Made by a program: the position numbers and the translations under genes
Origin: Sedimenticola hydrogenitrophicus
GTDB taxonomy: Bacteria; Pseudomonadota; Gammaproteobacteria; Chromatiales; Chromatiaceae
Direction of reading: 5' to 3'
DNA: 64,000 nucleotides
NCBI RefSeq assembly: GCF_025175675.1
Contig: NZ_JANIOA010000011.1
Span: 51,864 to 115,863, forward strand
Notes under the pieces: generated by a model
The model's database searches: none
What the model saw: the letters and a program-made list of their open reading frames with translations, nothing else
What the model was told of the DNA's origin: nothing
Part shown: positions 1 to 64,000 of the stretch, piece by piece
Position numbering within the stretch: the first letter of the stretch is position 1
Layout of the letters: every line of letters starts with the position of its first letter

Positions 1-375
1 ACCGGCCTGGTCCAACTTTTCGGCATCCCGGCGCATCGCCACCCGGATCGTCTCGGCAATGGCGCTCACCTCGGCCCCGTCCAGCCCGTTCTGGATCGCC
101 TTGCGCAGGTCGCCGAACCGCCGCTCGACCTGATAGGTGTGCTTGGCCCCCAGCTCCATGCGCATCGCCGCCTCCATCTTGCGGTCCTCGAAGACACCGA
201 AGTAAGCACTCACCACCGAGCGTTTGGCCTGTTTCGCATCCCCGGCCAAGTAGGAGTGCTCGGCCGCGTCGATATGCTCCACCACGGCCTCAGCCACCGC
301 CAGCCAGCCTGCGGGTTCGCCGGCCCAACCGATAGCGGGCAGCAGCAACCAGAGAGAAATAAAAGCGTATTTCAT
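1..375 (-). CDS. hypothetical exported protein (partial; gene continues past the window start); N-terminus MKYAFISLWLLLPAIGWA is signal-peptide-like
   Basis: Own translation of the minus strand from the ATG at 375. The ORF stays open to the window edge. It is not in the supplied ORF track because it is truncated. Confidence 0.4.
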   Translation of the reverse strand, partial: MKYAFISLWLLLPAIGWAGEPAGWLAVAEAVVEHIDAAEHSYLAGDAKQAKRSVVSAYFGVFEDRKMEAAMRMELGAKHTYQVERRFGDLRKAIQNGLDGAEVSAIAETIRVAMRRDAEKLDQAG

Positions 376-619
376 GGCGAATCCGTACTCCACAGGCCCG
401 GCCCTCCACCCCGGAGGCGGCTACGGGTCCCGTTCAGAAACCAGGAGAGCCAATAATAACGATTCGCAATTGTAATATCAACACCGCTTGCCCAGCCATG
501 CTAAATTTGGCGAGGTTTAGCCTCAGCATCTCTTGGCAAGGATTTACCGCAGGGGGTTGCCCCTACGCCCGTCCCGGCATTGCCTCGTTGGGGTGCTTTA
601 CGATCCTGCGATCCCTGGA

Positions 620-660
620 TAAAAAAAGGGCGGTGGCCCTCCCGGCCACCACCCTTTTTG
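620..660. terminator. bidirectional rho-independent terminator (A-run, GC hairpin, T-run)
   Basis: aaaaaaagggcggtggccctcccggccaccaccctttttg lies between the convergent upstream gene and gltD. Confidence 0.5.
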
Positions 661-684
661 CCAACCGCCTCCGGCGATAAATCG

Positions 685-2136
685 TCAGCGCGGCAACTCG
701 GAGCTCCCCATCAGGTACTCATCCACGGCGCGGGCGCACTGGCGGCCCTCACGAATCGCCCAGACCACCAGCGATTGCCCGCGGCGCATGTCGCCGGCCG
801 CGAACACCCCACCGATGGAGGTGCGGTACGCCTCGTTCCCTTCGGTATCCCCCTTGACGTTGCCACGGCTATCCAGGCCCACGCCCAGCTCATTGATCAT
901 GCCGTCATGCACCGGATGCACAAAGCCCATCGCCAGGGTCACCAGGTCGGCCTGGAGTTCGAACTCGGAGCCGGCCACCTCGCTCATTTTCCACTCGCCC
1001 GAGTCGCTCTGCTGCCACTCCACCTTGATGCAGCGGACCGCCCTGACATTGCCCTTCCCATCATCCAGGAATGCCTTGGTGGCGACACTCCAGATCCGTT
1101 CGCAGCCCTCTTCCTGGGAGGAGGAGGTGCGCAGCTTGTTCGGCCAGTAAGGCCAGATGGTCAGATGGTCCTCTTTTTCCGGCGGCCGCGGCATGATCTC
1201 GATCTGGGTCACCGACTCCGCGCCCTGGCGGTTGGAGGTGCCGATGCAATCCGATCCGGTATCGCCACCACCAATCACCACCACGTGCTTGCCCGCGGCG
1301 GAGATGAACCCGTCCCCGACCTCGTCACCCTGCACCCGGTGACTGTTCATGCGCAGGAAATCCATGGCAAAGTGGATGCCGTTCAGCTCGCGTCCCGGTA
1401 CCGGCAGGTCCCGCGGCTGCTCGGAGCCGCCGGTCAGTACCACCGCGTCAAACTTGTCCACCAAGACCTTGGCCGGAATATCGAGGCCGATGTGGGTATT
1501 GGCGTGGAACTTGACCCCTTCCGCCTGCATCTGCCCCATGCGGCGGTCGATCACCTTCTTGTCCAGCTTGAAATCGGGAATCCCGTAACGCAGCAACCCG
1601 CCGATACGGTTCTCTTTTTCGAACACCGAGATCGAGTGACCCACCCGCGCCAACTGCTGGGCGCAGGCCAGTCCGGCCGGTCCGGAACCGACGATGGCGA
1701 CCCGTTTGCCGCTCTTGTGGCGGGCGATCTGGGGCTGGATCCAGCCCGCTTCCCACGCCTTCTCGACAATCGCCAGCTCGATGCTCTTGATGGTCACCGG
1801 CTCATCGGTGAGGTTGAGCGTGCACGCTTCCTGACAGGGCGCCGGGCAGATGCGCCCGGTAAACTCGGGAAAGTTATTGGTGGAGTGGAGTACCTCGATG
1901 GCCGATTTCCAGTCATTGTGGTAAACTAGGTCATTCCAGTCGGGGATGATATTGTCCACCGGGCACCCCTTGTGACAAAAGGGGATGCCACAGTCCATGC
2001 ACCGCGCGCCCTGAATACTCAGCTCGTCGCTGCTCAGTTCGATGGTGAACTCGTTGAAATGAGTCAGCCGGTCGGCGACCGGCGCGTAGCTGCGGTCCTG
2101 ACGCGGATACTCCTTGAAACCTGTTGGCTTACCCAT
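685..2136 (-). CDS. gltD: glutamate synthase (NADPH) small subunit
   Basis: 483 aa. It has Cys clusters for Fe-S ([14 protein letters not shown]) and FAD/NAD Rossmann motifs ([22 protein letters not shown]). It lies directly downstream of gltB. Confidence 0.95.
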
Positions 2137-2138
2137 GA

Positions 2139-6791
<4,653 letters not shown>

Positions 6792-7026
6792 CTCATCGGG
6801 GCAGAATACGGCAACAACTGCTCTCTACCCGTTGTAAACATGGACGTAAGACCCGAAAAAACACTCTTCGAGGTTCGTCCAAAATGGCCGAAGAATGTCC
6901 ATCACAAGGAATTCCGGCCGGACAGAACCCTGCAGGATAATGGAAAACTTTATTCCAGGCCAGCAATTTACTGAACAGCTTTAATTTCCCTAGATGGAGT
7001 GGGTATCCGCTACGGATTTCCGTCCT

Positions 7027-8832
7027 TTATTTACCCATGGCCGCCTGGACGGAGGCAAAGGTACGGGGCCAGACACCGCTATTGCGCAGCGCGGGCGGCA
7101 GGGTCTCCCGGCCCTTGAGGGCGCTGGATCGGTCCCCATAGACGCCATGGATCACCGAGTACCATGGTTGGCCCGACCGGGTCGTCTTGAAGTAGGCAAC
7201 GTCCCCGCGTAGCCGGTGTTGCTCGATAAACCGCCTGGCGGCCGGCTCATCCCTGACACCCACCAGCTGCAGTGTGTAGGCAACGGGACTCCGGGTCAAT
7301 ATCCAACGCTCGTCCCGAAGGCGCTTCCCGGCGGTGGGGGTCGCCGAATCCGCGCCATCAGTCGCGGCGGCGGGCCTTGCCGCGAGCCCTGGCGACTCGG
7401 CAGCGGCATCCTCTTCGACCACGGGCGTGCCGCCCGCCCCGGGAGCGTCCTCGCCGGCCGGCAGATTATCGGGTGGTGACGCCTCACCGGCAGGTGACAC
7501 ATCGTTAACCGCGCTGGCCACTTCCCCGGCGGCCGGCGCTGTGCCGGGTTTGGGTGTGGCCGGTTCATCCGTCACGCCCGGTTGCGACGCCATCGCCTCC
7601 GCGGCAGTCGGCGGGATGACCGCCGGCCCTGGCGCCTGCTCTGTTTCCGTTGCTGTTTCCGGTTCCGGTTCCGGTTCCGGTTCCGTTGCTGTTTCCGCTT
7701 CTGGTTCCGGCCCCGCTAACAGCTGCGGCGGCTGGTCCGTCCGGGGAGCCGTCCCCAGGGGCGGCGCTTGCTCCAGCCGCTCCCCTATCCCGGGGCCTTC
7801 CGTCTCGCGCGCCGTTCCCGACCCGGGTTGCGGAAGTTGCAGGGGATGCAACCTCCCATCTGTGAAGCTCGTAACGCCTTCCACGGCCGGATCGGCTTCC
7901 GTCTGATCGAACAGCCGATTGATCTCATCCTGAAAAACCAGTGTCAGCAGCAGCAGTACCAGCAGCAAGGGCGCGCCCATCAGCACCGACAGCGGCAGGT
8001 CTGACACCACCGCTCGAATACCGAACCGTTGCTTTGCGGTGGATTGCGCAACCACCGCCTCGGCAGGCTTGGAGGCACCGGCAAAAACGCCCTGCAGTCG
8101 CTCTTCCAGCACGCCCGGCACTCCCGCGGCGTCCCTGATAATCCGCTCAATTCGTCCGGGCGCCAGTTTCAGGCCCGCCGGCTTACCCTCGGTATCGAGC
8201 AGAAACCCGATAAATGCCTGCGCCTGCGCCGCATCAAACAGCGGCATCTCAAGAGACTGGACACTCTGGAGATTCATCGCCTGCAGTTGCGGCGTCTGGA
8301 ACTGCGCATTGATCTCGGGCGTGGCAAACAGCACCACCCGAATCAGCGCCCGGCTGCCGGGACGACGCTCAAAAAGCCGGAACAAGGCGATCAGTGTCGC
8401 TACCGGGAGCAGCTGGGCGTCATCGACCACTATCACCGGTAACCGTCCGGCGGCATGCAGCATCTCGAAGCGCTTGAGCAGCTCCTCGATATTCATCGCC
8501 GCGGGACCGGTCAGCCCGAAACGCCGATAGAGGAGTGAGAAGAACTGGTCGGGCTGCAGCATGTGGTCCGCCGTCAGACAGCAAAGCGCCCAATCCTCCC
8601 GGGATAAATCGCGGAATTGTTGCAGCAGGGTACTCTTACCGGAACCGGTGGCCCCTTTGATTAACAGTATTTTCTCACTGTTATCCGTCAGATGCCGCAG
8701 CAGATCCAGGCGTTGCCTGAGCTCCGGAGTTGAAAAAAACGCCTCAGATCTCCCCGGGGTGGGCGTCCTGTCATGCCGGTGAGTTGATTCGGCGCTCGCT
8801 ACCGCGTCAGCCGGCCGCTGATCCATACTCAT
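7027..8832 (-). CDS. AAA+ ATPase (ExeA/GspA-like P-loop GATGSGKST) with a Pro/Ala/Glu-rich linker and a C-terminal SPOR domain; PA5037/DamX-like protein of the aroKB operon
   Basis: Walker A motif, low-complexity EPEPEP/TATE linker and SPOR-like C-terminus ([11 protein letters not shown]...WYSVIHGVY). Its stop overlaps the aroB start by ATGA. Synteny matches Pseudomonas pilMNOPQ-aroK-aroB-PA5037-gltBD. Confidence 0.75.
7630..7725. repeat. tandem GGTTCC/GTTGCTGTTTCC microsatellite encoding the (EP)n/(ET) linker of the SPOR protein
   Basis: Visible tandem ggttccggttccggttccggttcc and duplicated gttgctgtttccg blocks. Confidence 0.6.
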
Positions 8833-9962
8833 TCAGGTCCATACCCATTCAGGGTCACCTTCAAAAGTTCTGAATCAAAATCATCGGTCACTACGGAAGA
8901 GCCCAGCTGATTCATCAGAACCAAGCGAATTTTCTGTGCCAGCACCTTCTTGTCAACCGACATCAGTTGCATGAACCGATCGGCATCGATGCTCTCCGGC
9001 GGATGGGTGGGCAGGCCGGCTCGGGCGATCAGTGCCGTGATCCGGGCCTGATCGGACGCCGTCAGCCAACCCAGCCGGCGGGAAAAATCCGCCGCCATGC
9101 AGATACCGGCGCCGACGGCCTCACCATGCAGCCACTCACCATAACCCATCCCCGTTTCGATGGCATGGCCAAAGGTGTGTCCCAGGTTGAGCAGGGCACG
9201 ATTGCCGGCCTCGCGTTCGTCCGCCGCCACGACACCGGCCTTATCGCTGCAGGAACGCTCAATGGCATAGCTCAGCAGAGCCTGGTCCCGGGCCATCAGA
9301 CTGTCCATATTCTGTTCCAGCCAGACAAAAAATTCCGGGTCGCCGATCAGCCCGTATTTGATCACTTCCGCCAGCCCGGCGGAGAGTTGGCGCTTGTCCA
9401 GGGTAGCCAGCGTCTGAATATCGGCAATGACGCACTGTGGTTGATAAAATGCGCCAATCATATTTTTTCCCAGCGGATGATTCACACCGGTTTTACCGCC
9501 AACCGATGAATCCACTTGCGCCAGGAGCGTGGTGGGCACCTGGATGAAATAGACGCCCCGTTGGTAACAGGCGGCGGCGAAACCCGCCATGTCGCCCACC
9601 ACCCCACCACCCAAACCGATCACCGTACAGCGCCGGTCGAAGCGGTTTTCCAGCAATGCATCAATAATCCCTTGCCACACCGCCAGGGTCTTGTACTGCT
9701 CGCCATCCGGCAGAATGACCGACTCGACCCGAAACTCCCGAAGCGCTGCCTGGACCGTCTCCAGATAGAGGGGCGCCACCGTGGTATTCGACACGATCAG
9801 CACCTGCTGTCCATGGATATGGGGGCGGTAGACCGCACTGTCGCCAAGCAGATCGGTACCAATATAGATGGGATAAGAGCGCTCGGCGAGATTAACATTC
9901 AAAATGCTGGTCTGGTTATTCATTATGCGATAATAATTCTGGTTAATAACTGGGTTTGGCAA
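8829..9962 (-). CDS. aroB: 3-dehydroquinate synthase
   Basis: Conserved AroB motifs ([31 protein letters not shown]). The start may be the internal Met at 9923 (MNNQ...). Confidence 0.9.
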
Positions 9963-9980
9963 AAAAATGGTAACTATTCA

Positions 9981-10066
9981 AAAGAACCACGGATGGACAC
10001 AGATACACGCGGAGAGGGGGTCAGCATTCTGAATCTGTGTTTATCTGTGTGAATCCGTGGTTCTAC
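9981..10066. repeat. palindromic MITE/REP-like element, family B (GAACCACGGAT..ACACAGATAAACAC // revcomp)
   Basis: Near-perfect 85-bp hairpin. Related copies at 35232-35262 and 35538-35622. Confidence 0.7.
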
Positions 10067-10228
10067 AGTGCGGTTGGAGTGAAGTACGCACCCCAACGAG
10101 CCGAGCCTTGCGCATAGGGCGGGCCGTACCCGCCGACGGCGCCCATGGGGCGCCCTATGGCCGGTTTCCGGGGTATCGAAACTGCGCGTAAACCAGAAAT
10201 AAGCCATATTTAGAATTGCCGCCGGGAA

Positions 10229-10747
10229 TCACTCGGCCCTGAGCTTTCTGACAATCTCATTGGCCACCGCCGAAGCACTACGCTTCTCTGAAGTCACGAC
10301 GATATCCGCCGTCTCCCGATACAGGGGATCGCGCTCCGCCATCAGCGCCTGCAGGGTGCCCAGAGGATCCTCTGTCTGCAACAGCGGCCGACTCCGGTCC
10401 CGCAGGGTACGTTCATACTGCTGTTCCGGGCTACAGTAGAGATAGACCACAAAACCGCGGCTGCTCAGGTTGCGTCGATTATCCGGATCGAGGATCGAAC
10501 CACCCCCGGTGGCCAGCACCAGCCCCGCTTGTTGGGTAAGATCTTCGATCACGGCGCTTTCGCGCTTGCGGAATCCCTCCTCACCCTCATAGTCGAATAT
10601 GGTGGGAATATCGACCCCAGTACGTCGCTGGATCTCGTGATCGGTATCATCAAAATCCAGGCCGAGCAATGCGGCCACCTGACGACCGATGGTGCTTTTA
10701 CCAGCCCCCATGGGCCCAATCAGAAAGATATTGTTTGGATGATTCAT
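10229..10747 (-). CDS. aroK: shikimate kinase
   Basis: 172 aa with P-loop GPMGAGKST. Lies upstream of aroB. Confidence 0.9.
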   Translation of the reverse strand: MNHPNNIFLIGPMGAGKSTIGRQVAALLGLDFDDTDHEIQRRTGVDIPTIFDYEGEEGFRKRESAVIEDLTQQAGLVLATGGGSILDPDNRRNLSSRGFVVYLYCSPEQQYERTLRDRSRPLLQTEDPLGTLQALMAERDPLYRETADIVVTSEKRSASAVANEIVRKLRAE

Positions 10748-11122
10748 AGAGCGCTAGGTATGCCAGATTTTCTATCAACAGACAATTAAAAATGGACCAT
10801 CAACACGAATCGCCGGATATTTCCGGGCTATCGGCAGAAATCCTGGTCCAGTTGTTCATGGGCCACCCGTTGCGCGGTCCCGGACCACGGCAAACTTTTC
10901 CCCGTCATTGCGAGGTGCCGCCGCACCGTTCCCGGCCATTGCCAGGGGTTTGCGCGACGCAGCAATCCCAGGCTTCGGATTGGCGGGCCGCTTCGCCGTT
11001 GTGCTCCACGCAACGCCCGCAAGGCATAAGCGCTTCACGCGCTGCGTTGTCCGGCCGCCCCAAACAAGAAGGGTCTATCCGCGCGGATAGACCCTTCCGG
11101 GTGCAACCAGGAGAGCCGTGTA

Positions 11123-13324
11123 TCAGCGGGCTGACAGGGTCTCCTTGAGGATCTTCGGGGTGACGAAGATCAACAGTTCCCGGTTCTCATCCGTACGCAG
11201 TTCCTGTTTGAACATGAAGCCCACATAGGGGAGATCGCCGAAGAATGGGACACGTTCATTTCTGCGCGTCTCCGAACGCTCGAATACACCGCCCAGGACC
11301 ACGGTTTCGCCGTTCTCGACCAGCACGGAGGTCTCAACCTCCCGCGTATCCACTGGCGGCACGCCCAAGACCGAACGGGAGAAGTCGGGACTGTCCTTGG
11401 AGATATTGAGATCCATGATAATCCGATCATCCGGGGTGATATGGGGGGTCACCTCAAGCTTCAGCACCGCCTCCTTGAACGAGACCGTGGTCGCGCCACT
11501 GGAACTGGCCTCCTGATAGGGGATCTCGACACCCTGCTTGATCACCGCGGTACTCTGATCCGATGTGACCACCCGGGGGCTGGAAACGACCTCGCCCTTG
11601 CCCTCCTGCTGCATGGCGGAGAGCTCCAGCTGCAGCAGATAGGAACCGAGCTTCCCGGCGATAAAGTTTATTGCCCCGCCCCTGGATGAACTCAGGGTCT
11701 GTGGGAGATTGACCAGCAGCCCCTCCATACCGGAACCGGCGGGCGACTCCAGGGAGCCCTCATGCAAGCCGGCCGTGTTACCGATGTAGCCCGCCTGGGT
11801 GCCATTGATATCCAGGAAGTTACCGTCCTGCTTGAGGTGGGTGCTGAGGCCGAAACGCACGCCGATATCCCTGGCGAAATCATCATTGGCGATCACCACA
11901 CGGGACTCGATCAGCACCTGCCGGACGGCCACATCGAGCCGCGTGATCAGCCGCCGGATATCGTCAAGTTTGGCGGCGGTATCGCGTACCAGCAGGGTAT
12001 TGGTCCTTTCATCGAAAGTGACATTGCCACGCTCAGGCGTCAGCAGCTGATTGCCTTCCGCCTTCAACAGTTTCTGTATATCGGTCGCCTTGGCATAGTT
12101 CAGCTGTATGTATTCCGAAAACAGCGGCGCCAACTCCTCGATCTGGCGCTGCGACTCCAGCTCCAGCTTTTCGCGCGCGGCTATCTCTTCGGTTGGCGCA
12201 ATCAGCAGGACGTTGCCATTCTGGCGCATGGAGAGACCGCGCGTTTTCATGATGATGCTTAGCGCCTGATCCCACGGAACATTCTTCAACCGCAGGGTGA
12301 TATTGCCGCTAACCGTATCCGAGGTGACCAGATTCAGACCGGTGAAATCCGCCAGCAGCTGGAGTACGGCGCGCACTTCGATATCCTGGAAATTGAGAGA
12401 CAACCGTTCACCGGTGAACGTCTCCTTGCGCCGCTGCATCTCCTCTCTTTCCTCCTTGGTCAGGGCGCGAAATTCGACAGTAAAGAGATCATTGGCCTGG
12501 TAGGCGAGGTGTTCGTACTCACCCATTGCGGTGATCTCGATATGCACATTCTCGCCCTGGCTGGTGACCTCGAACTGTTTTACCGGGGTGGAGAAATCGC
12601 CCACATCAAACTTGCGCATCAACCGCTCCGGCAGCGAGGTATTGAGGATATCCAGGACGATCCGGCCTGACTCCTCGCGCATATCCACGGCGGCTGCCGG
12701 ATTGCCCAGGGTCAGGATCACCTGCCCCTCGCCGCCATCACCCCGCCGGAAATCCACATTGCGCAGACTGTCCACCGGCTCCCCGGCCGTGTCCGGGGAA
12801 GCTGGCACGGCGGGTGCCGCCGCGGTGGCTGTTCTGCCGGAGGAGGCCACCCGGGCACCACCCTTGATGGTGATTTCCAGCTGGTTTCCGTTCACCACGA
12901 TATCGTGGCCTGTCGCTTCAACCAGATTGACCACCACCCGGGTGCGGTCTCCCGCCTCAATAGCCGTGACGCTACGGGTATTGCCAATCCCGATTGCCTG
13001 GGTTTTGCTGCTCAGCCCGTTGGACATGCCAAAAAAATCCAGCGCAATGCGTGCGGGATTATCGGTGGTGAACATCTGTGGCCGTTCAATCGGTTTATCC
13101 GCACGCAGCGTAATGACCACATCGTCGCCAGGCAACGCGGAGAAAGTCAGTTCTTTCAGCACATTGTCCGCCGCGAAAACGGGTGTCAGCGAACACAGGA
13201 ACAGGAGAACAACTGCCAGGAACAGCCGCCGGGAGGAGTGGTGCAGGGGTGCACCGTTTACGGACCCAAGGATGGAGGAGGGGTACAGGGATGTACCGTT
13301 TACGAACCTGAGGATGGAATTCAT
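11123..13324 (-). CDS. pilQ: type IV pilus secretin PilQ; likely start MNS at 13324; carries an in-frame 84-bp repeat insertion after codon 3
   Basis: N0/AMIN and secretin domains. The C-terminus resembles the secretin family (VLGGVF..PFFGDLPYVGFMF). Downstream of pilMNOP. The N-terminus MNS..RRLFLAVVLLF fits a secretin N-terminus once the 28-aa insert is removed (recalled from memory, not compared). Confidence 0.9.
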   Translation of the reverse strand: MNSILRFVNGTSLYPSSILGSVNGAPLHHSSRRLFLAVVLLFLCSLTPVFAADNVLKELTFSALPGDDVVITLRADKPIERPQMFTTDNPARIALDFFGMSNGLSSKTQAIGIGNTRSVTAIEAGDRTRVVVNLVEATGHDIVVNGNQLEITIKGGARVASSGRTATAAAPAVPASPDTAGEPVDSLRNVDFRRGDGGEGQVILTLGNPAAAVDMREESGRIVLDILNTSLPERLMRKFDVGDFSTPVKQFEVTSQGENVHIEITAMGEYEHLAYQANDLFTVEFRALTKEEREEMQRRKETFTGERLSLNFQDIEVRAVLQLLADFTGLNLVTSDTVSGNITLRLKNVPWDQALSIIMKTRGLSMRQNGNVLLIAPTEEIAAREKLELESQRQIEELAPLFSEYIQLNYAKATDIQKLLKAEGNQLLTPERGNVTFDERTNTLLVRDTAAKLDDIRRLITRLDVAVRQVLIESRVVIANDDFARDIGVRFGLSTHLKQDGNFLDINGTQAGYIGNTAGLHEGSLESPAGSGMEGLLVNLPQTLSSSRGGAINFIAGKLGSYLLQLELSAMQQEGKGEVVSSPRVVTSDQSTAVIKQGVEIPYQEASSSGATTVSFKEAVLKLEVTPHITPDDRIIMDLNISKDSPDFSRSVLGVPPVDTREVETSVLVENGETVVLGGVFERSETRRNERVPFFGDLPYVGFMFKQELRTDENRELLIFVTPKILKETLSAR
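13232..13315. repeat. family C 42-bp repeat, two tandem units, lying in frame inside the pilQ 5' end
   Basis: ggaggagtggtgcaggggtgcaccgtttacggacccaaggatgg + aggaggggtacagggatgtaccgtttacgaacctgaggatgg. Same family as 35454-35497 and 40010-40118. Confidence 0.8.
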
Positions 13325-13406
13325 CACATCCGTCGCCACACCCTGACCCTGAGGCTGGTTCCACCGTTTTACGTCAAGTGGTTTATTTTTCATTAACATA
13401 GCCCTG

Positions 13407-13943
13407 TTACTCTCCTGCCAATGCCAAGGAGGCCTGCCGCTCACGGTAACCGCCCTGACCGTCCGGAATGATCTCCGTCAACTCAACCTGGGTTTCATTG
13501 ATCTGGGTTATCTGCCCGTGGTTTGTCCCCAGATAATTGCCCGCCTTAACCCGGTGAATCGTTCTCTCTTGTGTCTGGATCAACGCCCATGTAATCCCCA
13601 ACTGCTCCAGCAGCCCCACCATGCGCAGCGAATCCAGCGGATAACTCTCCAGCTCCTCCTTGCGGCGGTTGAAGTCCGGCCCGAATCCATCGCCTGCATT
13701 CTGTCCGAGCGACTCCTCGCCCTGGGCCTGTGACTCAAACGGGCTGCGCCGGCCGTCGCTTAGATAGGCGAAAGTCTCAATCGGCTTGATTTCCGGCAAT
13801 GGCTCAATGTGCCCGGCCTTCCTGGATTTCACTTCATCCACATAGCTTTTCAGATCGTGCATGCTCCGGTCGGCACAGGCAGACAGCAGGAGAACAGCGG
13901 CCAGCAAAGGTACAAGACGAATGATCTTGTTATACGTCATCAA
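13407..13943 (-). CDS. pilP: type IV pilus assembly lipoprotein PilP
   Basis: 178 aa with a lipobox (LLSAC). Position between pilO and pilQ. Confidence 0.8.
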   Translation of the reverse strand: MMTYNKIIRLVPLLAAVLLLSACADRSMHDLKSYVDEVKSRKAGHIEPLPEIKPIETFAYLSDGRRSPFESQAQGEESLGQNAGDGFGPDFNRRKEELESYPLDSLRMVGLLEQLGITWALIQTQERTIHRVKAGNYLGTNHGQITQINETQVELTEIIPDGQGGYRERQASLALAGE

Positions 13944-14524
13944 TTCGCCTCCTCTTCCAGATAGCGGTATGTCTTTGCCGTCGCGGTCATCACCAGCACC
14001 CCCTCGGCGCGGGGCGTCACGGAGACGTCATGGATGGTGACGATGCGCGGCAGGGCGGCCAGGCCACTGATAAAGGCCCCCAGTTCATGGTAATTGCCGA
14101 ATACCCGCAGCTGTATCGGCAATTCGGCGTAAAACTCGCGCGGGACTTCAGCCTGCGGACCGAACAGCTCGAATTCCAGGCCCGCGGCCAAACCGGTTTG
14201 CGATACATCCACCAGCAGATCCGCCACTTCGGTCTTGTTCGGCAACTGTCGCAACATGGCGCCGAAGGACTGCTTCATCTCTTCCAGCTGCTTCTTGTAT
14301 TTCTCCAGATTTACCGCTTTGGCCTGCTTGCGCTCAAACTCGGCACGCAGGCTCAACTCCTTCTTCTCTGCGGTCTCCAGGTTGAGCAACTGCTCTTCGG
14401 TGTTGTAATAGTACCAGCCGACGGCGACTCCGACGCAGAGCAGGATAATAATAAACGCCTTTACGGGCGTCGGCCAACCGCCGATATTGTTGAAATCAAG
14501 TTCATTCAACTCCTGAAGGTTCAC
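13940..14524 (-). CDS. pilO: type IV pilus assembly protein PilO
   Basis: 194 aa, single TM followed by coiled coil. Synteny. Confidence 0.8.
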   Translation of the reverse strand: MNLQELNELDFNNIGGWPTPVKAFIIILLCVGVAVGWYYYNTEEQLLNLETAEKKELSLRAEFERKQAKAVNLEKYKKQLEEMKQSFGAMLRQLPNKTEVADLLVDVSQTGLAAGLEFELFGPQAEVPREFYAELPIQLRVFGNYHELGAFISGLAALPRIVTIHDVSVTPRAEGVLVMTATAKTYRYLEEEAN

Positions 14525-15078
14525 TGCTGATCCCCCTTTTCCTTATTGCGGTCGATCTGTTTGGCCGTCAGGGTGAATATACCCTTGGATCTTTCGGTGC
14601 TGGTGATCACCTGCAGGGACGGCCCACCCAACCAGGCCGAAGTATCGATATTACGCATGTAGGCGGAGACGCGGGCATTGGACTCGGCGACTCCATTCAA
14701 TGTTATCGCCCCCCCCTTCTGATCCAGCTTGGTCAGGTGGGTACCATCCGGAATGGTAGTAACCAGTTCGTCAAACAGGTGCACGATCTGCGGTCGGCTG
14801 CCCTGTAGTGACTGGATCACATTCATGCGCGCAATCAGTTGCGCTTTCTGCTTCTCCAGATCCTGTATCTCTTTGATTTTTTTATCGACGATCGCAATCT
14901 CTTGCCCCAGATAGCCGTTGCGCGCTCCCTGGTGGCTGATCATATCCTCGATATAGAAGTGCACTCCCCCCGCGGCGGCACCGGTCAGTATCAGCGCAAG
15001 CAGCACCGACATGCCGAAGTCCTTTTGGCGCTTTTTTCTGAGGGTTTCCCGCCAGGGAAGTAGATTTATATGGGCCAT
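14521..15078 (-). CDS. pilN: type IV pilus assembly protein PilN
   Basis: 185 aa starting MAHINLLPWRE (PilN signature N-terminus), with a TM segment. Confidence 0.85.
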   Translation of the reverse strand: MAHINLLPWRETLRKKRQKDFGMSVLLALILTGAAAGGVHFYIEDMISHQGARNGYLGQEIAIVDKKIKEIQDLEKQKAQLIARMNVIQSLQGSRPQIVHLFDELVTTIPDGTHLTKLDQKGGAITLNGVAESNARVSAYMRNIDTSAWLGGPSLQVITSTERSKGIFTLTAKQIDRNKEKGDQQ

Positions 15079-15079
15079 A

Positions 15080-16201
<1,122 letters not shown>

Positions 16202-16356
16202 TTAGGTTTTCCTTTAATTAGAATAGTTAACTATATAGCAGTAAATGATTTTCTTGTGAAGTATTTTTTATCCAAGACTGTCACAACAACACATATTTGG
16301 TAGTATAGCCACATATTCTGGACAATATATTCTGGATCCCCATCAATACACAATCC

Positions 16357-18765
16357 GTGAACTGGCTCATGAAGTGGTTAATGAAACCGATCAAGTTTTT
16401 CCTCTGGCTCAGCCTGCTGGGATCCCTAACCGGCGCCCTCACCGTCGCCTCACTCTACTATTATCTCGAGCCGTCACTCCCCTCGATCGAGAGCCTGAAA
16501 AGCGTCCAGTTCCAGGTCCCGTTACGGGTCTACTCGAGTGACGACAAACTCATCGCCGAGTTTGGTGAAATGCGCCGCATCCCTCTGGCCTATGAAGATA
16601 TCCCAGAACCCCTGGTCCAGGCCTTTCTGGCCGCCGAGGATGACCGCTTTTTCGAACACCCGGGTGTCGATTACAAGGGCTTGCTGCGCGCCGCCTATCA
16701 ATTGTTGCTTACCGGCGAACGCCGACAGGGCGGCAGCACCATCACCATGCAGGTGGCACGAAATTTCTTCCTTTCCAGCGAAAAGACCTTCACGCGGAAA
16801 TTCAGCGAGATCTTCCTATCCCTCCGGATTGAACACGAACTGACAAAACAGGAGATCCTGGAGTTATACCTTAATAAGATATACATGGGAAATCGCGCCT
16901 ATGGGATCGGCGCGGCCGCCATGGTCTACTACGGCAAGACCGTAGACCAGTTGACCCTGCCCCAGATTGCCATGATCGCGGGCCTGCCAAAGGCGCCCTC
17001 TCGCTACAACCCGCTGGCCGACCCGGAACGATCAATGCAACGGCGGGACTACGTCCTCGGCCGGATGGCCAAGCTGGGCTTTATCAATGATGCGGAAGAG
17101 CAAGCGGCGCGGTCCGTACCCCTCACCGCAGCACTGAATACCGCACAGACCGAGGCCGATGCCCCTTACGTCGCCGAAATGGTCAGGGCGGAAATGTATG
17201 AGCGTTATGGCAACGACGCCTACACCACCGGCTTTAATGTCTATACCACCATCGACAGCAAGCTGCAGTCCGTCGCCAACCAGGCGCTCAGAAACAACTT
17301 GCAATCCTACGACCTGCGGCATGGCTACCGCGGTGCGGAGCAGCACCTCAAGCTCTCGGGTGACGAAGATAACCAGACGCTGGATGCACTGCTCAGGGAT
17401 CACCGGATAGTTGGCGACCTGCTGCCCGCCATTGTCACCGGCATCGAGGAGAAAAGCGCCACACTCTATCTCGGCGAAGGCCGCCATGAAACCCTGTCGT
17501 GGACCGGGATGGAGTGGGCTCAACCATTCAAGAGCGAAAATCAGGTTGGCGCAAAACCCCGGCAGGCCAGCGAGATCATTCAACCGGGGGACCTGGTCAG
17601 GGTGCTGATCAGCGAGAGCGATACCGGGCCTACCCTCCGACTGGCCCAAATCCCCGCCGCCGAGAGCGCTTTTGTCGCACTGCATCCGGACAATGGCGCC
17701 ATCATGGCCCTGACCGGTGGCTATGATTTCTATCACAGCAAGTTCAACCGGGTTACCCAGGCCATGCGCCAGCCGGGATCCGGCTTCAAGGCCATCATCT
17801 ACTCCGCCGCGCTCGAGGCCGGCTTCACTGCCGCCAGCCTGATCAATGACGCCCCCGTGGTGTTCGATGATCCCAGCCTGGAAGGGGCCTGGCGCCCGGA
17901 GAACTACAGCGGAAAGTTCTTTGGTCCCACCCGACTGAGATATGCGTTGACCAAGTCGCGCAACCTCGTCTCCATCCGCCTGCTGCGTTCCATGGGGATT
18001 GCCCACGCCCTGGAACACGCCAAAAAGTTCGGCTTCAATCCCGCCGATCTGCCGCACAACCTTTCGTTGGCCCTGGGCAGCGGCGCGGTGACCCCGCTGC
18101 AGATGGCCTCGGCCTATGCCATTCTGGCCAATGGCGGGTTCAGGATCGAACCCCACTTTATCAGCCGCATCGAAAGGGACAATGGTGAACTGATCTTTCA
18201 GGCCACCCCGGTCACGGTCTGCGACGGCTGCACAGCGGCGGGCAACAGTGAACTGCCGCTCGCGGAACGGGTGATTTCACCGCAGAATCACTACCTGATG
18301 AATTCCATGATGCGCGATGTCATCACCCAGGGCACCGCCGTCAAGGCACGCAGCCTGGGGCGCTCGGACCTTGCCGGCAAGACCGGCACCACCAACGACC
18401 AGCGGGACGCCTGGTTCAACGGCTTCAACCGCTCTCTGGTGGCGATCACCTGGGTCGGCTTTGATTCGTCCAAACCGCTCGGCAGGGGCGAAGTCGGCGG
18501 CCGCGCCGCACTACCGGCCTGGATCGAGTTCATGGGAAGCGCATTAAAGGATATCCCCGAACAGCCGCTTAAGGTACCAACCGGTATGGTCACCGTACGC
18601 ATCGACCCACAAACGGGAAAGCGTGCCAGCGTCGATCAGTCCGACGCCATATTTGAAGTTTTTCGTAGCGAAAACGCCCCCAAGGAACTCTCCGGTGAGG
18701 CGGTGTCGAACAGCGAGCCGGGACAGCCCATCAAGGGAACTGCCAGTGAGGAGCAGATATTCTGA
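16357..18765 (+). CDS. mrcA: penicillin-binding protein 1A (bifunctional transglycosylase/transpeptidase)
   Basis: 802 aa. GT51 motifs (EDxxFxxHxG, RQGGSTITMQ) and transpeptidase motifs SGFK, SRN, KTGT. Confidence 0.9.
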   Translation: MNWLMKWLMKPIKFFLWLSLLGSLTGALTVASLYYYLEPSLPSIESLKSVQFQVPLRVYSSDDKLIAEFGEMRRIPLAYEDIPEPLVQAFLAAEDDRFFEHPGVDYKGLLRAAYQLLLTGERRQGGSTITMQVARNFFLSSEKTFTRKFSEIFLSLRIEHELTKQEILELYLNKIYMGNRAYGIGAAAMVYYGKTVDQLTLPQIAMIAGLPKAPSRYNPLADPERSMQRRDYVLGRMAKLGFINDAEEQAARSVPLTAALNTAQTEADAPYVAEMVRAEMYERYGNDAYTTGFNVYTTIDSKLQSVANQALRNNLQSYDLRHGYRGAEQHLKLSGDEDNQTLDALLRDHRIVGDLLPAIVTGIEEKSATLYLGEGRHETLSWTGMEWAQPFKSENQVGAKPRQASEIIQPGDLVRVLISESDTGPTLRLAQIPAAESAFVALHPDNGAIMALTGGYDFYHSKFNRVTQAMRQPGSGFKAIIYSAALEAGFTAASLINDAPVVFDDPSLEGAWRPENYSGKFFGPTRLRYALTKSRNLVSIRLLRSMGIAHALEHAKKFGFNPADLPHNLSLALGSGAVTPLQMASAYAILANGGFRIEPHFISRIERDNGELIFQATPVTVCDGCTAAGNSELPLAERVISPQNHYLMNSMMRDVITQGTAVKARSLGRSDLAGKTGTTNDQRDAWFNGFNRSLVAITWVGFDSSKPLGRGEVGGRAALPAWIEFMGSALKDIPEQPLKVPTGMVTVRIDPQTGKRASVDQSDAIFEVFRSENAPKELSGEAVSNSEPGQPIKGTASEEQIF

Positions 18766-18931
18766 GGGCCTGGAAAGCAATAACAGTTCTAGCTTGTGCC
18801 GGATTTTCGTTAGCCTTCAAGGCACGCAGAACGCCCGAAGCAAGCCTTGGCGCAACACCGAGGGTGGACGAAAAGACCTGCAAGATGTGATGGTTGATTA
18901 TTGACCAGCCCTAACCAGGAGCATCATTATC

Positions 18932-19537
18932 ATGCCCCGTCGTTCAGCGCCCCGCGCGCTCAGACATCAGATCGCCATTGAGGCTGCGCAATTGATCGCC
19001 GAACAGAGTGATCTCAGCTATGCCCAGGCTCGCACTAAAGCCGCCAGGCGACTGCGCTGCACGGACCAGCGCCAGCTACCGGAAAACCGCGAAATCGAGC
19101 TGGCCCTGAAAAACCACCTGGAACTGTTTCAGTCGGCGACCCAGGGCGCGCAGCTGCGCCAGCTCAGGGAGAGCGCGGTGGCGGCCATGCGACTGTTCAG
19201 CCAATACCATCCGCGCCTTATCGGCCCGGTACTGAGCGGGATTGCCAACCAGCACACCCCCATCAGCCTGGTGCTCTTCTCGGACACCGTGGAGGCCGTG
19301 GCCATCTCATTGATGGACTGGAAGATCCCCTTTCGACAGCGTGAGCTGCCGTTGGATTACAGCAATAAAAAGCGCGCCGCACGGACGTTATTCAGTTTCC
19401 ATGCCGGAGAGCACCGGCTGGAACTGCTGGTCCTTCCGGAGTCGGAGCGGCACAACATGCCGCTGGACCCGACAGAAGGACGCCCCCAGAAGGGGGCGTC
19501 GCTGAACAAACTGCTAACGATGCTCGAGTCAGACTAA
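18932..19537 (+). CDS. hypothetical protein (201 aa), function unknown
   Basis: Clean ORF in a GC-consistent frame. Its stop overlaps the gltA stop region. No motif recognised. Confidence 0.45.
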
Positions 19538-20850
19538 CGCTTGCCCACCGGGACGTAATCCCGCATCGGCGCGCCGGTGTAGAGCTGGCGTGGGCGCCCG
19601 ATTCTCTGCTCGGGATCGTCCATCATCTCCATCCAGTGCGCCACCCAGCCGACCGTCCTGGCAACCGCAAACATCACGGTGAACATGCTGGTCGGGATAC
19701 CCAGGGCCTGATAGATGATACCGGAGTAGAAGTCGACGTTGGGATACAGTTTGCGCTCGACGAAGTACTCATCCTCCAATGCCACCTGCTCAAGGCGCAG
19801 GGCCAGCTCGAACAGAGGATTATTGTTGTCCTTCATGTTCTCGAGCACTTCGTGACACACTTCGCGGATCAGTGTGGCGCGCGGGTCGAAGTTCTTGTAG
19901 ACCCGGTGACCGAAGCCCATCAAACGGAACGGGTCGTTCTTATCCTTGGCTTTGGCGATATACTTGTCGATCTGGGAAACATCCCCGATCTCTTCCAGCA
20001 TATCCAGAACCGCCTCGTTGGCGCCGCCGTGCGAGGGGCCCCACAAGGAAGCGATACCGGCGGCGATACAGGCGAACGGATTGGCCTGCGAACTGCCGGA
20101 GAGACGAACGGTTGAAGTACTGGCGTTCTGCTCATGATCGGCATGCAGGATGAACAGCATATTGATCGCCTTCACCGCGACGGGATCCGGGGTGTAATCC
20201 TCGCAGGGATTACTGAACATCATGCGCAGGAAGTTTTCGCAATAATCCAGATCATTTCGCGGATAGATGAAGGGTTCGCCAACATTGTGCTTATAGCTGG
20301 CCGCCGCGATAGTCGGCATCTTGGCAATCAGCCGGTGGGCGGAAATCTCACGATGCCGCGGATTATTGATATCCAGCGAGTCGTGATAGAAGGCGGAGAG
20401 CGATCCAACCACACCGACCATGATACCCATGGGGTGGGCGTCATACTGGAAACCATCGAAGAAGTTCTTCAGGGTCTCCTTGATCATGGTGTGGTGGCGG
20501 ATGGTGTTATCAAATGAGGCCAGCTCCTCGGCCTTCGGTAGCTCGCCATACATCAGCAGATAGGCGACTTCGAGAAAGCTGGCCTCTTTGGCCAACTGCT
20601 CGATGGGGTAGCCGCGATAACGCAGGATCCCCTTGTCTCCATCAATGTAGGTAATCGCGCTACGGCAGCTTGCCGTGGCCACGAAACCGGGATCGTAGGT
20701 AAACATCCCGGTGTTCTTGTAGAGGGTCGAGATGTCGGCGACTTCAGGTCCTTCAGTGCCCTTATACACAGGCAGCTCTACAGAGGTTCCATCCACTTCG
20801 TTGGTTAAGGTTACTTTTTTATCTGACATAAGTTCACTTTCTCCTGCCAT
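19534..20850 (-). CDS. gltA: citrate synthase (type II)
   Basis: 438 aa, hexameric-type citrate synthase sequence (GYPIEQLA.., [14 protein letters not shown]). Confidence 0.95.
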
Positions 20851-21336
20851 AAACTGGCTAACTGGCCTTTTATATAACAGTCGGCCGATCAGAACAACCC
20901 CTCAGACACTTAATAGGACAACCATCCAAACATAGTTTTCCTTGTACTGCCTGACTTTTCGGCAAATTATTAAATAAAATCGGTTGCGGCCACGTTGAGA
21001 CGCGGAGTCTTTCGGGATTTTGCAATCGCCGCAATGCTACCAAAACCTTATTTGGACGCAATGACTGCATTTTTTAATACAGCACATTGAAATAATGAAT
21101 ACTGCCGAATACCAGAAGGCGAAAGGGTGTCGATTATGCGTTGTGCAAAGACGCGTTAAGCATAGTCCATCGGTTTGAAAACGCCCGGATTCGAGGCCGG
21201 TGCAATCAACGCCGGGTGCGCCCGAGCCAGGACCGCCTGCGGTTGCGGGGCCACTAGCGCCTCTCAAGCGGGCGGCAAAGCCGCTCCCGGCCATCATCCC
21301 TGGCCTCCACGGCATATTTCCATCCCTGAATAAAAT

Positions 21337-21360
21337 AAAAGGCACCGAAGTGCCTTTTAT
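21337..21360. terminator. bidirectional hairpin terminator downstream of rpmE
   Basis: aaaaggcaccgaagtgcctttt flanked by A/T runs. Confidence 0.5.
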
Positions 21361-21383
21361 CTGTTTTCTGCTTTACGCTACGC

Positions 21384-21587
21384 TCAACCGCGCGAATAAC
21401 GCTTGCGGAACTTGTCTACACGGCCAGCGGTATCCATGATCTTCTGTTTTCCGGTGAAGAACGGATGGCAGGCTGAGCAGACTTCCACGTGCAGATCCTC
21501 GCACAGCGCTGAACGGGTGGTAAACTCGTTCCCGCAGCTGCAAGCCACTTTAATCTCTTCGTATTTGGGGTGGATATCCGCTTTCAT
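21384..21587 (-). CDS. rpmE: 50S ribosomal protein L31
   Basis: 67 aa. [22 protein letters not shown] with CxxC..CxxC zinc-ribbon motifs. Confidence 0.9.
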
Positions 21588-21690
21588 GACAGCCTCTGAA
21601 TAAACTCAAACTACCCGCAAAATTAGGACGGGGTGAACGGGGCATTATAGCCAACTCCACCATTCCCCGCAATACTTACCCGGTGATTGC

Positions 21691-22092
21691 CTAGTTTCGC
21701 CTGCCGCGCCCGGGAAGCAGCGGGATGACCTTTGCCGACTTTCCGCTGCCCGCCCGGGCGGAGTACGCGCCGCTGCCGAGATCGTGGAGGCGGTCGACCA
21801 GCCCGCCCTCACCCATCATCTGCTCCCACATCATCCTGGATATACGGATGCAGGCCCCCATCGGGCTACCGGAGCGTCGTCGCTCCTGGTCGATACGCCA
21901 CTGCAGCCGGCGCAGCCTATCCTGTTGCGCCTTGGGTGCCTGCCTGATGACTTCATCGATAGTCGAGCGGCGCAACGCCTCGAAGGCCAGCAGGTCGGTA
22001 CTGGCCAGCTTCAGCCAACAATCAAAATCCAGCTTGCCTCCCGTCCGCTCCATTGACCATCCCTCCTTACCAACGCCTGCCGCTCCCTCCAC
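21691..22092 (-). CDS. hypothetical protein, DUF3135-like (the start may be the internal Met MERTGGKLDFD)
   Basis: Small basic protein. My recollection of DUF3135 (FDFDxW...RR) is weak. Confidence 0.4.
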   Translation of the reverse strand: MEGAAGVGKEGWSMERTGGKLDFDCWLKLASTDLLAFEALRRSTIDEVIRQAPKAQQDRLRRLQWRIDQERRRSGSPMGACIRISRMMWEQMMGEGGLVDRLHDLGSGAYSARAGSGKSAKVIPLLPGRGRRN

Positions 22093-22236
22093 CGCTTGGC
22101 GGCCTCACAGTGAAATCCTAGCACAGAGCACGACCGGCTGCCCTGAGTCGCAATACCACCCGGGACCTAAGAGGCTGATAGTTATAATATTGGTCGTACT
22201 TTAGGAGACTGTCGGCACACTGACGCGCCACGCACC

Positions 22237-22373
22237 CGCGCAAGAATAAGTTCCTGTATTCGGTCGCCCCTGGACCCCGCTGGCGGCGTTACGCTATTTG
22301 GCAAGGGAACAAAGCGCGCCTTGCCAGCGGGGTCCAGGAACGCCCTCGGTACCACGGAATTATCCTTGCGCGG
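22237..22373. repeat. palindromic MITE-like element, family D (CGCGCAAGAATAAGTTCC...GGAATTATyCTTGCGCG), long variant
   Basis: Terminal inverted repeats are visible. A second, shorter copy lies at 32262-32336. Confidence 0.7.
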
Positions 22374-22380
22374 GTCCAAA

Positions 22381-23544
22381 TCAAAGCAGTCCGCCCACCA
22401 CGTCGTCCAAAAACAGCCAGGCGGCTTCCGATGTTCTGACAGTGCCGGCCTCGTGGAGCAACATGCCCCGTTCCAGCAGATTTGCCAGCCTGCCCCACAA
22501 ATACGCCTCGTCCAGCCCCGTGCGCTCGGCAAACAGCGCCACCGCGAAGCCCTGCTTCAGTCTCAGCGTGTTCATCATGAATTCAATAAAAAGGTCCGCG
22601 CCATCGAGTCGGCTCTCTCCGGAGAGCGCCCCCCTGCGGCCGGCGCCGCGCAGATACTCCTCCGGACGCTTCACCCGCCATCTGCGCCGCACCTGCCAGG
22701 GGGGGGCGGAGGTGAGCTTGCCGTGCGCCCCCGCTCCAATACCGATGTAGTCGCCGAACTGCCAGTAATTGAGATTGTGCCGACAGACTCGGCCGTTGTG
22801 CGCGTAGGCCGACACCTCATACTGCCGATAGCCGGCCGCCGCCAGCAACCGCCGCCCCTCGGCCTGGAGATCGGCCGCCGCGTCCTCGCCCGGCATGGCC
22901 CGGGGCGACTGGCGATGGAAGGGGGTATTCGGCTCCAGCGTCAATTGATAATAGGAGATGTGATCGGGAGCGGCGTCGATGGCCAGTCGGACATCCTCGC
23001 CGGCCATCGCCAGGGTCTGCCCCGGCAGGCCGCACATCAGGTCCAGATTGACCGACTCAAACCGGGCCGAGCGGGCACTGTCGATCGCCGCATGGACCTC
23101 CTCGGGGCCATGGATCCTGCCCAGCCGGACAAGGGAGTCTTGCTGAAAACTCTGCACTCCGATGGAGAGGCGGTTCACCCCCGCTTGCCGATAGCCGAGA
23201 TAACGTCCGTGCTCGAGGGTGCCGGGATTCGCCTCCAGGGTCACCTCCATACCCGCGACACAGGAGATCCGCTCGCGCACGCCCCGCAGCAGCCGCTGGA
23301 TCGACTCGGCGGAAAACAGGCTCGGGGTGCCGCCGCCGATAAAAATGCTCTGCAACTCACGCATCCGGGCCCAGCCGCCGGCCAGCTCAAAATCGAGATC
23401 CGCCAGCAGGGCCTCGATATAGGCCGCCTCCGGGATGCCGGTCCGCGCCTCGTGGGAATTGAAGTCGCAATAGGGGCATTTGCGCACACACCAGGGCAGG
23501 TGGATATAGAGCCCCAGCGGCGGCAACAATGGCATTTGACTCAT
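22381..23544 (-). CDS. hemW: radical SAM heme chaperone HemW (coproporphyrinogen III oxidase-like)
   Basis: CxxxCxxC ([10 protein letters not shown]) radical-SAM motif and the HemN/HemW family C-terminus. Confidence 0.85.
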
Positions 23545-23673
23545 CTATCCTTCCTCATTCCATAACCATCAAATCCGGTTTTCGCCCCATCAACATTAAC
23601 CGCTTTGCAACACTGCGAACAGGGGGTAGCATATTGGCCCATTTGTCACTAATCACTCGCATGAGGATAAAAA

Positions 23674-24863
23674 TGTTTGAACAGCTCAGTGCCGCGCCGG
23701 CCGATCCCATCCTTGGTTTGACGGAAGCCTTCAAGAAGGATACCCGCACCGGCAAAATCAATCTCGGCGTCGGAATCTACAAGGATGAGGCGGGCACCAC
23801 CCCTATCCTCTCATGCGTCAAAAAGGCTGAAGAGCAGCTGCTGACCCAGGAGACCAGCAAGAGCTATCTCAGCATTGAAGGCACCTCCGAGTACGGCCTG
23901 GGCGTGCAACGCCTGCTGTTCGGCAATGACAGTGACATCATCAGCAGCGGTCGCGCGCGTTCGGCCCATGCCCCCGGCGGCACCGGCGCCCTGCGCATCT
24001 GCGCCGAATTTATCGCCCGGCACATGCCCAGCCGGCGCATCTGGGTGAGCAACCCCACCTGGGCCAACCACGCCAACATCTTCCAGGCGGCCGGCCTGGA
24101 AGTGATCACTTACGACTACTACGACGCCGAAGCCAAGGACAAGGACTTCGCCGCCATGAAAAATTCCCTGCAGCAGGTGGCTGCCGGTGATACCGTGCTG
24201 CTTCACGGCTGCTGCCACAACCCGACCGGTATCGACCCCACCACCGCGGAGTGGGAGGAGCTGGCGAAGCTGTCGGCGGCCGGCGGCTGGCTACCCCTGT
24301 TCGACTTCGCCTACCAGGGTTTCGGCAAGGGCATTCAGGACGATGCGACCGGCCTGCGCATCTTCACCGAACACAATCCCGAGCTGCTGGTGGCCAGCTC
24401 CTTCTCGAAGAATTTCGGGCTCTATAACGAGCGCGTCGGCGGTATCACCCTGCTGGCGAAAGAGGCCGATCAGGCGGATAACGCCTTCAGCCAGATCAAG
24501 TCGATCATTCGTGCCAACTACTCCAATCCGCCATTCCACGGCAGCGGTATCGTCACCACCATCCTCAACAATGCCTCCCTCTATGCCGAGTGGGAGAAAG
24601 AGGTGGCCGAGATGCGGGACCGCATCCAGGCGATGCGCGATCTGTTCGTGGCCACCCTGAAAGAGAAGGGGGTAAGCCAGGACTTCAGCTTTATCAGCCG
24701 TCAGTGCGGCATGTTCTCCTTCTCCGGACTGAACCCGGACCAGGTGAAACGCCTGAAAGAGGAGTTCGGCATCTATATCGTCGGCTCGGGCAGGATCAGC
24801 GTCGCCGGCATGACCCGCAACAACATGGATGCCCTCTGCAGCGGTATCGCCCAGGTGCTGTAA
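23674..24863 (+). CDS. aromatic-amino-acid / aspartate aminotransferase (class I PLP)
   Basis: [17 protein letters not shown]-terminus and a [17 protein letters not shown]-lysine region typical of AspC/TyrB. The start was chosen at the ATG at 23674 rather than the longer ORF start. Confidence 0.9.
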
Positions 24864-25010
24864 ATCTGGGCTCGCCTGGAGGAGATAAGCGGCGGTCAGC
24901 GAACATGCTGGCCGCCCTTATTTATCGATGGCCGGGCTGGGTTGTACCGTTTCGATCAGGCGGTACCTGGCGGCACACGCCATCCATCCAAGACCGCTCC
25001 CGCCATCCCC

Positions 25011-25227
25011 GGACGTAACTACTCACGGAGTGATTGGCCTGCCTTGTTGGCCGATCTTGGTGGCGCCTCGAATCCGGCCCCGTTTTCAGATTCAAGCCTG
25101 CCCTTGTTTGAGCGAAGCGAGTTTGGGCAGGCGCTGAAAATGGGGCCGAATTCGAGGAGGCAAGCCATCGTGTGAGGCCGGCAAGGCAGGTCAATCACTT
25201 CCAGACCGGGTGAGTAGTTACCCCCGG
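25011..25227. mobile_element. approximately 215-bp MITE-like element, family E, with approximately 35-bp terminal inverted repeats (GGACGTAACTACTCACGGAGTGATTGGCCTGCCTTG) and nested internal hairpins
   Basis: The TIR pair lies at 25011-25047 and 25181-25227. A solo TIR copy lies at 51822-51857. There is no coding capacity. Confidence 0.65.
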
Positions 25228-25268
25228 ACAAAAAAGCGCCCGGCTCAAACCGGGCGCTTTTTTATCGG
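25228..25268. terminator. bidirectional rho-independent terminator downstream of mdh
   Basis: aaaaaagcgcccggctcaaaccgggcgctttttt. Confidence 0.6.
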
Positions 25269-25282
25269 CTTGGCGTCCGCTA

Positions 25283-26215
25283 TCAGGTGTTGGCAAACTC
25301 CACGCCTTTGGCAATGTTGCTCTCCAGGGTCGGCAGCATCTCGTCGAACAGCTGCTGCTCGTAGGCACTCAGGGTACCGGCCGGCAGGATCTCCTCCACG
25401 CCGTTCTTGCCCAGGCGCACCTGCAGGGAGAGGAAGCGGGTCGGCTGATTCTCCACCTCGACATAGGTACAGACCACCGATTCTTCGCCACCCAGTGCTT
25501 TCAGCAGGGTCAGGGCGAAACGGGCGCCGGCATCGGCCATGGAGAGGGTGGCGGAGCCGCCGCCCGCCTTGGCCTCGACCACCTCGGTCCCCGCATTTTG
25601 AATGCGCGGGGTCAGGCTCTCGATCTCCTCCTGGGAGAATTCGATACCGATCTGGGAGAGCAGGGGCAGGATGGTATTGCCACTGTGACCCCCGATCACC
25701 GGGATATTCAGGCTGGTGGGATCCAGGCCCTTCAGCTCCGCCACGAAAGTGTTGGAGCGGATGATATCCAGGGTGGTGATACCGAACAGCTTGCGCTTGT
25801 CATAAACACCGGCCTTCTTCAGCACCTCGGCCGCGATCGCCACGGTGGAGTTGACCGGGTTGGTGATGATGCCGTAGCAGGCATTGGGACAGACCTTGGC
25901 GCCGGTCTCCACCAGCGCCTTGACAATACCGGCATTGACATTGAATAGGTCATCGCGGGACATGCCCGGTTTACGCGGCACACCGGCCGGAATGATCACG
26001 ATATCGCTATCCGCCATCGCCGCTTCCAACTGATCGGCACCGTAACCGGAGACCTTGACCGGAGTTGGAATGTGGCTCAGATCCGCCGCAACGCCTGGTA
26101 CCATCGGATTAACATCGTACAATGCCAGCTCGGAACCAGCGGGCATGGCATTTTTGAGTAGGAGGGCCAGTGGCTGACCGATGCCGCCGGCAGCGCCAAG
26201 AACGGATACCTTCAT
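25283..26215 (-). CDS. mdh: malate dehydrogenase
   Basis: [21 protein letters not shown]-terminus; 310 aa. Confidence 0.9.
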
Positions 26216-26513
26216 GAGATTAATCCTCTGCAGTAGTGTTGGGAGTTAACTTAGAATAGCTGAAAATCGGACGAAATCTTACGGCATTTCCCGGCAAGAA
26301 TCCATGTTCACGGCAAAAAACCGCAAAATAAATAGGACATTCATACTAATTTTTCATTAAATTCTGGGAATAGCCGAAAAATAGCCCTAAACTTGCAAAA
26401 TCCAGGTTACTATTTGTTGGCATTGGTATAATCTATTCGATAATTCTATAGTCATTATTTGTTTTTTTAATCTAAGCTGAATCACCAACCCCCGTATATA
26501 TAAGGAATAGGAC

Positions 26514-28802
26514 ATGTCAGACGAGCTCAGCGAGGCGTCACTTCAGTATCACCGTTACCCAAAACCCGGGAAGCTGGAGATCGTTGCCACCAAGAAAATG
26601 GTCAACCAACGTGATCTCGCACTCGCCTACTCACCCGGCGTTGCCGCCGCCTGTGATGAGATCGTGCGTGATCCCAATGAGGTGGCCAATCTCACCGCCC
26701 GCGGCAATCTGGTGGGCGTTATCACCAATGGCACGGCCGTACTCGGTCTTGGCGCCATCGGTCCGCTGGCGGCCAAACCGGTCATGGAGGGGAAGGCGGT
26801 ACTATTCAAGAAGTTTGCCGGGGTCGACGTTTTCGATATCGAACTCGACCTGACGGACCCGGAAAAGATCATCGAAACCGTCGCCGCCATGGAGCCGACT
26901 TTCGGCGGCATCAATCTGGAGGATATCAAGGCCCCGGAGTGCTTTGAGATTGAGCGTCGACTGCGCGAGCGGATGAACATCCCGGTGTTCCATGACGATC
27001 AGCACGGCACCGCCATCGTGGTCGCCGCCGCCGTGCGTAACGGACTGCGGGTCGCCGGGAAAAAGATCGAGGAGGTACGGCTGGTCTGTACCGGCGCCGG
27101 CGCCGCGGCCCTGGCCTGCCTCAACCTACTGGTCAGCATGGGACTGAAAAAGGAGAACATCCGGGTGGTCGACCGGGATGGGGTGGTCTACAAGGGTCGC
27201 AAGGCGGACATGGACCCCTACAAGGAGGTGTATGCGGTCGAGACCGACCAACGCACCCTGGATGATGTCATCGAAGGCGCCGATATCTTCATGGGCCTCT
27301 CGGGACCCGGCGTGTTGAAGCAGCATCAGGTGCAGAAGATGGCCAGTCCGCCCTTCATTCTGGCCCTGGCCAACCCGACCCCGGAGATCACCCCGGAAGA
27401 GGTGCTCGCGGTGGCCCCGGACGCCATCATCGCCACCGGTCGTTCCGATTACCCGAATCAGGTCAACAATGTCCTCTGTTTCCCGTTCCTGTTCCGCGGC
27501 GCCCTGGATGTGGGCGCCACCACCATCAATGAGCAGATGAAAATCGCCTGTGTCGAGGCCCTCTCCGACCTGGCGATGAAGGAGGCCTCCGACCAGGTGC
27601 AAGCCGCTTACGGCGGCCAGGCGCTGCAGTTCGGTCGTGAGTACCTGATCCCCCGACCGTTCGATCCGCGGCTGATGACCGACCTGCCGCCGAAGATCGC
27701 CCAGGCCGCCATGGACTCCGGCGTCGCCACGCGGCCGATCCAGGACTTCCATGAATACCGCAGAACCCTGCGCGAGTTTGTGTTCCGTTCCGGTCTGGTG
27801 ATGAAGCCGGTATTCGAACGGGCTATCGCCAATCCCCAGCGCGTGGTGTTTGCCGAAGGTGAAGCGACCCGAGTATTGCAGGCGGTGCAGGTGCTGGTGG
27901 ATGACAGCATCTGCAAACCGATTCTGATCGGCCGCCCGGAGGTGATTGAGGAGAAGGCCAAGGGGCTCGGCCTGCGCTTCCAGCTGGGTCAGGATGTCAA
28001 AGTCGTGAATATGAATGACAACCCGAACTTCGAACGGGACTGGCAGCATTATCATGAGATCGAAGGACGCAACGGCGTCTCACCCGCCTTCGCGCGCGGC
28101 GTGGTCCGTACCCGCTCCACCGTGCTCGCCGCACTGCTGACCCGGCAGGGCGATGCGGACGCCATGATCTGCGGCGTGGAAGGCGCCTATATCCAGCACC
28201 TGAAATATATCCGCAGCGTTATCGGTATCCGCGAAGACACCACCGACTGCTCGGCCATCACCATGCTGATCCTGTCCAAGGGTACCTTCTTTCTCACCGA
28301 TACCCATGTGACCCCCGATCCCTCGCCGAAACAGATCGCCAAGAAGACGGCCATGGCGGCGGAGATTGTACGGCGCTTCGGCATGTCGCCCAAGGCGGCC
28401 CTGCTATCCCACTCCAACTTCGGCAGCCGGGATAACGCCTTCTCGCGCAAGATGAAGGAGGCACGGCGGATTCTGCACGAGCAATATCCCGGGGTGGTCG
28501 TGGAGGGCGAGATGCATGCCGACTCGGCGCTCTCCGATGAGATCCGTGACAAGGTATTCCCCCATTCACGTTTCAAGGGCGCGGCCAATCTGCTGGTGAT
28601 GCCCAACCTGGATTCGGCCAACATCGCCTACAACATGGTCAAGATGCTCGGCGAAGCTGTCCCGGTGGGCCCGATGCTGACCGGGCTGAAATATCCGGCC
28701 CATGCGGTCTCCGACTCGATCACGGTACGCGGCATTGTCAACATGAGTGCCGTGGCGGTGGTTGATGCGATTGACTGGCAGACGACCCACACCGCGGGCT
28801 GA
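26514..28802 (+). CDS. maeB: NADP-dependent malic enzyme (malic enzyme + phosphotransacetylase-like domain)
   Basis: 762 aa. An N-terminal malic enzyme/NAD-binding region and a C-terminal PTA-like domain. Confidence 0.9.
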
Positions 28803-28828
28803 ACCACAAAGCGGGATATCCGCATCAC

Positions 28829-28867
28829 TCAGGCGCGTACCGATCAACTCGGGCGCGCCTGATTTTT
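28829..28867 (+). terminator. rho-independent terminator after maeB
   Basis: caggcgcgtaccgatcaactcgggcgcgcctgatttttt. Confidence 0.55.
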
Positions 28868-29085
28868 TCTGTTCATGTAACGCAACCTCCGTCCGTTTTA
28901 TCAAACTGCGTAAATGTTGCGCCTGCAACTGTTTATTGGCCCGCATGATGATACCGTCGATGCAACCCCAATCTTCACGGGTGTTATAAATTCACGATTC
29001 TATTTGCACTCCCTGAGTTGATCGCATATATATAAGCTTCTACGCTGTTCAGATAATAACTGTAAACAAGACAGAGGAGATCCAG

Positions 29086-30195
29086 ATGAAGCGTCGTGAT
29101 TTTCTAAAAAAGGCGGCAGTGGGTGCTGCGGTTGCCGGGGCCTCAGCCACGCTCATATCTTGCGGGCAACAACAACAGCAGCAAGAGACGACCAAAACCA
29201 CCAGCAAAAAAATCAAATGGCGCATGGCCACCAGTTGGCCGAAGGCGTTTGACACCATCTATGGTGGCGCCGAAACCGTTGCGGCACGGGTCAAGGCGAT
29301 GACCAATGGCCAGTTCGAGATCATCCCCTATGCCGGCGGTGAGCTGGTCGGCGGCCTCGAGGTCTTCGATGCGGTATCCCAAGGAACCGTGGAGATGGGA
29401 CACACCGCCTCTTACTACTATGTTGGCAAGAATCCGGCCTTTGGCTTTGATACCGCCATCCCCTTCGGCCTTACCTATCGCCAGCAGAACGCCTGGCTAT
29501 ACAACGGTGGCGGAATCGAGGCAATGCGCAAGATCTACGCCGAGCACAATATCGTCAACTTCCCCGCCGGCAATACCGGTGTGCAGATGGGTGGCTGGTT
29601 CCGCAAAGAGGTCAACACCGTAGCCGATCTGCAAGGCCTGAAGATGCGCATCCCCGGGCTGGGTGGCAAGGTGATGAGCCGGCTCGGCGTTACCGTGCAG
29701 GTGCTGGCGGGTGGAGAAATCTATCCGGCACTGGAACGTGGTGTCATCGATGCCACCGAGTGGGTGGGTCCCTACGATGACGAGAAGGCCGGCTTCTACA
29801 AGGTGGCCAAATACTACTACCATCCGGGCTGGTGGGAGCCCGCCCCGACCCTGAGTCTCTATGTCAACCAGAAGGCGTGGGACAGTCTGCCGAAAGAGTA
29901 TCAGGAGATCATCGCCTCCGCCGCCGCCGAGGCCAATCTGGATATGATGGTCGACTATGACTCGAAGAACCCGAAGGCCCTGAATAGTCTGGTGAGCAAG
30001 GGTGTGGAAATGCGTGAATTCTCCCAGGAGATCCTGGAAGCCGCGCGTAAGGAGGCCTATGCGCTATATGATGAGCTGGCGGCAGGTGATGCCCAGTTCA
30101 AGAGTATCTACGAGGGTTGGAAGGCGTTCAAGGAGGAATCCGATCCCTGGTTCAATACCGCCGAGGCATCCTACTCGCGCTTCAACTTAAAATAA
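29086..30195 (+). CDS. TRAP transporter solute-binding protein (DctP family) with a Tat-type signal (RRDFLKKAAVGAAVAGA)
   Basis: 369 aa with DctP-family architecture. A poly-Gln run follows the signal peptide. Confidence 0.8.
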   Translation: MKRRDFLKKAAVGAAVAGASATLISCGQQQQQQETTKTTSKKIKWRMATSWPKAFDTIYGGAETVAARVKAMTNGQFEIIPYAGGELVGGLEVFDAVSQGTVEMGHTASYYYVGKNPAFGFDTAIPFGLTYRQQNAWLYNGGGIEAMRKIYAEHNIVNFPAGNTGVQMGGWFRKEVNTVADLQGLKMRIPGLGGKVMSRLGVTVQVLAGGEIYPALERGVIDATEWVGPYDDEKAGFYKVAKYYYHPGWWEPAPTLSLYVNQKAWDSLPKEYQEIIASAAAEANLDMMVDYDSKNPKALNSLVSKGVEMREFSQEILEAARKEAYALYDELAAGDAQFKSIYEGWKAFKEESDPWFNTAEASYSRFNLK

Positions 30196-30226
30196 TCATA
30201 CCGCTGGCAGGCAAAGCGGTTCCTGG

Positions 30227-30267
30227 AAAAAAGCCCCATCTCCTGAGGGAGTTGGGGCTTTTTTTGT
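30227..30267. terminator. bidirectional terminator between the TRAP SBP gene and the convergent dctM
   Basis: aaaaaagccccatctcctgagggagttggggcttttttt. Confidence 0.6.
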
Positions 30268-30284
30268 CCTAAGGGACCGGCGCC

Positions 30285-31664
30285 CTAAGCAGACTGACCA
30301 ACCCCCATACTCAGCAATCCCGTCACCAGTTGCGGGAAGTAGAACAACGCCAGCAGGCCGATCAGCTGTATCACGATGAAGGGTACGGCGCCGCGGTAGA
30401 TATCGGCCGTGGAGACCGAGCGGGGTGCCACGCCGCGCAGATAAAAAAGTGAGAAGCCGAACGGCGGCGTGAGGAACGAAGTCTGCAGATTCATGCCGAT
30501 CATGACACCGAACCAGACCAGCGCCATGCGGCCCGGCTCATCGAACTCGGCAAACATCGGCGCAAGAATCCTGACCACCACGGGCGCCAGCAGCGGGACG
30601 ATAATAAAAGCGATCTCGAAGAAATCGATAAAGAACCCGAGAACAAACACCAGCAGGTTGACCAGCACCAGGAAGCCCACGATGCCGCCCGGCAGGGAGG
30701 TCAGCAGATCCTCCACCCAGAGATCACCGTACAGGCCACGGAACACCAGCGAGAACGCCTGGGAACCGACCAGGATAAACATCACCATACTGGTCAGTTT
30801 CGCCGTCTCGGTCATGCTGTCCAGCACCGAGCTGAGGGTCAGGCGGCGCTTCAGCACCGCCAGCACCATGGCGCCGATCGCACCAAAGGCGCCCGCCTCG
30901 GTGGGTGTCGCCCAGCCGGCAAAGATACTCCCCAGCACCACCACGATCAGCGCCAGCGGGGGGATCATCACCAGGATGATTTCCCGGCTCAGTTTTTTCC
31001 CGTTCAGATTTCGCGCCTCTACCGACATCGCCGGGGCCAGTTTGGGCCGGGTCAGTGCAATAAGGCCGATATAGGCCATATAGAGTCCGGAGAGCATCAG
31101 CCCGGGAATCAGCGAACCGACAAACAGATCACCCACCGGGGCGCCCAGTTGATCCGCCAGTACAATCAGGACGATACTGGGGGGGATCACCTGGCCCAGC
31201 GTCCCGGAGGCGGAAATAATCCCGCAGGCCAGGGACTTGGAATATTTGCTCTCAAGCATGATCGGCAGGGCGATCAGGCCCATCGCCACCACCGTGGCGC
31301 CAACCACGCCGGTCGCGGCGGCCAGCAGGGTACCCACAATCACCACCGAGATCCCGAGCCCGCCGCGCATCCGGCCAAAGGCGATGCCCATAGTTTTGAG
31401 CAGATCCTCCGCCAGTCCTGTTCGCTCCAGCACCATACCCATCAGGATGAAGAAGGGCACCGCCAGCAGGGTGTAGTTCTGCATCACCCCGAAGATACGC
31501 TGCGACATCGCCTGCAACAGGGCAAAGTCCAGCAGCTCCATGTTGATGCCGATGGCGGCAAACGCCAACGCCGTGCCGCCCAGGGCAAAGGCCACCGGGT
31601 AGCCCATGAAGATCAGCAACAGTGCGCCACCGAACATGATGGGACCTAACAGATCAGGGTTCAT
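30285..31664 (-). CDS. TRAP transporter large permease (DctM family)
   Basis: 459 aa polytopic membrane protein. It overlaps the dctQ stop. Confidence 0.9.
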   Translation of the reverse strand: MNPDLLGPIMFGGALLLIFMGYPVAFALGGTALAFAAIGINMELLDFALLQAMSQRIFGVMQNYTLLAVPFFILMGMVLERTGLAEDLLKTMGIAFGRMRGGLGISVVIVGTLLAAATGVVGATVVAMGLIALPIMLESKYSKSLACGIISASGTLGQVIPPSIVLIVLADQLGAPVGDLFVGSLIPGLMLSGLYMAYIGLIALTRPKLAPAMSVEARNLNGKKLSREIILVMIPPLALIVVVLGSIFAGWATPTEAGAFGAIGAMVLAVLKRRLTLSSVLDSMTETAKLTSMVMFILVGSQAFSLVFRGLYGDLWVEDLLTSLPGGIVGFLVLVNLLVFVLGFFIDFFEIAFIIVPLLAPVVVRILAPMFAEFDEPGRMALVWFGVMIGMNLQTSFLTPPFGFSLFYLRGVAPRSVSTADIYRGAVPFIVIQLIGLLALFYFPQLVTGLLSMGVGQSA

Positions 31665-32215
31665 ATGCCTTCCTCCTCATGTACCTGGGGGAAGGGGATA
31701 AACCCGTTGAGGAAGGCGACCTGCTTGATCAGCTCGCTGATGCCCTGAAAGATCAGCAGGATAAAGGCGATGGGTATGGCCGATTTGATCAGATAGCGTG
31801 GCAGGCCGCCCGGATCGGGGGATCCCTCCAGGATTGCCCAGGAGTCGGCCGCATAACTGTAACTGACCCACAGGATCAATGCCGACAGCGGGAACAGAAA
31901 CAGGCAGGTGCCGATAATGTTTATCCACGCCTTGAACCGATCCGATACCCGTGCGTAGAGAATATCCACCCGCACATGGGCCTGGTGTTTCAGCGCATAA
32001 CCGGCGCCCCACAGAAACACCAGACTGAACATAAACCATTGCGCCTCGATATAGGCATTGGAGCTCAGATCAATACCGATCGTCTGACTCAGCTTGCGGG
32101 TGATGGCATTGTAGGCGCCCAGCAGCACCATAATCACAACCAGCCAGGAGATCAGCCGTCCAATCCGTTCATTCACGGCATCGATGATGCCGGAAAGACG
32201 TAGAAACTTTTGCAT
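31661..32215 (-). CDS. TRAP transporter small permease (DctQ family)
   Basis: 184 aa with 4 TM segments, immediately upstream of and overlapping dctM. Confidence 0.8.
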   Translation of the reverse strand: MQKFLRLSGIIDAVNERIGRLISWLVVIMVLLGAYNAITRKLSQTIGIDLSSNAYIEAQWFMFSLVFLWGAGYALKHQAHVRVDILYARVSDRFKAWINIIGTCLFLFPLSALILWVSYSYAADSWAILEGSPDPGGLPRYLIKSAIPIAFILLIFQGISELIKQVAFLNGFIPFPQVHEEEGI

Positions 32216-32261
32216 AGAGTAAAACCCTTAGGCTAATTTTTATGGGTTACTGCAGTTAAGG

Positions 32262-32336
32262 GCTCGCGCAAGAATAAGTTCCGGTGTTCGGTCGCCCCTG
32301 GACCCCCTCGGTGCTACGGAATTATTCTTGCGCGAG
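32262..32336. repeat. palindromic MITE-like element, family D (short copy)
   Basis: gctcgcgcaagaataagttccggtgttcggtcgcccctggaccccctcggtgctacggaattattcttgcgcgagc. Confidence 0.7.
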
Positions 32337-32504
32337 CCTAAACCATTGAACCATACAAGATTCAACGACTGGAAACCACCTCCATGCGAGCAATGGAAAT
32401 CGACTGATAACCCTGCAAAGGCCACGCTTTACGCCCCTTTACGCCCGCGGGGTTGTAGGCGAGAATCCATTGGGTAATCCTCGGACATTCAGGTAACAAA
32501 CATC

Positions 32505-33893
32505 ATGACCACTCTCTACGGCGCTGTCGACAGTGTGCTCCCCGCACTGACCGAACTGCTCGGCGAACGGCTTTCCACCGCCTCCGCGGTCCGGGAGCAC
32601 CGCGGACATGACGAATCCGGTTTCAAGACCGTACCACCGGATGCGGTGGCGTTTGCCCACAGTACGGAGGAGGTGAGCGCGATCGTGAAGATCTGCGCCC
32701 GCCACAAGATCCCGGTGATCGCCTACGGTACCGGCACCGCCATCGAAGGGCATGTACAGGCGCTGCGGGGCGGGGTCTGCATTGACCTCAGCGGGATGGA
32801 CCGGATTGTGGAAGTCAACCCGGAGGACATGGACTGCACGGTGCAGGCCGGGGTCACCCGGATGCAGTTGGAGAGTCACCTGCGCGACACCGGCCTGTTC
32901 TTTCCAGTGGATCCGGGGGCCGACGCCTCCCTCGGTGGTATGGCGGCCACCAGCGCCTCCGGCACCAACGCCGTGCGCTACGGCACCATGAAGGAGAATG
33001 TGCTGTCGCTGAAGGTGGTCATGGCCGACGGGCGCATTATCCGCACCGGCACCCGGGCGAAGAAATCCTCGGCCGGCTACGACCTGACCCACCTGTTCAT
33101 CGGCTCGGAGGGCACCCTGGGGATCATCACCGAGGTGACGCTGCGGTTGCATGGCCTGCAGGAGGCGATCTCCTCTGCGGTGTGCAGCTTCCCGAGCGTG
33201 GACGACGCCATCAACATGGTGATCCTCACCATCCAGTCGGGCATCCCGATCGCCCGTATCGAACTGCTCGACGGCTTGATGATGCACGCCATCAACCGCT
33301 ATTCGAAAATGGACTACCCGGAGCAACCCCACCTGTTCCTGGAATTCCATGGCAGTGCCGCCAGCGTCAAGGAGCAGGCCGAGGCGGTGCAGGAGCTCGC
33401 CAGCGAGTTTGGCGGCGGTAATTTCAGCTGGGCCACCCGCAGCGAGGAGCGCAACCGCCTGTGGAAGGCGCGCCACGACGCCTACCCGGCGGCGCTGCAG
33501 CTGCAGCCCGGCACCCGGGCCATCACCACCGATGTTTGCGTGCCAATCTCGCGGCTGGCGGAGTGCATCCGCGAGACCCGCGAGGACATCGACCGGGCCA
33601 GCATGCCCATCGTCATGCTGGGCCATGTGGGCGACGGCAATTTCCATCTGGCGATCCTGCCGCATCCCGACCGTCCCCAGGATATCGAAGAGGCCGAGGC
33701 GCTGAATCACCGCCTGGTGCGCCGCGCCCTCGCCCTGGACGGCACCTGTAGCGGCGAGCACGGCATCGGCCAGGGCAAGATCGGCTTCCTGGAGGAGCAG
33801 AACCCGGAGGGGGTGGTGCTGATGCGCCAGCTCAAGCAGACCCTGGACCCGGACAACCTGCTCAATCCGGGCAAAGTGTTGCGGATGGATTGA
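32505..33893 (+). CDS. FAD-linked oxidase (GlcD / D-lactate dehydrogenase (cytochrome) family)
   Basis: An FAD_binding_4 N-terminus and an FAD-oxidase C-terminus (HVGDGNFH, GEHGIG). Confidence 0.8.
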   Translation: MTTLYGAVDSVLPALTELLGERLSTASAVREHRGHDESGFKTVPPDAVAFAHSTEEVSAIVKICARHKIPVIAYGTGTAIEGHVQALRGGVCIDLSGMDRIVEVNPEDMDCTVQAGVTRMQLESHLRDTGLFFPVDPGADASLGGMAATSASGTNAVRYGTMKENVLSLKVVMADGRIIRTGTRAKKSSAGYDLTHLFIGSEGTLGIITEVTLRLHGLQEAISSAVCSFPSVDDAINMVILTIQSGIPIARIELLDGLMMHAINRYSKMDYPEQPHLFLEFHGSAASVKEQAEAVQELASEFGGGNFSWATRSEERNRLWKARHDAYPAALQLQPGTRAITTDVCVPISRLAECIRETREDIDRASMPIVMLGHVGDGNFHLAILPHPDRPQDIEEAEALNHRLVRRALALDGTCSGEHGIGQGKIGFLEEQNPEGVVLMRQLKQTLDPDNLLNPGKVLRMD

Positions 33894-33901
33894 GCAGGCT
33901 C

Positions 33902-34540
33902 ATGGTAGAAAAACTGTTCTGGCAGGATCCCTATCTGACCCGACTGGAGACGAGGGTAGCGACGGTTAACGGTGGCTCGGTCACCCTGGAGCGGACCATC
34001 TTCTTTGCCTTTTCCGGTGGCCAGGAGAGTGATCGGGGCAACATTGGGGGTTACCCGGTGATCTCGGCAGACAAGCAGGACCGGGAGATCATCTATACCC
34101 TGGAGGATGATCACCAGCTGAAGCAGGGAGATTTGGTGCTGATTGAAATCGACTGGCCGCGCCGCTATCGACTGATGCGTCTGCACTTTGCGTGCGAGCT
34201 GGTACTTGAATTGGTCTACCGGGCACTGCCGGGCATCAACAAGATCGGCGCCCATATCGCCGAGGACAAGGCGCGGATCGATTTCCTGCATGCGGAAAGT
34301 CTCGGTAGCTTGCTGCCAGATCTGACCAAACAGGTCAACGCCATGACCGCAAGAGACCTGCCGATTATCAGTGACTTCAGCGACCGCGCCGGTGAACGGC
34401 GCTTCTGGGCCATTCAGGATTTCGCCCAGGTGCCATGTGGCGGCACCCATCTGAAACGTACCGGGGAGCTCGGTACGGTGTCGCTGAAACGCCGGAATCC
34501 GGGCAAGGGCAAGGAGCGCCTTGAGATCCTGGTCGACTGA
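33902..34540 (+). CDS. alanyl-tRNA editing protein AlaX-like (tRNA synthetase second additional domain)
   Basis: HxxxH (HFACE) and CGGTH zinc motifs. The track ORF begins at a TTG at 33890; the ATG at 33902 is preferred. Confidence 0.7.
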   Translation: MVEKLFWQDPYLTRLETRVATVNGGSVTLERTIFFAFSGGQESDRGNIGGYPVISADKQDREIIYTLEDDHQLKQGDLVLIEIDWPRRYRLMRLHFACELVLELVYRALPGINKIGAHIAEDKARIDFLHAESLGSLLPDLTKQVNAMTARDLPIISDFSDRAGERRFWAIQDFAQVPCGGTHLKRTGELGTVSLKRRNPGKGKERLEILVD

Positions 34541-34548
34541 TTCCGACG

Positions 34549-35217
34549 ATGCACGCGGATATCGGAACCTACCACCCGCCGGCGGATAACGGCCTTGAAA
34601 TCCTCTATCAGGATGAGGCGCTGCTGGTACTGAACAAGCCCAGCGGCCTGCTCTCGGTACCGGGACGGGGAGAGGAGAAGCAGGACTCGCTGGCGCGACG
34701 GGTACAGGCGCGGATTCCCGATGCCCTGGCCGTCCACCGCCTGGACATGTGCACCTCCGGTGTCATGGTAATGGCGCGGGGAGGCGAAATGCACCGCACG
34801 CTGAACCGGATGTTCCAAAAGCGGGAGATCGGCAAACGCTATATCGCCGTGGTCGACGGCCGGCTGGCACCGGCCTGCGGCAGCGTCCGCCTGCCGCTGA
34901 TCTGCGACTGGCCGAACCGGCCGCGACAGCGCGTCGACCACGAAATCGGCAAACCCTCCATCACCCATTACCGGCGGCTGGAGTACCGGCCGGAGAACGA
35001 CAGCAGCCGCATCGAACTGATCCCCGAGACCGGACGCTCCCACCAGCTGCGGGTGCACATGCTGGCGCTCGGTCATGTCATCCTGGGGGACAACCTGTAT
35101 GCCGACCCGGTCAATCGGGAGCGGGCACCCCGCCTGCAGCTGCACGCCTGTGAGCTGAGCCTGCGCCACCCCCTGAGCGGCGAACCCATGACCTTCCACT
35201 CTCCGGCGCCGTTCTGA
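34549..35217 (+). CDS. RluA-family pseudouridine synthase
   Basis: HRLDxxTSG catalytic motif (AVHRLDMCTSGVMVMA) plus the KRYIAVVDG motif. Confidence 0.8.
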   Translation: MHADIGTYHPPADNGLEILYQDEALLVLNKPSGLLSVPGRGEEKQDSLARRVQARIPDALAVHRLDMCTSGVMVMARGGEMHRTLNRMFQKREIGKRYIAVVDGRLAPACGSVRLPLICDWPNRPRQRVDHEIGKPSITHYRRLEYRPENDSSRIELIPETGRSHQLRVHMLALGHVILGDNLYADPVNRERAPRLQLHACELSLRHPLSGEPMTFHSPAPF

Positions 35218-35224
35218 ACGAGGC

Positions 35225-35790
35225 CCTGGAGAACCACGGATTCACACAGATAAACACGCAGGTGAGGTGTCGGAGTCAAACCAGGCTCGGTCGGGTGGCC
35301 TGATCGCACGGCGGGCGGCTGGTTTGACTCCGACACCTGGGGGTTCCGGCAAGGTGGGCACAAACTACGTGCCCACCCTACGCGGCTGGCCTCATCACAA
35401 GCAATCGTATCGTAGGGTGGATAAGCCGGTAGGCGCATCCACCGTAGCACTGGTGAGGAGTGGTACAGGGATGTACCGTTTACGGACCTGAGGATGGCTT
35501 GCGCCTCTGGCTTATCCACCCTACAAAAAACACTGGGGAACCACGGATTCACACAGATAAACACGGATTCAGAATTCTGATCTCCTATCTGTGTAAATCC
35601 GTGTCCATCCGTGGTTCCTTATTAACCGGGTTGGGATAATCAGGCTATTGAAAGCCATATTTAGCTCGGTAGGGTGGGCACGCTTTTTGTGCCCACACGG
35701 AAGGTGCGGCACCGGGCAAAAAGGTGGGCACAGACTACGTGCCCACCCTAAGCGTCTGCGGATCACCAGGCGGTCAGCTCAGTCAGACTT
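35225..35790. repeat. repeat-dense intergenic island: family B half-copy (35232-35262), a GGTGTCGGAGTCAAACC palindrome, family A hairpin (35336-35395), family C unit bracketed by its own 16-bp IR (35411-35526), family B full copy (35538-35622), family A double hairpin (35667-35755)
   Basis: Read directly from the sequence. Each block has copies elsewhere in the window. Confidence 0.75.
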
Positions 35791-37955
35791 CACAACGGCT
35801 GCAGGTTGGCATAGGCCGCCACCAGCCACTTGGCGCCCACCTGTTCGAAATTGACATGCACCCGGGCGCTGCCGCCCTGGCCCTCGGCGTTGAGCACCAC
35901 CCCCTCGCCGAACTTGGGATGCAGCACCCGCTGGCCCAGTTGGAAGCCGCAGGCGGGATCGGCAAAGCCGGACGAGGCGGCGCCATAGACCGGTCGGCTG
36001 ATCTGCGGCCGGGAGCGGATTTCGCGAACCAGCTCAGCCGGGATCTCGCGCAGAAAGCGCGAGGGCAGGGGATAGGACTCGCTGCCGTGCAATCGCCGGC
36101 TCTCGGCATAGGTGAGGTAGAGCTGCTCCATGGCCCGGGTCATGCCCACGTAGCAGAGGCGCCGCTCCTCCTCCAGCCGCTCCGGATCCTCGGCCGACAT
36201 GCTGTGGGGGAACAGCTTCTCCTCCACCCCGGCGATGAACACCAGCGGAAACTCCAGCCCCTTGGCCGAGTGCAGGGTCATCAGCTGCACGCAGTCCTCG
36301 AACTGGTCCCCCTGGTTCTCGCCGGCCTCCAGCGCCGCATGGGAGAGAAAGGCCGACAGCGGGTCCAGCTCATCCTCATCCTCGGCCACCTCGTAGGTGA
36401 ACTCGCGCGCCGCATTGACCAGCTCCTCCAGGTTCTCCACCCGGTCCTGGCCCTTGCCGTCGCGACCCTTGCGGAAGTGCTCCGCCAGGCCGGCGGCCGA
36501 AATCACCTGATCCGCCAGCTCGTGCAGCGCCAGCCCCCGGGTGGACGCCTGCTGTTCGGCGATCAGCTCCAGAAAGCCGTTCAATGCCGAGGCCGCGCGC
36601 TTGGCCATGGCGCCACCCTGCACCAGCTCCTGGGCGGCTTGCCACAGGGAGCAGCCGAAGTCCCGGGCGTGGGCGCGCACCGCATCCAGGGTGCGTGGGC
36701 CGATGCCACGGGGCGGCTGATTGACCGCCCGCTCGAACGAGGGGTCCTCCTGGGGATTGGCCACCAGGCGCAGATAGGCGAGGGCATCCCTGATCTCGGC
36801 GCGCTCGAAGAAACGCAGCCCGCCGTAGACCCGATAGGGCAGCTGGGCGTGGATCAGGGCCTCCTCGAACTGGCGTGACTGGGCGTTGGAACGGTAGAGG
36901 ATGGCGCACTCGTCACGGCGGTGACCCTCCTCGGTAAAGTGACGAATCCGCTCCACCACAAAGCGCGCCTCATCCACCTCGTTGAAGGCGTTGTAGAGCA
37001 GGATCGGCTCGCCCTCTTCACCGTCGGTCCACAACTCCTTGCCCAGCCGTGATGGGTTATTGGCGATCACCGCGTTGGCCGCCTTGAGGATGGTGGCGGT
37101 GGAGCGGTAGTTCTGTTCCAGCCGCAACAGCGGCGCGTTGGGGAAGTGCTTGCGGAAGTCGCGGATATGCTCCACCCGGGCACCACGCCAGCCATAGATC
37201 GACTGGTCATCGTCGCCCACCGCAAACAGGTGGTTCTGTTCCCCCGCCAGCAGCCGCAGCCAGGCGTACTGAATGGTGTTGGTGTCCTGGAACTCATCCA
37301 CCAGGATGTGCTGGAAGCGTTCGCGGTAGTGATGCAGGATATCCGGCCGGTCGCGCAGCAACTCATGGGCACGCAGCAGCAACTCGGCAAAATCGACCAC
37401 GCCGCCGCGCTCGCAGGCGGCCTGATATTCGCTGTAGATGCGGATCATGGTGCGCTGGTAGGGATCGCCCCCGTCGTCCATGTGCTGGGGCCGTACCCCC
37501 TCGTCCTTGCGCCCGTTGATGAACCACTGCGCCTGGCGCGGCGGCCAGCGCGCCTCGTCCAGGTCCATCGCCTTGAGCAGGCGCTTGAGCATCCGGTACT
37601 GATCGTCGGAATCGAGAATCTGGAAACTCTGCGGCAGGTTGGCATCCTTCCAGTGGGCGCGCAGCAGGCGGTGGGCGAGGCCGTGAAAGGTGCCGACCCA
37701 CATGCCGCCGACCGGCTGGCCCAGCAGGGTCTCGATGCGCCCCTTCATCTCCCGGGCCGCCTTGTTGGTGAAGGTCACCGCCAGGATATTCCAGGGCGCG
37801 GCCCCCACCACCTGCAGCAGCCAGGCGATGCGGTGCACCAGCACCCGGGTCTTGCCGCTGCCGGCGCCGGCCAGCACCAGCATGCCGCCCGGTGGCGCGG
37901 AGACCGCCTCACGCTGCGCATCGTTCAAACCTTCGAGAATATGTGAAACGTCCAT
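35790..37955 (-). CDS. uvrD: DNA helicase II
   Basis: 721 aa. Walker A GAGSGKT and UvrD/Rep helicase motifs throughout. Confidence 0.95.
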   Translation of the reverse strand: MDVSHILEGLNDAQREAVSAPPGGMLVLAGAGSGKTRVLVHRIAWLLQVVGAAPWNILAVTFTNKAAREMKGRIETLLGQPVGGMWVGTFHGLAHRLLRAHWKDANLPQSFQILDSDDQYRMLKRLLKAMDLDEARWPPRQAQWFINGRKDEGVRPQHMDDGGDPYQRTMIRIYSEYQAACERGGVVDFAELLLRAHELLRDRPDILHHYRERFQHILVDEFQDTNTIQYAWLRLLAGEQNHLFAVGDDDQSIYGWRGARVEHIRDFRKHFPNAPLLRLEQNYRSTATILKAANAVIANNPSRLGKELWTDGEEGEPILLYNAFNEVDEARFVVERIRHFTEEGHRRDECAILYRSNAQSRQFEEALIHAQLPYRVYGGLRFFERAEIRDALAYLRLVANPQEDPSFERAVNQPPRGIGPRTLDAVRAHARDFGCSLWQAAQELVQGGAMAKRAASALNGFLELIAEQQASTRGLALHELADQVISAAGLAEHFRKGRDGKGQDRVENLEELVNAAREFTYEVAEDEDELDPLSAFLSHAALEAGENQGDQFEDCVQLMTLHSAKGLEFPLVFIAGVEEKLFPHSMSAEDPERLEEERRLCYVGMTRAMEQLYLTYAESRRLHGSESYPLPSRFLREIPAELVREIRSRPQISRPVYGAASSGFADPACGFQLGQRVLHPKFGEGVVLNAEGQGGSARVHVNFEQVGAKWLVAAYANLQPL

Positions 37956-38206
37956 CGGACTATATTAACAGCGGCGGGGCGGGATCACGACCGCTTGTGC
38001 AAAGCCGGGCGATTAACATCAAAAACGCCATTGACCGAAGAGGGGGTGTTGTTTAGTTGACCGCGGTCATTTCCTTACTATTTGTAGCGTTTTATAAAGG
38101 AGGCCCATGGAACAACAGTAGGGGGAAAATTCAAGGTTGGTCGTGTAATCAACAATAAATCCCGCGTGCAGGGAGTCGCGCACCAGGGGATCCGGGATGG
38201 AAGCTA

Positions 38207-38240
38207 ACGGGCATTGATCGCGTCATGCCCGTTTTTTTTG
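38207..38240 (+). terminator. plus-strand rho-independent terminator with no annotated plus-strand gene upstream (possible sRNA 3' end)
   Basis: aacgggcattgatcgcgtcatgcccgtttttttt. On the minus strand the hairpin is not followed by a T-run. Confidence 0.4.
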
Positions 38241-38311
38241 CCCCGGGATGGGCGGGAGCGGCTTTGCCAGGGGCCCATATTCGCACCACAGATAGAGAGA
38301 GGCCGGAGCCG

Positions 38312-39877
38312 CTACGCCTGCACTGCTTCGGCGTAGCGCTCGCGCAACCGTGGCTTCTCGATCTTGCCGGTGGCATTGCGCGGCACGCGGTCGAACAGGT
38401 AGCGGCGGGGACGCTTGTAACGGGGCAACCGCTCCGCGAAAGTTGCCAGTGCCTGTTCCGTGAGACTATGCCCCTCCTTGAGCTGGATGATCGCCGTAAC
38501 CAACTCGCCGAGGCGCTGGTCCGGGGTGCCGATCACGGCGATATCCTGGATGCTCGGGTGTTCGAGAAAAAAGTGCTCGATCTCCACCGGCGAAACGTTC
38601 TCGCCACCGGTGATAATCAAGTCCTTCTTGCGATCCACCAGCCAGATGAAGCCCTCCCGGTCCATCCGGGCGATGTCGCCGGTATGCAGCCAGCCATCCT
38701 GGAGGGTCTCGGCGGTCGCCTCCGGGTTGCGGTAATAGCCCTGCATCACCCCCGGTCCCTTCACCAGCAGTTCACCGGCCTGACCCGAAGGCAGGCGCTT
38801 GCCCCGGTCATCGACAATACACGCCTCCCAGTCAAACCCGGGCTTGCCGATGGCGCCGATCTTGTGGCTGTTGCCCGCACCGAGATGGATACAGCCGGGA
38901 CCGCTGCTCTCGGTCAGGCCGTAGTTGGTGTCGTACTCATGGTGCGGAAACAGCTTCCTCCACGCCTTGATCAGGTTAGGCGGCACCGGCTGGGCGCCGA
39001 TATGCATCAGCCGCCACTGATCCAGGCGGTAACGGCCGAAATCGAGTTCGCCGTTCTCCCAGGCGATCAGGATGTCGTGGGCCCAGGGCACCAGCAGCCA
39101 GACGATGGTCGCTTGTTCCTCGGAGATCGCCTCCAGGATCCACTCCGGGCGCGCGCCCTTCAGCAGCACCGCCCGGGCGCCGACCACGAAATTGCCGAAC
39201 CAGTGCATCTTGGCCCCGGTGTGGTAGAGCGGCGGTATGCAGAGAAAGTTGTCTTCATGGGTCTGCCGGTGGTGCTGGTTCTCCACATAACAGGCGTGTT
39301 CCAGGTTGCGGTGGCTCAGGCTCACCGCCTTGGGCAGACCGGTGGTGCCGGAGGTGAAGTAGAGCGCCGCCTGGTCGGTGATCTCCAGGTCGATCCGCGG
39401 CGGGGTATCGGCAGCCCCGCTGACAAAGCGGTCGTAGGCGATGGCAAAACCGGGGCAATCCTGGTCCGGCCCCACATAGACATAGTGGCGGACGGTTCGG
39501 TCCAGCGCCGGTTTCACCGCGGCAATGCGTTGGCTGAATTCCGGCCCGAACAGCAGCACCCGGGCCTCGGCAAGCTCATTGCAGCGCTGGATGATCCCGG
39601 CCTCGAAGCGGAAGTTGAGCGGCGCGGCGATGGCGCCGGCGCGCAGGATGCCGAAGTAGGCGGGCAGCCACTCGAGCGAGTTCATCATCAGGTGCAACAC
39701 CCGATCCCCCCGGGCGACGCCGTGGGCCAGCAGGGCGTTGGCCAGGCGGCTCGCCTCGCGATCAAACATCCGCCAGCTGATCTCCCGCCGGCGGTTGGCG
39801 GCCGGATCACGCTCAACCAGCGCGATCTCGTCGGCATACATACGTCCGTTACGGGACAAAATCTCGGTAATCAACAT
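38312..39877 (-). CDS. AMP-dependent synthetase/ligase (acyl-CoA synthetase family)
   Basis: AMP-binding motifs (YTSGTTGLPKAV, GYGLTE) and a conserved K near the C-terminus. The start was chosen at MLITEIL. Confidence 0.85.
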   Translation of the reverse strand: MLITEILSRNGRMYADEIALVERDPAANRRREISWRMFDREASRLANALLAHGVARGDRVLHLMMNSLEWLPAYFGILRAGAIAAPLNFRFEAGIIQRCNELAEARVLLFGPEFSQRIAAVKPALDRTVRHYVYVGPDQDCPGFAIAYDRFVSGAADTPPRIDLEITDQAALYFTSGTTGLPKAVSLSHRNLEHACYVENQHHRQTHEDNFLCIPPLYHTGAKMHWFGNFVVGARAVLLKGARPEWILEAISEEQATIVWLLVPWAHDILIAWENGELDFGRYRLDQWRLMHIGAQPVPPNLIKAWRKLFPHHEYDTNYGLTESSGPGCIHLGAGNSHKIGAIGKPGFDWEACIVDDRGKRLPSGQAGELLVKGPGVMQGYYRNPEATAETLQDGWLHTGDIARMDREGFIWLVDRKKDLIITGGENVSPVEIEHFFLEHPSIQDIAVIGTPDQRLGELVTAIIQLKEGHSLTEQALATFAERLPRYKRPRRYLFDRVPRNATGKIEKPRLRERYAEAVQA

Positions 39878-40009
39878 CGCTGGGAATGGCCTGTCGCTCG
39901 ATTGGTGGCGACCCCTGCCCCCCCGCATGCCCTGTACAAACCGATGAAGCGGGGCTGGAATCAGCACAGGTCTTGTGGGGTTAATTTATCACAGAAAAAG
40001 AGGGGCCGT

Positions 40010-40250
40010 GAGGAGTGGTACAGGGACGTACCGTTTACGGACCTAAGGAGGGAGGAGTGGTGCAGGGATGTACCGTTTACGGAGCCGAGGATGCCATGAA
40101 CCGTTTACGGATCTAAGGATTGAATAAACGCGAACAAGGTTATTGGGGATCCGGTTGACCTGGGTCGGGTGGGCACGCTTTTTGTGCCCACGCGGAAGGT
40201 ACGGTACGTGGCAAAAGGTGGCCGCAGACTACCTGCCCACCCTACGCAAC
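40010..40250. repeat. family C 42-bp units (2.5 tandem copies, 40010-40118) followed by a family A element (40160-40250)
   Basis: gaggagtggtacagggacgtaccgtttacggacctaaggaggg|aggagtggtgcagggatgtaccgtttacggagccgaggatgcc|atgaaccgtttacgga; then gggtgggcacgctttttgtgcccac. Confidence 0.75.
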
Positions 40251-40268
40251 TCAACCGGATAAACGGCG

Positions 40269-40814
40269 CTATTCGCGTTCGATCGTGGCGATGGTCCCCA
40301 GCGCCGTCTCGATCTCCGGGTAGCGGGGCAACCACGCCTCCGACAGGTCGGCCATGGCGCCGAAGCAGCGCAGGCGCATTACATTGGGCTGGCTGTCGGA
40401 CTGCAGCCAGAGATCGTAGTAGCGGGATATCAGCGGCTCGCCGATCTCCCTTTCGGAAAGGGAGAACAGCCCCAGTCCAGCCACCCGAACAGAGGGCTGT
40501 CCGACGATCTGGGTGTTGCCCAGTTGAACCTGTTTTACCGCGAAGGTGTCGGGCGCTATCTGTTGCGGTGTCTGTTTCAGATCCCGCACCTCGAAGCTGC
40601 AGCTGGGCCAATACTGGTCCAAATCGGAATGGCCCGTCACCGCGCCGCGCTGCAGGAATACCCGGGTATGTCCCGACCGGATATCCAGCGGTTGATTCAG
40701 CACAATACGACTGCCCACCGGGACGCGGTAGAAGGGCGAGTCCGGATTCCGCACCGCCTGCTGGACACAGGAGCTCAGCAGCAGGGGTACAACAAGGGTC
40801 AGGGTCAGTTTCAT
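40269..40814 (-). CDS. hypothetical lipoprotein (lipobox LLSSC)
   Basis: Signal peptide plus lipobox. No recognisable domain. Confidence 0.5.
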   Translation of the reverse strand: MKLTLTLVVPLLLSSCVQQAVRNPDSPFYRVPVGSRIVLNQPLDIRSGHTRVFLQRGAVTGHSDLDQYWPSCSFEVRDLKQTPQQIAPDTFAVKQVQLGNTQIVGQPSVRVAGLGLFSLSEREIGEPLISRYYDLWLQSDSQPNVMRLRCFGAMADLSEAWLPRYPEIETALGTIATIERE

Positions 40815-41001
40815 CAGGCCGTTCATTCGCCACCTCACCGGTTACTCTAATACCGTAGACAGGCCGGTACAGACCGGGTTCATCCATAGTATACGACCGG
40901 ATCGAATGCGCATCCGCAATTCCGGGGAAAACGAGTCCTCTGCGCCGGCCAGGGTCTATAATCCAGGGTGCCTTTTCTATCTTGCACACAAGGAACACAC
41001 C

Positions 41002-41235
41002 ATGAAGTCAATTACTGCTGTACTGTTGAGCGCCCTGTTGCTGGTTACCGCAGGCAATCTCCTGGCCGCCAAGAAAGAAGGCAAGGCCTACGGCGCCGGC
41101 GGCGTCTCGGAAGAGAAGATGAGCGACTCCGCCGCCGAACACCGCAAGGCTTATGCCGGAGAAAACGAGAAGAGGATGAGTGAAGAGAAGGAGATGAAAG
41201 AGGAGAAGATGAAAAAAGCGAAGAAGCAGAAATAA
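41002..41235 (+). CDS. small secreted Lys/Glu-rich protein, MXKDX-pentapeptide-repeat-like
   Basis: Signal peptide, then repeated M-x-(K/E)-(E/D)-x motifs (MSDSA, MSEEK, MKEEK, MKKAK). Confidence 0.45.
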   Translation: MKSITAVLLSALLLVTAGNLLAAKKEGKAYGAGGVSEEKMSDSAAEHRKAYAGENEKRMSEEKEMKEEKMKKAKKQK

Positions 41236-41478
41236 GATCATTTTCTGCCCCTCAACCTCCCGGGGATCGGTGCTGGGCCAATCGACGCTTGCCCAGTCGC
41301 CCCCAGTACGCCGCCTGGCACCGCCCCCCCCACCACCCCGCGGGAGACCGCCGGGGAAGTCGCCGCACCCGGCCGAACCTGCGGCAATATATGCTTTACT
41401 TAAATAGAGCATTCGAGATCACGGCACAGCGACATACAAGGCTGTCCACACCAACAACCAGAAAATAAGGACCCGGTC

Positions 41479-42594
41479 ATGAGCGAAGCATTCGATCAAG
41501 TCGATGAACTGGGCCCGGCCAAGATTATCCACGTCTACGAGCCCACCCATCAGCTGAAGGCGATCCTGGTGGTCGACAACGTGGCCTGCGGACCGGCCAT
41601 CGGCGGGCTGCGCATGGCCCCCGACGTGAGCACCCGGGAGTGCGCCCGGCTGGCCCGCGCCATGACTCTGAAGAATGCCGCCGCCGGACTCGATCACGGC
41701 GGCGCCAAATCGGTGCTGTTCGGCGACCCGAAAATGCCCCGCGAACAGAAGGAGCCGCTGATCCGCGCCTTTGCCTGCGCCGTGCGCGGCAACGAGGAGT
41801 ACATCTTCGGCCCCGACATGGGCACCGACGAGAGCTGCATGGCCTGGGTCCGGGATGAGCTGGGCGGCCGTGCCGTGGGGCTGCCCCGGGCGCTCGGCGG
41901 CATCCCTCTGGATGAACTCGGTGCCACCGCCTGGGGCCTGAGCAGCGCCGTGGACGCCGCCCTGGAACACGTGGACTTCCGCCTCGACGGCGCCCGCCTG
42001 GTGATCCAGGGTTTCGGCTCGGTCGGCTTGCACGCCGCCCGTTTCCTGCTGGAGAAGGGCGCCGTGCTGGTGGCGGCGGCCGACTCCCGGGGCGCCACCT
42101 ACCACCCGGACGGCCTCGATCTGGACGAGCTGATCCGCCTCAAGGGCGAGGGCGCGAGCGTCGCCAGCTATCCCAAGGGGGAAAAGCTGGCGCGCGATGC
42201 GGTGGTCGGCATCGCCTGCGACATCTGGATCCCGGCGGCACGGCCTGACGTGGTGCATGCCGGCAATGTCGGACTGATGGACACCCGGCTGGTGGTGCAG
42301 GGGGCCAACATCCCGTTCACCAGCGAGGCGGAGACCGCCCTGCATCAGCGCGGCGTGCTGGTGATCCCGGACTTCATCGCCAACGCCGGCGGCGTCATCT
42401 GCGGCGCCATGGAGTATCGGCACATGAGTCAAAAAATGGCCTTCGAGGCCATCGCCGAGAAAGTCAGTAGCAACACCGCCGGGGTGCTGGAACGGTCGGC
42501 CAGGGAAAAGATACCACCCCGGGAGGCGGCGGTGGCCATGGCCGGCGAACGGGTACGTCGGGCCATGCAGACCCGGCGCTGGTCCATCTTCTGA
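41479..42594 (+). CDS. Glu/Leu/Phe/Val dehydrogenase family enzyme
   Basis: Catalytic region GGxK (GLDHGGAKSV) plus a C-terminal NAD(P) Rossmann motif (GFGSVG). Confidence 0.85.
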   Translation: MSEAFDQVDELGPAKIIHVYEPTHQLKAILVVDNVACGPAIGGLRMAPDVSTRECARLARAMTLKNAAAGLDHGGAKSVLFGDPKMPREQKEPLIRAFACAVRGNEEYIFGPDMGTDESCMAWVRDELGGRAVGLPRALGGIPLDELGATAWGLSSAVDAALEHVDFRLDGARLVIQGFGSVGLHAARFLLEKGAVLVAAADSRGATYHPDGLDLDELIRLKGEGASVASYPKGEKLARDAVVGIACDIWIPAARPDVVHAGNVGLMDTRLVVQGANIPFTSEAETALHQRGVLVIPDFIANAGGVICGAMEYRHMSQKMAFEAIAEKVSSNTAGVLERSAREKIPPREAAVAMAGERVRRAMQTRRWSIF

Positions 42595-42626
42595 TCCGCA
42601 ATGCCACCCCGGCGCAAGGAGTACAT

Positions 42627-44340
42627 GATGCCACCGCTGAACAGCAGCTACCTCCACCAGGGCAGTGACTTCCCGCTGATCGGCGACACCATCCCGCAGT
42701 GGCTGGCGCGGGTGACGGCGGCGCAGGGCGGGCGCGAGGCGGTGGTTTCGCGTCCCCAGGCGCGACGCCTGAGCTATCGGCAACTGGCGGACCAGGTGGA
42801 CCAGCTGGCGCGGGCTCTGCTGGGATTGGGCTTCAACCGCGGCGACCGCATCGGCATCTGGTCCACCAACAATATCGAGTGGCTGCTGCTACAGCTGGCC
42901 ACCGCACGCATCGGCGTCATCCTGGTCAACATCAATCCCGCCTACCGCAGCCATGAACTCGCCTACGCCCTGCAGCGTTCCGAGGTGCAGGGGCTGTTCC
43001 TGATCCCCGCGTTCCGTTCCAGCGACTACCTGGCGATGCTGCTCGAGCTGCTGCCGGAGCTGCGCCAGGCACCCCCCGGGGAGTGGTGCAACGCGCGCTT
43101 CCCCCACCTGCGCCGGGTAGTGTTGTACGACCCCCGCAACCCCGAAGCCACGGCACCGGCGGCACCCGGGATGAATGTCTGGCGCGACCTGTTGGAGGCG
43201 GCGGAGGCGGTCTCCGGCGCCACCCTGGAGGCGGCCACGGCGGCGCTGGACCGGGACGACCCGATCAACATCCAGTACACCTCCGGTACCACCGGCTCAC
43301 CCAAGGCGGTGCTGCTGAGCCACCATAACCTGATCAACAACGCCTGGTTCGCCGCCCAGGGGCTGCAGTTCGGCCCCGATGACCGGCTCTGCGTCTCGGT
43401 GCCGTTCTACCACTGCTTCGGTATGGTGCTGTGCAACCTGCTGGCGCTTTCGGTCGGCGCCTGTGTGGTGATCCCCTGTGAGCACTTCGATCCGCTGCAG
43501 GTGCTGGAGACGATCGAGGCGGAGCGCTGTACCGCACTGCACGGGGTGCCCACCATGTTCATCGCCGAGCTGGACCATCCCCGGTTCAGTCGCTTCGACC
43601 TCGGCTCCCTGCGCACCGGCATCATCTCCGGCGCCCCCTGTGCCCCGGAGCTGCTGCGCCGGCTCACCGAACAGATGCACTGCGGCGAGATCCTGGTCGG
43701 CTACGGCCAGACCGAAGCCTCGCCCCTGACCCATCTCTCCCGTCCCGACAGCACCCTGCAGCAGCGTACCGAGACGGTGGGCATCAACCTGCCGCACCAG
43801 GAGGTGAAGCTGGTCTCCACCGAGAGCGGGCAGACCGTGCCGATCGGCGCGGTGGGGGAGGTCTGCTATCGCGGCTATCACGTGATGCGCGGCTACTACG
43901 GCGATGCCGAGGCCACCGCCCAGGCCATCGACCCGGCGGGCTGGCTGCACTCGGGGGATCTGGGGGTGATGCAGGCGGACGGCTACCTGCGCATCACCGG
44001 CCGACTCAAGGAGATGATCATCCGCGGCGGCGAGAACATCTACCCCCGGGAGATCGAGGACTTCCTGTTCACCCACCCCAAGATCGCCTCGGCGGCGGTG
44101 TTCAGCCTACCCGACCCCTTCTACGGCGAGGAGGTGGTCGCCTGGATCAAGCTGCGCGCAGGTGAACAGGCCAGCGAGGCCGAAATCCGCGACTACTGCA
44201 AGCAGCGGATCGCCCACTTCAAGGTACCGAAGCAGATCCGCTTCGTCGACGAGTTCCCGATGACCGTCACCGGCAAGCTGCAGAAATTCCGCATGCGCGA
44301 GCTGATGCTGGCGGAGACGGACCAGACCCACATTATCTAA
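42627..44340 (+). CDS. AMP-binding acyl-CoA synthetase/ligase
   Basis: YTSGTTGSPKAV, GYGQTE and the C-terminal K motifs. Confidence 0.85.
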
Positions 44341-44469
44341 ACGCGTAAATGCTTGAAAGGGAGGATCTGCCCAGAGTTAGATGGCGTCGTCCCGGGAGAC
44401 GGATACCCCGATTGATAACCACTACCACTTGGATATACTGAAACCATTGTTTTTACCGATGGTTAATCC

Positions 44470-45405
44470 ATGAACCTGCGGGACCTGAAGTACATCATCG
44501 CCGTTGCCGAGACGCGGCACTTCGGCAAGGCGGCTGAGCGCTGTTTCGTCAGCCAGCCCACCCTTAGCGGCCAGATCAGGAAACTGGAGGAGGAGTTGGG
44601 GGTGGCGATCTTCGAGCGCAGCAACCGCTCGGTGACCATCACCCCGGTGGGCGAAGAGATCCTGGGCCATGCCCGGCAGATGCTGGAGCAGGCGGATGCA
44701 ATCCAGCAGGTGTCGCGGCGTCACCAGGACCCGCTGGCCGGCCCCCTGCGAATAGGCGCCATTCCCACCCTCAGCCCCTACCTGATGCCGCTGATTCTGG
44801 CGCCGCTGAAAAAACGCCACCCGCAGATGCAGCTGGTGCTGTCGGAGGAGATGACCGAGACCCTGCTGCAACGCCTGCATCGGCACGAGATCGATGCCGC
44901 CCTGCTGGCCACCCCGGCGGACGCGCCGGACCTGCGGAGCCTGCCGCTGTTCAACGAGCCGTTCTGGGTCGCCTTCCCCCGCAGCCACCCGTTCTACACC
45001 CGGGAGCGGATCACCCAGGCGGACCTGAACAACGAAAACCTGCTGCTGCTCTCCGAGGGCCACTGCCTGGCCGACCAGGCGATGACGGTCTGCCACCTGC
45101 AGCAGCGTCAGGCGGAAGGCGGAATGGCGGACCTGCGGGCGGCTAGCCTGGAGACCCTGATTCAGCTGGTCGGCGCCGGTTACGGCATCACCCTGATCCC
45201 GGCGTTGGCGATGCGCGGCTCCTGGGCCAGCGGCAGTGGCGTGGTGGCCCAACCTCTGGCCGCGGCAGACGCCTCGCGAAACGTGGTCCTGGTCTATCGC
45301 CAAAGCTTCCCCCGCCAGGAGGCACTACACGCCCTGGCCGCCGTGCTCCTCGACAACCTCCCCAACACCGTGACCCCTCTCGCCGCCGACAGACCGACCG
45401 AATAG
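44470..45405 (+). CDS. oxyR: LysR-family hydrogen-peroxide-responsive regulator
   Basis: The N-terminus RDLKYIIAVAETRHFGKAAERCFVSQPTLSGQIRKLEEELGV resembles the OxyR HTH. A redox Cys pair context is present. A peroxiredoxin gene lies downstream. Confidence 0.8.
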   Translation: MNLRDLKYIIAVAETRHFGKAAERCFVSQPTLSGQIRKLEEELGVAIFERSNRSVTITPVGEEILGHARQMLEQADAIQQVSRRHQDPLAGPLRIGAIPTLSPYLMPLILAPLKKRHPQMQLVLSEEMTETLLQRLHRHEIDAALLATPADAPDLRSLPLFNEPFWVAFPRSHPFYTRERITQADLNNENLLLLSEGHCLADQAMTVCHLQQRQAEGGMADLRAASLETLIQLVGAGYGITLIPALAMRGSWASGSGVVAQPLAAADASRNVVLVYRQSFPRQEALHALAAVLLDNLPNTVTPLAADRPTE

Positions 45406-45452
45406 CGGCATCCAGCGCAGCGCCCCCTTTTGGGTAATCGATAGTCCATTAT

Positions 45453-45648
45453 GGCTGTCCCGTTAACAAACACTGCCATGTTGTAAAGGGTGATTTTCCT
45501 TGGCCTACAGTGTGTTTTTCAGAATTGAGACACGAATTCTCAGTGACTTCTCCCGTCATTCCGGCGCAGGCTGGAATCCAGCAGTTTCAACGACTTACTG
45601 GATGCCGGCCTGCGCCGGCATGACGGATGAAAAGTTAACGGGACAGCC
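45453..45648. mobile_element. approximately 196-bp palindromic MITE-like element (TIR GGCTGTCCCGTTAAC, nested TCATTCCGGCGCAGGC hairpin) in the oxyR-prx intergenic region
   Basis: Perfect 15-bp TIRs at 45453-45467 and 45634-45648 with an internal inverted repeat. Confidence 0.65.
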
Positions 45649-45761
45649 GTGATAGGTTATGCCTATCAATTTTATAGTAACAAACGATTTTACCTATCTA
45701 TTGCCAGCCCCGATAATCCTCCCATCGCCAGCAACAACCCAGGCCGGAAGGAGGGTAAGCC

Positions 45762-45971
45762 ATGACCAAGACATTCACCTTTGCCGCCGTGCATTTCAGT
45801 GTCGCCTTTTCGGTGGCCTACCTGCTGACCGGCAGTCTGCTGGTGGGGGGCGCCATCGCCCTGGTCGAGCCGGCCATCAACACGGTCGCCTACCACATAC
45901 ACGAATGGCTCTGGATGTGCTGGCGGCAGGCACACGACAACAGCGCCGGCAACCGCGTCCGCTTTGCTTGA
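45762..45971 (+). CDS. small membrane protein, DUF2061-like
   Basis: 69 aa with two predicted TM helices, immediately upstream of the prx gene. Confidence 0.45.
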
Positions 45972-46008
45972 AACGATCAACCCTGACTTATTGAAACGGA
46001 GAAAACCC

Positions 46009-46752
46009 ATGTTTAAAAATCACGAAGGCAACAACGTACCCCAGGTCACTTTCCGCACCCGTCGCAACCACGAGTGGGTCGATGTCACCAGCGACGAGCT
46101 GTTCAAGGGCCGGACCGTGGTGGTGTTCTCACTGCCAGGCGCCTTTACCCCGACCTGCTCCTCCACCCACGTGCCGCGCTACAACCAGCTGGCACCGGCC
46201 TTCAAGGCGCAGGGCGTGGACGAGGTGATCTGCATCTCGGTCAACGACGCCTTCGTCATGAACGAGTGGCAGGCGGAACAGCACGCCGACAACATCACCT
46301 TCATCCCGGACGGCAACGGCCACTTCAGCGAGGGCATGGGGATGCTGGTGGACAAGCAGGAGCTGGGCTTCGGCAAGCGCTCCTGGCGCTACTCCATGCT
46401 GGTGAAGGACGGCGTGGTGGAGAAGATGTTCGTCGAGCCGAACAAGCCGGGCGACCCGTTCGAGATCTCCGACGCGGACACCATGCTCGGTTACATCGCC
46501 CCCAACGCGGAGAAACCGAAGGACATCACCGTCTTCACCCGTCCGGGCTGCGAGTTCTGCGCCCGGGCCAAGGGCATGTTGCACGACGCCGGCCTGCAGT
46601 TCGAGGAGCTGGTGCTGAACCGGGACTACACCGAGGCCAGCCTGCGGGCGGTCGCCGGCCAGTCCACGGTGCCCCAGGTGTTCATCAACGGGGAGCACAT
46701 CGGCGGATCGGAGGCGCTCGAGGCGTACATGGCCGAGGCCAAGGCTGCCTGA
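46009..46752 (+). CDS. peroxiredoxin (Prx5-type) - glutaredoxin hybrid
   Basis: The N-terminus PGAFTPTCS is the peroxidatic Cys motif. The C-terminus has the glutaredoxin CPxC-like motif ([11 protein letters not shown]). It lies downstream of oxyR. Confidence 0.85.
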
Positions 46753-46814
46753 TACGGCATGCAGCCACCCCGGGGTTGTTGTCGTGGGACAGGGAGGTCC
46801 CGATGCCGTTCCGG

Positions 46815-47483
46815 CTATCCCCCGGTGAAGTAAAACCAGAACGGTATTGGCGCCACCGCCACGACCAGCAGGGCGAGATAGCCCCAGTAGGGCACGAGCC
46901 GGCTCATGCCCACCATCAGGCCGATACCGCCACCGCCGCCGATCAGCGCATTCCCCGGCATATTGAGAATCGCGGCAATGCTCAGGTAGCGGTGATTGAC
47001 CAGGAACAGCGCCACCTTGTCCGGCAGTTGATCCTGCAGCAGCCGCAGACGCTCGCTGCGGCCCAGCGGCTCAAGCTGCAACACCAGCAATCGTGCGCGC
47101 TCGAGGTGGAGCCACTGAAGGAATCGGCAGACCAGTGCGGATGGTATCAGGCGCCCCACCAGGTAGCTGATAGAGAGCGCTGCCAGGGTGGAGAGGTAGA
47201 CCAGCACCGCCCCCTTGCTGCCCAACAGCATCATCAGACCGAGACCGATCTCCATACCTGGCATGAAGGGCATCGCCATCAGCAGGATATAGAACAGCAC
47301 CACCCCCAGGATCAGCAGGTCGCGCATCGCCGCCTGCCGGGGAGTGATCCCACCAATATTGATCTGCTCCTCAAGCCACACACCGGTGAAGTGAAGCCCC
47401 ACCAGCACCAGGATCAGCAGCAGGAGCTTGAGATAGCGCCCGCGCCTGACGGCCCGGTCCCGGCTCTGATTCACTAACAGCAT
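46815..47483 (-). CDS. hypothetical polytopic membrane protein
   Basis: 222 aa, multiple hydrophobic segments, Gly-rich GGGGGIG loop. Confidence 0.45.
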   Translation of the reverse strand: MLLVNQSRDRAVRRGRYLKLLLLILVLVGLHFTGVWLEEQINIGGITPRQAAMRDLLILGVVLFYILLMAMPFMPGMEIGLGLMMLLGSKGAVLVYLSTLAALSISYLVGRLIPSALVCRFLQWLHLERARLLVLQLEPLGRSERLRLLQDQLPDKVALFLVNHRYLSIAAILNMPGNALIGGGGGIGLMVGMSRLVPYWGYLALLVVAVAPIPFWFYFTGG

Positions 47484-47541
47484 TCAGTACCTGCTTATCG
47501 ATTAGTAGCGGCTCCCCCGGACGGGGGGTGGCGGGACCGGA

Positions 47542-48519
47542 TCACTCCACCGGAGTGCGGATCACCGCCAGCTTATCAGTCGCCGACTCCGGTAGCCAGA
47601 CCTCCCCCGGGCGGCCGTGGATCTGCCGGACCATCGCGTTCCGGCTCGGCAGGGTGATCGATTCAAAGGCCTCTGACACGGGATCGAAGCGCCAGATGGC
47701 ATTGCCGCCGAAATCGGACACCCATACCCGGTCCGCCGCGTCGACATAGACCGCATAGGCCCTGGGCCGGTCGCCGGGGAGCGGCCATTCACGCCACTGC
47801 CCGGTAGCGGTGTGGTAACGGCCGAGCCGCCCGGCATTCCACTCGCTGACCCAGATGTGGCCCTGCGAATCGCCCCATACCCGCCGCGCACCCTGGCGCG
47901 GGGTCGGCGGCTCAATTATCTCCGCCGACCCCGTCTCCGTGTCCACCCGGGCGATATGCGAGCCGGCGAGCGAGGCGTAGTAAATGTTCCCGTCCACTCC
48001 GCTGCTGATGCCGTAAGGCCCGCGCCCGCGCGGCGCCTCGAACACCCGCACCTCGCCGCTGTCCGGATCGACGCTACCGTAGTAGCCGGCCTGGCCGGTG
48101 AACCAGAGTATCCCCCGGGCATCGAAGGCGGCGGTGTTGAGATTCATGTAGGGGGTCCCGGGAGGCGGTGCGAAGCGCCGCACCGCCTGGTTGTGCGGAT
48201 CGACGCGCAGCACGGCATTGAGACCGGAGTCGGTGACCCAGGCGGCACCATCGGGGCCGACGATCACCCCGTGGGGACTCGAGCCGTCACCCAGGGGGAT
48301 GTGGCGGGTGGCGCCGCTGGCCGGATCAAGCCAACCCAGGGCGCCGGCGTGCTGGGCGGTGTACCAGACCCCGCCATCCGCCGCCGGGGCCACGTCGTGG
48401 GGGTGATCGCCGTCCGGCACGGCAAACTCCTGCACCTCGGCACCAAATGCCGCCACCCCCGGCAGGCTGAACAGCACCAGCAACAGGTAGCGGATCAACT
48501 GTCTCGGGGGCATAGTCAC
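47542..48519 (-). CDS. secreted beta-propeller protein, Vgb (streptogramin lyase)-like repeats
   Basis: Signal peptide plus repeated GPDGAxWxT / IxxGPDGxxW blades. Confidence 0.55.
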   Translation of the reverse strand: MTMPPRQLIRYLLLVLFSLPGVAAFGAEVQEFAVPDGDHPHDVAPAADGGVWYTAQHAGALGWLDPASGATRHIPLGDGSSPHGVIVGPDGAAWVTDSGLNAVLRVDPHNQAVRRFAPPPGTPYMNLNTAAFDARGILWFTGQAGYYGSVDPDSGEVRVFEAPRGRGPYGISSGVDGNIYYASLAGSHIARVDTETGSAEIIEPPTPRQGARRVWGDSQGHIWVSEWNAGRLGRYHTATGQWREWPLPGDRPRAYAVYVDAADRVWVSDFGGNAIWRFDPVSEAFESITLPSRNAMVRQIHGRPGEVWLPESATDKLAVIRTPVE

Positions 48520-48855
48520 ACCTCCTCTCGGACCGACCGACGCCTAGTTACGTAGGTTGGGTTAGCGGCGCGCAGGCACGACGCCTGCAGACCACGACAA
48601 TGCCCGGGCGCCGCGTAACCCAACAATTTCCCAGTCGCCCGACGGCGGGTTCGGGTGCGCACCTGACAACATGCTCGGAGATTGCCTTTCGGTTCGAGAG
48701 GTAACGTTATGCCTCCGTCACCTATCCTGCGCCGATATAGGTACCGTTAGCAAAGTATAGCGCCCTCCCGCGGTGATTCCCGTCCGGGCGATGCGGCGCT
48801 GCCATCGGGGGCAGGCTATAGTTGTGGTTGGTATCCACACGGAGGTTGCTTCCCA

Positions 48856-49427
48856 TGGCACAACTGATCGCCGGTCTCGTTCTGTTCTTCGCCAGCCACT
48901 CCATATCGATCATCAACCAGCCCTGGCGCGACCGCATGGCCACGCGGCTGGGCGAGAAGGCCTGGCAGGGGCTGTATGGCCTGGTGGCGTTGGCGGGGCT
49001 GGTGCTTATCGTCCGGGGCTACGGCGTGGCGCAGCAGGCACCAGTCGTATTGTACGCGCTTCCCGGCTGGGCCCGGCCGGTCAGCCTGCTGCTGATGCTG
49101 CCGGTGTTCCCGCTGCTGATCGCCACCTATTTCCCCGGACGCATCCAGGCGGCGGCAAAACATCCGATGTTGCTGGCGACCCTGCTCTGGGCCCTGGCTC
49201 ACCTGCTGGCCACCGGCACCCTGGCGAGCCTGCTGCTGTTCGGCAGTTTTCTGTTATGGGCGATGGCCGACCGGCTCTCCATGAACCGGCGGGAGCAGCG
49301 CCCGATCCCGGGCGCACCGCCCACTGCTTGGAACGATGCCGTCGCCCTGCTGGCCGGGCTGGCGCTCTACGCCGGCTTCCTGTTCTGGCTGCACGGCTGG
49401 TTGTTTGGGGTGGCACTGATCCGCTAG
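48856..49427 (+). CDS. NnrU-family membrane protein
   Basis: Approximately 190 aa with 5-6 TM helices and the NnrU-like pattern (HPMLLATLLWALAHLL). Confidence 0.5.
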
Positions 49428-50155
49428 TCGGAGCAATCCAGCTCCGGGTAGTGGCGGAAGATCCCATCCTCGTTGAACGGCAGGCGCCGGGGGGAGGCCA
49501 GGTAAGCGGCGATGTTCGGCCTTTGTTTCACCCGATCATGCAGCGCCACCAGGCCGGGAAGCGACGGCTCCAACTGCTCCATCAACTGCGGAAAGGCGTA
49601 GCGCAGGCCTGCGACCACCTGGAACAAGGACAGATCGACATAGCTCAGGCGACGAGCCACGCCGTAACCCCGGCCGCCGGAATTGGTCTGCAGCACCTGC
49701 TCGAAATAACCCAGCAGCTCCGGTGCCCGCTCCCCGGTGAAAAACCCGGCTCGGCGTCGCGCCTCATCCCGCTGCTCAGCGTAGTAGAGGCTGCCGCCCA
49801 CCGGGTGATGGGTGTCATGCACATCCACCACCAGGTCCTCCACGGTCAACTGCAACTGGTGCGCCCACAACCGGGCGCTCTCCGATTCCGGCGCCAGGCC
49901 CAGGCGGGGGCCGAGAAAGTGCAGGATGTTGGCGGTCTGGGCGATCACTTGGTGACCGGCGCGCAGGAAGGGCGGGGCGAAGGGCGGTCGCGTCAGCTCT
50001 CTACCCGACATCAGGCGCTGCATCGCCGCGACACCCCTGCCGCGTCCCCGCTCGCGGGCCACGTCGATGTACTCCGCGCTCGCCTCCTCCAGGGCGAGGC
50101 GCACGAATTCACCCCGCCCCTGGATCGAAGGCCAATAGAACAGTTCGTAACGCAT
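49424..50155 (-). CDS. glutathione S-transferase family protein
   Basis: Thioredoxin-like N-terminus (LFYWPSIQGRGEFVRLAL) and a helical GST C-terminus. Confidence 0.75.
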   Translation of the reverse strand: MRYELFYWPSIQGRGEFVRLALEEASAEYIDVARERGRGRGVAAMQRLMSGRELTRPPFAPPFLRAGHQVIAQTANILHFLGPRLGLAPESESARLWAHQLQLTVEDLVVDVHDTHHPVGGSLYYAEQRDEARRRAGFFTGERAPELLGYFEQVLQTNSGGRGYGVARRLSYVDLSLFQVVAGLRYAFPQLMEQLEPSLPGLVALHDRVKQRPNIAAYLASPRRLPFNEDGIFRHYPELDCSD

Positions 50156-50225
50156 GGATCCCTCCTGTGCATGACTTGGAACGGGCGAGAGGCCGACACC
50201 TTCAGCTTAGTCGTGTATCGGACGG

Positions 50226-50290
50226 GAGGTTGGTAGGGTGGGTACGCTTTTTGTGCCCACGCTGTTATGGCGTGGTATGCATTCCCACGC
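50226..50290. repeat. family A hairpin repeat (GGTAGGGTGGGTACGCTTTTTGTGCCCAC...)
   Basis: Matches the copies at 35667-35755 and 40160-40250. Confidence 0.7.
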
Positions 50291-50460
50291 GGAGAGACTG
50301 TGAAAGTATTCAGGCTGATCAACGCGGCAAAAAAATTGACCGCCTGAGAAGCCCGTAGAGAGGCGATCGCCATCTCGGGAAGGGTTTGGGTACCCCCCTT
50401 TTCGCGTCATTTGGCAATTCTTTCACAGTCTCGGAGCGTGGGAACGAGGAAGGGTTCACT

Positions 50461-50976
50461 TTACGGATACAGCTGCACGATGCCGCTCCTGCCTTCGAAA
50501 TCCCCCACAATCCAAATCTGCTCAAAGACGTGGTCACAGGGCACATCGATATGGTGCTGCAGTGTTTCAATCTCCCGCGCGGTCCAGGCCGGGTGGGCAT
50601 TGCGGATCACCAGCCAGACCTGCCGGGTCTTGTAGCGCTTGGTGGCCTTGTTGCTCAGGATGCGGTTCAGCGCCTTGAGCAGCCGCTGGTGGGGGTCGCT
50701 CTCCCGCTCCAGCCGACGCAGTTCGTGCCGCGTCTCGCCGCTCAGGTTACGACCCAGAATCTTCATCGCCTCCTGCTCAGTACCGTAGAGGTGGGCGATC
50801 TCCAGGTCCAGCCGCTCACCCTCCAGCCTGCAGGAGACATCCGGCTTGCTCGGCCGGTTGTGCCAGATATGGCGGATCTTCCTGCCCGTATCGTGCTCGT
50901 ACCAGCGCATGAACAGCTTGGCCGCCTGGTGCTCCAGCTGGATTTTTTCATGATCACTCGACTGGTTGGGCGGCAT
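50461..50976 (-). CDS. hypothetical protein (171 aa), no recognisable domain
   Basis: Clean ORF with a GC-rich codon pattern. It lies between the GST and MarC genes. Confidence 0.45.
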   Translation of the reverse strand: MPPNQSSDHEKIQLEHQAAKLFMRWYEHDTGRKIRHIWHNRPSKPDVSCRLEGERLDLEIAHLYGTEQEAMKILGRNLSGETRHELRRLERESDPHQRLLKALNRILSNKATKRYKTRQVWLVIRNAHPAWTAREIETLQHHIDVPCDHVFEQIWIVGDFEGRSGIVQLYP

Positions 50977-50985
50977 GGGCGACGA

Positions 50986-51837
50986 CTACAGGCTCTGGAC
51001 GAAAACCCTGATCCCGTTCAACAGCATCTGGGTGGCCAGTATCACCAGGATCATCCCCATCAGCCGTTCCAAAGCGCGCGCCCCCCGGTTACCGATCACC
51101 GACAGCAGGTAGGGCGAGATCAGCAAAAGGAGTGTGGTTGCAAACCAGGCGATCAGCAGCGCCAGGCTCCACTCCAGCATCCGCCCCGGCTGGTTGGAAC
51201 TGAGCAGCAGCAACACCGCGATGGTGGAGGGCCCGGCGATCATCGGCACCGCCAGGGGGACGATGAAGGGATCGTCGTCCTCCTCACCCTGCTCGACGGC
51301 GCGGCCGGGAAAGATCATGCGTAGCGAGATAAGGAACAACAGCACACCGCCGGCGATACTCAGCGACGGCTGGCTGAGCCCGAGAAAACCGAGTATGAAG
51401 TTACCGGCAAACAGAAAGCCCAGCAGGATGATCAGCGCAATTACCAGCTCCCGCGCCACCACCCGCACCCGGCGCCCTCGATCCAGCTTTGCCAGGACCG
51501 CATTGAACACCGGCCCATTGCCCAGCGGGTCCATAATCAGAAACAGGGTCACAGCGGCGGAAGCGATATCGGTCCAGTTCAAGTTTTTCCCCAATCGTAA
51601 AGCCAGGATTGTCCATGGCTGACAGACGCCGGTCCATGCGTCGATCGGCATTCCGGGCCCATTGAAGTCGTTGCCTTTATACCGCAGGCGCAGGGATTTC
51701 ACCAACCACCGGAAAATGCCCCTCTTGATAGCGCCTGGCCGTGCCCGATGGCCCAACTTATTCGCAGGCCGGCAAAACCGCTCCCGCACATCCCTGTGCT
51801 TCGTGGCATAAGTCCTTCCTTGGACGTAACTACTCAC
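50986..51837 (-). CDS. MarC-family (UPF0056) integral membrane protein; the true start is probably internal (near LFLIMDPLGN)
   Basis: LIMDPxGNxPxF signature and a 6-TM pattern. Confidence 0.65.
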   Translation of the reverse strand: MSSYVQGRTYATKHRDVRERFCRPANKLGHRARPGAIKRGIFRWLVKSLRLRYKGNDFNGPGMPIDAWTGVCQPWTILALRLGKNLNWTDIASAAVTLFLIMDPLGNGPVFNAVLAKLDRGRRVRVVARELVIALIILLGFLFAGNFILGFLGLSQPSLSIAGGVLLFLISLRMIFPGRAVEQGEEDDDPFIVPLAVPMIAGPSTIAVLLLLSSNQPGRMLEWSLALLIAWFATTLLLLISPYLLSVIGNRGARALERLMGMILVILATQMLLNGIRVFVQSL

Positions 51838-51857
51838 GGGGTGATTGTCCTGCCTTG
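51822..51857. repeat. solo copy of the family E MITE terminal repeat
   Basis: ggacgtaactactcacggggtgattgtcctgccttg. Confidence 0.6.
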
Positions 51858-51892
51858 CCGGGATAAAAAAAGCCCGTCGGGATGACGGGCAA
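51858..51892 (-). terminator. minus-strand rho-independent terminator downstream of nhaC
   Basis: The minus strand reads gcccgtcatcccgacgggcttttttt. Confidence 0.5.
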
Positions 51893-52018
51893 TGGGAGGT
51901 TTGCTATACAGGTCGGCCGGATTGGCCGGCATTTATGGCCTCACGGCTTTTCTTTGTACCGAGGTGAAACAAAACATTGGGTCATGATTAATGCAACTAT
52001 TGGGTAAACCTATCAGCC

Positions 52019-53539
52019 TTAGCCCGGGTTAGGGGCCAGCTTACCGGGAACCGGCTCGTCCACATCCAGATTGGTTGCTACGGCCTCGCCCTGTTCCTTC
52101 CAGGTACGCTGCTCTTCCTCACTGGCACGTGGCGAAAACAATCCCGTCTGGGCGTAGATCAGGCCAATGACCGGGGATACCCAACAGGCAAATGCCAGTG
52201 GGATATACAACAGGTTTTCGATATTTCCCTCCGCCACTCCCAGTCCCAATGCACTAATCACGAATGCACCACCCGCGTTCCACGGAATCAGCGGGGAAAT
52301 CAGCGTACCGCCCTCCTCAATGGCACGTGACAGGTTCAGGGTCGAGTACTTCATTCCACGATAGATGGGGGCATACATGCGACCGGGCAGGGCAATCGAC
52401 AGGTAGGGATCACCGGCGACCAGGTTGGTGGATATGGATGTACATACGGCGGCTGTCTGCACCCCTTTGAAGGTGCGAATTTTCGTCATGATGGCGCGAA
52501 TAATCGCTTCCAGGCAGCCCGTCCTTTCCAGCGCACCACCGAAACCCAGCGCGATAAGCACCAGGGAGATGGTCCACATCATCGATTGAATACCGCCGCG
52601 GTTGAGCAGGCTGTCGATGGTGGCGATCCCGGTCTCAATGGAATAACCGCTGTTGGCGAAAGTGAGCAGCTCATGCAGACCGCTGCCCTGTGCCAGCATG
52701 GCGGCAACCGCGCCTGCCAATACGCCGGCGAACAACGACGGAATGGGGGGCATGCGTTTCACCGCCAGCACAATCACCAGGGCAGCCGGCAGCAGCAGCC
52801 AGGCGGAGATGGTGAAGTTCGCTTGCAATGATGCCGTAATGGCATTGATTTTTTCGAACGAAGCGTTTCCGCCATCAATCAGGGTGAAGCCGGCGATAAG
52901 ATAAATGGTGAACGCAATCAGCATGGCCGGTATGGTGGTCGGCATCATGTTCTTGATGTGTGAAAACACATCCGTCCCGGTGACCGCCGGGGCCAGGTTG
53001 GTGGTGTCCGACAGGGGGGAAACCTTGTCACCAAAGAAGGCGCCCGAGACCACGGCTCCGGCTGTCCAGTAAACCGGAATGTCAAAGCCTGCCCCGATAC
53101 CCATCAGCGCCAGCCCCACGGTTCCCACGGTCCCCCAGGAAGTACCCAGCGACACCGAGACCACCGAGCAGAGTATCATGGCGGCTGCCAGGAATATCTG
53201 TGGCGACAAAAGTATCAACCCGTAGTAGATCAAAGTGGGCACGGTGCCGCTGGCAATCCAGACACCAATGATCATACCAACGCAAATCAATACGGACACC
53301 GAGGGGAGCGATACGTGAATCACGTGAAACACACCCTCTTCAATGTGTTTCCACTTAAACCCCAACCTGATGCCGACCAGTCCGGTAATGGCCAGGCCGA
53401 TGGCCAGGGGAATGTGGGGAGTGAAATCCCCGAAATAGAACAGCTGCACTCCCAAAACGATCAGGGTTAAAACGACGGGAGTGAGTGCCAGGAGCAGGCT
53501 GGGTTGCCTGGGGTCTCTCATCTGGGTTGGTTCTGCCAT
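52019..53539 (-). CDS. nhaC: Na+/H+ antiporter NhaC family
   Basis: Polytopic membrane protein with NhaC-family sequence. The start was chosen at MAEPTQMRD. It has a C-terminal hydrophilic tail. Confidence 0.85.
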   Translation of the reverse strand: MAEPTQMRDPRQPSLLLALTPVVLTLIVLGVQLFYFGDFTPHIPLAIGLAITGLVGIRLGFKWKHIEEGVFHVIHVSLPSVSVLICVGMIIGVWIASGTVPTLIYYGLILLSPQIFLAAAMILCSVVSVSLGTSWGTVGTVGLALMGIGAGFDIPVYWTAGAVVSGAFFGDKVSPLSDTTNLAPAVTGTDVFSHIKNMMPTTIPAMLIAFTIYLIAGFTLIDGGNASFEKINAITASLQANFTISAWLLLPAALVIVLAVKRMPPIPSLFAGVLAGAVAAMLAQGSGLHELLTFANSGYSIETGIATIDSLLNRGGIQSMMWTISLVLIALGFGGALERTGCLEAIIRAIMTKIRTFKGVQTAAVCTSISTNLVAGDPYLSIALPGRMYAPIYRGMKYSTLNLSRAIEEGGTLISPLIPWNAGGAFVISALGLGVAEGNIENLLYIPLAFACWVSPVIGLIYAQTGLFSPRASEEEQRTWKEQGEAVATNLDVDEPVPGKLAPNPG

Positions 53540-53895
53540 AGTGATCTCCTTTGATGGATGTTCGTGCAGGGCCGACCCCTCGGTATATCGAGAGGCCTGT
53601 CGCGAAAAAGTGCCCTGGTTCAGTCCGAACTCCGCTGCGTCGGTGAAAACCGGTTTCAACCTTTTACGCGTACTGCCTACGCCCACGTCTGTTGCCAGAT
53701 ATCGCAAAACCGCAAAGAAGGCCGGGAGTCGTTCTGACTGCGAATCGAGATCCTGTTGCGCTATCTGATCGGTTCTTATTCGTCAGGCCTTCTTGTCTAC
53801 ATTATTAGACTTTTTACCTAGGAATAGGCTCTAAATAATGATTATTTGCCTACCTTATGGCCTATTTATTCCAATTAAATAGGCAATAAGCCTAA

Positions 53896-54669
53896 ATGAT
53901 TGATCGCATCGACAAACTGATTCCGCATCAGCTTCAGGAACATGGACATATGTCCATAGTTGAATTGGCGAACAGAGTGAACCCGACCAAAACGCCTTGT
54001 GCCCAGCGTGTATGCCGGCTTGAGAAGGCCGGCATTATTCGCGGCTACCGCGCCGACCTCGACTCGCAACAGCTGGGGGCGGGGCATGTGCTGGTGGTGC
54101 AGGTGACGCTGGACAAGACCAGCGAGGACGCGCTGGAACGCTTTAACGAGGCGATACGGCGCATTCCGGAAGTGCAGAGCGGCTACATGGTGGCGGGGAA
54201 TTTTGACTATTTACTAAAGGTCAGGACCCGCGATATCGCCCACTATCGCAGCGTACTGGGTCATGAAATCGGTCAGCTGCCCCATGTCCACCAGACCCAC
54301 TCCTACGTGGCGATGGTGGTGGTGAAGGACGAAGTGACCGTGCCCATAGAGGTGAAGGGGATTACCTGGCGCGGAACAAGGATTTACCGAGCATTTGGTA
54401 ATGTTCCTCAAAACAGCCGGCAAGGCCCAACGCTCCCGCTGATTGATTATGCAAAACCGATAGTGAACTGTTTTTTGAACTCTTCGATCTCATGCAGGAA
54501 ATCGTGGCCGGGATGTTGCGGCAGTGTATCCAGACGCTCATCCACGTCCACCTGTAGTTCCCACGGTTCGACATGCTGGTTGATAAACAGTAGTTCGGTA
54601 TCGGGGAATACCTGCGTTACACCCTCGGTGATGTCATGGATCGTGAGGTTGCGGGCCACCAGGTCATAG
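53896..54669 (+). CDS. lrp: Lrp/AsnC-family transcriptional regulator. The Lrp fold ends near 54366. The ORF then reads on about 100 codons because the expected TGA is TGG here, and it overlaps the convergent epimerase gene.
   Basis: An HTH_AsnC N-terminus (IDRIDKLIPHQLQEHGHMSIVELANRV) and a RAM domain. The degraded duplicate fragment at 57791-57920 carries TGA at the homologous position. Confidence 0.8.
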   Translation: MIDRIDKLIPHQLQEHGHMSIVELANRVNPTKTPCAQRVCRLEKAGIIRGYRADLDSQQLGAGHVLVVQVTLDKTSEDALERFNEAIRRIPEVQSGYMVAGNFDYLLKVRTRDIAHYRSVLGHEIGQLPHVHQTHSYVAMVVVKDEVTVPIEVKGITWRGTRIYRAFGNVPQNSRQGPTLPLIDYAKPIVNCFLNSSISCRKSWPGCCGSVSRRSSTSTCSSHGSTCWLINSSSVSGNTCVTPSVMSWIVRLRATRS

Positions 54670-55373
54670 ATATCCGGTTGCAGGTCGGCATCCAGCAACC
54701 CGTCCAGTACCCTTGTCGCATCTTCCACATGGATATAGGCCCGTGCCTGGTTACCCGACCCGTTCACCGTAATCCGTTGTCCGGACGCCGCTTCCATCAT
54801 GTAGCGGTTAATACGCGCATCAAAGCGCATGCTCTTGCTGTAGCCGTAGACATTGGCGATGCGTACCGTGTAGGCAGCCATTTTCTCCCGTAAACGGTCA
54901 ACATGCTCTTCACCGCGCAGTTTGGAGATGCCGTAATAGGTCGTCGGGTGCGGTGGGGTTTGATGATTCACCATAGCGCTTGAGGTACCGTACACCGCCG
55001 AACTGCTGGTGTAGATCAAGCGCGACACGCTACTCTCTTCTACCGCGTACACCAACTCCGAGGTGCCCCAGTGATTGACCTGCTCCAACAAGTGGGGGTT
55101 GTGGTCTGAAAACGGCTTGGTCACGCTGGCCGCGAGGTGGTAGACGACGTCGATCCCTTCGAGGGATTGTCGCAGCTTGCGGGTATCGAGCAGATCGCCG
55201 TGGATGAAACGGACCTTGCCCAGCGGAAACTTCCTTACCCCGATAAACAGGTTGTAGTTGCTGCGACTGAGGTTGTCGTAAATCACCACCTCGGCGATAT
55301 CGTCGCGACTGGCCAACTGATAAGCGAGTTCGGTCCCCAGGTAACCTGCACCGCCGGTTAATAGTACTTTCAT
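54447..55373 (-). CDS. NAD-dependent epimerase/dehydratase family protein
   Basis: MKVLLTGGAGYLG Rossmann motif plus the SDR YxxxK region. Confidence 0.8.
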   Translation of the reverse strand: MKVLLTGGAGYLGTELAYQLASRDDIAEVVIYDNLSRSNYNLFIGVRKFPLGKVRFIHGDLLDTRKLRQSLEGIDVVYHLAASVTKPFSDHNPHLLEQVNHWGTSELVYAVEESSVSRLIYTSSSAVYGTSSAMVNHQTPPHPTTYYGISKLRGEEHVDRLREKMAAYTVRIANVYGYSKSMRFDARINRYMMEAASGQRITVNGSGNQARAYIHVEDATRVLDGLLDADLQPDIYDLVARNLTIHDITEGVTQVFPDTELLFINQHVEPWELQVDVDERLDTLPQHPGHDFLHEIEEFKKQFTIGFA

Positions 55374-55376
55374 CGG

Positions 55377-56054
55377 TTACTTCTCTATCAGTTGGGTGTG
55401 TAATCCACACTCGGTTTTTTTCATGCCAAACCAGCGTCCCTGGCGCTCATCCCCGTCCGGGTCCACTTTACGGGTACAGGGCTCGCAACCAATGCTCAGA
55501 TAGCCCTGCGCTTCCAGGGGATGAGCCGGCAGATCGTGCAGTTTCCGGTAGTAGAAGATATCCTTGTTGTTCCACTCCAGCATCGGGTGGTAACGCAAGG
55601 TGCCAAACGGCCCCTTCGCGGTCTCTCCCATCTGTCGTCGCGTTTCACTCTGGTCGGCGCGAACGCCGTTGATCCAGATATCGCGCTCGATCAAAACGGG
55701 CTCCAGCGGTTGAATCTTGTTCAGGTAGCAGCAGTGGTCCGGATCGGAGGCAAAATAGAACGAGCCATTGGCATCGCATTGCAAACGCTTGCTCACCAGC
55801 GAGCGGGTGCTGATGACATTCAGGTCCAGTTGTTGGGCAATCTGATCTTTAAATCGGATGGTGTCGGGAAAATGAAACCCGGTATCGATGAAGTAAACCG
55901 GAATTTCCCGGGAGATGGAACGGACGATATGCAATAACGGAATACTGTGGCTTTGGAAGGAGGAGCCGACAAACAGCTTTTTTCCTTCGCCAAGAAAGTC
56001 GCCAATCCGTTGCCGGATCGGCGCCGTCTTTTGCTCAAAATACGTCGCGTCCAC
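55377..56054 (-). CDS. cysH: phosphoadenosine phosphosulfate (PAPS) reductase, thioredoxin-dependent type
   Basis: PAPS_reduct fold. C-terminal ECGLH catalytic motif. The Fe-S CC..CxxC cluster of the APS-reductase type is absent. Confidence 0.8.
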   Translation of the reverse strand: MDATYFEQKTAPIRQRIGDFLGEGKKLFVGSSFQSHSIPLLHIVRSISREIPVYFIDTGFHFPDTIRFKDQIAQQLDLNVISTRSLVSKRLQCDANGSFYFASDPDHCCYLNKIQPLEPVLIERDIWINGVRADQSETRRQMGETAKGPFGTLRYHPMLEWNNKDIFYYRKLHDLPAHPLEAQGYLSIGCEPCTRKVDPDGDERQGRWFGMKKTECGLHTQLIEK

Positions 56055-56062
56055 GGGGCATC

Positions 56063-56707
56063 CTAGGCGACCGCAGCCGGTCCCTTGTAGGTTTCAACTA
56101 CGCCACGCTGGGCCAGCAGTTCGATCACCTGGTCGACACACTTTTCCAGACTCTGCTCACCGGTATCGACTACCAGTTCAGGAGACTGCGGCGCTTCGTA
56201 GGGAGAAGAGATTCCGGTGAAGTGAGGAATCTCGCCGGCACGCGCCTTGGCATACAGCCCTTTCACATCGCGCTTTTCGCAAACATCCAATGAGGCGTCG
56301 CAGAATATTTCATAGAAATCACCATGCGGGGTGACGTTTCTGGCGATTTCCCGGTCGGCCTGGAACGGTGAGATGAATGCGGTCAATACCACGCTGCCGC
56401 TCTCCAGAAACAACTTCGCCAGTTCGCCGATACGCCGGATATTCTCGGTACGATCTGCATCGGAGAAACCGAGATCGGAGCAGAGGCCGTGGCGAACGTT
56501 GTCACCGTCCAGCACGAAGGTACGGCTGCCCATATGGTAGAGTCGATCTTCAACCGCATGGGCCAGTGTCGATTTACCGGAACCGGACAGGCCGGTGAAC
56601 CAGAGCACGGCCCCTTTGTGCCCATTCTGCTTTTCCCGCAGTTCCCGGGTGATGGTCGCATTGTGCCAAACGATATTGGTGCTCTTGCCCGCTTTTTTGT
56701 CGCTCAT
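56063..56707 (-). CDS. cysC: adenylyl-sulfate kinase
   Basis: [10 protein letters not shown]-loop, [11 protein letters not shown] and an APS kinase-type C-terminus. Confidence 0.9.
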
Positions 56708-56997
56708 GTCATTAACTCAGCTAATCTATGCATATGGAATAATTATGTTTGGCATGATGCCAGCGACAGGGCCCGTTGAAAAAGTATTTCTGGTTATCAG
56801 CTCATACCGATACTGAATAAGCCTAAAAAGAGAGGGGTGTCGGCAGGCAGGGCCGCCGCCAGCCACCCGATAGAAAGGGTTAAGATGGATTAATATCGCA
56901 TTTAGACAAGGCAGTTCGGATTAAAATTCGGCTCTGGGTTCGGGTTTCTTCCAGCTGAGAATGCATCATCAAGGCGTTATTTGAGTAATATTACTTA

Positions 56998-57573
56998 ATG
57001 AAGCCGGGGCCGGACTTCTTCCTGATCACCGGCCATGCGATCCGGCACAAGCTGTCCGGCACTGTCTATATTTGCATAGGGATCGCGGCAGGCAATGCCG
57101 TCTATATCGGTATTGCCATTCTGGGCTGGACCGGGATTCGGGACAATCCACGGCTTTTCTCCCTCATCGAGGTCGTTGGCGCCTGTTATCTGTTATGGGT
57201 AGGCTGGCAACTGATCAGAAGCAAACAGGCACCGACTATGCCCGCGACAACAGTGCTTCACTCCCCTTCGGCGTTCAAACAGTTGCTACTCGGAGTTAAC
57301 TCGGCGCTGCTGAACCCCAAAAATGCCCTGTTCTATATGAGTCTGATGACCGTTATTTTGGGAAGCGAGGTGACCGTTTCTCAGCAACTTGTATGTGGCC
57401 TCTGGATGTTCATGGCTGTGTTGGTCTGGGATCTATCGCTGGCTGCCCTGGTAGGGCAACCCGGAATTCAGCGCTGGCTGAACCGTAGGATTCATCTCGT
57501 CGAGCGCGGTGCCGGAGCGGTATTGATGAGCTTTGGCCTCGGCCTGTTTATTGGAAGCAGTGGCAAGTCTTAG
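56998..57573 (+). CDS. LysE/RhtB-family amino-acid exporter
   Basis: 191 aa, 6 TM, LysE-family pattern. Confidence 0.75.
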   Translation: MKPGPDFFLITGHAIRHKLSGTVYICIGIAAGNAVYIGIAILGWTGIRDNPRLFSLIEVVGACYLLWVGWQLIRSKQAPTMPATTVLHSPSAFKQLLLGVNSALLNPKNALFYMSLMTVILGSEVTVSQQLVCGLWMFMAVLVWDLSLAALVGQPGIQRWLNRRIHLVERGAGAVLMSFGLGLFIGSSGKS

Positions 57574-57606
57574 TAATCATGTGGTCAGAGTCATTGATTT
57601 TGCAAT

Positions 57607-57769
57607 GTACCACTGCCCGCCCCGAGTGCCCGCTGCATCAGCACCGTGTCGACCCACCGGCCAAGCTTGAAGCCAACGGCCTCGAGCGTGCCCACGCTAC
57701 GGAAACCGAGCCGCGCGTGCAGGGCGATGGAACCGGCATTGCCGCTGTCCCCGATCACCGCCACCATCT
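57607..57769 (-). pseudogene. duplicated 3'-terminal fragment (about 163 bp, about 95% identical) of the GNAT acetyltransferase gene at 60816-61400
   Basis: Direct alignment of 57607-57769 with 60856-61018 shows about 8 mismatches. Confidence 0.85.
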
Positions 57770-57790
57770 AAGGTCAGACTCCATGAGTTT

Positions 57791-57920
57791 GCCCACTATC
57801 GTAGTGTGCAGGGTCATGAAATCAGTCAGTTGCCCCATGTTCACCAGACACACACCTATATGGCAAGGGAGGTGGTGAGACGAAGTGACCGTGCCCATTG
57901 AGGTGCCGGGAATTACCTGA
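57791..57920 (+). pseudogene. degraded duplicate of the lrp 3' end (about 80% identical to 54238-54368, with a 2-nt deletion and TGA stop)
   Basis: Alignment gcccactatcg..gtcatgaaatc..ccccatgt..gaagtgaccgtgccca..attacctg. Confidence 0.8.
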
Positions 57921-58067
57921 CGAGACGGCCATCCTCGCCAGCTGGCGTTATCAATAATGACGAGGAACTTGTAGCTAAACAAAAAATAATGGGAGGGGAG
58001 TGTTCGTGCTATTCAATGGGATAGGCGTATTGTCGCTCAGTGAATGAATCAGGGATGACTTGCCGTT

Positions 58068-59171
58068 TCAATGATGGGATTCGACAGCGACACACGGCTT
58101 CTCGTATGTTGCGGCCAGCATTACCTTGGCCACAAACGGGGAGGTCATTGCACGGACCAGCGCACTGTAGTTCAGTCCGAATCTGATCTCGGCACCTACT
58201 TGGGGATGGTTGCTATCGGACTGGGTGATCAGATGGTCGCCGCTGGCGCCCAGTATCCGGGTGCCGTTTGGCGCCTTGAGACCCGACGGATCGACGTCCT
58301 GGTGGCCGATGGCGAGAATCGCCCGCGAGATGTCCCCTCGACAGGCAACGACGCTTGCCGCTCCGAACGCGGTTTGCGCGATCGTGCCCCATGGGCGCGC
58401 CGGCTTGAGCTTTGCCTCGATCACCTCGCCAACCAGCGTAATCGCATCGAGGTGCAGGCCCTCGATCGGTCGCCGGTGGAGCGGCTCACAACCGAGCAGA
58501 ATGGCCTCACCGAGACGGAGGTTGTTGATTCTCCCGATCTCTACGCCACTCAATGCCCAATCCAGGTTGGCCGAGTTTCCACCCGACACCAGATCAAGAC
58601 TCACACCGAAGGTGGCCTCGACCGAATCCGCCAGCGCGGACAGCGCGGACATGTTGTCCGCATCGGGTGAGATACCGCCATGGCATGCCAGGTTGGCACC
58701 GATACCGCTGAGTACGATGTTCGGCAGTTGCAGCACCGCATGCACTATGTCGTTGAGGTCAGCGGGCATGATACCTTCGCGGAGGTCACCAAGCTCAACC
58801 ATGAGCACGACCTGGTGCGTCCGCTGCGCTGCCCGGGCAGCGCACGAAAGCCTGTTGATCACCGCCAGCTCGGTATTGAAGCTCAGGTCGGCTTGTCGCA
58901 CGACCCGGTCGGCCTGGCTGAGCATCGGAGAGCGGATCAATATCATGGGTGCCGCAACGTGCTCGCCACGCATCGCCTCGATATTCTCGATACGCGAATC
59001 GCCAAGCGCGCTCACGCCGGCGCGCAGCAACACCTTGGCGATATCGGCTGACCCGAGACTCGCTTTCGTCACGCCCGTGACCGAGATGCCACGCTCGACC
59101 AGTCTCTCAACCAGGGTACGGGCGTTGTGATGAATCTTATCGAGATCTATTTCCAGTCGCGGTGCCGTCAC
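58068..59171 (-). CDS. alanine-racemase-fold (PLP, TIM-barrel) putative amino-acid racemase (YhfX/ornithine-racemase-like)
   Basis: A vague family resemblance to the alanine-racemase N-terminal fold, recalled from the general character of the sequence; no motif could be pointed to, and it is not a classical Alr. Confidence 0.6.
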   Translation of the reverse strand: MTAPRLEIDLDKIHHNARTLVERLVERGISVTGVTKASLGSADIAKVLLRAGVSALGDSRIENIEAMRGEHVAAPMILIRSPMLSQADRVVRQADLSFNTELAVINRLSCAARAAQRTHQVVLMVELGDLREGIMPADLNDIVHAVLQLPNIVLSGIGANLACHGGISPDADNMSALSALADSVEATFGVSLDLVSGGNSANLDWALSGVEIGRINNLRLGEAILLGCEPLHRRPIEGLHLDAITLVGEVIEAKLKPARPWGTIAQTAFGAASVVACRGDISRAILAIGHQDVDPSGLKAPNGTRILGASGDHLITQSDSNHPQVGAEIRFGLNYSALVRAMTSPFVAKVMLAATYEKPCVAVESHH

Positions 59172-60523
59172 TTGGCGCCAACTGGTAGCTTCTCCTGAAG
59201 ACCGGGGAACGCCGCGAAGACCATCTCCAGCAGACGCTGAGGTGACCGGGCCAACGCATCGGTGGTGGGGATTTCGAGTTCGGTTTCATACTTGTCGATG
59301 GCCGCGCTGATCTCGGCATCGCTCATATACTCATGGTTGATCGTGAGCCCGATGACCCGTGTATCGGCGAAGGTCTGAATCAAGTTGATCTCGCTGGCCG
59401 GCGACGGCATGGCCATCTGGTTGAAGTCACAGCGGGCCACACGTCCCGGTGCATGCTGCAACACCACCGCATCGGGGCAACTGCCGCGCAGAATGAACGA
59501 TGTGGTCGAGAACGCCGGATGACTCAGCGCGCCTTGCCCCTCGATGATAATGACATCGGGCTGCTCTGCCTCGAACGCTTCGACGATGGTGGCTTCCAGT
59601 TCGCCGGCACAGAACTGCGACGGCACTGCATCCATCGCGATGCCGTAACGGGCGCCCTGGATCAGACCGGTTTGCCCCGTGCCGACCAGCACCGCCTTTA
59701 AACCGACATCCTTGAGGGCACGGGCGAGAACGGTGGCCGTAGTGCGCTTGCCAATGGCGCAGTCGGTGCCCAGCACGGCGATACGCGGGCAGGTTACCTC
59801 GTTGATACGGCCGCTGAACATCCGCAGATCCTTCTTCGGGCGAGGCTTGCGAACGTCAAGAATACTGACGTTGTTGGCTATGCGGGCCGCCGTGAACTCC
59901 GGATCATCGTTCAAGAACTCATGCAGACCGTTCACGATATTCATGCCGAGGCCGATGGCACTGAGCACGAGCTCACGCTCGTACACGGATAACATACCAC
60001 TGGCGGGCGCCATACCAAAGATGAAGTAATCCGGCACACAGCCCGCCTGCTTGAGTGAAGCGGTCAGATCGTGACAAATCGGGATGCCGTTTGGCTTATC
60101 GTCGAGCACCGTGCCGGTATCGAACCCCGCCTTCTCGCTGTCGATGACCGAGAGAATCTGATACTTTTCCGAGTGCCGGACCAGCCCGTTCGCGGTCTTT
60201 CCATCAATCTCGCCGAAGTTTGCCTCGCAATAGACAATCGCGGTGGCAGCCGGTTTACGTACAGCACCGTCGCTATCAATGAGGCCAAGCTTTACACGTA
60301 TCGAGGATGGAGATGGGAGAGTTTCGGTATAAGCGGCGAGCGGTGAAGCGGGGATGAGAAGTGGCGCAACGGCAACCGGAGGGCCCTGCGGAGAATACGG
60401 GCGAGCCCGCTGCGGACCGGAATAAACTATGGACATAAGGGTTCCTTGAGCTGGACGGGGCTCAGAGGGCGCAATGTAGTGATTGCCGGACTGATATACC
60501 CGGTTGTCAAGAAGAGTCCCCAC
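59168..60523 (-). CDS. DUF1611-family protein (Rossmann-like N-terminus plus a P-loop-like C-terminal domain) with a Pro-rich N-terminal extension
   Basis: VYCEANFGEIDGKTANGLVR and VLGTDCAIGKRTTA motifs as recalled for DUF1611. Its stop overlaps the racemase-fold gene. Confidence 0.55.
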   Translation of the reverse strand: MGTLLDNRVYQSGNHYIAPSEPRPAQGTLMSIVYSGPQRARPYSPQGPPVAVAPLLIPASPLAAYTETLPSPSSIRVKLGLIDSDGAVRKPAATAIVYCEANFGEIDGKTANGLVRHSEKYQILSVIDSEKAGFDTGTVLDDKPNGIPICHDLTASLKQAGCVPDYFIFGMAPASGMLSVYERELVLSAIGLGMNIVNGLHEFLNDDPEFTAARIANNVSILDVRKPRPKKDLRMFSGRINEVTCPRIAVLGTDCAIGKRTTATVLARALKDVGLKAVLVGTGQTGLIQGARYGIAMDAVPSQFCAGELEATIVEAFEAEQPDVIIIEGQGALSHPAFSTTSFILRGSCPDAVVLQHAPGRVARCDFNQMAMPSPASEINLIQTFADTRVIGLTINHEYMSDAEISAAIDKYETELEIPTTDALARSPQRLLEMVFAAFPGLQEKLPVGAK

Positions 60524-60815
60524 TAAGCGGTGGGGTTAAGCGACCCTCAGGTTAACACGGATCTTCCGAAGAGTTGGGAAATACTTGAGGTTTCCGACCA
60601 AAGGTGGTCACAGTTACTCATCAGCGGTAGCCATGCAGCGTCCAATTGTATTGCTGTACCTCGCCTCCCGGAATGACAAGACCAGCGAACGATGGGGTCA
60701 GACTCGATGAAAGTTAGGTTCTGGTGGTCTTTGCGGGGACAGGCGCTTAGTTGTCCCCGCGCACATCATATTCCTCATTGCCTTCGCTGCACTTACTGTT
60801 CTGCATACAGCACGA

Positions 60816-61400
60816 TCACACCCCGGGAACCGCACCACTCATCCTGTTCTGCAAGGTACCACTGCCCGCCCCCAGTGCCCGCTGCATCATGACGGTGTCG
60901 ACCCACCGGCCAAGCTTGAAGCCAACGGCCTCGAGCGTGCCCACGCTACGGAAACCGAGCCGCGCGTGCAGGGCAATGGAACCGGTATTACCGCTGTCCC
61001 CGATCACCGCCACCATCTGGCGCCAGGGGCCGGTTTCGCAACGGGCGATCAGAGCGGCAAGCAGGGCCATCCCGATACCCCGACCCTGCATCCCGTCCGC
61101 CACGTAGACCGAATCTTCGATTGTATTACGATAGGCGGGACGGGGCCGATAGGTCGTCGCATAGCAGTAGCCGACGACCCCGCCGTCCAGTTCCGCAACC
61201 AGGTAGGGGAGACCGAGGGCAAGTACGTTTTCCCGCCGAAACAGCAACTCGTCCGCCGTGGGGGGAATCTCCTCGAAGGTCGCCAGGCCGTGCAATACCT
61301 CTTGCTTATAGATCTGCTTGATTGCGGGGATGTCCGCGTTCGTTGCATCCCGGACGATGACTCCGGAATTCAGCGTTGAGTTAACCTGCCACATCGGCAC
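60816..61400 (-). CDS. GNAT-family N-acetyltransferase (phosphinothricin/methionine-sulfoximine acetyltransferase-like)
   Basis: Acetyl-CoA binding motif QGRGIGMALL and PAT-like length (194 aa). Confidence 0.8.
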   Translation of the reverse strand: MPMWQVNSTLNSGVIVRDATNADIPAIKQIYKQEVLHGLATFEEIPPTADELLFRRENVLALGLPYLVAELDGGVVGYCYATTYRPRPAYRNTIEDSVYVADGMQGRGIGMALLAALIARCETGPWRQMVAVIGDSGNTGSIALHARLGFRSVGTLEAVGFKLGRWVDTVMMQRALGAGSGTLQNRMSGAVPGV

Positions 61401-61473
61401 ACTACTGCAATGAACTTAAGGGCGTTAGCTGCACAAATTATGGAACTTGGTTAAAAGTGCCTTATTGCCTCGC

Positions 61474-62187
61474 TTATTCCCGTAGATTAGCGACAAACCG
61501 ATGATCTCCGGAGTGCTTTCGCATTCGGTACAAGGTCGCAGGCCGCCCCCGCTCCGTACGCTGCTGTCCTGTATCGATCAACAAATCTGCTTGCTCTATC
61601 CGGCGCCGGAATGATTTCTTTTGTAGGGGTTTGCCGAGCAATACTTCATGGACATGCTGCAACTCTGGCAAGGTAAATTTGTCCGGAAGCGTATAGGCCG
61701 GGACGATAGAGTAAAGCGCCTTCTGCCGAAGGCGCTCTACCCCAATCCGGATAAGTTCCTGATGATCGAAGGCCAAACTGATTCTATCCAGTCCCGCAAT
61801 ATCAAACCATTGCGCATCCTGGACCGTTGAAATACCCGCTTCGCAGACTTGGTAGCCGATAAGCGCGGTGTAGCAAACCGTGACGGACCAACCCCGTTTA
61901 TCCCGTTTGCTGTTACCCATGGTCGCCAACTGGTCAATATAGGGAGGAGCGACACCGGTTTTTTCTTTCACTTTCCGAATCACAGTTTCTTCCAGATTCT
62001 CGTCGGCCTGCATGTCGACAAAGCCGCCGGGAAGGCACCATTTACCCCGGTCCGGATGATTGGCGCGCTCAACAAGAAGCACTTTCAAGGCGCCTTCATG
62101 GAATGTGAAAAGCACTGCATCCACCGTGACCAGCGGGCTATCGTGGTCTTTTGGATTGTATGCCTCCAAAAAGGCTTTCTCACTCAT
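61474..62187 (-). CDS. Nudix-domain protein with a C-terminal winged-helix; NrtR-like regulator of NAD metabolism
   Basis: Degenerate Nudix box (GGFVDMQADENLEETVIRKVKEKTG) plus a basic C-terminal domain. An NAD-kinase-like gene lies divergently downstream. Confidence 0.6.
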   Translation of the reverse strand: MSEKAFLEAYNPKDHDSPLVTVDAVLFTFHEGALKVLLVERANHPDRGKWCLPGGFVDMQADENLEETVIRKVKEKTGVAPPYIDQLATMGNSKRDKRGWSVTVCYTALIGYQVCEAGISTVQDAQWFDIAGLDRISLAFDHQELIRIGVERLRQKALYSIVPAYTLPDKFTLPELQHVHEVLLGKPLQKKSFRRRIEQADLLIDTGQQRTERGRPATLYRMRKHSGDHRFVANLRE

Positions 62188-62351
62188 TCATGGCCTCACA
62201 GTCTGTCGATTTAATCCTAGATTACCCTCGCATTGCGACTGTGCGCAACGAATTTGTGTCTTTTTGACAAAAACCTTGACATATAGTGTCTTATAGTCAC
62301 TATAATGCAAGTGACAGTTAGTCACTAACAATGAAATCAAGGAGAGCAGCC

Positions 62352-63374
62352 ATGTTAGGTATAAAATTTTACAAAGCCGATTCATCCACGTTTGTCATCA
62401 AGAGTTCCGATGGAAGGATACGCCGAAAGGGCAAGGGGCTGAGTTTCTTCTATAGCCCGGCCACCACATCGATCGCCTCGATTCCCGTCAACGTACAGGA
62501 GGCACCGTTCATATTTGGACTGCAGACCGCAGACTTTCAGGAAGTTCGGGTTCAGGGACAGATAAGCTACCGCATCGTCGATCCGGAACGCATAGCCGAT
62601 GTGATGAACTTTAATCTCAACCGCAAAGGGTAAAATTACACATCCGAGGATCCATTAAAGCTCAACGACCGGGTGGTGCGGGCCGTGCAAACCGTCATCC
62701 AGAGTGAGGTGGAAGGGGTTTCGTTGCGGGAGTCACTGCAACTTAGTAAGCCACTCGTGGAAATCATCAAAACTCAGCTGGGCGACCAGACCGCGATCGG
62801 CTCCCTGGGTATTGAAATAGTGGATGCCTCCATATCCGCCATCAAGCCTTCTCCGGAGACCATTAAGGCGCTGGAGGCGGAAACCCGTGAATCGATATTG
62901 AAAGAGGCGGATGACGCCATCTACCTGAGGCGCAAGGCCGCAGTCGAGCAAGAGAGAACCATCAAGGAGGCGGAACTGGAAACGGAACTCTCCATTCAGC
63001 GGAAAGAGCAGGAGATCGAAGAGTCGCGTATAACCAATGAGCGGTCGGTGCTACACGGCGAAGCCGAGACAGAGCAAGAACGGATACGGGCTCAGATTGA
63101 CGCCGAGGAGAAGCGCAAGCAGTTGGTAATTTTAAACGCCGAGAACAGCGGGCAGAAAGCGGATGCGGAAGCCTATGCCATCGAGGCCAGGATGCAAGCA
63201 TTCAAAACGCTTCCGGTTGAAAATCTCAAGGCGATGGCGCTGGCCAATATGAACCCGGAACAGCTGATGGCGATGGCGTTTGATTCCCTGGCGCAAAACG
63301 CAGGAAAAATCGGTGAGTTGAACATCAGTCCCGATTTGTTCGGCAAGCTGATGAAGAGGTCGGTATCAAAATGA
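62352..63374 (+). pseudogene. SPFH/band-7 (flotillin-like) gene interrupted by a single in-frame TAA (62631-62633)
   Basis: Track ORFs 62331..62633 and 62673..63374 are in the same frame. The translation is continuous across the stop (..NLNRKG*NYTSEDPLKLNDRVVRAVQTV..). A strong SD (aaggaga) lies before the ATG at 62352. The C-terminus is an EA-rich coiled coil. Confidence 0.6.
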
Positions 63375-63388
63375 GCAATAAAAATGCT

Positions 63389-64000
63389 ATGCGAAAAAGG
63401 AACTAGACGCGCTACATTCTGGTCACCCGCAAGACCCGGCTTCAGGAGCTGGTTGAACGCTTCAATACCTGGTCACAGGCGCAGTTTTATCTGGAACACA
63501 ATCAGGTCGATGCGCAAGATTATCTGGATGAGCATGACCTGTACCAGCAGCGATTGTTGGAAGCGGAGCGGGTCCTGAAGGGGAGAGGACGATTTCAGCT
63601 ACTGGAACGCACTTTTTTGCCCAGCTATCAGTTTGGTCCCACTGATATCGTGGTGGTCATTGGCCAGGATGGACTGGTGGCCAACACGCTCAAGTATCTT
63701 AATGGCCAACCGGTCATTGGCATAAATCCGGATCCCGGTCGGTGGGACGGCAAGCTGCTGCCTTTTCAGATTGGTGATTTGGATGAGGTTATCGGGGACA
63801 CCGAAGACAATTCGGTCGGGCTGGAGTCGGTTACCTTCGCTGAGGCTCAAACCAACGATGGTCAACGGATGTTGGCCATCAACGACATCTTCATCGGCCC
63901 GAGAAGTCACACCTCGGCCAGATACAAACTCTCCTGGCGGGGTAAAAGCGAGTTTCAGTCTTCGTCGGGCATCATCGTATCGACCGGCTTCGGCTCCACC
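63389..64000 (+). pseudogene. NAD-kinase-family (ATP-NAD kinase-like) gene, 3' end beyond the window; ATG at 63389 is followed by an in-frame TAG (63404-63406) after 5 codons
   Basis: Own translation MRKRN*TRYILVTRKTRLQELVERF...GINPDPGRWDGKLLPF...NDIFIGPRSHTSARY...SSGIIVSTGFGST. The GxNxG and NDG...SAxGGS-type motifs are those of NAD kinase. Confidence 0.5.

Follow-up and report, generated by a model that had tools for sequence, protein, structure and literature searches.

A dispersed 42-nt repeat, present in frame and in variable copy number in the predicted signal-peptide region of Sedimenticola pilQ, is probably a nearly neutral passenger

The opa genes of Neisseria carry 5-nt CTCTT repeats in the region coding for the leader peptide, by which the reading frame is switched on and off, and the 'small basic repeats' of Neisseria PilQ form part of the mature protein and are not members of a dispersed family. 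In-frame inserts of REPs and of Rickettsia palindromic elements (RPE) in working genes are documented as well (Di Nocera et al. 2013, PMC3733652, with RPE as cited there); frequently, they are dimeric or clustered and encode 20-30 amino acids or more, as does the insert in pilQ described here. The pilQ repeat resembles opa in being a tandem repeat of variable number in the 5' signal-peptide coding region of a gene for an outer-membrane protein, and the Neisseria PilQ repeats in lying within pilQ, but its unit is 42 nt long and never changes the frame. The alleles with two, three and four units are all in frame, and the array is thus no phase-variable contingency repeat; it behaves as a VNTR, with a copy number that varies between strains at one locus. 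With the RPE and REP-in-ORF inserts, it shares a dispersed short palindromic repeat that is in frame in a functional host gene, and in both cases the encoded peptide would be a passenger of the DNA element. The repeat is mostly intergenic elsewhere, leaves the frame of pilQ unbroken and, in the frame used, is open in all copies examined. A palindromic repeat in frame within a gene is an already known phenomenon. What sets the pilQ insert apart is its unit of 42 nt with a single 6-bp stem, compared to about 100-150 bp for RPE, its location in the putative n-region of a signal peptide predicted to be cleaved, and its strain-variable copy number.

The window, i.e. the whole stretch of 64 kb that was analysed, contains pilQ on the minus strand, and its product, with the Pfam domains Secretin, Secretin_N, AMIN and STN, is 85-98% identical to the PilQ proteins of Sedimenticola. 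Looking up this PilQ by exact sequence, with either the long or the short start, gave no record. Repeat finders located two head-to-tail 42-bp units in the gene, in frame and 83% identical, at 13232-13273 and 13274-13315 (TRF: period 42, 2.1 copies, score 125). Their minus-strand translation reads ILRFVNGTSLYPSS + ILGSVNGAPLHHSS, flanked by MNS and RRLFLAVVLLFLCSLTPVFA. The insert comprises 84 bp or 28 residues without a stop codon in the phase used, and the frame is kept because 42 nt correspond to 14 codons. In these respects, the first-pass annotation of this DNA was right: the coordinates, the in-frame reading and the preservation of the frame by the unit length were all reproduced. The features of the locus are as follows.

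11123-13399, minus strand: pilQ, encoding the type IV pilus secretin (758 aa with the insert); most probable ATG at 13399-13397, stop at 11125-11123
13172-13231, minus strand: unchanged core of the signal peptide, with RR at 13231-13226, the hydrophobic core LFLAVVLLFLCSL at 13225-13187 and TPVFA at 13186-13172
13233-13274 in element phase (13232-13273 in the phase of the first-pass annotation), minus strand: element copy 2, type B, encoding ILGSVNGAPLHHSS
13240-13255, minus strand: hairpin of copy 2, GGTGCA-CCCC-TGCACC
13275-13316 in element phase (13274-13315 in the phase of the first-pass annotation), minus strand: element copy 1, type A, encoding ILRFVNGTSLYPSS
13282-13297, minus strand: hairpin of copy 1, GGTACA-TCCC-TGTACC
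13317-13321, minus strand: AATTC with the retained target tetranucleotide ATTC directly 5' of the array, from the empty site and the target logo
13322-13324, minus strand: internal ATG of 'MNS' (codon 26 if translation starts at ATG 13399), which might serve as a minor or alternative start
13391-13416, minus strand: pilQ initiation region, with AGGAGA at 13416-13411, the pilP stop, ATG 13399 and a second ATG at 13393
13407-13943, minus strand: pilP (Pfam PilP, E = 9e-55), whose stop TAA (13409-13407) precedes the pilQ ATG by 7 nt

Searched with a profile derived from the units, the 64-kb window showed matches at three places only, which share one strand and have E-values of 1e-14 to 1e-15 for full units. 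This bears out the earlier claim that two units of a dispersed repeat encode the 28 residues. Apart from the two units in pilQ, the search returned the copies below.

35455-35496 (35454-35495 in the profile search), minus strand: single element copy downstream of uvrD
38315-39967, minus strand: acyl-CoA synthetase gene, downstream of the following copies
40010-40120 (40009-40120 in the profile search), minus strand: two full element copies and one truncated copy upstream of the acyl-CoA synthetase gene

The copy at 35454 sits within the loop of a REP-like hairpin that bears a GTAG tag (35416-35525). The 15-mer core of the unit has eight matches in comparison to 1.67 expected by chance, and none of 100 shuffles reached eight. 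A scan of the whole window against Rfam at gathering thresholds matched no family. Short similarities of the native upstream sequence at 13345-13369 to the unit were put down to chance, that DNA encoding a K-R-W that is conserved in orthologues free of the repeat.

In orthologues of other Sedimenticola species, the 28 residues are absent, and in S. selenatireducens the site is still empty (AAT TCC / CTG CGG; AAT TCC CTG in locus L005). The alignment of orthologues, proposed at the outset as a check, thus spoke for an insertion, and the suspected length polymorphism was found by sequence comparison in five lineages: the arrays share one site, are in frame throughout and consist of two units in the window and in the metagenome loci L001 and L002, three in L003 and four in the isolate S. 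hydrogenitrophicus SN1189 (L004). The unit types are A-B in the window and B-B, B-B-B and A-A-B-B in the others. Repeats often break or mis-join assemblies and many of the metagenome copies of the element lie at contig ends, both of which would suit an assembly artefact or chance similarity; against this, arrays occur at this site in five assemblies made independently (the window, one isolate genome and three JGI metagenomes), their copy number and unit variants differ, and the profile E-values are around 1e-14, which leaves such an explanation a negligible probability. The four insert-bearing relatives are 92-95% identical to the window at the nucleotide level, and the array has been retained over about 5-7% nucleotide divergence. 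Among the insert-bearing lineages, mature PilQ is under strong purifying selection (pN/pS 0.05-0.10 at pS 0.22-0.27), evolutionary evidence which suggests that pilQ stays functional despite the insert. The pN/pS of the signal region is about 1, i.e. the inserted peptide is unconstrained at the amino-acid level. Synonymous divergence is 0.07-0.09 in the signal region, where no more than about 57 synonymous sites enter the estimate, versus 0.22-0.27 in the rest of the gene; this could mean that the nucleotide sequence or the RNA is constrained and not purely neutral, or it may stem from homogenisation of the repeats together with the conserved initiation region.

Where translation of pilQ begins decides how the insert is to be described. 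The repeat had been placed directly after codon 3, in a reading that starts at ATG 13324 (MNS), gives a short conventional signal peptide and turns the 75 nt upstream into an untranslated spacer. In all Sedimenticola compared, an in-frame ATG or GTG does exist 3-9 codons upstream of the positive residues, and the annotated orthologues P0008 and P0009 begin at this short position. The pattern among related loci argues against it: whatever the length of the signal peptide, the first in-frame ATG follows the pilP stop by 7-22 nt in 60 of 71 loci, and the upstream frame is open in 66 of the 71. The length differences of the n-region among relatives are multiples of three. ATG 13399 is preceded by AGGAGA and has an invariant A-rich start region, the whole initiation region (13391-13416) being nucleotide-identical across Sedimenticola species and the N-terminus MLMKNKPL conserved across their PilQ proteins, whereas ATG 13324 has a weak GGA only, and S. 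selenatireducens, the closest named relative, has ATA instead of ATG at the methionine of MNS. Judged by these comparisons, translation most probably starts at ATG 13399, and the insert would then follow codon 28 of a long n-region; we regard the short start as rather unlikely. A start downstream of the array, also suggested earlier, would leave the repeat untranslated, and the array would be just another intergenic repeat, located between pilP and pilQ; the metagenome gene calls P0002 and P0005 do begin past the repeat, at the GTG of 'VFAADN', with a 220-nt 'intergenic' gap. Such a product would be devoid of the hydrophobic signal sequence present in every orthologue, and a secretin needs export; in addition, the corresponding codon in the window is GTT and not a start, no in-frame ATG, GTG or TTG exists between the repeat and the hydrophobic core, and none of the arrays of two to four units interrupts the frame. 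Hence, the repeat must be translated if PilQ has a signal peptide, and we consider the downstream start very improbable. In three of the four relatives, the gene call at the pilQ locus begins at a wrong codon because of the repeat, a warning for annotation, as a miscalled pilQ start makes the repeat look 'intergenic'.

With the start at ATG 13399, the putative n-region has an atypical length of 58 aa. RR, LFLAVVLLFLCSL and VFA/A line up with the orthologues, only one strongly hydrophobic stretch is present (KD(11) = 3.39) with RR still adjacent to it, and cleavage is predicted at VFA/ADN, between 13172 and 13171. A twin-arginine reading of S-R-R-L-F-L was discarded: the arginine pair lacks conservation (L001 and L002 have RW, other species LR or RQ) and the core has a very hydrophobic character, and we therefore assume export by Sec.

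On its sense strand, the element reads C-ATCCTTAGGTCCGTAAAC-GGTGCA-TCCC-TGCACC-ACTCCTC, 42 nt with one hairpin (GGTGCA TCCC TGCACC), which is 99.2% paired with GC/AU covariation. It is present in several Sedimenticola lineages, with about 96 genuine copies, mostly single, at 98 metagenome loci, mainly in intergenic DNA and dead IS copies. Its orientation relative to the nearest long ORF, a crude heuristic in GC-rich DNA, shows no bias (44 same, 49 opposite). Comparison of filled and empty sites, available for pilQ, a dRS3-like repeat and IS91 transposase genes, revealed that the element inserts 3' of (A/T)TTC and that each copy adds exactly 42 nt without target duplication. The 5' flank is ATTC in 24, TTTC in 7, TTTG in 5 and GTTC in 3 cases (39 of 51 independent contexts), and the 3' flank is unconserved. 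A match in a viral contig was rejected as a chance match within coding sequence (...EYVNGTPLYEFL...), as was L121. In the intervals between neighbouring copies (L096, L107, L156, L176), inspection of the ORFs by eye found no obvious transposase. Searches with the unit gave no match among PLSDB plasmids by blastn and no paper in the full-text literature, and, going by their titles and abstracts, none of the papers naming S. hydrogenitrophicus deals with repeats. The element family appears to be undescribed.

Among the known classes of mobile and palindromic repeats, the REP super-families are marked by a GTAG or CGTC tag, which is absent from the consensus of 64 copies; the stem is preceded by GTAAAC and followed by ACTCCTC. 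The element does not look like a MITE either, its ends (CATCC... and ...CTCCTC) not being inverted repeats and target-site duplications being absent. IS91 targets are GTTC and CTTG. The element resembles this rolling-circle family (Y2 HUH) in the NTT(C/G) form of its target and the lack of a duplication, and it recurs inside IS91-like transposase genes in the same metagenomes. These unit-bearing IS91 copies are frameshifted pseudogenes and thus seem to have been hit by insertion and not to supply the mobilising enzyme. Translational bypass of the unit in the IS91 transposase genes, where it introduces CCA TCC TTA GGT CCG TAA, was considered and dropped, since the reconstructed copy L115 is frameshifted; L115 and L148 contain further small inserts. 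Like the single-strand transposons of the IS200/IS605 family (IS608) and their non-autonomous derivatives, the element inserts 3' of a retained tetranucleotide without duplication and has a sub-terminal hairpin; moreover, the hairpin foot is found 19 nt 3' of the target, as at the left end of IS608, and positions +16 to +18 are AAA, similar to the IS608 guide AAAG (PMC3201880, PMC5934647). Unlike IS608, it has one hairpin for both ends and a total of 42 nt, its distance from hairpin to right end is 7 nt instead of 10, and position +19 is a C opposite the target C, which departs from the IS608 pairing rule. The likeness to IS200/IS605 is a resemblance and not demonstrated membership. Tentatively, the 42-nt repeat might be an undescribed mobile element that moves as single-stranded DNA through a HUH-type transposase acting in trans, with one hairpin serving both ends and the (A/T)TTC target kept in the left flank, although we would not call this probable. 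If so, the retained target would explain the precise tandem arrays of non-identical units, the nested copies and the recurrent hits at the same sites in IS91 transposase genes, dRS3-like repeats and, once, the housekeeping gene pilQ. Its minimal size, strict target, absent duplication and IS608-like spacing make the element a candidate minimal substrate for a single-strand transposase.

Taken with the selection data, the insert in pilQ is probably a neutral or nearly neutral, length-polymorphic passenger made of two copies of this 42-nt mini-element, and not an on/off switch. The mini-element would have inserted 3' of the ATTC site, within the stretch of pilQ coding for the long n-region, by a mechanism of transposition that we infer only from the anatomy of the element, and the array would have grown as further copies entered at the retained target, through slippage or unequal recombination, or in both ways. 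The insert would be tolerated because it precedes the RR, hydrophobic core and VFA/A module, which is intact, and is cleaved off with the signal peptide, leaving mature PilQ unchanged. In this way, a dispersed repeat can settle harmlessly in a gene of essential function: in frame, free of stops and in a segment removed after export. A counterpoint is the pre-sequence of 76 aa (102 aa in SN1189), as deduced from the sequence, which is unusually long and may carry some cost or effect on export. Alternatively, the array could be functional, the number of units tuning the production or export of PilQ and the variation in copy number being adaptive, for example if two to four 6-bp hairpins in the mRNA slow early elongation or if a longer n-region alters Sec targeting. 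The differing copy number between close lineages, the retention of the insert across the divergence given above, the low synonymous divergence of the signal region and the stable hairpin formed by each unit would fit this. Yet every allele is in frame, which leaves no room for on/off switching, the peptide is unconserved, the whole 5' region folds no more stably than shuffled controls (z = -0.7), the element is mostly found between genes or in dead IS copies without preferred orientation, and the core of the signal peptide is untouched. We therefore think a tuning role unlikely, and nothing observed here calls for the modulated PilQ export that had been proposed. The array of two to four units offers a length marker for typing Sedimenticola hydrogenitrophicus-like strains.

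As a separate observation, the SD region pairs with codons of the h-region in the MFE structure of the pilQ 5' region.

Towards its 5' end, in minus-strand reading, the longest pilQ open reading frame contains an ATG AAT TCC stretch that is followed by two 42-nt units and then by CGG CGG CTG TTC. A repeat search, TRF (period 42, 2.1 copies, score 125) and a profile search all agreed with the sequence described in the first-pass annotation, i.e. two in-frame 42-nt units with further copies at 35454 and 40010. Matches to the unit profile were found in only three places of the 64-kb window, all on the same strand, and the 15-nt core occurred 8 times with up to three mismatches (1.67 expected; 8 reached in 0 of 100 shuffles). 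The features concerned are:

11123-13444, minus strand: longest pilQ open reading frame
13232-13273 and 13274-13315: array of two units in pilQ, direct copies with 83% identity in the repeat search
35454-35495: one unit, downstream of uvrD
40009-40120: two units and a truncated one, upstream of an acyl-CoA synthetase gene
7640-7710 and 41167-41237: other TRF tandem repeats, unrelated to the pilQ repeat (12-nt TCTGGTTCCGGT x5.9, and a GAAGAG-rich array of period 15-18)

Sequence comparison places the window organism in Sedimenticola. In PilQ of other species, the n-region leads directly into the hydrophobic core (e.g. P0019, MLMKNKPLELKRWNQAEGNVLNRMNC/RRLFVTVFLLFLCS), and the DNA of S. selenatireducens DSM 17993 holds the empty site, ATA AAT TCC/CTG CGG, with ATTC present (slashes mark junctions here and below), so that the reading of the repeat as an insert is borne out by the orthologues. 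Four close relatives with 92-95% DNA identity to the window carry an array at the identical site, every one in frame:

L001 and L002, two JGI metagenome contigs: 2 units each
L003, JGI metagenome contig: 3 identical units
L004, S. hydrogenitrophicus SN1189: 4 units

Compared with the two units of the window, these numbers reveal the length polymorphism that had been proposed for checking. Two unit types can be distinguished, A with the stem GGTACA/TGTACC and B with GGTGCA/TGCACC, and the array compositions A-B (window), B-B, B-B', B-B-B and A-A-B-B point to one old two-unit array with later gains and losses of copies. Outside these pilQ alleles, no unit was found in 1.49 Mb of pilQ-flanking DNA from 80 genomes and the three metagenome contigs. 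The n-region of the window also contains an in-frame 6-nt duplication (CAGGGT CAGGGT, 13340-13351), giving an extra Q-G relative to L001, L002 and L004.

For the translation start, the pilP-pilQ junction was compared in 71 related loci. The pilQ frame ran uninterrupted as far back as pilP in 66 of these, and in 60 the first in-frame ATG lay 7-22 nt past the pilP stop, with pre-sequences of 27 aa and of 42-48 aa alike. In the window, ATG 13399 follows the pilP TAA (13409-13407) by 7 nt and has AGGAGA in front. Across Sedimenticola species, GGCAGGAGAGTAACAGGGCT ATG TTA ATG AAA AAT AAA CCA CTT is invariant and the N-terminal motif M-x-M-K/N-N-K-P-L-D/E-x-x-x-W is kept; length differences in the n-region are multiples of three, as in the CAGGGT duplication, and the M of MNS, the N-terminus from the internal ATG 13324, is ATA in S. 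selenatireducens. Together, these features argue for a start at 13399 (or 13393), which would place the insert after codon 28 and not, as the first-pass annotation had it from ATG 13324, immediately after codon 3; ATG 13324 is possibly used as a minor start site. The repeat would be translated from either start, since no in-frame ATG, GTG or TTG lies between repeat and hydrophobic core in the window pilQ, which also speaks against the alternative downstream start considered earlier. From 13399, the pre-sequence of the window comprises 76 aa (48 aa if the insert is left out), and that of SN1189 comprises 102 aa. The JGI calls for L001, L002 and L003 (P0001, P0002, P0005) begin at GTG codons that lie within the signal peptide or a little ahead of it (VFAADN in P0002 and P0005, whose signal peptide is missing; MVTDAMNS in P0001), and this loss of the signal peptide or N-terminal extension is an annotation artefact due to the repeat. 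In the MFE fold, a 12-nt inverted repeat (13202-13213/13406-13417, 83% complementary) brings hydrophobic-core codons into pairing with the region of the pilQ Shine-Dalgarno and the pilP stop.

In comparisons of the window with L001, L002 and L004, mature pilQ has a pS of 0.22-0.27 and a pN of 0.011-0.026 (pN/pS 0.05-0.10), values indicative of strong purifying selection and a working gene. The signal region has a pN/pS of about 1, with a pS of only 0.07-0.09 on about 57 synonymous sites, so that the inserted residues show no conservation at the peptide level; where they differ, the changes track the hairpin in the DNA, T/A with Y/H being the compensatory stem change. On the C-terminal side of the insert, RR, LFLAVVLLFLCSL and TPVFA/ADN are all unchanged and align with the orthologues, and the native core is the only strongly hydrophobic stretch. 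No copy examined has a stop codon in the frame used, and one of the three sense frames of the unit always has TAA. Predicted signal peptidase cleavage would remove the whole repeat-bearing segment and leave mature PilQ identical at any copy number, so the insert is presumably tolerated by being cleaved off. As the unit equals 14 codons, it is not a phase-variation device. The last repeat codons and the native RR (13226-13237, SSRRLFLA) give S-R-R-x-F-L, only a resemblance to the twin-arginine motif, with RW in L001 and L002 and no conservation in other species. Overall, the pilQ repeat is rather probably best explained as a tolerated, length-polymorphic passenger insertion; the earlier observation and the part of its interpretation concerning a dispersed, frame-keeping, polymorphic insert stand, and codon 3 and the downstream start are not supported.

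A core-pattern scan of metagenome contigs yielded 98 loci with 110 profile matches, mostly single units and at least one of them a chance match within coding sequence (L121); the richest source was MOXF01, another Sedimenticola species. From 64 distinct copies, aligned together with their flanks, the element was defined as C ATCCTTAGGTCCGTAAAC, the hairpin GGTGCA-TCCC-TGCACC and then ACTCCTC, with no conservation in the 3' flank. A tetranucleotide is conserved on the 5' side (ATTC 24, TTTC 7, TTTG 5 and GTTC 3 in 51 non-redundant contexts). Folding gave a 6-bp hairpin for each unit as RNA or DNA. Pairing in the stem reaches 99.2%; one pair is GC in 39, AU in 22, GU in 2 and other in 1, a covariation to be read with the scan pattern allowing only purine/pyrimidine choices there and two subfamilies being able to yield the same pattern. 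The 64-copy consensus lacks the REP GTAG/CGTC tag, and the element has neither the TIR nor the TSD of a MITE; no match to the family was obtained in Rfam (window scan), PLSDB plasmids or the searched literature. In four filled/empty comparisons, exactly 42 nt were added, with the target retained and no duplication:

pilQ: empty site of S. selenatireducens
dRS3-like hairpin repeat: GGATTC/CCGCCTACGCGGGAAT
IS91-family transposase genes (Pfam Y2_Tnp, Zn_Tnp_IS91): sites within these genes

The dRS3-like repeat (...CCTGGATTCCCGCCTACGCGGGAATGAC...), abundant at many MOXF01 loci (e.g. L097 3788-3828) and with empty copies at L122 556 and 2415, is the commonest landing site. In IS91-family genes, the element occupies four recurrent sites, KKI/LTHL, NIHF/HMLFLDGVY (splitting a His-hydrophobic-His motif), ETF/LDRGVLANGF and PVR/QWVLSF (antisense, in frame), in metagenome loci L115, L161, L134, L133, L148, L154, L119, L171, L136, L158, L180, L132 and L100. 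Clearly diverged flanks around nearly identical units at these sites indicate a strong target preference. With a frameshift in the reconstructed copy L115 and further small inserts in both L115 and L148, these IS91 copies look like decaying pseudogenes, and read-through or bypass of the unit need not be invoked. The frame-keeping inserts in L115 (about 2190-2240) and L148 (ORF 798-1973), with the products TTAGMQEVEQRRERLP (from about 48 nt) and ATKSPGAILNSRRLAPTGCRAGNARN (from about 78 nt), may represent further mini-element families.

The element inserts precisely, 3' of a tetranucleotide that is kept, beside a hairpin and without duplication. This pattern characterises HUH single-strand transposition, and such a mechanism is our lead for the movement of the element. 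The retained target would let a second copy land at the same point, in keeping with the truncated, nested copy at 40096-40120 and with arrays in which non-identical units stand in tandem, such as A followed by B in pilQ. IS608 has its target TTAC 19 nt 5' of the left hairpin foot and its guide AAAG at +16 to +19 (PMC3201880, PMC5934647). The 42-nt element likewise has its target 19 nt from the hairpin foot, with AAAC at +16 to +19, but it has a single hairpin where IS608 has two, 7 nt to the right end against 10, and no C:G pair at +19. A by-eye check of ORFs between copies in L096, L107, L156 and L176 identified no transposase. Of all these results, this possibly new minimal mobile element most deserves further work.

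Rickettsia RPEs and REPs in ORFs are established cases of palindromic repeats that lie in frame in working genes, where they are often dimers that encode 20-30 aa (PMC3733652). The pilQ repeat adds a new case, distinguished by its site in a signal-peptide n-region predicted to be cleaved off and by a copy number varying between strains, and the array serves both as a clear-cut natural example and as a useful length marker.

Downstream of uvrD, a GTAG-tagged REP-like long hairpin (35416-35525, GTAGGGTGGATAAGCC...GGCTTATCCACCCTAC) holds the 42-nt element in its loop, so that two different repeat families are present in this genome. A full copy comes directly after the truncated one at 40096-40120 (ATCCTTAGATCCGTAAACGGTTCATGGC), an arrangement that resembles a copy-in-copy insertion. 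The truncated copy would also supply the stop codon of an unsupported minus-strand ORF at 40105-40998 that gave no Pfam match. Among the metagenome copies, those at L174 502-542 and L176 3915-3955 overlap the 3' end of ispE, with the ORF continuing into the element, and are situated shortly upstream of a gene for a product that starts with a signal-peptide-like sequence.

Follow-up and report, generated by a model that had tools for sequence, protein, structure and literature searches.

How do two unrelated sets of genes come to lie in tandem on a bacterial chromosome, each bracketed by a copy of the 3′ end of an lrp gene and a copy of the 3′ part of a GNAT acetyltransferase gene? The question is raised by a locus in the window studied here (the whole stretch of 64,000 nt that was analysed) from Sedimenticola hydrogenitrophicus, a little-studied chemolithoautotroph from mud volcanoes. 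With a probability that we put at roughly 60 %, the arrangement is a recombination scar at a MarC-GNAT exchange hot spot, left by the integration of a differently loaded version of the locus, and not a functional "cassette system". The locus is thus an ordinary footprint of DNA from another strain that was patched in, rather than a new genetic system.

Two interleaved repeat pairs and one joint

The first repeat, A (54217-54371, plus strand), comprises codons 108-157 of lrp and a few bases past the stop, and its second copy, A′ (57770-57922, plus strand), is 82 % identical and frameshifted. A direct-repeat search returned the pair as two segments (54217-54325 versus 57770-57878, 80 %; 54328-54371 versus 57879-57922, 89 %), which according to the alignments together form one repeat of 153-155 nt with a 2-nt deletion in the second copy. 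The other pair from this search consists of B (57598-57769) and B′ (60847-61018, inside the GNAT gene), which match over 172 nt at 95 % identity (163/172) with a longest exact run of 80 nt. For comparison, random 155-nt pairs from the same region never exceeded 40 % identity in 20,000 draws. Both flank pairs had been noted in the initial annotation and align as described there, its borders being slightly short and within about 20 nt of ours. The divergence of 18 % in A/A′ differs significantly from the 5 % in B/B′ (Fisher p = 6e-4).

The resulting order is A-X-B|A′-Y-B′, with cassette 1 as X and cassette 2 as Y, that is, the two repeat pairs are interleaved. All repeat families in 52-63 kb are two-copy, the two significant pairs are different sequences, and neither a three-copy repeat nor an att triplet was detected there by the direct-repeat search. 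Similarity between the two units is restricted to their 155- and 172-nt ends, and the cargos are unrelated. At the outer repeat edges, which are the lrp stop and GNAT codon 183, shared genes would give way to variable cargo; the inner edges would be an arbitrary breakpoint. B had been taken for a copy of the GNAT 3′ end, which is correct as to the copy and its identity of about 95 %, but it is not the very 3′ end: B covers codons ~126-183 of 192, and the last 9 codons are missing. As an orphan gene fragment it extends on the minus strand over 57591-57769, where the GNAT codons are followed by a new "Q-stop" that lies 17 nt from the lysE stop. It is 94.8 % identical to B′, 93.0 % to the GNAT gene of the sister strain SN1189, and 78.5 % to that of Sedimenticola sp.

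The key feature of the locus, not mentioned in the initial annotation, is the exact abutment of B and A′ at 57769|57770 (..CCACCATCT|AAGGTCAG..), which fuses GNAT codon 126 to lrp codon 108. Beyond the joint, B′ runs on as GGCGCC and A is preceded by ..TTACTA, leaving a microhomology of 0-2 nt (at most "CT"). The joint lies inside both genes, which share no core at those positions, and an exact search of metagenome contigs for it gave 0 matches.

The lrp gene and its orphan fragment

The intact Lrp/AsnC regulator gene (53896-54369, plus strand; Pfam AsnC_trans_reg and HTH) forms one half of an imported NhaC-lrp module. The other half is an NhaC-family transporter gene (52019-53707, minus strand) whose product scores 448 bits with TIGR00931, above the cut-off, and 366 bits with the ArcD-like model, below the cut-off (NCBIfam). 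It has an intrinsic terminator at 51872-51890, and the promoter/terminator scan revealed ordinary terminators only. A scan of the genome collection with Lrp gave 33 loci that are at most 82 % identical, and what these show is only that NhaC-lrp is a module: the divergent pair is present in 28 of the 33 genomes, which belong to other genera, and in 0 of 33 are cassette genes or GNAT nearby. The idea of a conserved lrp/GNAT locus, as put forward in the initial annotation, therefore had to be given up. A conserved cluster of NhaC (ArcD-like), Lrp, racemase (Orr-like) and DUF1611, which would have been a natural lrp-cassette 2 parent, was likewise considered and rejected (racemase or DUF1611 in 0/33 NhaC-lrp loci).

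At the ancestral stop position of lrp (54367-54369) the intact gene now reads TGG, so that its ORF extends to 54669. All orthologues (33/33) end at 151-165 aa, and A′ has a TGA at this very position. A′ also keeps a His and a Glu that are common to all orthologues and lost in A. A tail found in no other copy (PIEV.GIT) unites A and A′, and no other sequence is closer to either of them; their differences are enriched at third codon positions (14, as opposed to 7 first and 6 second positions). The frameshift and the excess of replacement changes in A′ are typical of an old pseudogene. Because it kept ancestral residues and a stop that A has lost, A′ is, judged by its sequence, the other allele and not a decayed copy of A. 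In this respect the two haplotypes proposed in the initial annotation are supported.

Cargo of the two cassettes

Searches against Pfam and NCBIfam bore out the gene content first assigned to the locus: Lrp/AsnC, NAD-epimerase, PAPS reductase, APS kinase, LysE, a protein of the Ala_racemase_N fold, DUF1611, and GNAT. The genes of cassette 1 face both directions. Its core is a three-gene operon on the minus strand (54447-56827, including ~120 nt upstream) that encodes the NAD-epimerase (54447-55373), the PAPS reductase (cysH, 55377-56054) and the APS kinase (cysC, 56063-56707). The same operon occurs in unrelated contexts in two other loci (L041/L042), at 85 % nucleotide identity over exactly 54447-56827, and in L043-45 and L073-74 at 81-85 % amino acid identity. 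The right end of the cassette is a single-gene module, the LysE-family exporter gene (56998-57573, plus strand; Pfam LysE), which is 79 % identical on the nucleotide level to a lysE gene on the opposite (5′) side of GNAT in SN1189; the relatives that a LysE-based metagenome scan yielded reach no more than 69 % identity and stand next to unrelated genes. Cassette 1 is hence a composite of the operon and a separate lysE. An origin of the lysE-B stretch by inversion of the SN1189 lysE-GNAT pair was rejected, as the two lysE genes are 79 % identical, compared with 92-93 % for GNAT, and thus probably represent different copies.

Between A′ and cassette 2 lies a spacer of 84 nt (57923-58006) that has no match in the fetched loci or in the rest of the window; the other intergenic spacers gave no informative matches. 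The cassette-2 block (58007-60770, minus strand) holds the gene of an Orr-like racemase (58068-59171), a DUF1611/DgcN-like gene (59168-60436 as annotated in relatives, with the longest ORF reaching 60523) whose product stays below the NCBIfam DgcN cut-off, and a part termed "Dpart" with a stem-loop at ~60727-60750. Its nucleotide identity amounts to 96 % with SN1189 (locus L046; 58007-60707), 94 % with the metagenome contig L048 (58053-60768), and 86 % with L047. The right end of the unit (~60768) is the same in the window, SN1189 and L048.

Next to it lies D (60771-60845, minus strand), which consists of the last 9-10 GNAT codons and ~45 nt downstream. SN1189 has a second copy, D′ (85 %), beyond cassette 2, which is thus flanked there by a 75-nt direct repeat. 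The intact GNAT gene (60816-61394, minus strand), which contains B′, encodes a PAT/ArsN1-like N-acetyltransferase according to Pfam and NCBIfam and forms the right conserved anchor. Its product is 100 % identical to WP_260293042.1 of S. hydrogenitrophicus, and the gene is 92 % identical on the nucleotide level to that of SN1189 (L034). The GNAT tail is naturally variable among alleles. Three junctions fall at GNAT codon 183/184, two of them in the window (X|B and D|B′) and one in SN1189 (D′|spacer).

The locus in relatives

The conserved frame around the cargo is MarC/GNAT, not lrp/GNAT. Its left anchor is a MarC-family gene (50986-51590, minus strand; Pfam MarC, 2e-52), here present as the divergent allele MarC*. 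Four arrangements were recovered. In Sedimenticola sp. (L035-37) GNAT adjoins MarC directly, and the window is collinear with this genome over 38.3-51.6 kb; SN1189 has the order MarC-racemase-DUF1611-GNAT, that is, cassette 2 alone without NhaC, lrp or cassette 1; the contig L048 carries cassette 2 upstream of GNAT; and the window stacks both cassettes. The SN1189 order was pieced together from two contig ends that have 21 nt in common within a small palindromic element; this element, at which the SN1189 assembly breaks off, does not occur in the window. With four arrangements at this place, the locus is a hot spot of recombination and island exchange, as had been suspected from the start. Each building block also occurs independently elsewhere (NhaC-lrp, cysC-cysH-epimerase, lysE, and DUF1611-racemase).

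Relative to SN1189, the insert spans 51.6-58.0 kb. Toward it, the identity to this strain falls from 92-98 % (47.0-49.4 kb) to ~89 % (49.6-50.2 kb) and finally 74-79 % in MarC, and MarC/orf171 beside the insert are 75-80 % identical to SN1189. Homologous recombination that brought in flanking DNA along with the insert would be expected to produce such a gradient. The drop fits an anchor on the left, and GNAT codons 1-125 on the right are an equally possible one. Relatives with only one cassette had been predicted, which holds for SN1189, where cassette 2 sits between MarC and GNAT, but no lrp is found there, and neither lrp-cassette 1-GNAT nor lrp-cassette 2-GNAT alone occurs in the collections searched (0 matches), in which close relatives are very sparsely represented. 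Outside S. hydrogenitrophicus, the nearest homologues of the epimerase and of DUF1611 are linked to neither lrp nor GNAT.

A probable illegitimate-recombination scar

The preferred reading starts from the fact that strains carry differing cargo at the MarC-GNAT spot. A piece of DNA in which the locus had another load would have entered the cell and become integrated through homology on one side only, either by homology-facilitated illegitimate recombination (HFIR) of a linear fragment or, equivalently, by a single crossover of a fragment circularised by end-joining. Illegitimate joining of the non-homologous end would have linked GNAT codon 126 with lrp codon 108; the 0-2 nt of microhomology at 57769|57770 are what HFIR leads one to expect. 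Since the 3′ end of lrp and the 3′ part of GNAT were presumably present in the incoming piece as well as in the resident locus, one of the two copies would in each case have remained with its gene (A, B′), the other becoming an orphan fragment (A′, B), and two cargo blocks would therefore lie in tandem.

The data establish the repeats, the joint, the hot spot, the modular origin of all blocks, the divergence of the left flank and the allelic status of A′; what we infer in this reconstruction is in which direction DNA was transferred, that parents with a single cassette linked to lrp existed, and how the DNA was taken up. HFIR presupposes two parental arrangements, and those recovered are SN1189, which lacks lrp, and the GNAT|MarC order of Sedimenticola sp.; because no genome with either cassette alone between lrp and GNAT was found, both parental haplotypes are hypothetical. 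The original proposal that two differently loaded haplotypes recombined is in line with the interleaved layout and the illegitimate B|A′ joint, but the unequal divergence of A/A′ (18 %) and B/B′ (5 %) counts against a single exchange between uniformly diverged genomes and needs mosaic parents, gene conversion of B/B′, or more than one event. In the same vein, the identity of B to the resident GNAT is 95 %, but that of the neighbouring MarC to SN1189 only ~76 %, so that the imported block cannot have a single uniform origin.

Competing explanations

An unlikely origin, although one that would accommodate the unequal divergence more easily by having more than one step, is a larger tandem that collapsed. 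Two full NhaC-lrp-cargo-GNAT copies with different cargo, arising for example by Campbell-type integration of a large fragment, would have lost the stretch from GNAT codon 126 of copy one to lrp codon 108 of copy two in a microhomology-mediated deletion that created B|A′. Two gene fragments fused in the orientation of the intact copies are indeed a classic deletion product, and GNAT-derived sequence downstream of the racemase in L048 and SN1189 hints at a former second GNAT. However, this route needs an extra, unobserved intermediate and still requires two differently loaded parental loci, and no relative has two full GNAT or two full lrp genes at the locus.

Quite improbable is a site-specific exchange of discrete units, as in integrons or tandem islands, with the lrp and GNAT 3′ ends acting as att sites for a recombinase encoded elsewhere. 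What speaks for it are the junctions shared at GNAT codon 183/184, the repeat D/D′ that brackets cassette 2 in SN1189, and the common right end of this cassette in three sources. Yet neither a recombinase, integrase or transposase nor a known RNA element (Rfam scan) was found in 44-64 kb, every ORF of at least 95 aa in 51-62 kb, like the ORFs on either side, belongs to a non-recombinase family, and the tRNA scan gave no tRNA gene in the window. The layout, too, is one of two interleaved repeat pairs instead of one att core in three copies (left, middle and right), as an integrated island would have. No inverted repeats were found at the unit borders by a repeat search, there is no IntI with attI and no attC per cassette as in an integron, the B|A′ joint lies within both genes with no shared core, and the genes of cassette 1 point both ways. 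Moreover, the GNAT tail varies among alleles, and homology would thus stop near codon 183 anyway.

B ends at GNAT codon 183, while the orphan D′ of SN1189 begins at codon 184/185, a coincidence that weighs against the preferred reading, since it may reflect a favoured site instead of illegitimate joining at random. That GNAT codon 183/184 is a genuine reusable insertion site, at which unrelated blocks are inserted or exchanged and each supplies a new GNAT C-terminal tail, is a long shot. If true, the blocks at this site would be cassette 1 (in the past of this strain) and cassette 2 (in SN1189 and the window), inserted or exchanged either without any recombinase or through one whose gene lies elsewhere; the locus would then be an integron-like platform on a housekeeping-type acetyltransferase gene, with the B|A′ scar as by-product of two units meeting.

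Very improbable is an assembly artefact, raised in the initial annotation as a strain collapse and here conceived as a chimeric contig from two co-existing strains with alternative cargo. The 80-nt exact run in B/B′ could confuse short k-mers, but a collapse cannot newly join sites inside two genes, the copies of each repeat differ from one another (82 % and 95 % identity), and A′ shows the decay of an old pseudogene. In addition, the contiguity of cassette 2 and GNAT is independently present in SN1189 and L048, and the GNAT product equals an S. hydrogenitrophicus RefSeq protein on a 115.9-kb contig, probably from an isolate genome; the isolate SB48 served for the description of the species (PMC10995726). 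Finally, an in-situ tandem duplication from lrp codon 108 to GNAT codon 126 with later replacement of the cargo in one copy formally fits the order A-x-B|A′-y-B′ with its B|A joint, but is disfavoured to a similarly low level by the dissimilar cargos (a simple tandem duplication would be homologous throughout), by the ancestral states that are lost in A and survive in A′, by repeat pairs that should be of the same age and differ significantly in divergence, and by cassette 2 alone, without any lrp fragment, in SN1189.

Significance and comparison with known systems

Read as a recombination scar, the locus is a clean, nucleotide-resolved example of small metabolic modules stacked at a chromosomal hot spot without mobile-element machinery. 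For annotation it means that two fragments are pseudogenic, that lrp reads through, and that the region varies among strains and is not to be counted as core genome. The locus would gain wider value only if the junctions gathered at GNAT codon 183/184 marked a true preferred site.

With integron arrays the window shares short, promoter-poor cargo units stacked at a variable locus, but it lacks IntI and attC-like imperfect palindromes, and its units are multigene, lie in both orientations and have their own terminators. Tandem integrase-borne islands at gene 3′ ends or tRNA genes similarly comprise tandem cargo separated by partial 3′ copies of the target gene; in contrast, the window has no integrase, tRNA or three-copy att core, and its central joint fuses fragments of two genes. 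Orphan 3′ fragments also arise by displacement through one-sided homology in the T6SS effector-immunity arrays of Vibrio cholerae and in Rhs "C-terminal displacement" loci (PMC5361080). There, modules are added serially at a fixed gene and displaced 3′ ends are left behind, as in the window, and HFIR has been proposed (PMC5361080). The window differs in having one displacement step and two different anchor genes, and in the metabolic or regulatory nature of its genes (Lrp, GNAT, sulfate activation, amino-acid racemase), none of which is a polymorphic toxin. HFIR itself (defined in PMC3240628) is known from natural transformation in Streptococcus pneumoniae, Acinetobacter baylyi and Pseudomonas stutzeri and, at low efficiency, from conjugation in E. 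coli. Unlike the described cases, that of the window is deduced from a single genome and a few relatives. Like HFIR scars, it has one joint with little or no microhomology and needs neither recombinase nor att site, and it would keep foreign DNA beside a homologous anchor, with divergent sequence that may reach into the homologous flank; unlike them, its joint happens to keep both parental gene ends, which gives rise to the two interleaved repeat pairs.

Repeat Architecture and the B|A' Joint

Between 52 and 63 kb of the window, a direct-repeat search returned two long repeat families, both confirmed by pairwise alignment. The first is a 172-nt 3' part of the GNAT gene, present as the orphan copy B (57598-57769) and as B' within the intact gene (60847-61018) at 95 % identity. 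The second is the 3' end of lrp, in which A (within the intact gene) and the orphan A' align at 54217-54325 and 57770-57878 (80 %) and, past a 2-nt gap, at 54328-54371 and 57879-57922 (89 %); as a control, random 155-nt pairs drawn from the region never exceeded 40 % identity. The order on the plus strand is lrp..A, cassette 1 (epimerase, the PAPS reductase cysH, the APS kinase cysC, and lysE), B, A', cassette 2 (an Orr-like racemase and DUF1611), and B'..GNAT. Search and alignments hence bear out the tandem cassettes with repeated lrp and GNAT ends described in the initial annotation, and the gene identities named there agree with those obtained from Pfam and NCBIfam profiles.

The last base of B is 57769 and the first of A' is 57770, so the orphan fragments adjoin each other with nothing in between (57769|57770, ..CCACCATCT|AAGGTCAG..). 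Past the point where B stops, B' goes on with GGCGCC, and the bases in front of A are ..TTACTA; microhomology at the joint therefore amounts to at most 2 bases. The two repeats are unequally diverged, with 27 differences in 153 for A/A' versus 9 in 172 for B/B', which is significant (p = 6e-4).

The Orphan lrp End and Modularity of the Genes

Repeat A comprises lrp codons 108-157 and extends a few bases past the stop, while A' carries a frameshift by a 2-nt deletion and has kept a TGA stop after ...GIT, where intact lrp has TGG. With TGG in place of the stop, the intact reading frame is about 100 codons longer (54367-54669), reaching 257 aa and running antisense into the epimerase gene; the lrp orthologues (33 of 33) end at 151-165 aa. 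This stop loss reflects a genuine read-through allele or else a base error. A' furthermore has a His (..THD..) and a Glu (..ME.VKDE..) that are common to all orthologues and both changed in A, and differences between A and A' number 7, 6, and 14 at codon positions 1, 2, and 3. Both copies share a tail that is absent from every other orthologue and are mutual nearest relatives (82 %), other orthologues reaching at most 75 % to A and at most 66 % to A'. Taken together, the stop, the ancestral residues, the tail, and the nearest-relative data identify A' as what decay has left of the 3' end of another, related lrp allele, and not as a recent copy of A.

The divergent NhaC-lrp pair (52019-54369) recurs in 28 of 33 homologous loci (L001-L033), which belong to Halomonas-group genera, Nitrincola, Sedimenticola, and several alphaproteobacteria, with NhaC proteins 78-89 % identical; the ArcD-like score of NhaC lies below cut-off. 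Its surroundings differ from locus to locus, and cassette genes or a window-type GNAT were found near the pair in none of the 33. In strain SN1189 of the same species, the pair is located on another contig, beside a molybdopterin oxidoreductase cluster. NhaC-lrp has the appearance of a two-gene module spread by horizontal transfer.

The cysC-PAPS reductase-epimerase operon is likewise found among unrelated neighbors (L041-45 and L073-74), with homology to the window covering exactly 54447-56827; lysE is a gene separate from this operon. DUF1611-racemase also occurs in other contexts, and in two unrelated metagenome contigs a ccdA/ccdB toxin-antitoxin pair adjoins it (L047 7543-8105; L072 3018-3580), which is consistent with travel in variable or mobile regions. 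The modules have retained their own terminators.

Arrangements in Relatives

Metagenome-assembled genomes of Sedimenticola sp. (L035-37) are collinear with the window at 38.3-51.6 kb (ca. 80 % identity) and have 220 nt between the GNAT stop and the MarC start, so that 51.6-60.8 kb of the window is an insertion relative to that arrangement. In SN1189, one contig (L034) ends with ...glmS, AraC, IS630, LysE, GNAT plus 224 nt, and another (L046) starts with 279 nt followed by DUF1611, racemase, MarC, orf171, GST... The ends of the two contigs (JAQGEI010000015 and JAQGEI010000023) share a 21-nt overlap within a palindromic element of about 100 nt, and the window spans the same flanks without this element, which gives the order MarC - cassette 2 - GNAT for SN1189. 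This interval lacks NhaC and lrp as well as cassette 1 and the fragments B and A'. Cassette 2 (58007-60707) is 96 % and GNAT 92 % identical between SN1189 and the window. In the metagenome contig L048, the cassette-2 unit (94 %, 58053-60768) sits upstream of GNAT, with a glmS-side gene on one side and the GNAT 5' end on the other. Across the compared relatives, MarC/GNAT thus emerges as the stable frame, and the locus occurs in at least four arrangements. The exchange hot spot initially proposed holds, as does illegitimate recombination between differently loaded versions; however, the locus is MarC/GNAT rather than lrp/GNAT, and the putative single-cassette parents linked to lrp were not found in the collections searched.

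The palindromic element of SN1189 is MITE-like (GGGTCAGATTCGAATGGCACTTACTTAA...TTAAGTAAGTGCCATTCGGGTCAGACTCGA; L034 10700-10803 / L046 1-30), lies between DUF1611 and GNAT, is flanked by a GGGTCAGAYTCGA duplication, and breaks the SN1189 assembly. A fragment of it also follows the racemase in L048, and it is absent from the window.

GNAT and the Junctions at Codon 183/184

The GNAT of the window is 100 % identical to WP_260293042.1 (Sedimenticola hydrogenitrophicus). B encodes residues ~126-183 and then "Q-stop", at a distance of 17 nt from the stop codon of lysE; the last nine codons of full GNAT are missing from it. Its identity is 94.8 % with B', 93.0 % with GNAT of SN1189, and 78.5 % with GNAT of Sedimenticola sp., and of the nine positions at which B and B' differ, five agree in B with SN1189. 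Cassette 2 of SN1189 is flanked on both sides by a 75-nt direct repeat, D/D' (window counterpart of D: 60771-60845), in which the last GNAT codons and ca. 45 nt downstream reappear on the far side of the cassette at 85 % identity (L046 2741-2816 vs L034 10550-10624). D' starts at GNAT codon 184/185, whereas in the window codon 183 is the last one of B and the D|B' border is at the same place; these three junctions, at codon 183/184, lie within ~9 nt. Such a cluster may reflect a preferred site or may be mere natural variability of the GNAT tail among alleles. A 29-nt stretch beside D' may contain another degenerate piece of GNAT, in which case the coincidence would be less sharp.

Homology between the window and SN1189 ends at the GNAT start codon (61400-64000 vs L034), upstream of which an NrtR-type Nudix regulator is found here and LysE-IS630-AraC in SN1189; GNAT is therefore a homology island with variable DNA on both sides. 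In the same region, two ORFs (62331-62633 and 62673-63374) match successive parts of the SPFH/Band_7 Pfam profile and probably represent a disrupted gene.

The Left Flank

Identity to SN1189 declines from 92-98 % at 47.0-49.4 kb to ~89 % at 49.6-50.2 kb, 80-88 % in orf171, and 74-79 % in MarC, so that the gene adjoining the insert is as divergent as in different species. A divergent flank of this kind is the usual trace of DNA that would have been co-imported by homologous recombination. Since B is less divergent than MarC, the imported material would be mosaic.

Further features were observed on this side of the insert. A 105-nt core with 29-nt inverted repeats at its ends, located between the GST gene and orf171 (50282-50444, core 50311-50415; L046 4173-4336), is inverted relative to SN1189 (alignment score 103 of 105 flipped, -5 unflipped), with collinear outer flanks. 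No second copy of the core occurs in the window or in the loci, and no invertase was seen near it; the core is a candidate inverton, or invertible switch. A LysR regulator and a peroxiredoxin-glutaredoxin fusion gene (44325-46810) are missing from the collinear SN1189 and Sedimenticola sp. regions and thus constitute a second small strain-specific insert. A 36-nt element of the MarC-NhaC spacer (51822-51857), possibly a REP-like repeat, occurs again at 25011-25046 and partly, inverted, at 25178-25198.

Mechanism and Comparison with Known Systems

On their inner side, the repeat edges (A' start, B end) would correspond to a single arbitrary breakpoint within two genes, and on their outer side (just past the lrp stop; GNAT codon 183) to the border between shared genes and variable cargo. 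DNA from a locus version with one cargo would have integrated into a version with the other, by homology on one side and by an illegitimate joint on the other. This could have proceeded by homology-facilitated illegitimate recombination (HFIR, defined in PMC3240628) with a left anchor (donor ...MarC*-NhaC-lrp-cassette 1-GNAT to codon 126, MarC* being the divergent MarC allele), by HFIR with a right anchor (donor lrp codon 108-spacer-cassette 2-GNAT..., the spacer being 84 nt long), or via an end-joined circle integrated by a single crossover; all three routes yield the identical product. In 44-64 kb, ORF, tRNA, and Rfam scans revealed neither a recombinase nor a tRNA or Rfam element, and none of the repeat families in 52-63 kb provides a core in three copies.

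The unequal A/A' and B/B' divergence, the missing parents, and the coincidence with SN1189 D' do not fit this account neatly, and the history of the locus probably involved more than one step. Another possibility is that a second GNAT copy once lay on the downstream side of cassette 2 and eroded differently in each lineage; on it rests the less likely rival account, deletion of a larger tandem. The strain-collapse artefact also considered initially is very improbable: collapse cannot newly join sites that lie inside two genes, nor would the copies it leaves be diverged and partly decayed, the source is likely an isolate (the species was described from one, strain SB48; PMC10995726), and cassette 2 is contiguous with the GNAT flank in independent assemblies. 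The B|A' structure is probably a new example of a recombination scar of a known kind. Its nearest counterpart in the literature is the series of orphaned 3' fragments seen in T6SS effector-immunity and Rhs arrays, where HFIR has likewise been put forward as the mechanism (PMC5361080).

Follow-up and report, generated by a model that had tools for sequence, protein, structure and literature searches.

The gene for a DUF1611 protein and the gene for a PLP amino-acid racemase form a tightly coupled, uncharacterised cassette that occurs in more than 10 bacterial phyla. The cassette studied here lies on the minus strand of the 64-kb window (the whole 64,000-nt stretch of DNA that was analysed), where it is preceded by a conserved leader RNA and a promoter-like element. 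A literature search returned no paper describing the pairing of DUF1611 with a PLP racemase. For these two genes, the view in an earlier note on this DNA that the combination is not a described pathway still holds.

Gene layout and conservation of the pair

Three open reading frames are present on the minus strand, at 58068-59171, 59168-60523 and 60816-61400. The first encodes the racemase (367 aa), the third a GNAT protein (194 aa), and the second, as first called, a DUF1611 protein of 451 aa. This last frame is over-extended, because a conserved Shine-Dalgarno sequence followed by an ATG at 60436 gives a protein of 422 aa (59168..60436), the length of the NCBI-annotated homologue P0001. The alternative upstream GTG at 60523 falls within the leader RNA. 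Residues 62-422 of the corrected protein constitute a Rossmann-like core with the P-loop GTDCAIGKRTTA, preceded by a Pro/Ser/Ala-rich N-terminal extension of ~60 aa (60257..60436) that is predicted to be disordered, with AF2 pLDDT values below 50 at residues 1-11 and 16-60. No further ATG, GTG or TTG codon occurs downstream of ATG 60436 before the fold begins. The body of the extension varies among homologues. In other lineages, a motif of the M-S-x-I-P-P type is found at its very start, and 74 of 129 sequences have Pro at position 5.

The two genes overlap by the four bases GTGA (59168..59171, minus strand), in which the racemase starts with GTG and DUF1611 ends with TGA. An overlap of 4 nt is found in 53 of 69 homologous pairs and one of 1 nt in a further 7, which bears out the translational coupling claimed earlier. 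The co-occurrence of the two genes is nearly obligate: the racemase lies immediately downstream of DUF1611 in 79 of 80 species-level genome loci, and searches starting from the racemase found the DUF1611 pairing in all three look-ups. The partnership is not absolute, since three loci (L024, L126 and L161) carry DUF1611 without the racemase, a GNAT standing in its place in L024, and 6 of 80 metagenome loci carry the leader and the racemase without DUF1611.

Across the more than 10 phyla, the DUF1611 protein and the racemase retain about 76% and 67% identity, respectively, a level seldom seen in accessory pairs of metabolic enzymes, and the pairwise identities of the two proteins correlate (r = 0.68). 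An 85% nucleotide identity with a Marinobacter MAG is limited to the cassette and ~160 nt upstream, leader included. The genes flanking the cassette are different in every locus, and a Pfam census of 129 flanking genes found no conserved transporter or protein regulator next to the pair. Judged from these comparisons, the pair is a self-contained, horizontally mobile cassette that moves between phyla as a unit.

The leader RNA and its possible function

Upstream of the DUF1611 start codon lies a conserved, structured 5' leader RNA (60437..60545, minus strand), a candidate riboswitch or translational regulator and probably the most novel element of the locus. An extended -10-like promoter element, TGTTAACCT (60549..60557, minus strand; pattern TGnTAnnnT), is situated ~13 nt upstream of the leader. 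An alignment of 16 gammaproteobacterial loci by their start codons shows the pattern conserved at this position, and the element may act as the promoter of the cassette; a generic promoter scan made no call at 60549..60557.

The leader was found by nhmmer in 68 of 89 sources. A covariance model (R1) matches the window at 60434-60545 on the minus strand with 68.2 bits (E 4.7e-13), its sole match in the 64 kb, and in 1.13 Mb it gives 64 matches, one per locus, all directly 5' of DUF1611. A 22-nt leader pattern used alone retrieved 80 metagenome loci, every one of which has a full-length match to the covariance model. The gene behind the leader is DUF1611 in 67 of these 80 loci; in the six loci with only the racemase, the gene follows a short uORF of 17-25 aa, and the leader and first codons are retained there. 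The ATG forms the last three aligned leader columns in 127 of 136 sequences.

Several elements of the leader can be placed in order on the minus strand of the window: the P1 hairpin (60518-60535), the invariant CUUAG (60523-60527), GGGAC (60516-60520), the P2 hairpin (arms 60499-60503 and 60486-60490), CUGAG (60461-60465) and the Shine-Dalgarno sequence AAGGAA (60442-60447). The firmest structural evidence concerns P2, in which compensatory double changes occur in 6 of 6 and 5 of 6 pairs in two independent alignments, with 96% of cells paired. P1 and the helix sequestering the Shine-Dalgarno sequence are supported by permutation tests and show no clear compensatory changes. For the latter helix, complementarity between the 5' and 3' segments of the same leader amounts to -7.05 kcal/mol, whereas permuted partners give -6.70±0.10 and shuffled sequences -4.33. 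The CUUAG:CUGAG helix is paired in 97-99% and nearly invariant, too conserved for a covariation test. The window's own leader folds no better than shuffled sequence (z = -0.68). Among homologues, the leader contains long runs of invariant sequence.

A search of Rfam 15 (4227 families) with the window region and the leader in 9 other loci found no match at E <= 1. With a conserved length of ~100 nt and a Shine-Dalgarno sequence that can be sequestered, the leader is a candidate orphan riboswitch. Like the lysine, glycine and glutamine riboswitches, it would be a conserved structured 5' UTR before amino-acid-metabolising genes, with the ribosome-binding site engaged in pairing. In contrast to these amino-acid-sensing classes, it has an architecture of its own, comprising P1, P2 and a possible pseudoknot of CUUAG/GGG with CC(U)CC/CUGAG.

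The leader may instead act as a protein-binding operator RNA, an RNA thermometer, an ion sensor or a site of nascent-peptide arrest involving the Pro-rich N-terminus, a possibility that we take seriously while doubting it. Conservation continues past the leader into the first codons, with the pattern M-[SLF]-x-[IV]-P-P, and the leader together with these codons is kept before other genes, namely the uORFs of the racemase-only loci and an NTP-transferase fusion in L141/L112; the long invariant stretches are what any specific binding surface would be expected to show. However, no regulator gene is conserved beside the cassette, most loci are devoid of a conserved stand-alone leader peptide, and ~100 nt of sequence and structure conserved in more than 10 phyla together with Shine-Dalgarno sequestration are typical of riboswitches. 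The candidate riboswitch is the reading that we carry forward.

The two enzymes and the proposed reaction

The 367-aa protein belongs, by its sequence, to the OrnR/Orr-type fold-III PLP amino-acid racemases, with Lys36 as the predicted PLP-binding residue and Cys163 as the second catalytic base. It scores 81.3 bits with Pfam Ala_racemase_N, so that its earlier description as an alanine-racemase-fold enzyme is confirmed, and 345.6 bits with the NCBIfam ornithine racemase model (racem_Orr, NF040742; positions 2-351 of 351), below the cut-off of 480. Among 72 racemase sequences, K36, R131, N160, C163, N199, S200, R219, G221 and Y335 are each at least 98% conserved. The motif GANLACHG aligns with ATNFNC(164)YG of Salmonella OrnR, the latter derived from mutagenesis primers (PMC13397332), and K36, R131 and R219 correspond to Lys36, Arg129 and Arg220 of that enzyme. 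Cys163 and Lys36 match the Lys/Cys mechanism described for OrnR, whose Asn161/Cys164 is equivalent to the Asn-x-x-Cys at 160-163 here and replaces the His/Tyr of alanine racemases, the Asn substituting for the stacking His (PMC13397332).

Homology to the Orr/OrnR enzymes (Clostridium sticklandii Orr, Salmonella STM2358 and the S. aureus staphyloferrin A enzyme; PMC13397332) extends over the full length, with the PLP lysine at position 36. Conversely, neither of their genomic contexts, the oraSE/ord/ortAB fermentation genes or the D-ornithine/lysine decarboxylase operon with its transporters, was found in the window or in the census of 129 flanking genes, and the present clade is distinguished by its near-constant coupling to DUF1611.

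The 422-aa protein exceeds the Pfam gathering thresholds for both DUF1611_N (PF17396; 83.6 bits, cut-off 22.6) and DUF1611 (PF07755; 235 bits, cut-off 25), which upholds the family assigned to the 451-aa frame, its length apart. It is 96% identical to a 422-aa Sedimenticola hydrogenitrophicus protein, and sequence and fold matches relate it to the PDB entries 2G0T (E 4e-43), 2OBN and 7XRJ, the last a DUF1611 homologue deposited as 'N-acetyltransferase DgcN'. The NCBIfam equivalog model for DgcN (NF041892) gives 164.6 bits over residues 166-433 only, whereas its curated cut-off is 480. Because both this score and that of Orr fall below the cut-offs, neither protein of the cassette is assigned as an orthologue of a characterised enzyme. 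In an alignment of 79 DUF1611 sequences, 137 residues are kept in at least 98%, and the P-loop GTDCAIGKRTTA is near-invariant (97-100% per position). Natural fusions of DUF1611 to enolase-type racemases are found in P0324 and P0316, and such MR_MLE fusions are seen solely in other DUF1611 clades.

The closest functional parallel is DgcN, which works with a racemase in 'irreversible racemisation' according to two sources (PMC12363236, PMC10845958). As presented there, marine Proteobacteria and Halobacteria use the DgcN-DgcA(-deacetylase) system to catabolise D-glutamate (Yu et al. 2023, ISME J 17:537). The link between DUF1611 and this route that was drawn earlier is retained, but the route is described as catabolic and not biosynthetic. 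The likeness includes a DUF1611 enzyme encoded beside an amino-acid racemase, a modification that makes racemisation irreversible, and a marine distribution. There are also differences. DgcA is an enolase-superfamily N-acyl-amino-acid racemase, whereas the present cassette pairs DUF1611 with a fold-III PLP racemase in 79 of 80 loci. Identity to 7XRJ is ~23% in the Foldseek structural alignment, and the present clade has the additional N-terminal extension of ~60 aa. DgcN-DgcA is reportedly controlled by a protein regulator, DgcR, whereas the cassette carries the conserved RNA leader as candidate regulator. Moreover, the alpha-amino group has to be free for a PLP racemase to act, and the order of steps therefore cannot copy that of DgcN-DgcA.

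We propose, with belief and reservation in about equal measure, that the cassette is a self-contained, mobile, RNA-regulated module that racemises an amino acid and irreversibly modifies one enantiomer. The structured leader, the DUF1611 enzyme and the OrnR-type racemase would form one transcription unit. In the folded leader, the Shine-Dalgarno sequence would pair with an upstream pyrimidine tract, and a signal would shift the fold and so set the translation of DUF1611, with the GTGA overlap passing this control on to the racemase. The simplest candidate for this signal is a small-molecule ligand, in which case the leader would be a riboswitch. The racemase would interconvert the L and D forms by a Lys/Cys two-base mechanism; its family suggests that the substrate is probably a basic or diamino acid, for example ornithine or lysine. 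The DUF1611 enzyme would then irreversibly modify one enantiomer, by analogy with DgcN through N-acylation of the D form, and this trapping would pull an otherwise 1:1 racemase equilibrium in one direction.

A salvage or catabolic function, which we consider unlikely, would run the flux the other way: the racemase would turn D-amino acids, released from D-residue peptides by nearby peptidases, into their L forms, while DUF1611 would acylate substrate or product, or detoxify surplus D-amino acid. An M81 (MlrC-type) metallopeptidase does adjoin the pair in 19 of 80 loci and also in L084; an M19 dipeptidase, an S51 peptidase, an amidohydrolase and a PF00144 beta-lactamase-family hydrolase are found in single loci; an ornithine cyclodeaminase adjoins the pair in 2 loci, and DgcN is itself catabolic. 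However, no peptidase was found near the pair in about three-quarters of the loci, nor in the 64-kb window, the pair is not accompanied by a conserved transporter, and D-to-L conversion needs no more than a reversible PLP racemase.

The chemistry assigned to DUF1611 could also be different. The protein may be an ATP-dependent enzyme, either a DTBS/MurD-type amide ligase coupling the D-amino acid to a second molecule or an accessory NTPase that assists the racemase, and to this reading, too, we assign a low probability. The essentially invariant P-loop region gives a weak BioD match in profile searches, and after the DUF1611 structures the nearest folds found by Foldseek are cyclic-2,3-diphosphoglycerate synthetase, the D-Glu ligase MurD, MeaB and BioD, although these distant matches come from a low-confidence AF2 model (pLDDT 64.8) with TM-scores of 0.2-0.3. 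The predicted fold, a Rossmann domain with a DTBS/MurD-like P-loop, would make ATP-dependent ligation as plausible as acetyl-CoA transfer. In addition, the fusion of DUF1611 to a separate GNAT domain in P0263 and the GNAT replacing the racemase in L024 would be odd if DUF1611 were always the acetyltransferase. Conversely, N-acetyltransferase is the activity reported for DgcN (7XRJ), the sole characterised member, and N-acylation remains our preferred assignment for the trapping step.

Neighbouring genes and wider relevance

The earlier note had placed a PAT-like GNAT immediately upstream of the pair and the whole group beside Lrp. The upstream frame (60816-61400, minus strand) does belong to the GNAT family, and the PAT and ArsN1 acetyltransferases are its closest families; all its scores lie below the respective cut-offs, at 137.4 for ArsN1b (cut-off 210), 100.9 for PAT (300) and 99.1 for ArsN1a (170). 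It is separated from the corrected DUF1611 start by 379 nt, and the promoter-like element and leader of the cassette itself are located in this gap. The 3' end of the GNAT gene recurs downstream of the racemase as a second copy of 172 bp, so that the adjacency of the GNAT appears to be a by-product of insertion or rearrangement. The lrp gene starts at 53896 on the plus strand, ~3.7 kb past the racemase, and hence is no neighbour of it; a NAD-epimerase, a PAPS-reductase-like gene, an APS kinase, LysE and a GNAT gene fragment lie between them. The Lrp-LysE block is an indel and is absent at that site in the closest relative, the 96%-identical Sedimenticola hydrogenitrophicus.

Homologues of the GNAT, NrtR and Lrp were found in none of 83 related loci, and for LysE these loci yielded one weak partial match only (L005, 36% over 70 aa). 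The census of 129 flanking genes showed no acetyltransferase family among its 25 most frequent Pfam families. Genomic context thus sustains the pair while removing the GNAT and Lrp, which by these comparisons are chance neighbours and not part of the system. It is scarcely credible that GNAT, DUF1611 and racemase make up a three-gene module, controlled by Lrp, that synthesises or detoxifies D-amino acids: the genes are close together on one strand in the window and the GNAT family takes amino-acid analogues as substrates, but the comparative data already contradict such a module, as do the intervening leader, the duplicated GNAT end and the missing Lrp block. Annotation should leave the nearby GNAT and Lrp genes out of the system, and the corrected start codon applies to the DUF1611 gene family.

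A compact operon of comparable design is ablAB, in which a lysine-2,3-aminomutase and an acetyltransferase produce the osmolyte N-epsilon-acetyl-beta-lysine. Both are transporter-less pairs of an isomerase and an acyltransferase (a candidate one in the cassette) that are widespread in marine or saline organisms; the ablAB enzymes, however, are unrelated to DUF1611 and the racemase. By a speculative extension that we would regard as a long shot, the leader would be a new, widespread riboswitch class sensing the amino acid of the pathway or its N-acyl-D derivative, and the cassette would be a portable pair of enzymes turning a common, ornithine- or lysine-like L-amino acid into a metabolically inert N-acyl-D-amino acid, for example a compatible solute or protective metabolite, in marine and sediment bacteria of many phyla. 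The switch might then also involve the Pro-rich codons conserved at the start of the gene.

DUF1611 comprises ~2,000 sequence clusters at 50% identity with only one characterised member. Few orphan riboswitch candidates nowadays combine, as this one does, hundreds of representatives with a very specific gene association and the lack of an Rfam entry. The leader offers a direct experimental handle, since its ligand would reveal the substrate of the pathway as well. If the amino acid is indeed racemised and its D form then trapped, the cassette would represent a second, mechanistically distinct solution to irreversible racemisation, and it might supply or consume N-acyl-D-amino acids in marine sediments.

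A coupled DUF1611–racemase gene pair

The unit under study consists of a leader RNA (60437-60545, minus strand), a DUF1611 gene and a gene for a PLP-dependent racemase. The racemase ORF (58068-59171, minus strand, 367 aa) matches Pfam Ala_racemase_N with 81.3 bits, and the ORF preceding it, first called as 451 aa (59168-60523, minus strand), contains both DUF1611 domains (83.6 and 235 bits). The stop codon of the DUF1611 gene and the GTG start of the racemase share the sequence GTGA. The earlier note's description of a DUF1611 gene translationally coupled to an alanine-racemase-fold PLP gene is thus borne out by the domain matches and the overlap, and its identification of the DUF1611 ORF stands; the length of 451 aa is 29 codons too long. 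Homology to solved DUF1611 structures begins at residue 90 of the 451-aa ORF, and no ATG, GTG or TTG occurs between the ATG at 60436 and the start of this homology. That ATG is preceded by the Shine-Dalgarno sequence AAGGAA (60442-60447), the start column at this position is ATG in 127 of 136 distinct leader sequences aligned, and the S. hydrogenitrophicus homologue, 96% identical to the window protein, is 422 aa long at NCBI. Therefore, the DUF1611 protein is 422 aa long. Its N-terminal extension of ~60 aa varies in sequence across lineages and is predicted to be disordered (AF2 pLDDT <50 for residues 1-11 and 16-60).

A genome scan with one genome per species yielded at least 529 confirmed relatives among at least 598 pattern-matched stretches, and 80 loci were kept. 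These come mostly from marine or sediment sources and belong to the Gamma- and Alphaproteobacteria, Desulfuromonadales, Planctomycetota, Acidobacteriota, Gemmatimonadota, Nitrospirota, Nitrospinota, Omnitrophota, Verrucomicrobiota and Actinomycetota. Carriers of the pair include Photobacterium profundum SS9 (racemase PBPRB1850), Marinobacterium rhizophilum and Stieleria. A racemase homologue on the same strand (60-96% identical) lies directly downstream of DUF1611 in 79 of the 80 loci, several of which are cut by contig ends; L024 is the sole exception. The two genes overlap by 4 nt in 53 of 69 pairs and by 1 nt in 7. Starting in reverse from three racemase homologues, DUF1611 was found directly upstream in each case. 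The conserved co-occurrence expected earlier is therefore near-obligate for the pair, and for the pair only. In L024, a 364-aa Acetyltransf_9 GNAT gene follows DUF1611 in the racemase's place.

When the 129 flanking genes nearest the pair were tallied by Pfam family, the M81/MlrC metallopeptidase alone recurred (16 genes). According to clustering, an M81 gene (MlrC-type; DUF1485 plus MlrC_C) adjoins the pair in 19 of the 80 genome loci and additionally in L084, placed either divergently upstream or directly downstream (L011, L012, L015, L023, L026, L027, L033, L036, L042, L043, L047, L054, L064, L068, L073, L074, L076, L079, L080, L084). No M81 peptidase was found in the window. Ornithine cyclodeaminase (two cases), M19 dipeptidase, S51 peptidase and amidohydrolase were seen once or twice among the flanking families, and a PF00144 hydrolase adjoins the pair in L086.

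The NCBIfam Orr model (ornithine racemase) spans the full length of the racemase at 345.6 bits, against a cut-off of 480, and the alanine-racemase and VanT models give just 19-27 bits. No exact match to the window protein is on record in public assemblies. Ornithine racemases use Lys36 and Cys164 as catalytic bases, unlike alanine racemase, and have Asn161 in place of the PLP-stacking His (Phillips et al., PMC13397332). In 72 racemase homologues, K36, R131, N160, C163, N199, S200, R219, G221 and Y335 are each at least 98% conserved. The motif GANLAC(163)HG aligns with ATNFNC(164)YG of the Salmonella enzyme, as read off the mutagenesis primers in PMC13397332. Judged from these residues, the protein is an OrnR-type enzyme. 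On family grounds, we propose a basic amino acid as its probable substrate: every characterised member of the ornithine racemase family named in PMC13397332 acts on ornithine.

A conserved leader RNA upstream of the pair

When 16 gammaproteobacterial loci were aligned over the region preceding the start codon, an extended -10-like element, TGnTAnnnT, emerged, followed by ~100 conserved nt. This is not coding conservation, because the lineages differ by 1-nt indels. The GTG at 60523 (the start of the 451-aa ORF) and the 'MGxLxDNR' translations of Desulfuromonadales ORFs were rejected as coding, since these indels break the reading frame while the nucleotides stay conserved. With nhmmer, the element was detected in 68 of 89 sources. 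The covariance model R1, built from 55 sequences (alignment A4), gave exactly one match per locus (64 in 1.13 Mb), all on the strand of the gene and ending at the ATG; its sole match in the window is at 60434-60545 on the minus strand (68.2 bits). No Rfam 15 family matched the window region or the leaders of nine other loci at E <= 1, and no literature linking a riboswitch candidate to DUF1611 was found.

As an independent test, metagenome contigs were scanned with a 22-nt leader pattern alone (CTTAGNNGGGACNNCTYGTTGA). At least 120 matches were obtained and 80 loci stored, all of which match the full-length leader model. DUF1611 lies downstream in 67 of them. Among these is a divergent clade of the pair that keeps the leader (L097, L103, L119, L121, L124, L142, L152), with DUF1611 52-59% and racemase 49-54% identical to the window proteins; in L119 the contig ends early and shows DUF1611 alone. 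This clade would be of use for covariation and for comparing specificity residues. Another six loci (L092, L096, L100, L122, L129, L135) lack DUF1611. In these, the leader is followed by a uORF of 17-25 aa (MRPF[ST]TP..., or MHPAAIHP... in L135), and the stop codon of this uORF overlaps the start codon of a racemase with 47-50% identity. It appears that a deletion spared the leader and the translational coupling. The downstream sequence is too short to judge in four loci, and the remaining three have other genes behind the leader. In L141 (185-1197) and L112 (8190-11319), the leader precedes a DUF1611-like N-terminal extension fused to an NTP-transferase, with a mutated start codon in L112, and then a CobD-like gene of the class I/II aminotransferase fold and a gene for a CDP-alcohol phosphatidyltransferase. 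In L116, a short ORF and an Ldh_2-family gene follow. These genes could hint at the signal that the leader senses.

The case for a leader structure rests on comparative data, because the window's own leader folds no better than shuffled sequence (z = -0.68). Helix P2 (arms 60499-60503 and 60486-60490) shows compensatory double changes in 6/6 pairs in the genome set and 5/6 in the metagenome set, with ~96% of cells paired; when the partner strand is slid, pairing falls to 35-62%. The 5' hairpin P1 (60518-60535) is variable in register. Its G-N-N-G-G arm forms 3.72 bp with its own upstream arm, compared with 2.72±0.10 for permuted arms, and none of 1000 permutations was as high. A generic 'terminator' call at 60518-60535 was rejected, as it corresponds to P1 and its T-tract is poor. 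A further hairpin, P3 (CGGC...GUCG), was dropped, as it shares bases with the 3' arm of P2 and G-to-A variants fit a sixth P2 pair better.

A tract that follows GGGAC (CUCGUUGA; in the window, UCUUCUUGA) shows complementarity to the spacer and Shine-Dalgarno region. The mean duplex energy with the own partner is -7.05 kcal/mol; permuted partners give -6.70±0.10 and shuffled sequence -4.33. In Photobacterium profundum A:U replaces G:C at two pairs of this helix (our own reading of alignment A3). Another helix, between CUUAG/GGG (CUUAG at 60523-60527) and CC(U)CC/CUGAG (CUGAG at 60461-60465), is 97-99% paired and almost invariant, hence no covariation signal is possible. Together with the Shine-Dalgarno helix it would form a pseudoknot, and it is mutually exclusive with P1. 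RNAalifold alone returned only P2, accompanied by the CUUAG:CUGAG helix or by a trivial stem of 3 bp. The leader is conserved, partly structured and positioned so as to control translation. Conservation extends into the first DUF1611 codons (60419-60436 in the window; loci of alignments A5 and A6), which read M-[SLF]-x-[IV]-P-P, the rest of the ~60-aa extension being variable; position 5 is Pro in 74 of 129 sequences, often as Pro-Pro. Possible causes are RNA pairing between GUCCC and the invariant GGGAC, or an effect that acts through the nascent peptide or depends on EF-P.

Mobility of the cassette and its local neighbours

The GNAT ORF upstream of the cassette (60816-61400, minus strand, 194 aa) is nearest to arsinothricin/phosphinothricin acetyltransferases and scores under all family cut-offs of the NCBIfam profiles. 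An NrtR-like Nudix regulator lies at 61474-62187. Moving outward on the other side, one meets a convergent LysE exporter (56998-57573) and genes for an APS kinase, a PAPS-reductase-like protein and an NAD-epimerase before reaching an Lrp-type regulator, which starts at 53896. The Lrp-type ORF (53896-54669) is 257 aa long, yet the Lrp model spans residues 2-152 only, and the last ~220 nt of the ORF overlap the NAD-epimerase gene (54447-55373), which is convergent with it; its stop codon may have been lost or shifted. No homologue of the window GNAT, NrtR or Lrp occurs in any related locus, and LysE gave one weak partial match.

Pairwise identity averages 76.5% for the DUF1611 core (range 65.6-97.2%) and 67.4% for the racemase, and the two identity matrices correlate (r = 0.68). 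Taxonomic signal is lacking: a Thermoanaerobaculia copy is 79% identical to that of the window, compared with 74% for a Sedimenticola MAG copy. In a Marinobacter MAG (L005:7843-10317), nucleotide identity of 85% is restricted to window positions 58120-60595, that is, the cassette and ~160 nt upstream including the leader, with unrelated flanks. This points to recent horizontal transfer between orders, the alternative being MAG contamination. The S. hydrogenitrophicus genome is 96% identical to the window over 58007-60707 only, and 51590-58007 is an indel relative to it, holding Lrp, NAD-epimerase, the PAPS-reductase-like gene, APS kinase, LysE and a GNAT fragment. MarC follows the racemase there by ~250 nt; the window equivalent of MarC begins at 51590 and extends toward lower coordinates. 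The cassette is bracketed by a direct repeat of 172 bp (57598-57769 and 60847-61018, 95% identity). The downstream copy of the repeat is a GNAT 3'-end fragment (aa 129-186; tblastn 57594-57767, minus strand). In S. hydrogenitrophicus, the adjoining GNAT 3'-end piece (L004:2741-2816, corresponding to 60771-60845 in the window) is found downstream of the racemase, pointing to the GNAT gene as the site of an insertion or rearrangement. The GC content is 0.605 in the cassette and 0.52-0.57 in the flanks.

Taken together, the missing taxonomic signal, the confined blocks of identity, the indel, the direct repeat and the GC content show the cassette to be a horizontally mobile unit and its adjacency to the GNAT in this genome to be an accident of insertion or rearrangement. 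The GNAT and Lrp, which the earlier note drew into the system, do not belong to it.

Fold and proposed chemistry

The nearest solved structures to DUF1611 are TM0796 (2G0T, E 4e-43), Ava_3511 (2OBN) and 7XRJ, labelled 'N-acetyltransferase DgcN-25328' in Foldseek; the DgcN equivalog model gives the 451-aa ORF 164.6 bits, against a cut-off of 480. The AF2 model (shallow alignment, pLDDT 64.8) was used for the family fold and the disordered N-terminus only, not for the pocket. With this low-confidence model, the next folds are cyclic-2,3-diphosphoglycerate synthetase, MurD, succinyl-CoA synthetase alpha, MeaB and BioD. In the P-loop GTDCAIGKRTTA, conservation among the aligned sequences reaches 90% or more at every position. 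The fold by itself therefore favours acetyl-CoA transfer no more than ATP-dependent ligation, and the DUF1611 chemistry may be ATP-dependent.

A library of 50%-identity representatives contains 1961 DUF1611 clusters, among which the clade of the cassette accounts for ~2 full-length representatives, the next relatives being at most 49% identical. In other parts of the family, DUF1611 occurs in fusions with an enolase-superfamily (MR_MLE) racemase (two proteins), a GNAT (one) or a PhnB-like domain (3-dmu-9_3-mt; two) (P0324, P0316, P0263, P0317, P0325). The fusions with racemases provide a separate line of evidence for cooperation between DUF1611 enzymes and racemases. Papers retrieved for DUF1611, COG3367/PF07755 and N-acetyl-D-ornithine mention them only in passing, and within the searchable literature the combination is undescribed, as had been supposed.

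In the reading that we propose, the substrate of the racemase is a basic amino acid, and DUF1611 would irreversibly modify one enantiomer, possibly by N-acylation of the D form in analogy with DgcN. A PLP racemase requires a free alpha-amine; therefore, modification would have to come after racemisation or fall on the side-chain amine. The order or target of modification must thus differ from that in DgcN-DgcA. In secondary literature (PMC12363236, PMC10845958), DgcN-DgcA is described as a catabolic route for D-glutamate, an 'irreversible racemisation' that is energetically costly. The leader, for its part, would sense a small molecule. Flux through the cassette may run toward an N-acyl-D-amino acid as product, or it may salvage D-amino acids released by the peptidases that sometimes adjoin the pair.

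Follow-up and report, generated by a model that had tools for sequence, protein, structure and literature searches.

In Sedimenticola hydrogenitrophicus, an NrtR-like regulator is adjoined by two consecutive genes with one in-frame stop codon each, raising the question of whether an operon has recently been inactivated, whether the stops are decoded or bypassed, or whether they are errors of the sequence. The window analyzed here is a 64,000-nt stretch of contig NZ_JANIOA010000011.1, to which all coordinates refer, and the source species is represented by a cultured type strain, SB48, from a terrestrial mud volcano. A preliminary description of this DNA had placed a TAA at 62631–62633 in a flotillin-like (SPFH) gene and a TAG at 63404–63406 in a NAD-kinase-like gene; both stops are present at these positions. 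Judged by gene content, order and orientation, the locus can be identified as the already known divergon of nrtR and nrtX-nrtY, predicted to be NrtR-regulated and of unknown function in Proteus mirabilis, Hahella chejuensis, Streptomyces, Kineococcus and Frankia (Rodionov et al. 2008; PMC2330246). The nrtXY operon is widespread and conserved, and its link to NAD/ADP-ribose sensing dates from 2008. The two genes were adjacent in every one of 80 species-representative loci and unbroken in all but two, in which nrtX is damaged; nrtR was found in the flank of 69, usually divergent and immediately upstream; NCBI record names of nrtX homologues include “NrtR-regulated NrtX”. Within the 64-kb window nrtX and nrtY are each present only once, and neither NrtX nor NrtY matched the PADLOC defense models.

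The nrtX gene (62352..63374, forward strand; SPFH/Band 7) consists of 340 codons followed by a terminal TGA at 63372–63374 and is broken at codon 94. It is preceded by the strong Shine-Dalgarno sequence reported earlier (AAGGAG, 62339–62344, 7 nt 5′ of the ATG at 62352). The in-frame TAA (ochre) stands in place of a CAA (Gln) codon, from which it differs by one C>T change, and is preceded by 93 sense codons, correcting the 95 first counted. Conceptual read-through NrtX aligned with 340-aa proteins over 99–100% of its length (E down to 2e-169), and the 120 best homologues listed were 335–347 aa long, mostly 340 aa, and covered 99–100% of the query, with homology across the stop that is far beyond chance. 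Specifically, the alignment with the intact 340-aa gene of the closest relative available was ungapped, with 95.6% aa identity, and the codon-94 column was occupied by Gln in 8 of 12 aligned homologues. The Pfam Band_7 domain spans residues 14–199 of the conceptual protein (E=3.2e-16); the TAA falls within this match, so that a complete SPFH domain is not present in one polypeptide, and the coding products would now be fragments of 93 aa and of at most 229–233 aa. A sequence search of solved structures with NrtX gave no relative.

The nrtY gene (63371..64000, forward strand) was read for its 5′ 210 codons, with its 3′ third lying beyond the window end. Its in-frame TAG (amber) likewise differs by one C>T change from a Gln codon, CAG. 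The preliminary description of the gene as an ATG, five codons and a TAG is right when counted from ATG 63389, which makes the TAG codon 6, but the likely native start is ATG 63371, since the start is called there in the closest relative, which has ACA at 63389; counted from 63371, the TAG falls at codon 12. This start and the nrtX stop overlap in an ATGA. Located in a variable N-terminal tail, the TAG precedes the conserved core RYILVTRKTRLQ by two codons and is followed by 198 open codons up to the window end, in agreement with the more than 190 noted before. Members of this family are named “sugar kinase” or “NAD kinase”, the full-length members listed being 306–314 aa long, and NrtY matched a 314-aa protein at 97% identity (96.7% over 210 aa against P0121/L001), giving homology across the stop far beyond chance. 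The statement that both frames are otherwise intact and conserved on either side of the stop was thus borne out for NrtX and NrtY. In tblastn searches of the 80 loci with NrtY, alignments mostly started at residues 9–14. No NrtY protein of S. hydrogenitrophicus was among the protein-collection matches listed.

NrtY is remotely similar to NAD kinases (NadK/PpnK) over the catalytic region, as seen with the NCBIfam NAD kinase models (E=3.5e-8) and with the PDB entries for NADK2 (E=2e-5) and Thermotoga PpnK (E=1.3e-3). It contains a GQDG motif, which we take to be a variant of the NAD kinase motif GGDG, as well as a stretch rich in glycine, STGFGSTGW. However, its best score was 33 bits against an NCBIfam cut-off of 260 bits, far below the threshold for the family, and there was no match to Pfam NAD_kinase. 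NrtY belongs to a separate family from the NAD kinases.

The regulator nrtR (61474..62187, reverse strand) is intact and encodes a 237-aa protein identical to WP_260293044.1 from S. hydrogenitrophicus, with a NUDIX domain (Pfam, E=7.3e-14, residues 20–145) and a winged-helix domain (NrtR_WHD, E=1.5e-23, residues 165–222). The protein scored 251 bits with the NCBIfam NtrR equivalog model, under the cut-off of 400 bits, and is therefore classed, on its domains and score, as a member of the NrtR family but not as that equivalog. The two broken genes had been described as lying downstream of the regulator: they do adjoin it, but they are not transcriptionally downstream, as nrtR is on the opposite strand and diverges from nrtX-nrtY across a shared intergenic region of 164 bp.

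This intergenic region contains three candidate operators. The NrtR operator motif is a 21-bp palindrome with a GT-N7-AC core (PMC2330246), and box 1 (62253..62273, TTTGTGTCTTTTTGACAAAAA) is a canonical 21-bp palindrome with this core, located 99 nt 5′ of the nrtX start as in the Proteus, Providencia, Ketobacter and Gilvimarinus loci and unchanged in the closest relative. Box 2 (62283..62303, ATAGTGTCTTATAGTCACTAT) is a putative variant with a right half-site of GTCAC vs GACAC, situated in the putative promoter spacer and occupying the box-2 position of relatives (for example ATAGTGTCTTTTAGACACTAT in Ketobacter). Box 3 (62308..62328, CAAGTGACAGTTAGTCACTAA), also a putative variant, is a palindrome of AGTGAC-N5-GTCACT and occupies the box-3 position, about 34 nt 5′ of the start, of the Proteus/Providencia loci. 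From these positions we infer that boxes 2 and 3 also act as NrtR operators. A putative nrtX promoter (62276..62306, forward strand) was read from the sequence as TTGACA (62276–62281), a 19-nt spacer and TATAAT (62301–62306), and would be overlapped by the three boxes; it was not called by a consensus scan, which demands a spacer of 16–18 nt. With the operon intact, repression by NrtR would be exerted from the three promoter-overlapping boxes and lifted as ADP-ribose rises, in keeping with the relief of DNA binding by ADP-ribose demonstrated for other NrtR proteins (PMC2330246). The regulator and operator region are intact in the window.

Compared with the divergon of Rodionov et al., the locus shares the gene order and orientation, with nrtR divergent from nrtX (SPFH) followed by nrtY (NAD-kinase-like), and the palindromic boxes in the common intergenic region, at the three positions seen in the Proteus/Providencia loci. 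It differs in that nrtX and nrtY each bear one nonsense codon, that boxes 2 and 3 have the variant half-site AGTGAC/GTCACT and not AGTGTC/GACACT, and that NrtY has a six-codon N-terminal extension, which is common to the closest relative.

The polarity of the two stops was established by comparison with relatives. The closest available, Logan contig SRR16297628_96060 (L001), aligned with window positions 60949–64000 at 93.5% nt identity over 3052 bases without gaps; its nrtX (340 aa) is unbroken, as is its nrtY (314 aa), and the codons at the stop sites are CAA and CAG, respectively. The outgroup, a 4.09-Mb circular metagenome contig with about 80% aa identity (L082), also has Gln at both stop sites, and a third relative with 88% nt identity (L084) has CGG at nrtX codon 94. 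As L001 and the outgroup both have Gln at the two sites, the TAA and the TAG are each a derived single C>T transition of a Gln codon on the branch leading to the window. Damaged nrtX was found at only two other loci among the 80 species representatives, as a frameshift in a Thiothrix MAG and as a nonsense codon in the Acinetobacter lwoffii plasmid pALWED1.1 (L055), where nrtX codon 63 has changed from CAG to TAG. The plasmid case matches the one described here in mutation class and gene, the Gln codon CAG having become TAG in a gene that is otherwise 99% conserved, but only nrtX is broken there and nrtY is intact, whereas both cistrons are broken in the window. A degenerate codon pattern around the TAA had no match in genome contigs, and an exact or Y-degenerate 41-mer had none in metagenome contigs, so that no second sample of the species, with either the mutant or the wild-type allele, was recovered.

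The divergence from L001 gives an indication of the age of the lesions. It amounts to 5.3% for nrtX and 4.3% for nrtY, the lowest values in the aligned block, against 7.3% for nrtR and 10.8% for a GNAT gene. On the branch of the window, with the stops included, synonymous and non-synonymous changes numbered 13:6 in nrtX and 8:3 in nrtY, and on the sister branch 11:4 and 5:3, respectively. These ratios are alike on the two branches and resemble those of purifying selection, under which the divergence of both genes appears to have accrued almost wholly, and the inactivation would therefore be recent. Only R235H in nrtX, 3′ of the TAA, hints at relaxed constraint; the site is 97% conserved and has H in none of 199 homologues, and the change is absent from L001. 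Apart from R235H, no clear sign of relaxed selection was seen in nrtX or nrtY, neither gene showing frameshifts or a raised dN/dS. The AT-biased spectrum relative to L001 (115 GC>AT vs 52 AT>GC) was considered as a mark of decay and rejected, being equal in nrtR and the GNAT gene; it is a general compositional difference common to all four genes. Two nonsense events in so short a neutral period are somewhat above the expectation of simple neutral decay, an excess that selected loss or an artefact might account for.

The most probable explanation, held with good confidence, is that two genuine recent nonsense mutations, CAA>TAA in nrtX and CAG>TAG in nrtY, jointly inactivate the NrtR-controlled nrtX-nrtY operon. 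Both genes show an in-frame stop in a collinear full-length frame (for nrtY over the 5′ 210 codons within the window), with a sense codon as the ancestral state in the relatives and the outgroup. The recent pseudogenisation of an NrtR-controlled operon, first among the causes proposed in the preliminary description, thus agrees with the derived C>T stops, the purifying selection otherwise seen and the NrtR boxes in the shared promoter region. In this sequence of events, the TAA at codon 94 would halve the SPFH domain, so that neither fragment should fold and NrtX would be non-functional. A premature stop about 740 nt 5′ of nrtY should also abolish translational coupling at the ATGA overlap, and the untranslated mRNA past the TAA would be expected to cause polarity, leaving nrtY poorly expressed. 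A poorly expressed nrtY would be free to take a second hit, the TAG at codon 12, as an added block, although the data are compatible with either order of the two events. S. hydrogenitrophicus would then have no functional nrtX-nrtY module, a result of importance mostly for annotation; a cultured natural double null beside an intact regulator may, in addition, be a handy control strain for studies of nrtXY function.

A milder outcome would be that nrtX is dead while low-level synthesis of NrtY continues, by restart at ACG 63407, ATT 63416 or CTG 63419 with loss of the non-conserved tail only. The position of the TAG two codons ahead of the conserved core would allow this, the preceding residues varying in sequence and length among homologues, and an AAGGAA is found at 63397–63402, 4 nt 5′ of ACG 63407. 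However, the initiation efficiency of ACG, ATT or CTG in Escherichia coli is at most about 1% of that of ATG, and the first in-frame ATG, GTG or TTG past the TAG is TTG 63554 (codon 62), well within the conserved region, so that any rescue of nrtY by restart would be weak. When the sequence past TTG 63554 served as the NrtY query, the matches listed were all relatives with ≤74% identity. The TAA in nrtX would also take away the coupling to nrtY, and the lack of an S. hydrogenitrophicus NrtY among the protein matches listed counts against expression too and may reflect annotation as a pseudogene. The non-canonical kinase start suggested earlier therefore holds as a weak rescue at a stop in a variable tail, but it finds no ATG, GTG or TTG before codon 62, and we consider residual production of NrtY unlikely.

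It may also be asked whether each T is an error of the consensus or the assembly, the real genome having CAA and CAG. Both differences from the nearest relative are single C>T changes, a class that can be produced by DNA damage or base-calling artefacts, and the remainder of nrtX and nrtY shows the normal purifying selection expected of intact genes. Against this, random errors frequent enough to give two stops within 775 bases should break many of the approximately 48 other genes in the 64 kb, and none was found split. This was examined by a six-frame scan for stops flanked on both sides by ≥60 open codons with coding-like composition in the same frame, a design that is blind to early stops such as that of nrtY; it gave four cases, three of which were complete separate gene pairs by Pfam, leaving only nrtX as split. 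Intact ORFs of up to 1550 aa in the window also argue against a noisy assembly, the unique R235H 3′ of the TAA fits a truly inactive nrtX, and the two mutations fall in one operon and are not scattered at random. Furthermore, the source is a named species with a cultured isolate as type strain, and RefSeq carries both nrtX fragments as proteins. A base-calling artefact at a methylation motif was dropped as a candidate, neither site being within CCWGG or GATC. An error at both positions is accordingly considered improbable, and no likelier than the residual production of NrtY discussed above.

Genuine mutations could still carry a more unusual meaning, in that the double knock-out might represent a selected loss, or a suppressor-rescued retention, of the NrtR-controlled SPFH-kinase module. 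If loss were selected, nrtXY would be costly or toxic once ADP-ribose de-represses it, and independent null alleles would be favored; nrtX is damaged in the window, in pALWED1.1 and in the Thiothrix MAG among about 83 loci examined. If the module were retained by suppression, a Gln-inserting ochre suppressor would put the ancestral Gln back at the UAA and at the UAG alike. Either version, if true, would make SB48 a natural handle on nrtXY function, and both together are regarded as a long shot.

Decoding of the stops, whether by programmed read-through or by a Gln-inserting suppressor tRNA (supE/supB-like) acting at UAA and UAG, is less probable still. Both stops stand in place of Gln codons, Gln being exactly the residue that the classical tRNA-Gln-derived amber and ochre suppressors would put back, and the rest of both genes looks selected; as in programmed read-through or suppression, an in-frame stop has conserved coding sequence on either side. 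The case differs from programmed read-through, however, in that the stops are unconserved in relatives, lack a stimulatory structure or known context, and are of two types in two genes. Neither stop was present in L001, L082, L084, the 80 species-representative loci or the best 120 homologues listed per search. For the 80 nt 3′ of each stop, predicted folding was no stronger than in shuffled sequences (z = +1.17 and −0.25), and an Rfam search of 60500–64000 gave no match at E≤1. UAA is the tightest stop codon, and both triplets serve as ordinary terminators in the window, where a PAPS reductase gene ends in TAA and a MarC gene in TAG, both with full-length Pfam matches and with the next gene within 10 nt. 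Among the rough gene calls of the window, 23 genes terminate in TGA, 13 in TAG and 12 in TAA, and no tRNA genes were found within the 64 kb. The programmed read-through put forward in the preliminary description is not upheld by these results, and the case is one of a known operon undergoing ordinary, recent pseudogenisation, with no recoding involved. Three related candidates were also set aside: a reassigned code with TAA and TAG as sense codons, both of which terminate conserved genes of the window; A-to-I editing of the TadA type, neither stop being in the required TACG context; and pyrrolysine, the ancestral residue being Gln.

The least probable reading, that the pieces of nrtX are truly separate small genes acting as a split SPFH protein, could draw on the two CDS listed by RefSeq and on a GTG 14 codons past the TAA, but is very hard to sustain with a break inside the Band_7 match, one unbroken nrtX with Gln at the site in the sister lineage, and no such split gene among the 120 best homologues listed or in any of the 80 species-representative loci, the refuting condition set in the preliminary description, orthologues with separate small genes, thereby failing (0/80). 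The two RefSeq entries, WP_335342535.1 (93 aa, “SPFH domain-containing protein”) and WP_335342536.1 (229 aa, “hypothetical protein”, with a CDS beginning at GTG 62685), would be two parts of a single disrupted gene, for which annotation as a pseudogene is appropriate.

The nrtR-nrtX-nrtY cassette (61300-64000) has a G+C content of 48-54%, compared with 60% for the window, and its surroundings differ between loci. In the window and in L001, the closest available relative, whose nrtX and nrtY are intact, a GNAT gene adjoins nrtR, whereas in the outgroup L082, a circular metagenome contig, the cassette is flanked by a Y1 transposase and other genes. Together, the lower G+C and the differing flanks make the nrtR-nrtX-nrtY module look like a mobile, self-contained unit. 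Substitutions from L001 to the window across 60949-64000 were strongly AT-biased, with 52 C>T and 39 G>A changes against 19 T>C and 24 A>G, and every gene of this block was 1-5 G+C points lower in the window than in L001. This bias is a compositional shift across the lineage.

Some features set the cassette of the Sedimenticola lineage apart from other NrtR loci. In NrtR boxes 2 and 3 (62283-62328 in the window and the same region in L001), the half-site reads AGTGAC/GTCACT, in contrast to AGTGTC/GACACT in enterobacterial and other NrtR loci. In box 3 (62308-62328) the change is symmetrical, occurring in both halves, which hints that operator and regulator may have co-evolved. At its N-terminus, the nrtY of this lineage is also six codons longer than the 308-aa forms (63371-63406 in the window versus 7020-7040 in L082). 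The internal ATG at 63389 of the window nrtY is ACA in L001, so that the start overlapping nrtX in the ATGA motif is the only usable one in L001 nrtY.

RefSeq does not treat the broken nrtX of the window (62352-63374) as a single pseudogene but enters it as two ordinary CDS, the 93-aa WP_335342535.1 and the 229-aa “hypothetical protein” WP_335342536.1. The intact 340-aa NrtX of L001 falls in the 90% protein cluster represented by the 229-aa fragment and was thereby hidden from the homologue search.

Damaged nrtX copies were also seen elsewhere. On the Acinetobacter lwoffii plasmid pALWED1.1 (locus L055, 6187-6189), codon 63 of nrtX carries a CAG>TAG nonsense change that is independent of the window stops. 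The pALWED1.1 cassette shares ~99% protein identity with Proteus copies, and both Psychrobacter sanguinis and a “Gelidibacter” MAG carry a near-identical one; this distribution suggests recent horizontal transfer or contamination. In a Thiothrix MAG (locus L081, about 5930-6010), nrtX shows an apparent frameshift near codon 22, with the N-terminus MFGIQYYKADASTYAIKTNKGK in one frame and the remainder of the gene in another, which could be a genuine lesion or a MAG assembly error.

Outside the cassette, the 494-bp gap separating the LysE and alanine-racemase-like genes holds a 172-bp copy (57598-57769) of the 3′-terminal part of the ArsN1/phosphinothricin acetyltransferase-like GNAT gene, with 94.8% identity to 60847-61018; the copy would encode a C-terminal GNAT fragment terminated by a stop. 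It is abutted by a second duplicated fragment of 153 bp (57770-57922) with 81% identity to 54217-54371. The stretch 57598-57922 looks like a patchwork of duplicated pieces left behind by rearrangement. The window further contains a family of interspersed repeats with a unit of ~89 bp and 85-95% identity, found in both orientations (9981-10070, 13228-13316, 35455-35497, 35531-35620, 35665-35753, 40005-40093 and 40160-40247). These repeats, possibly REP-like or MITE-like in nature, lie mostly between rough gene calls, with the copy at 13228-13316 overlapping a call.
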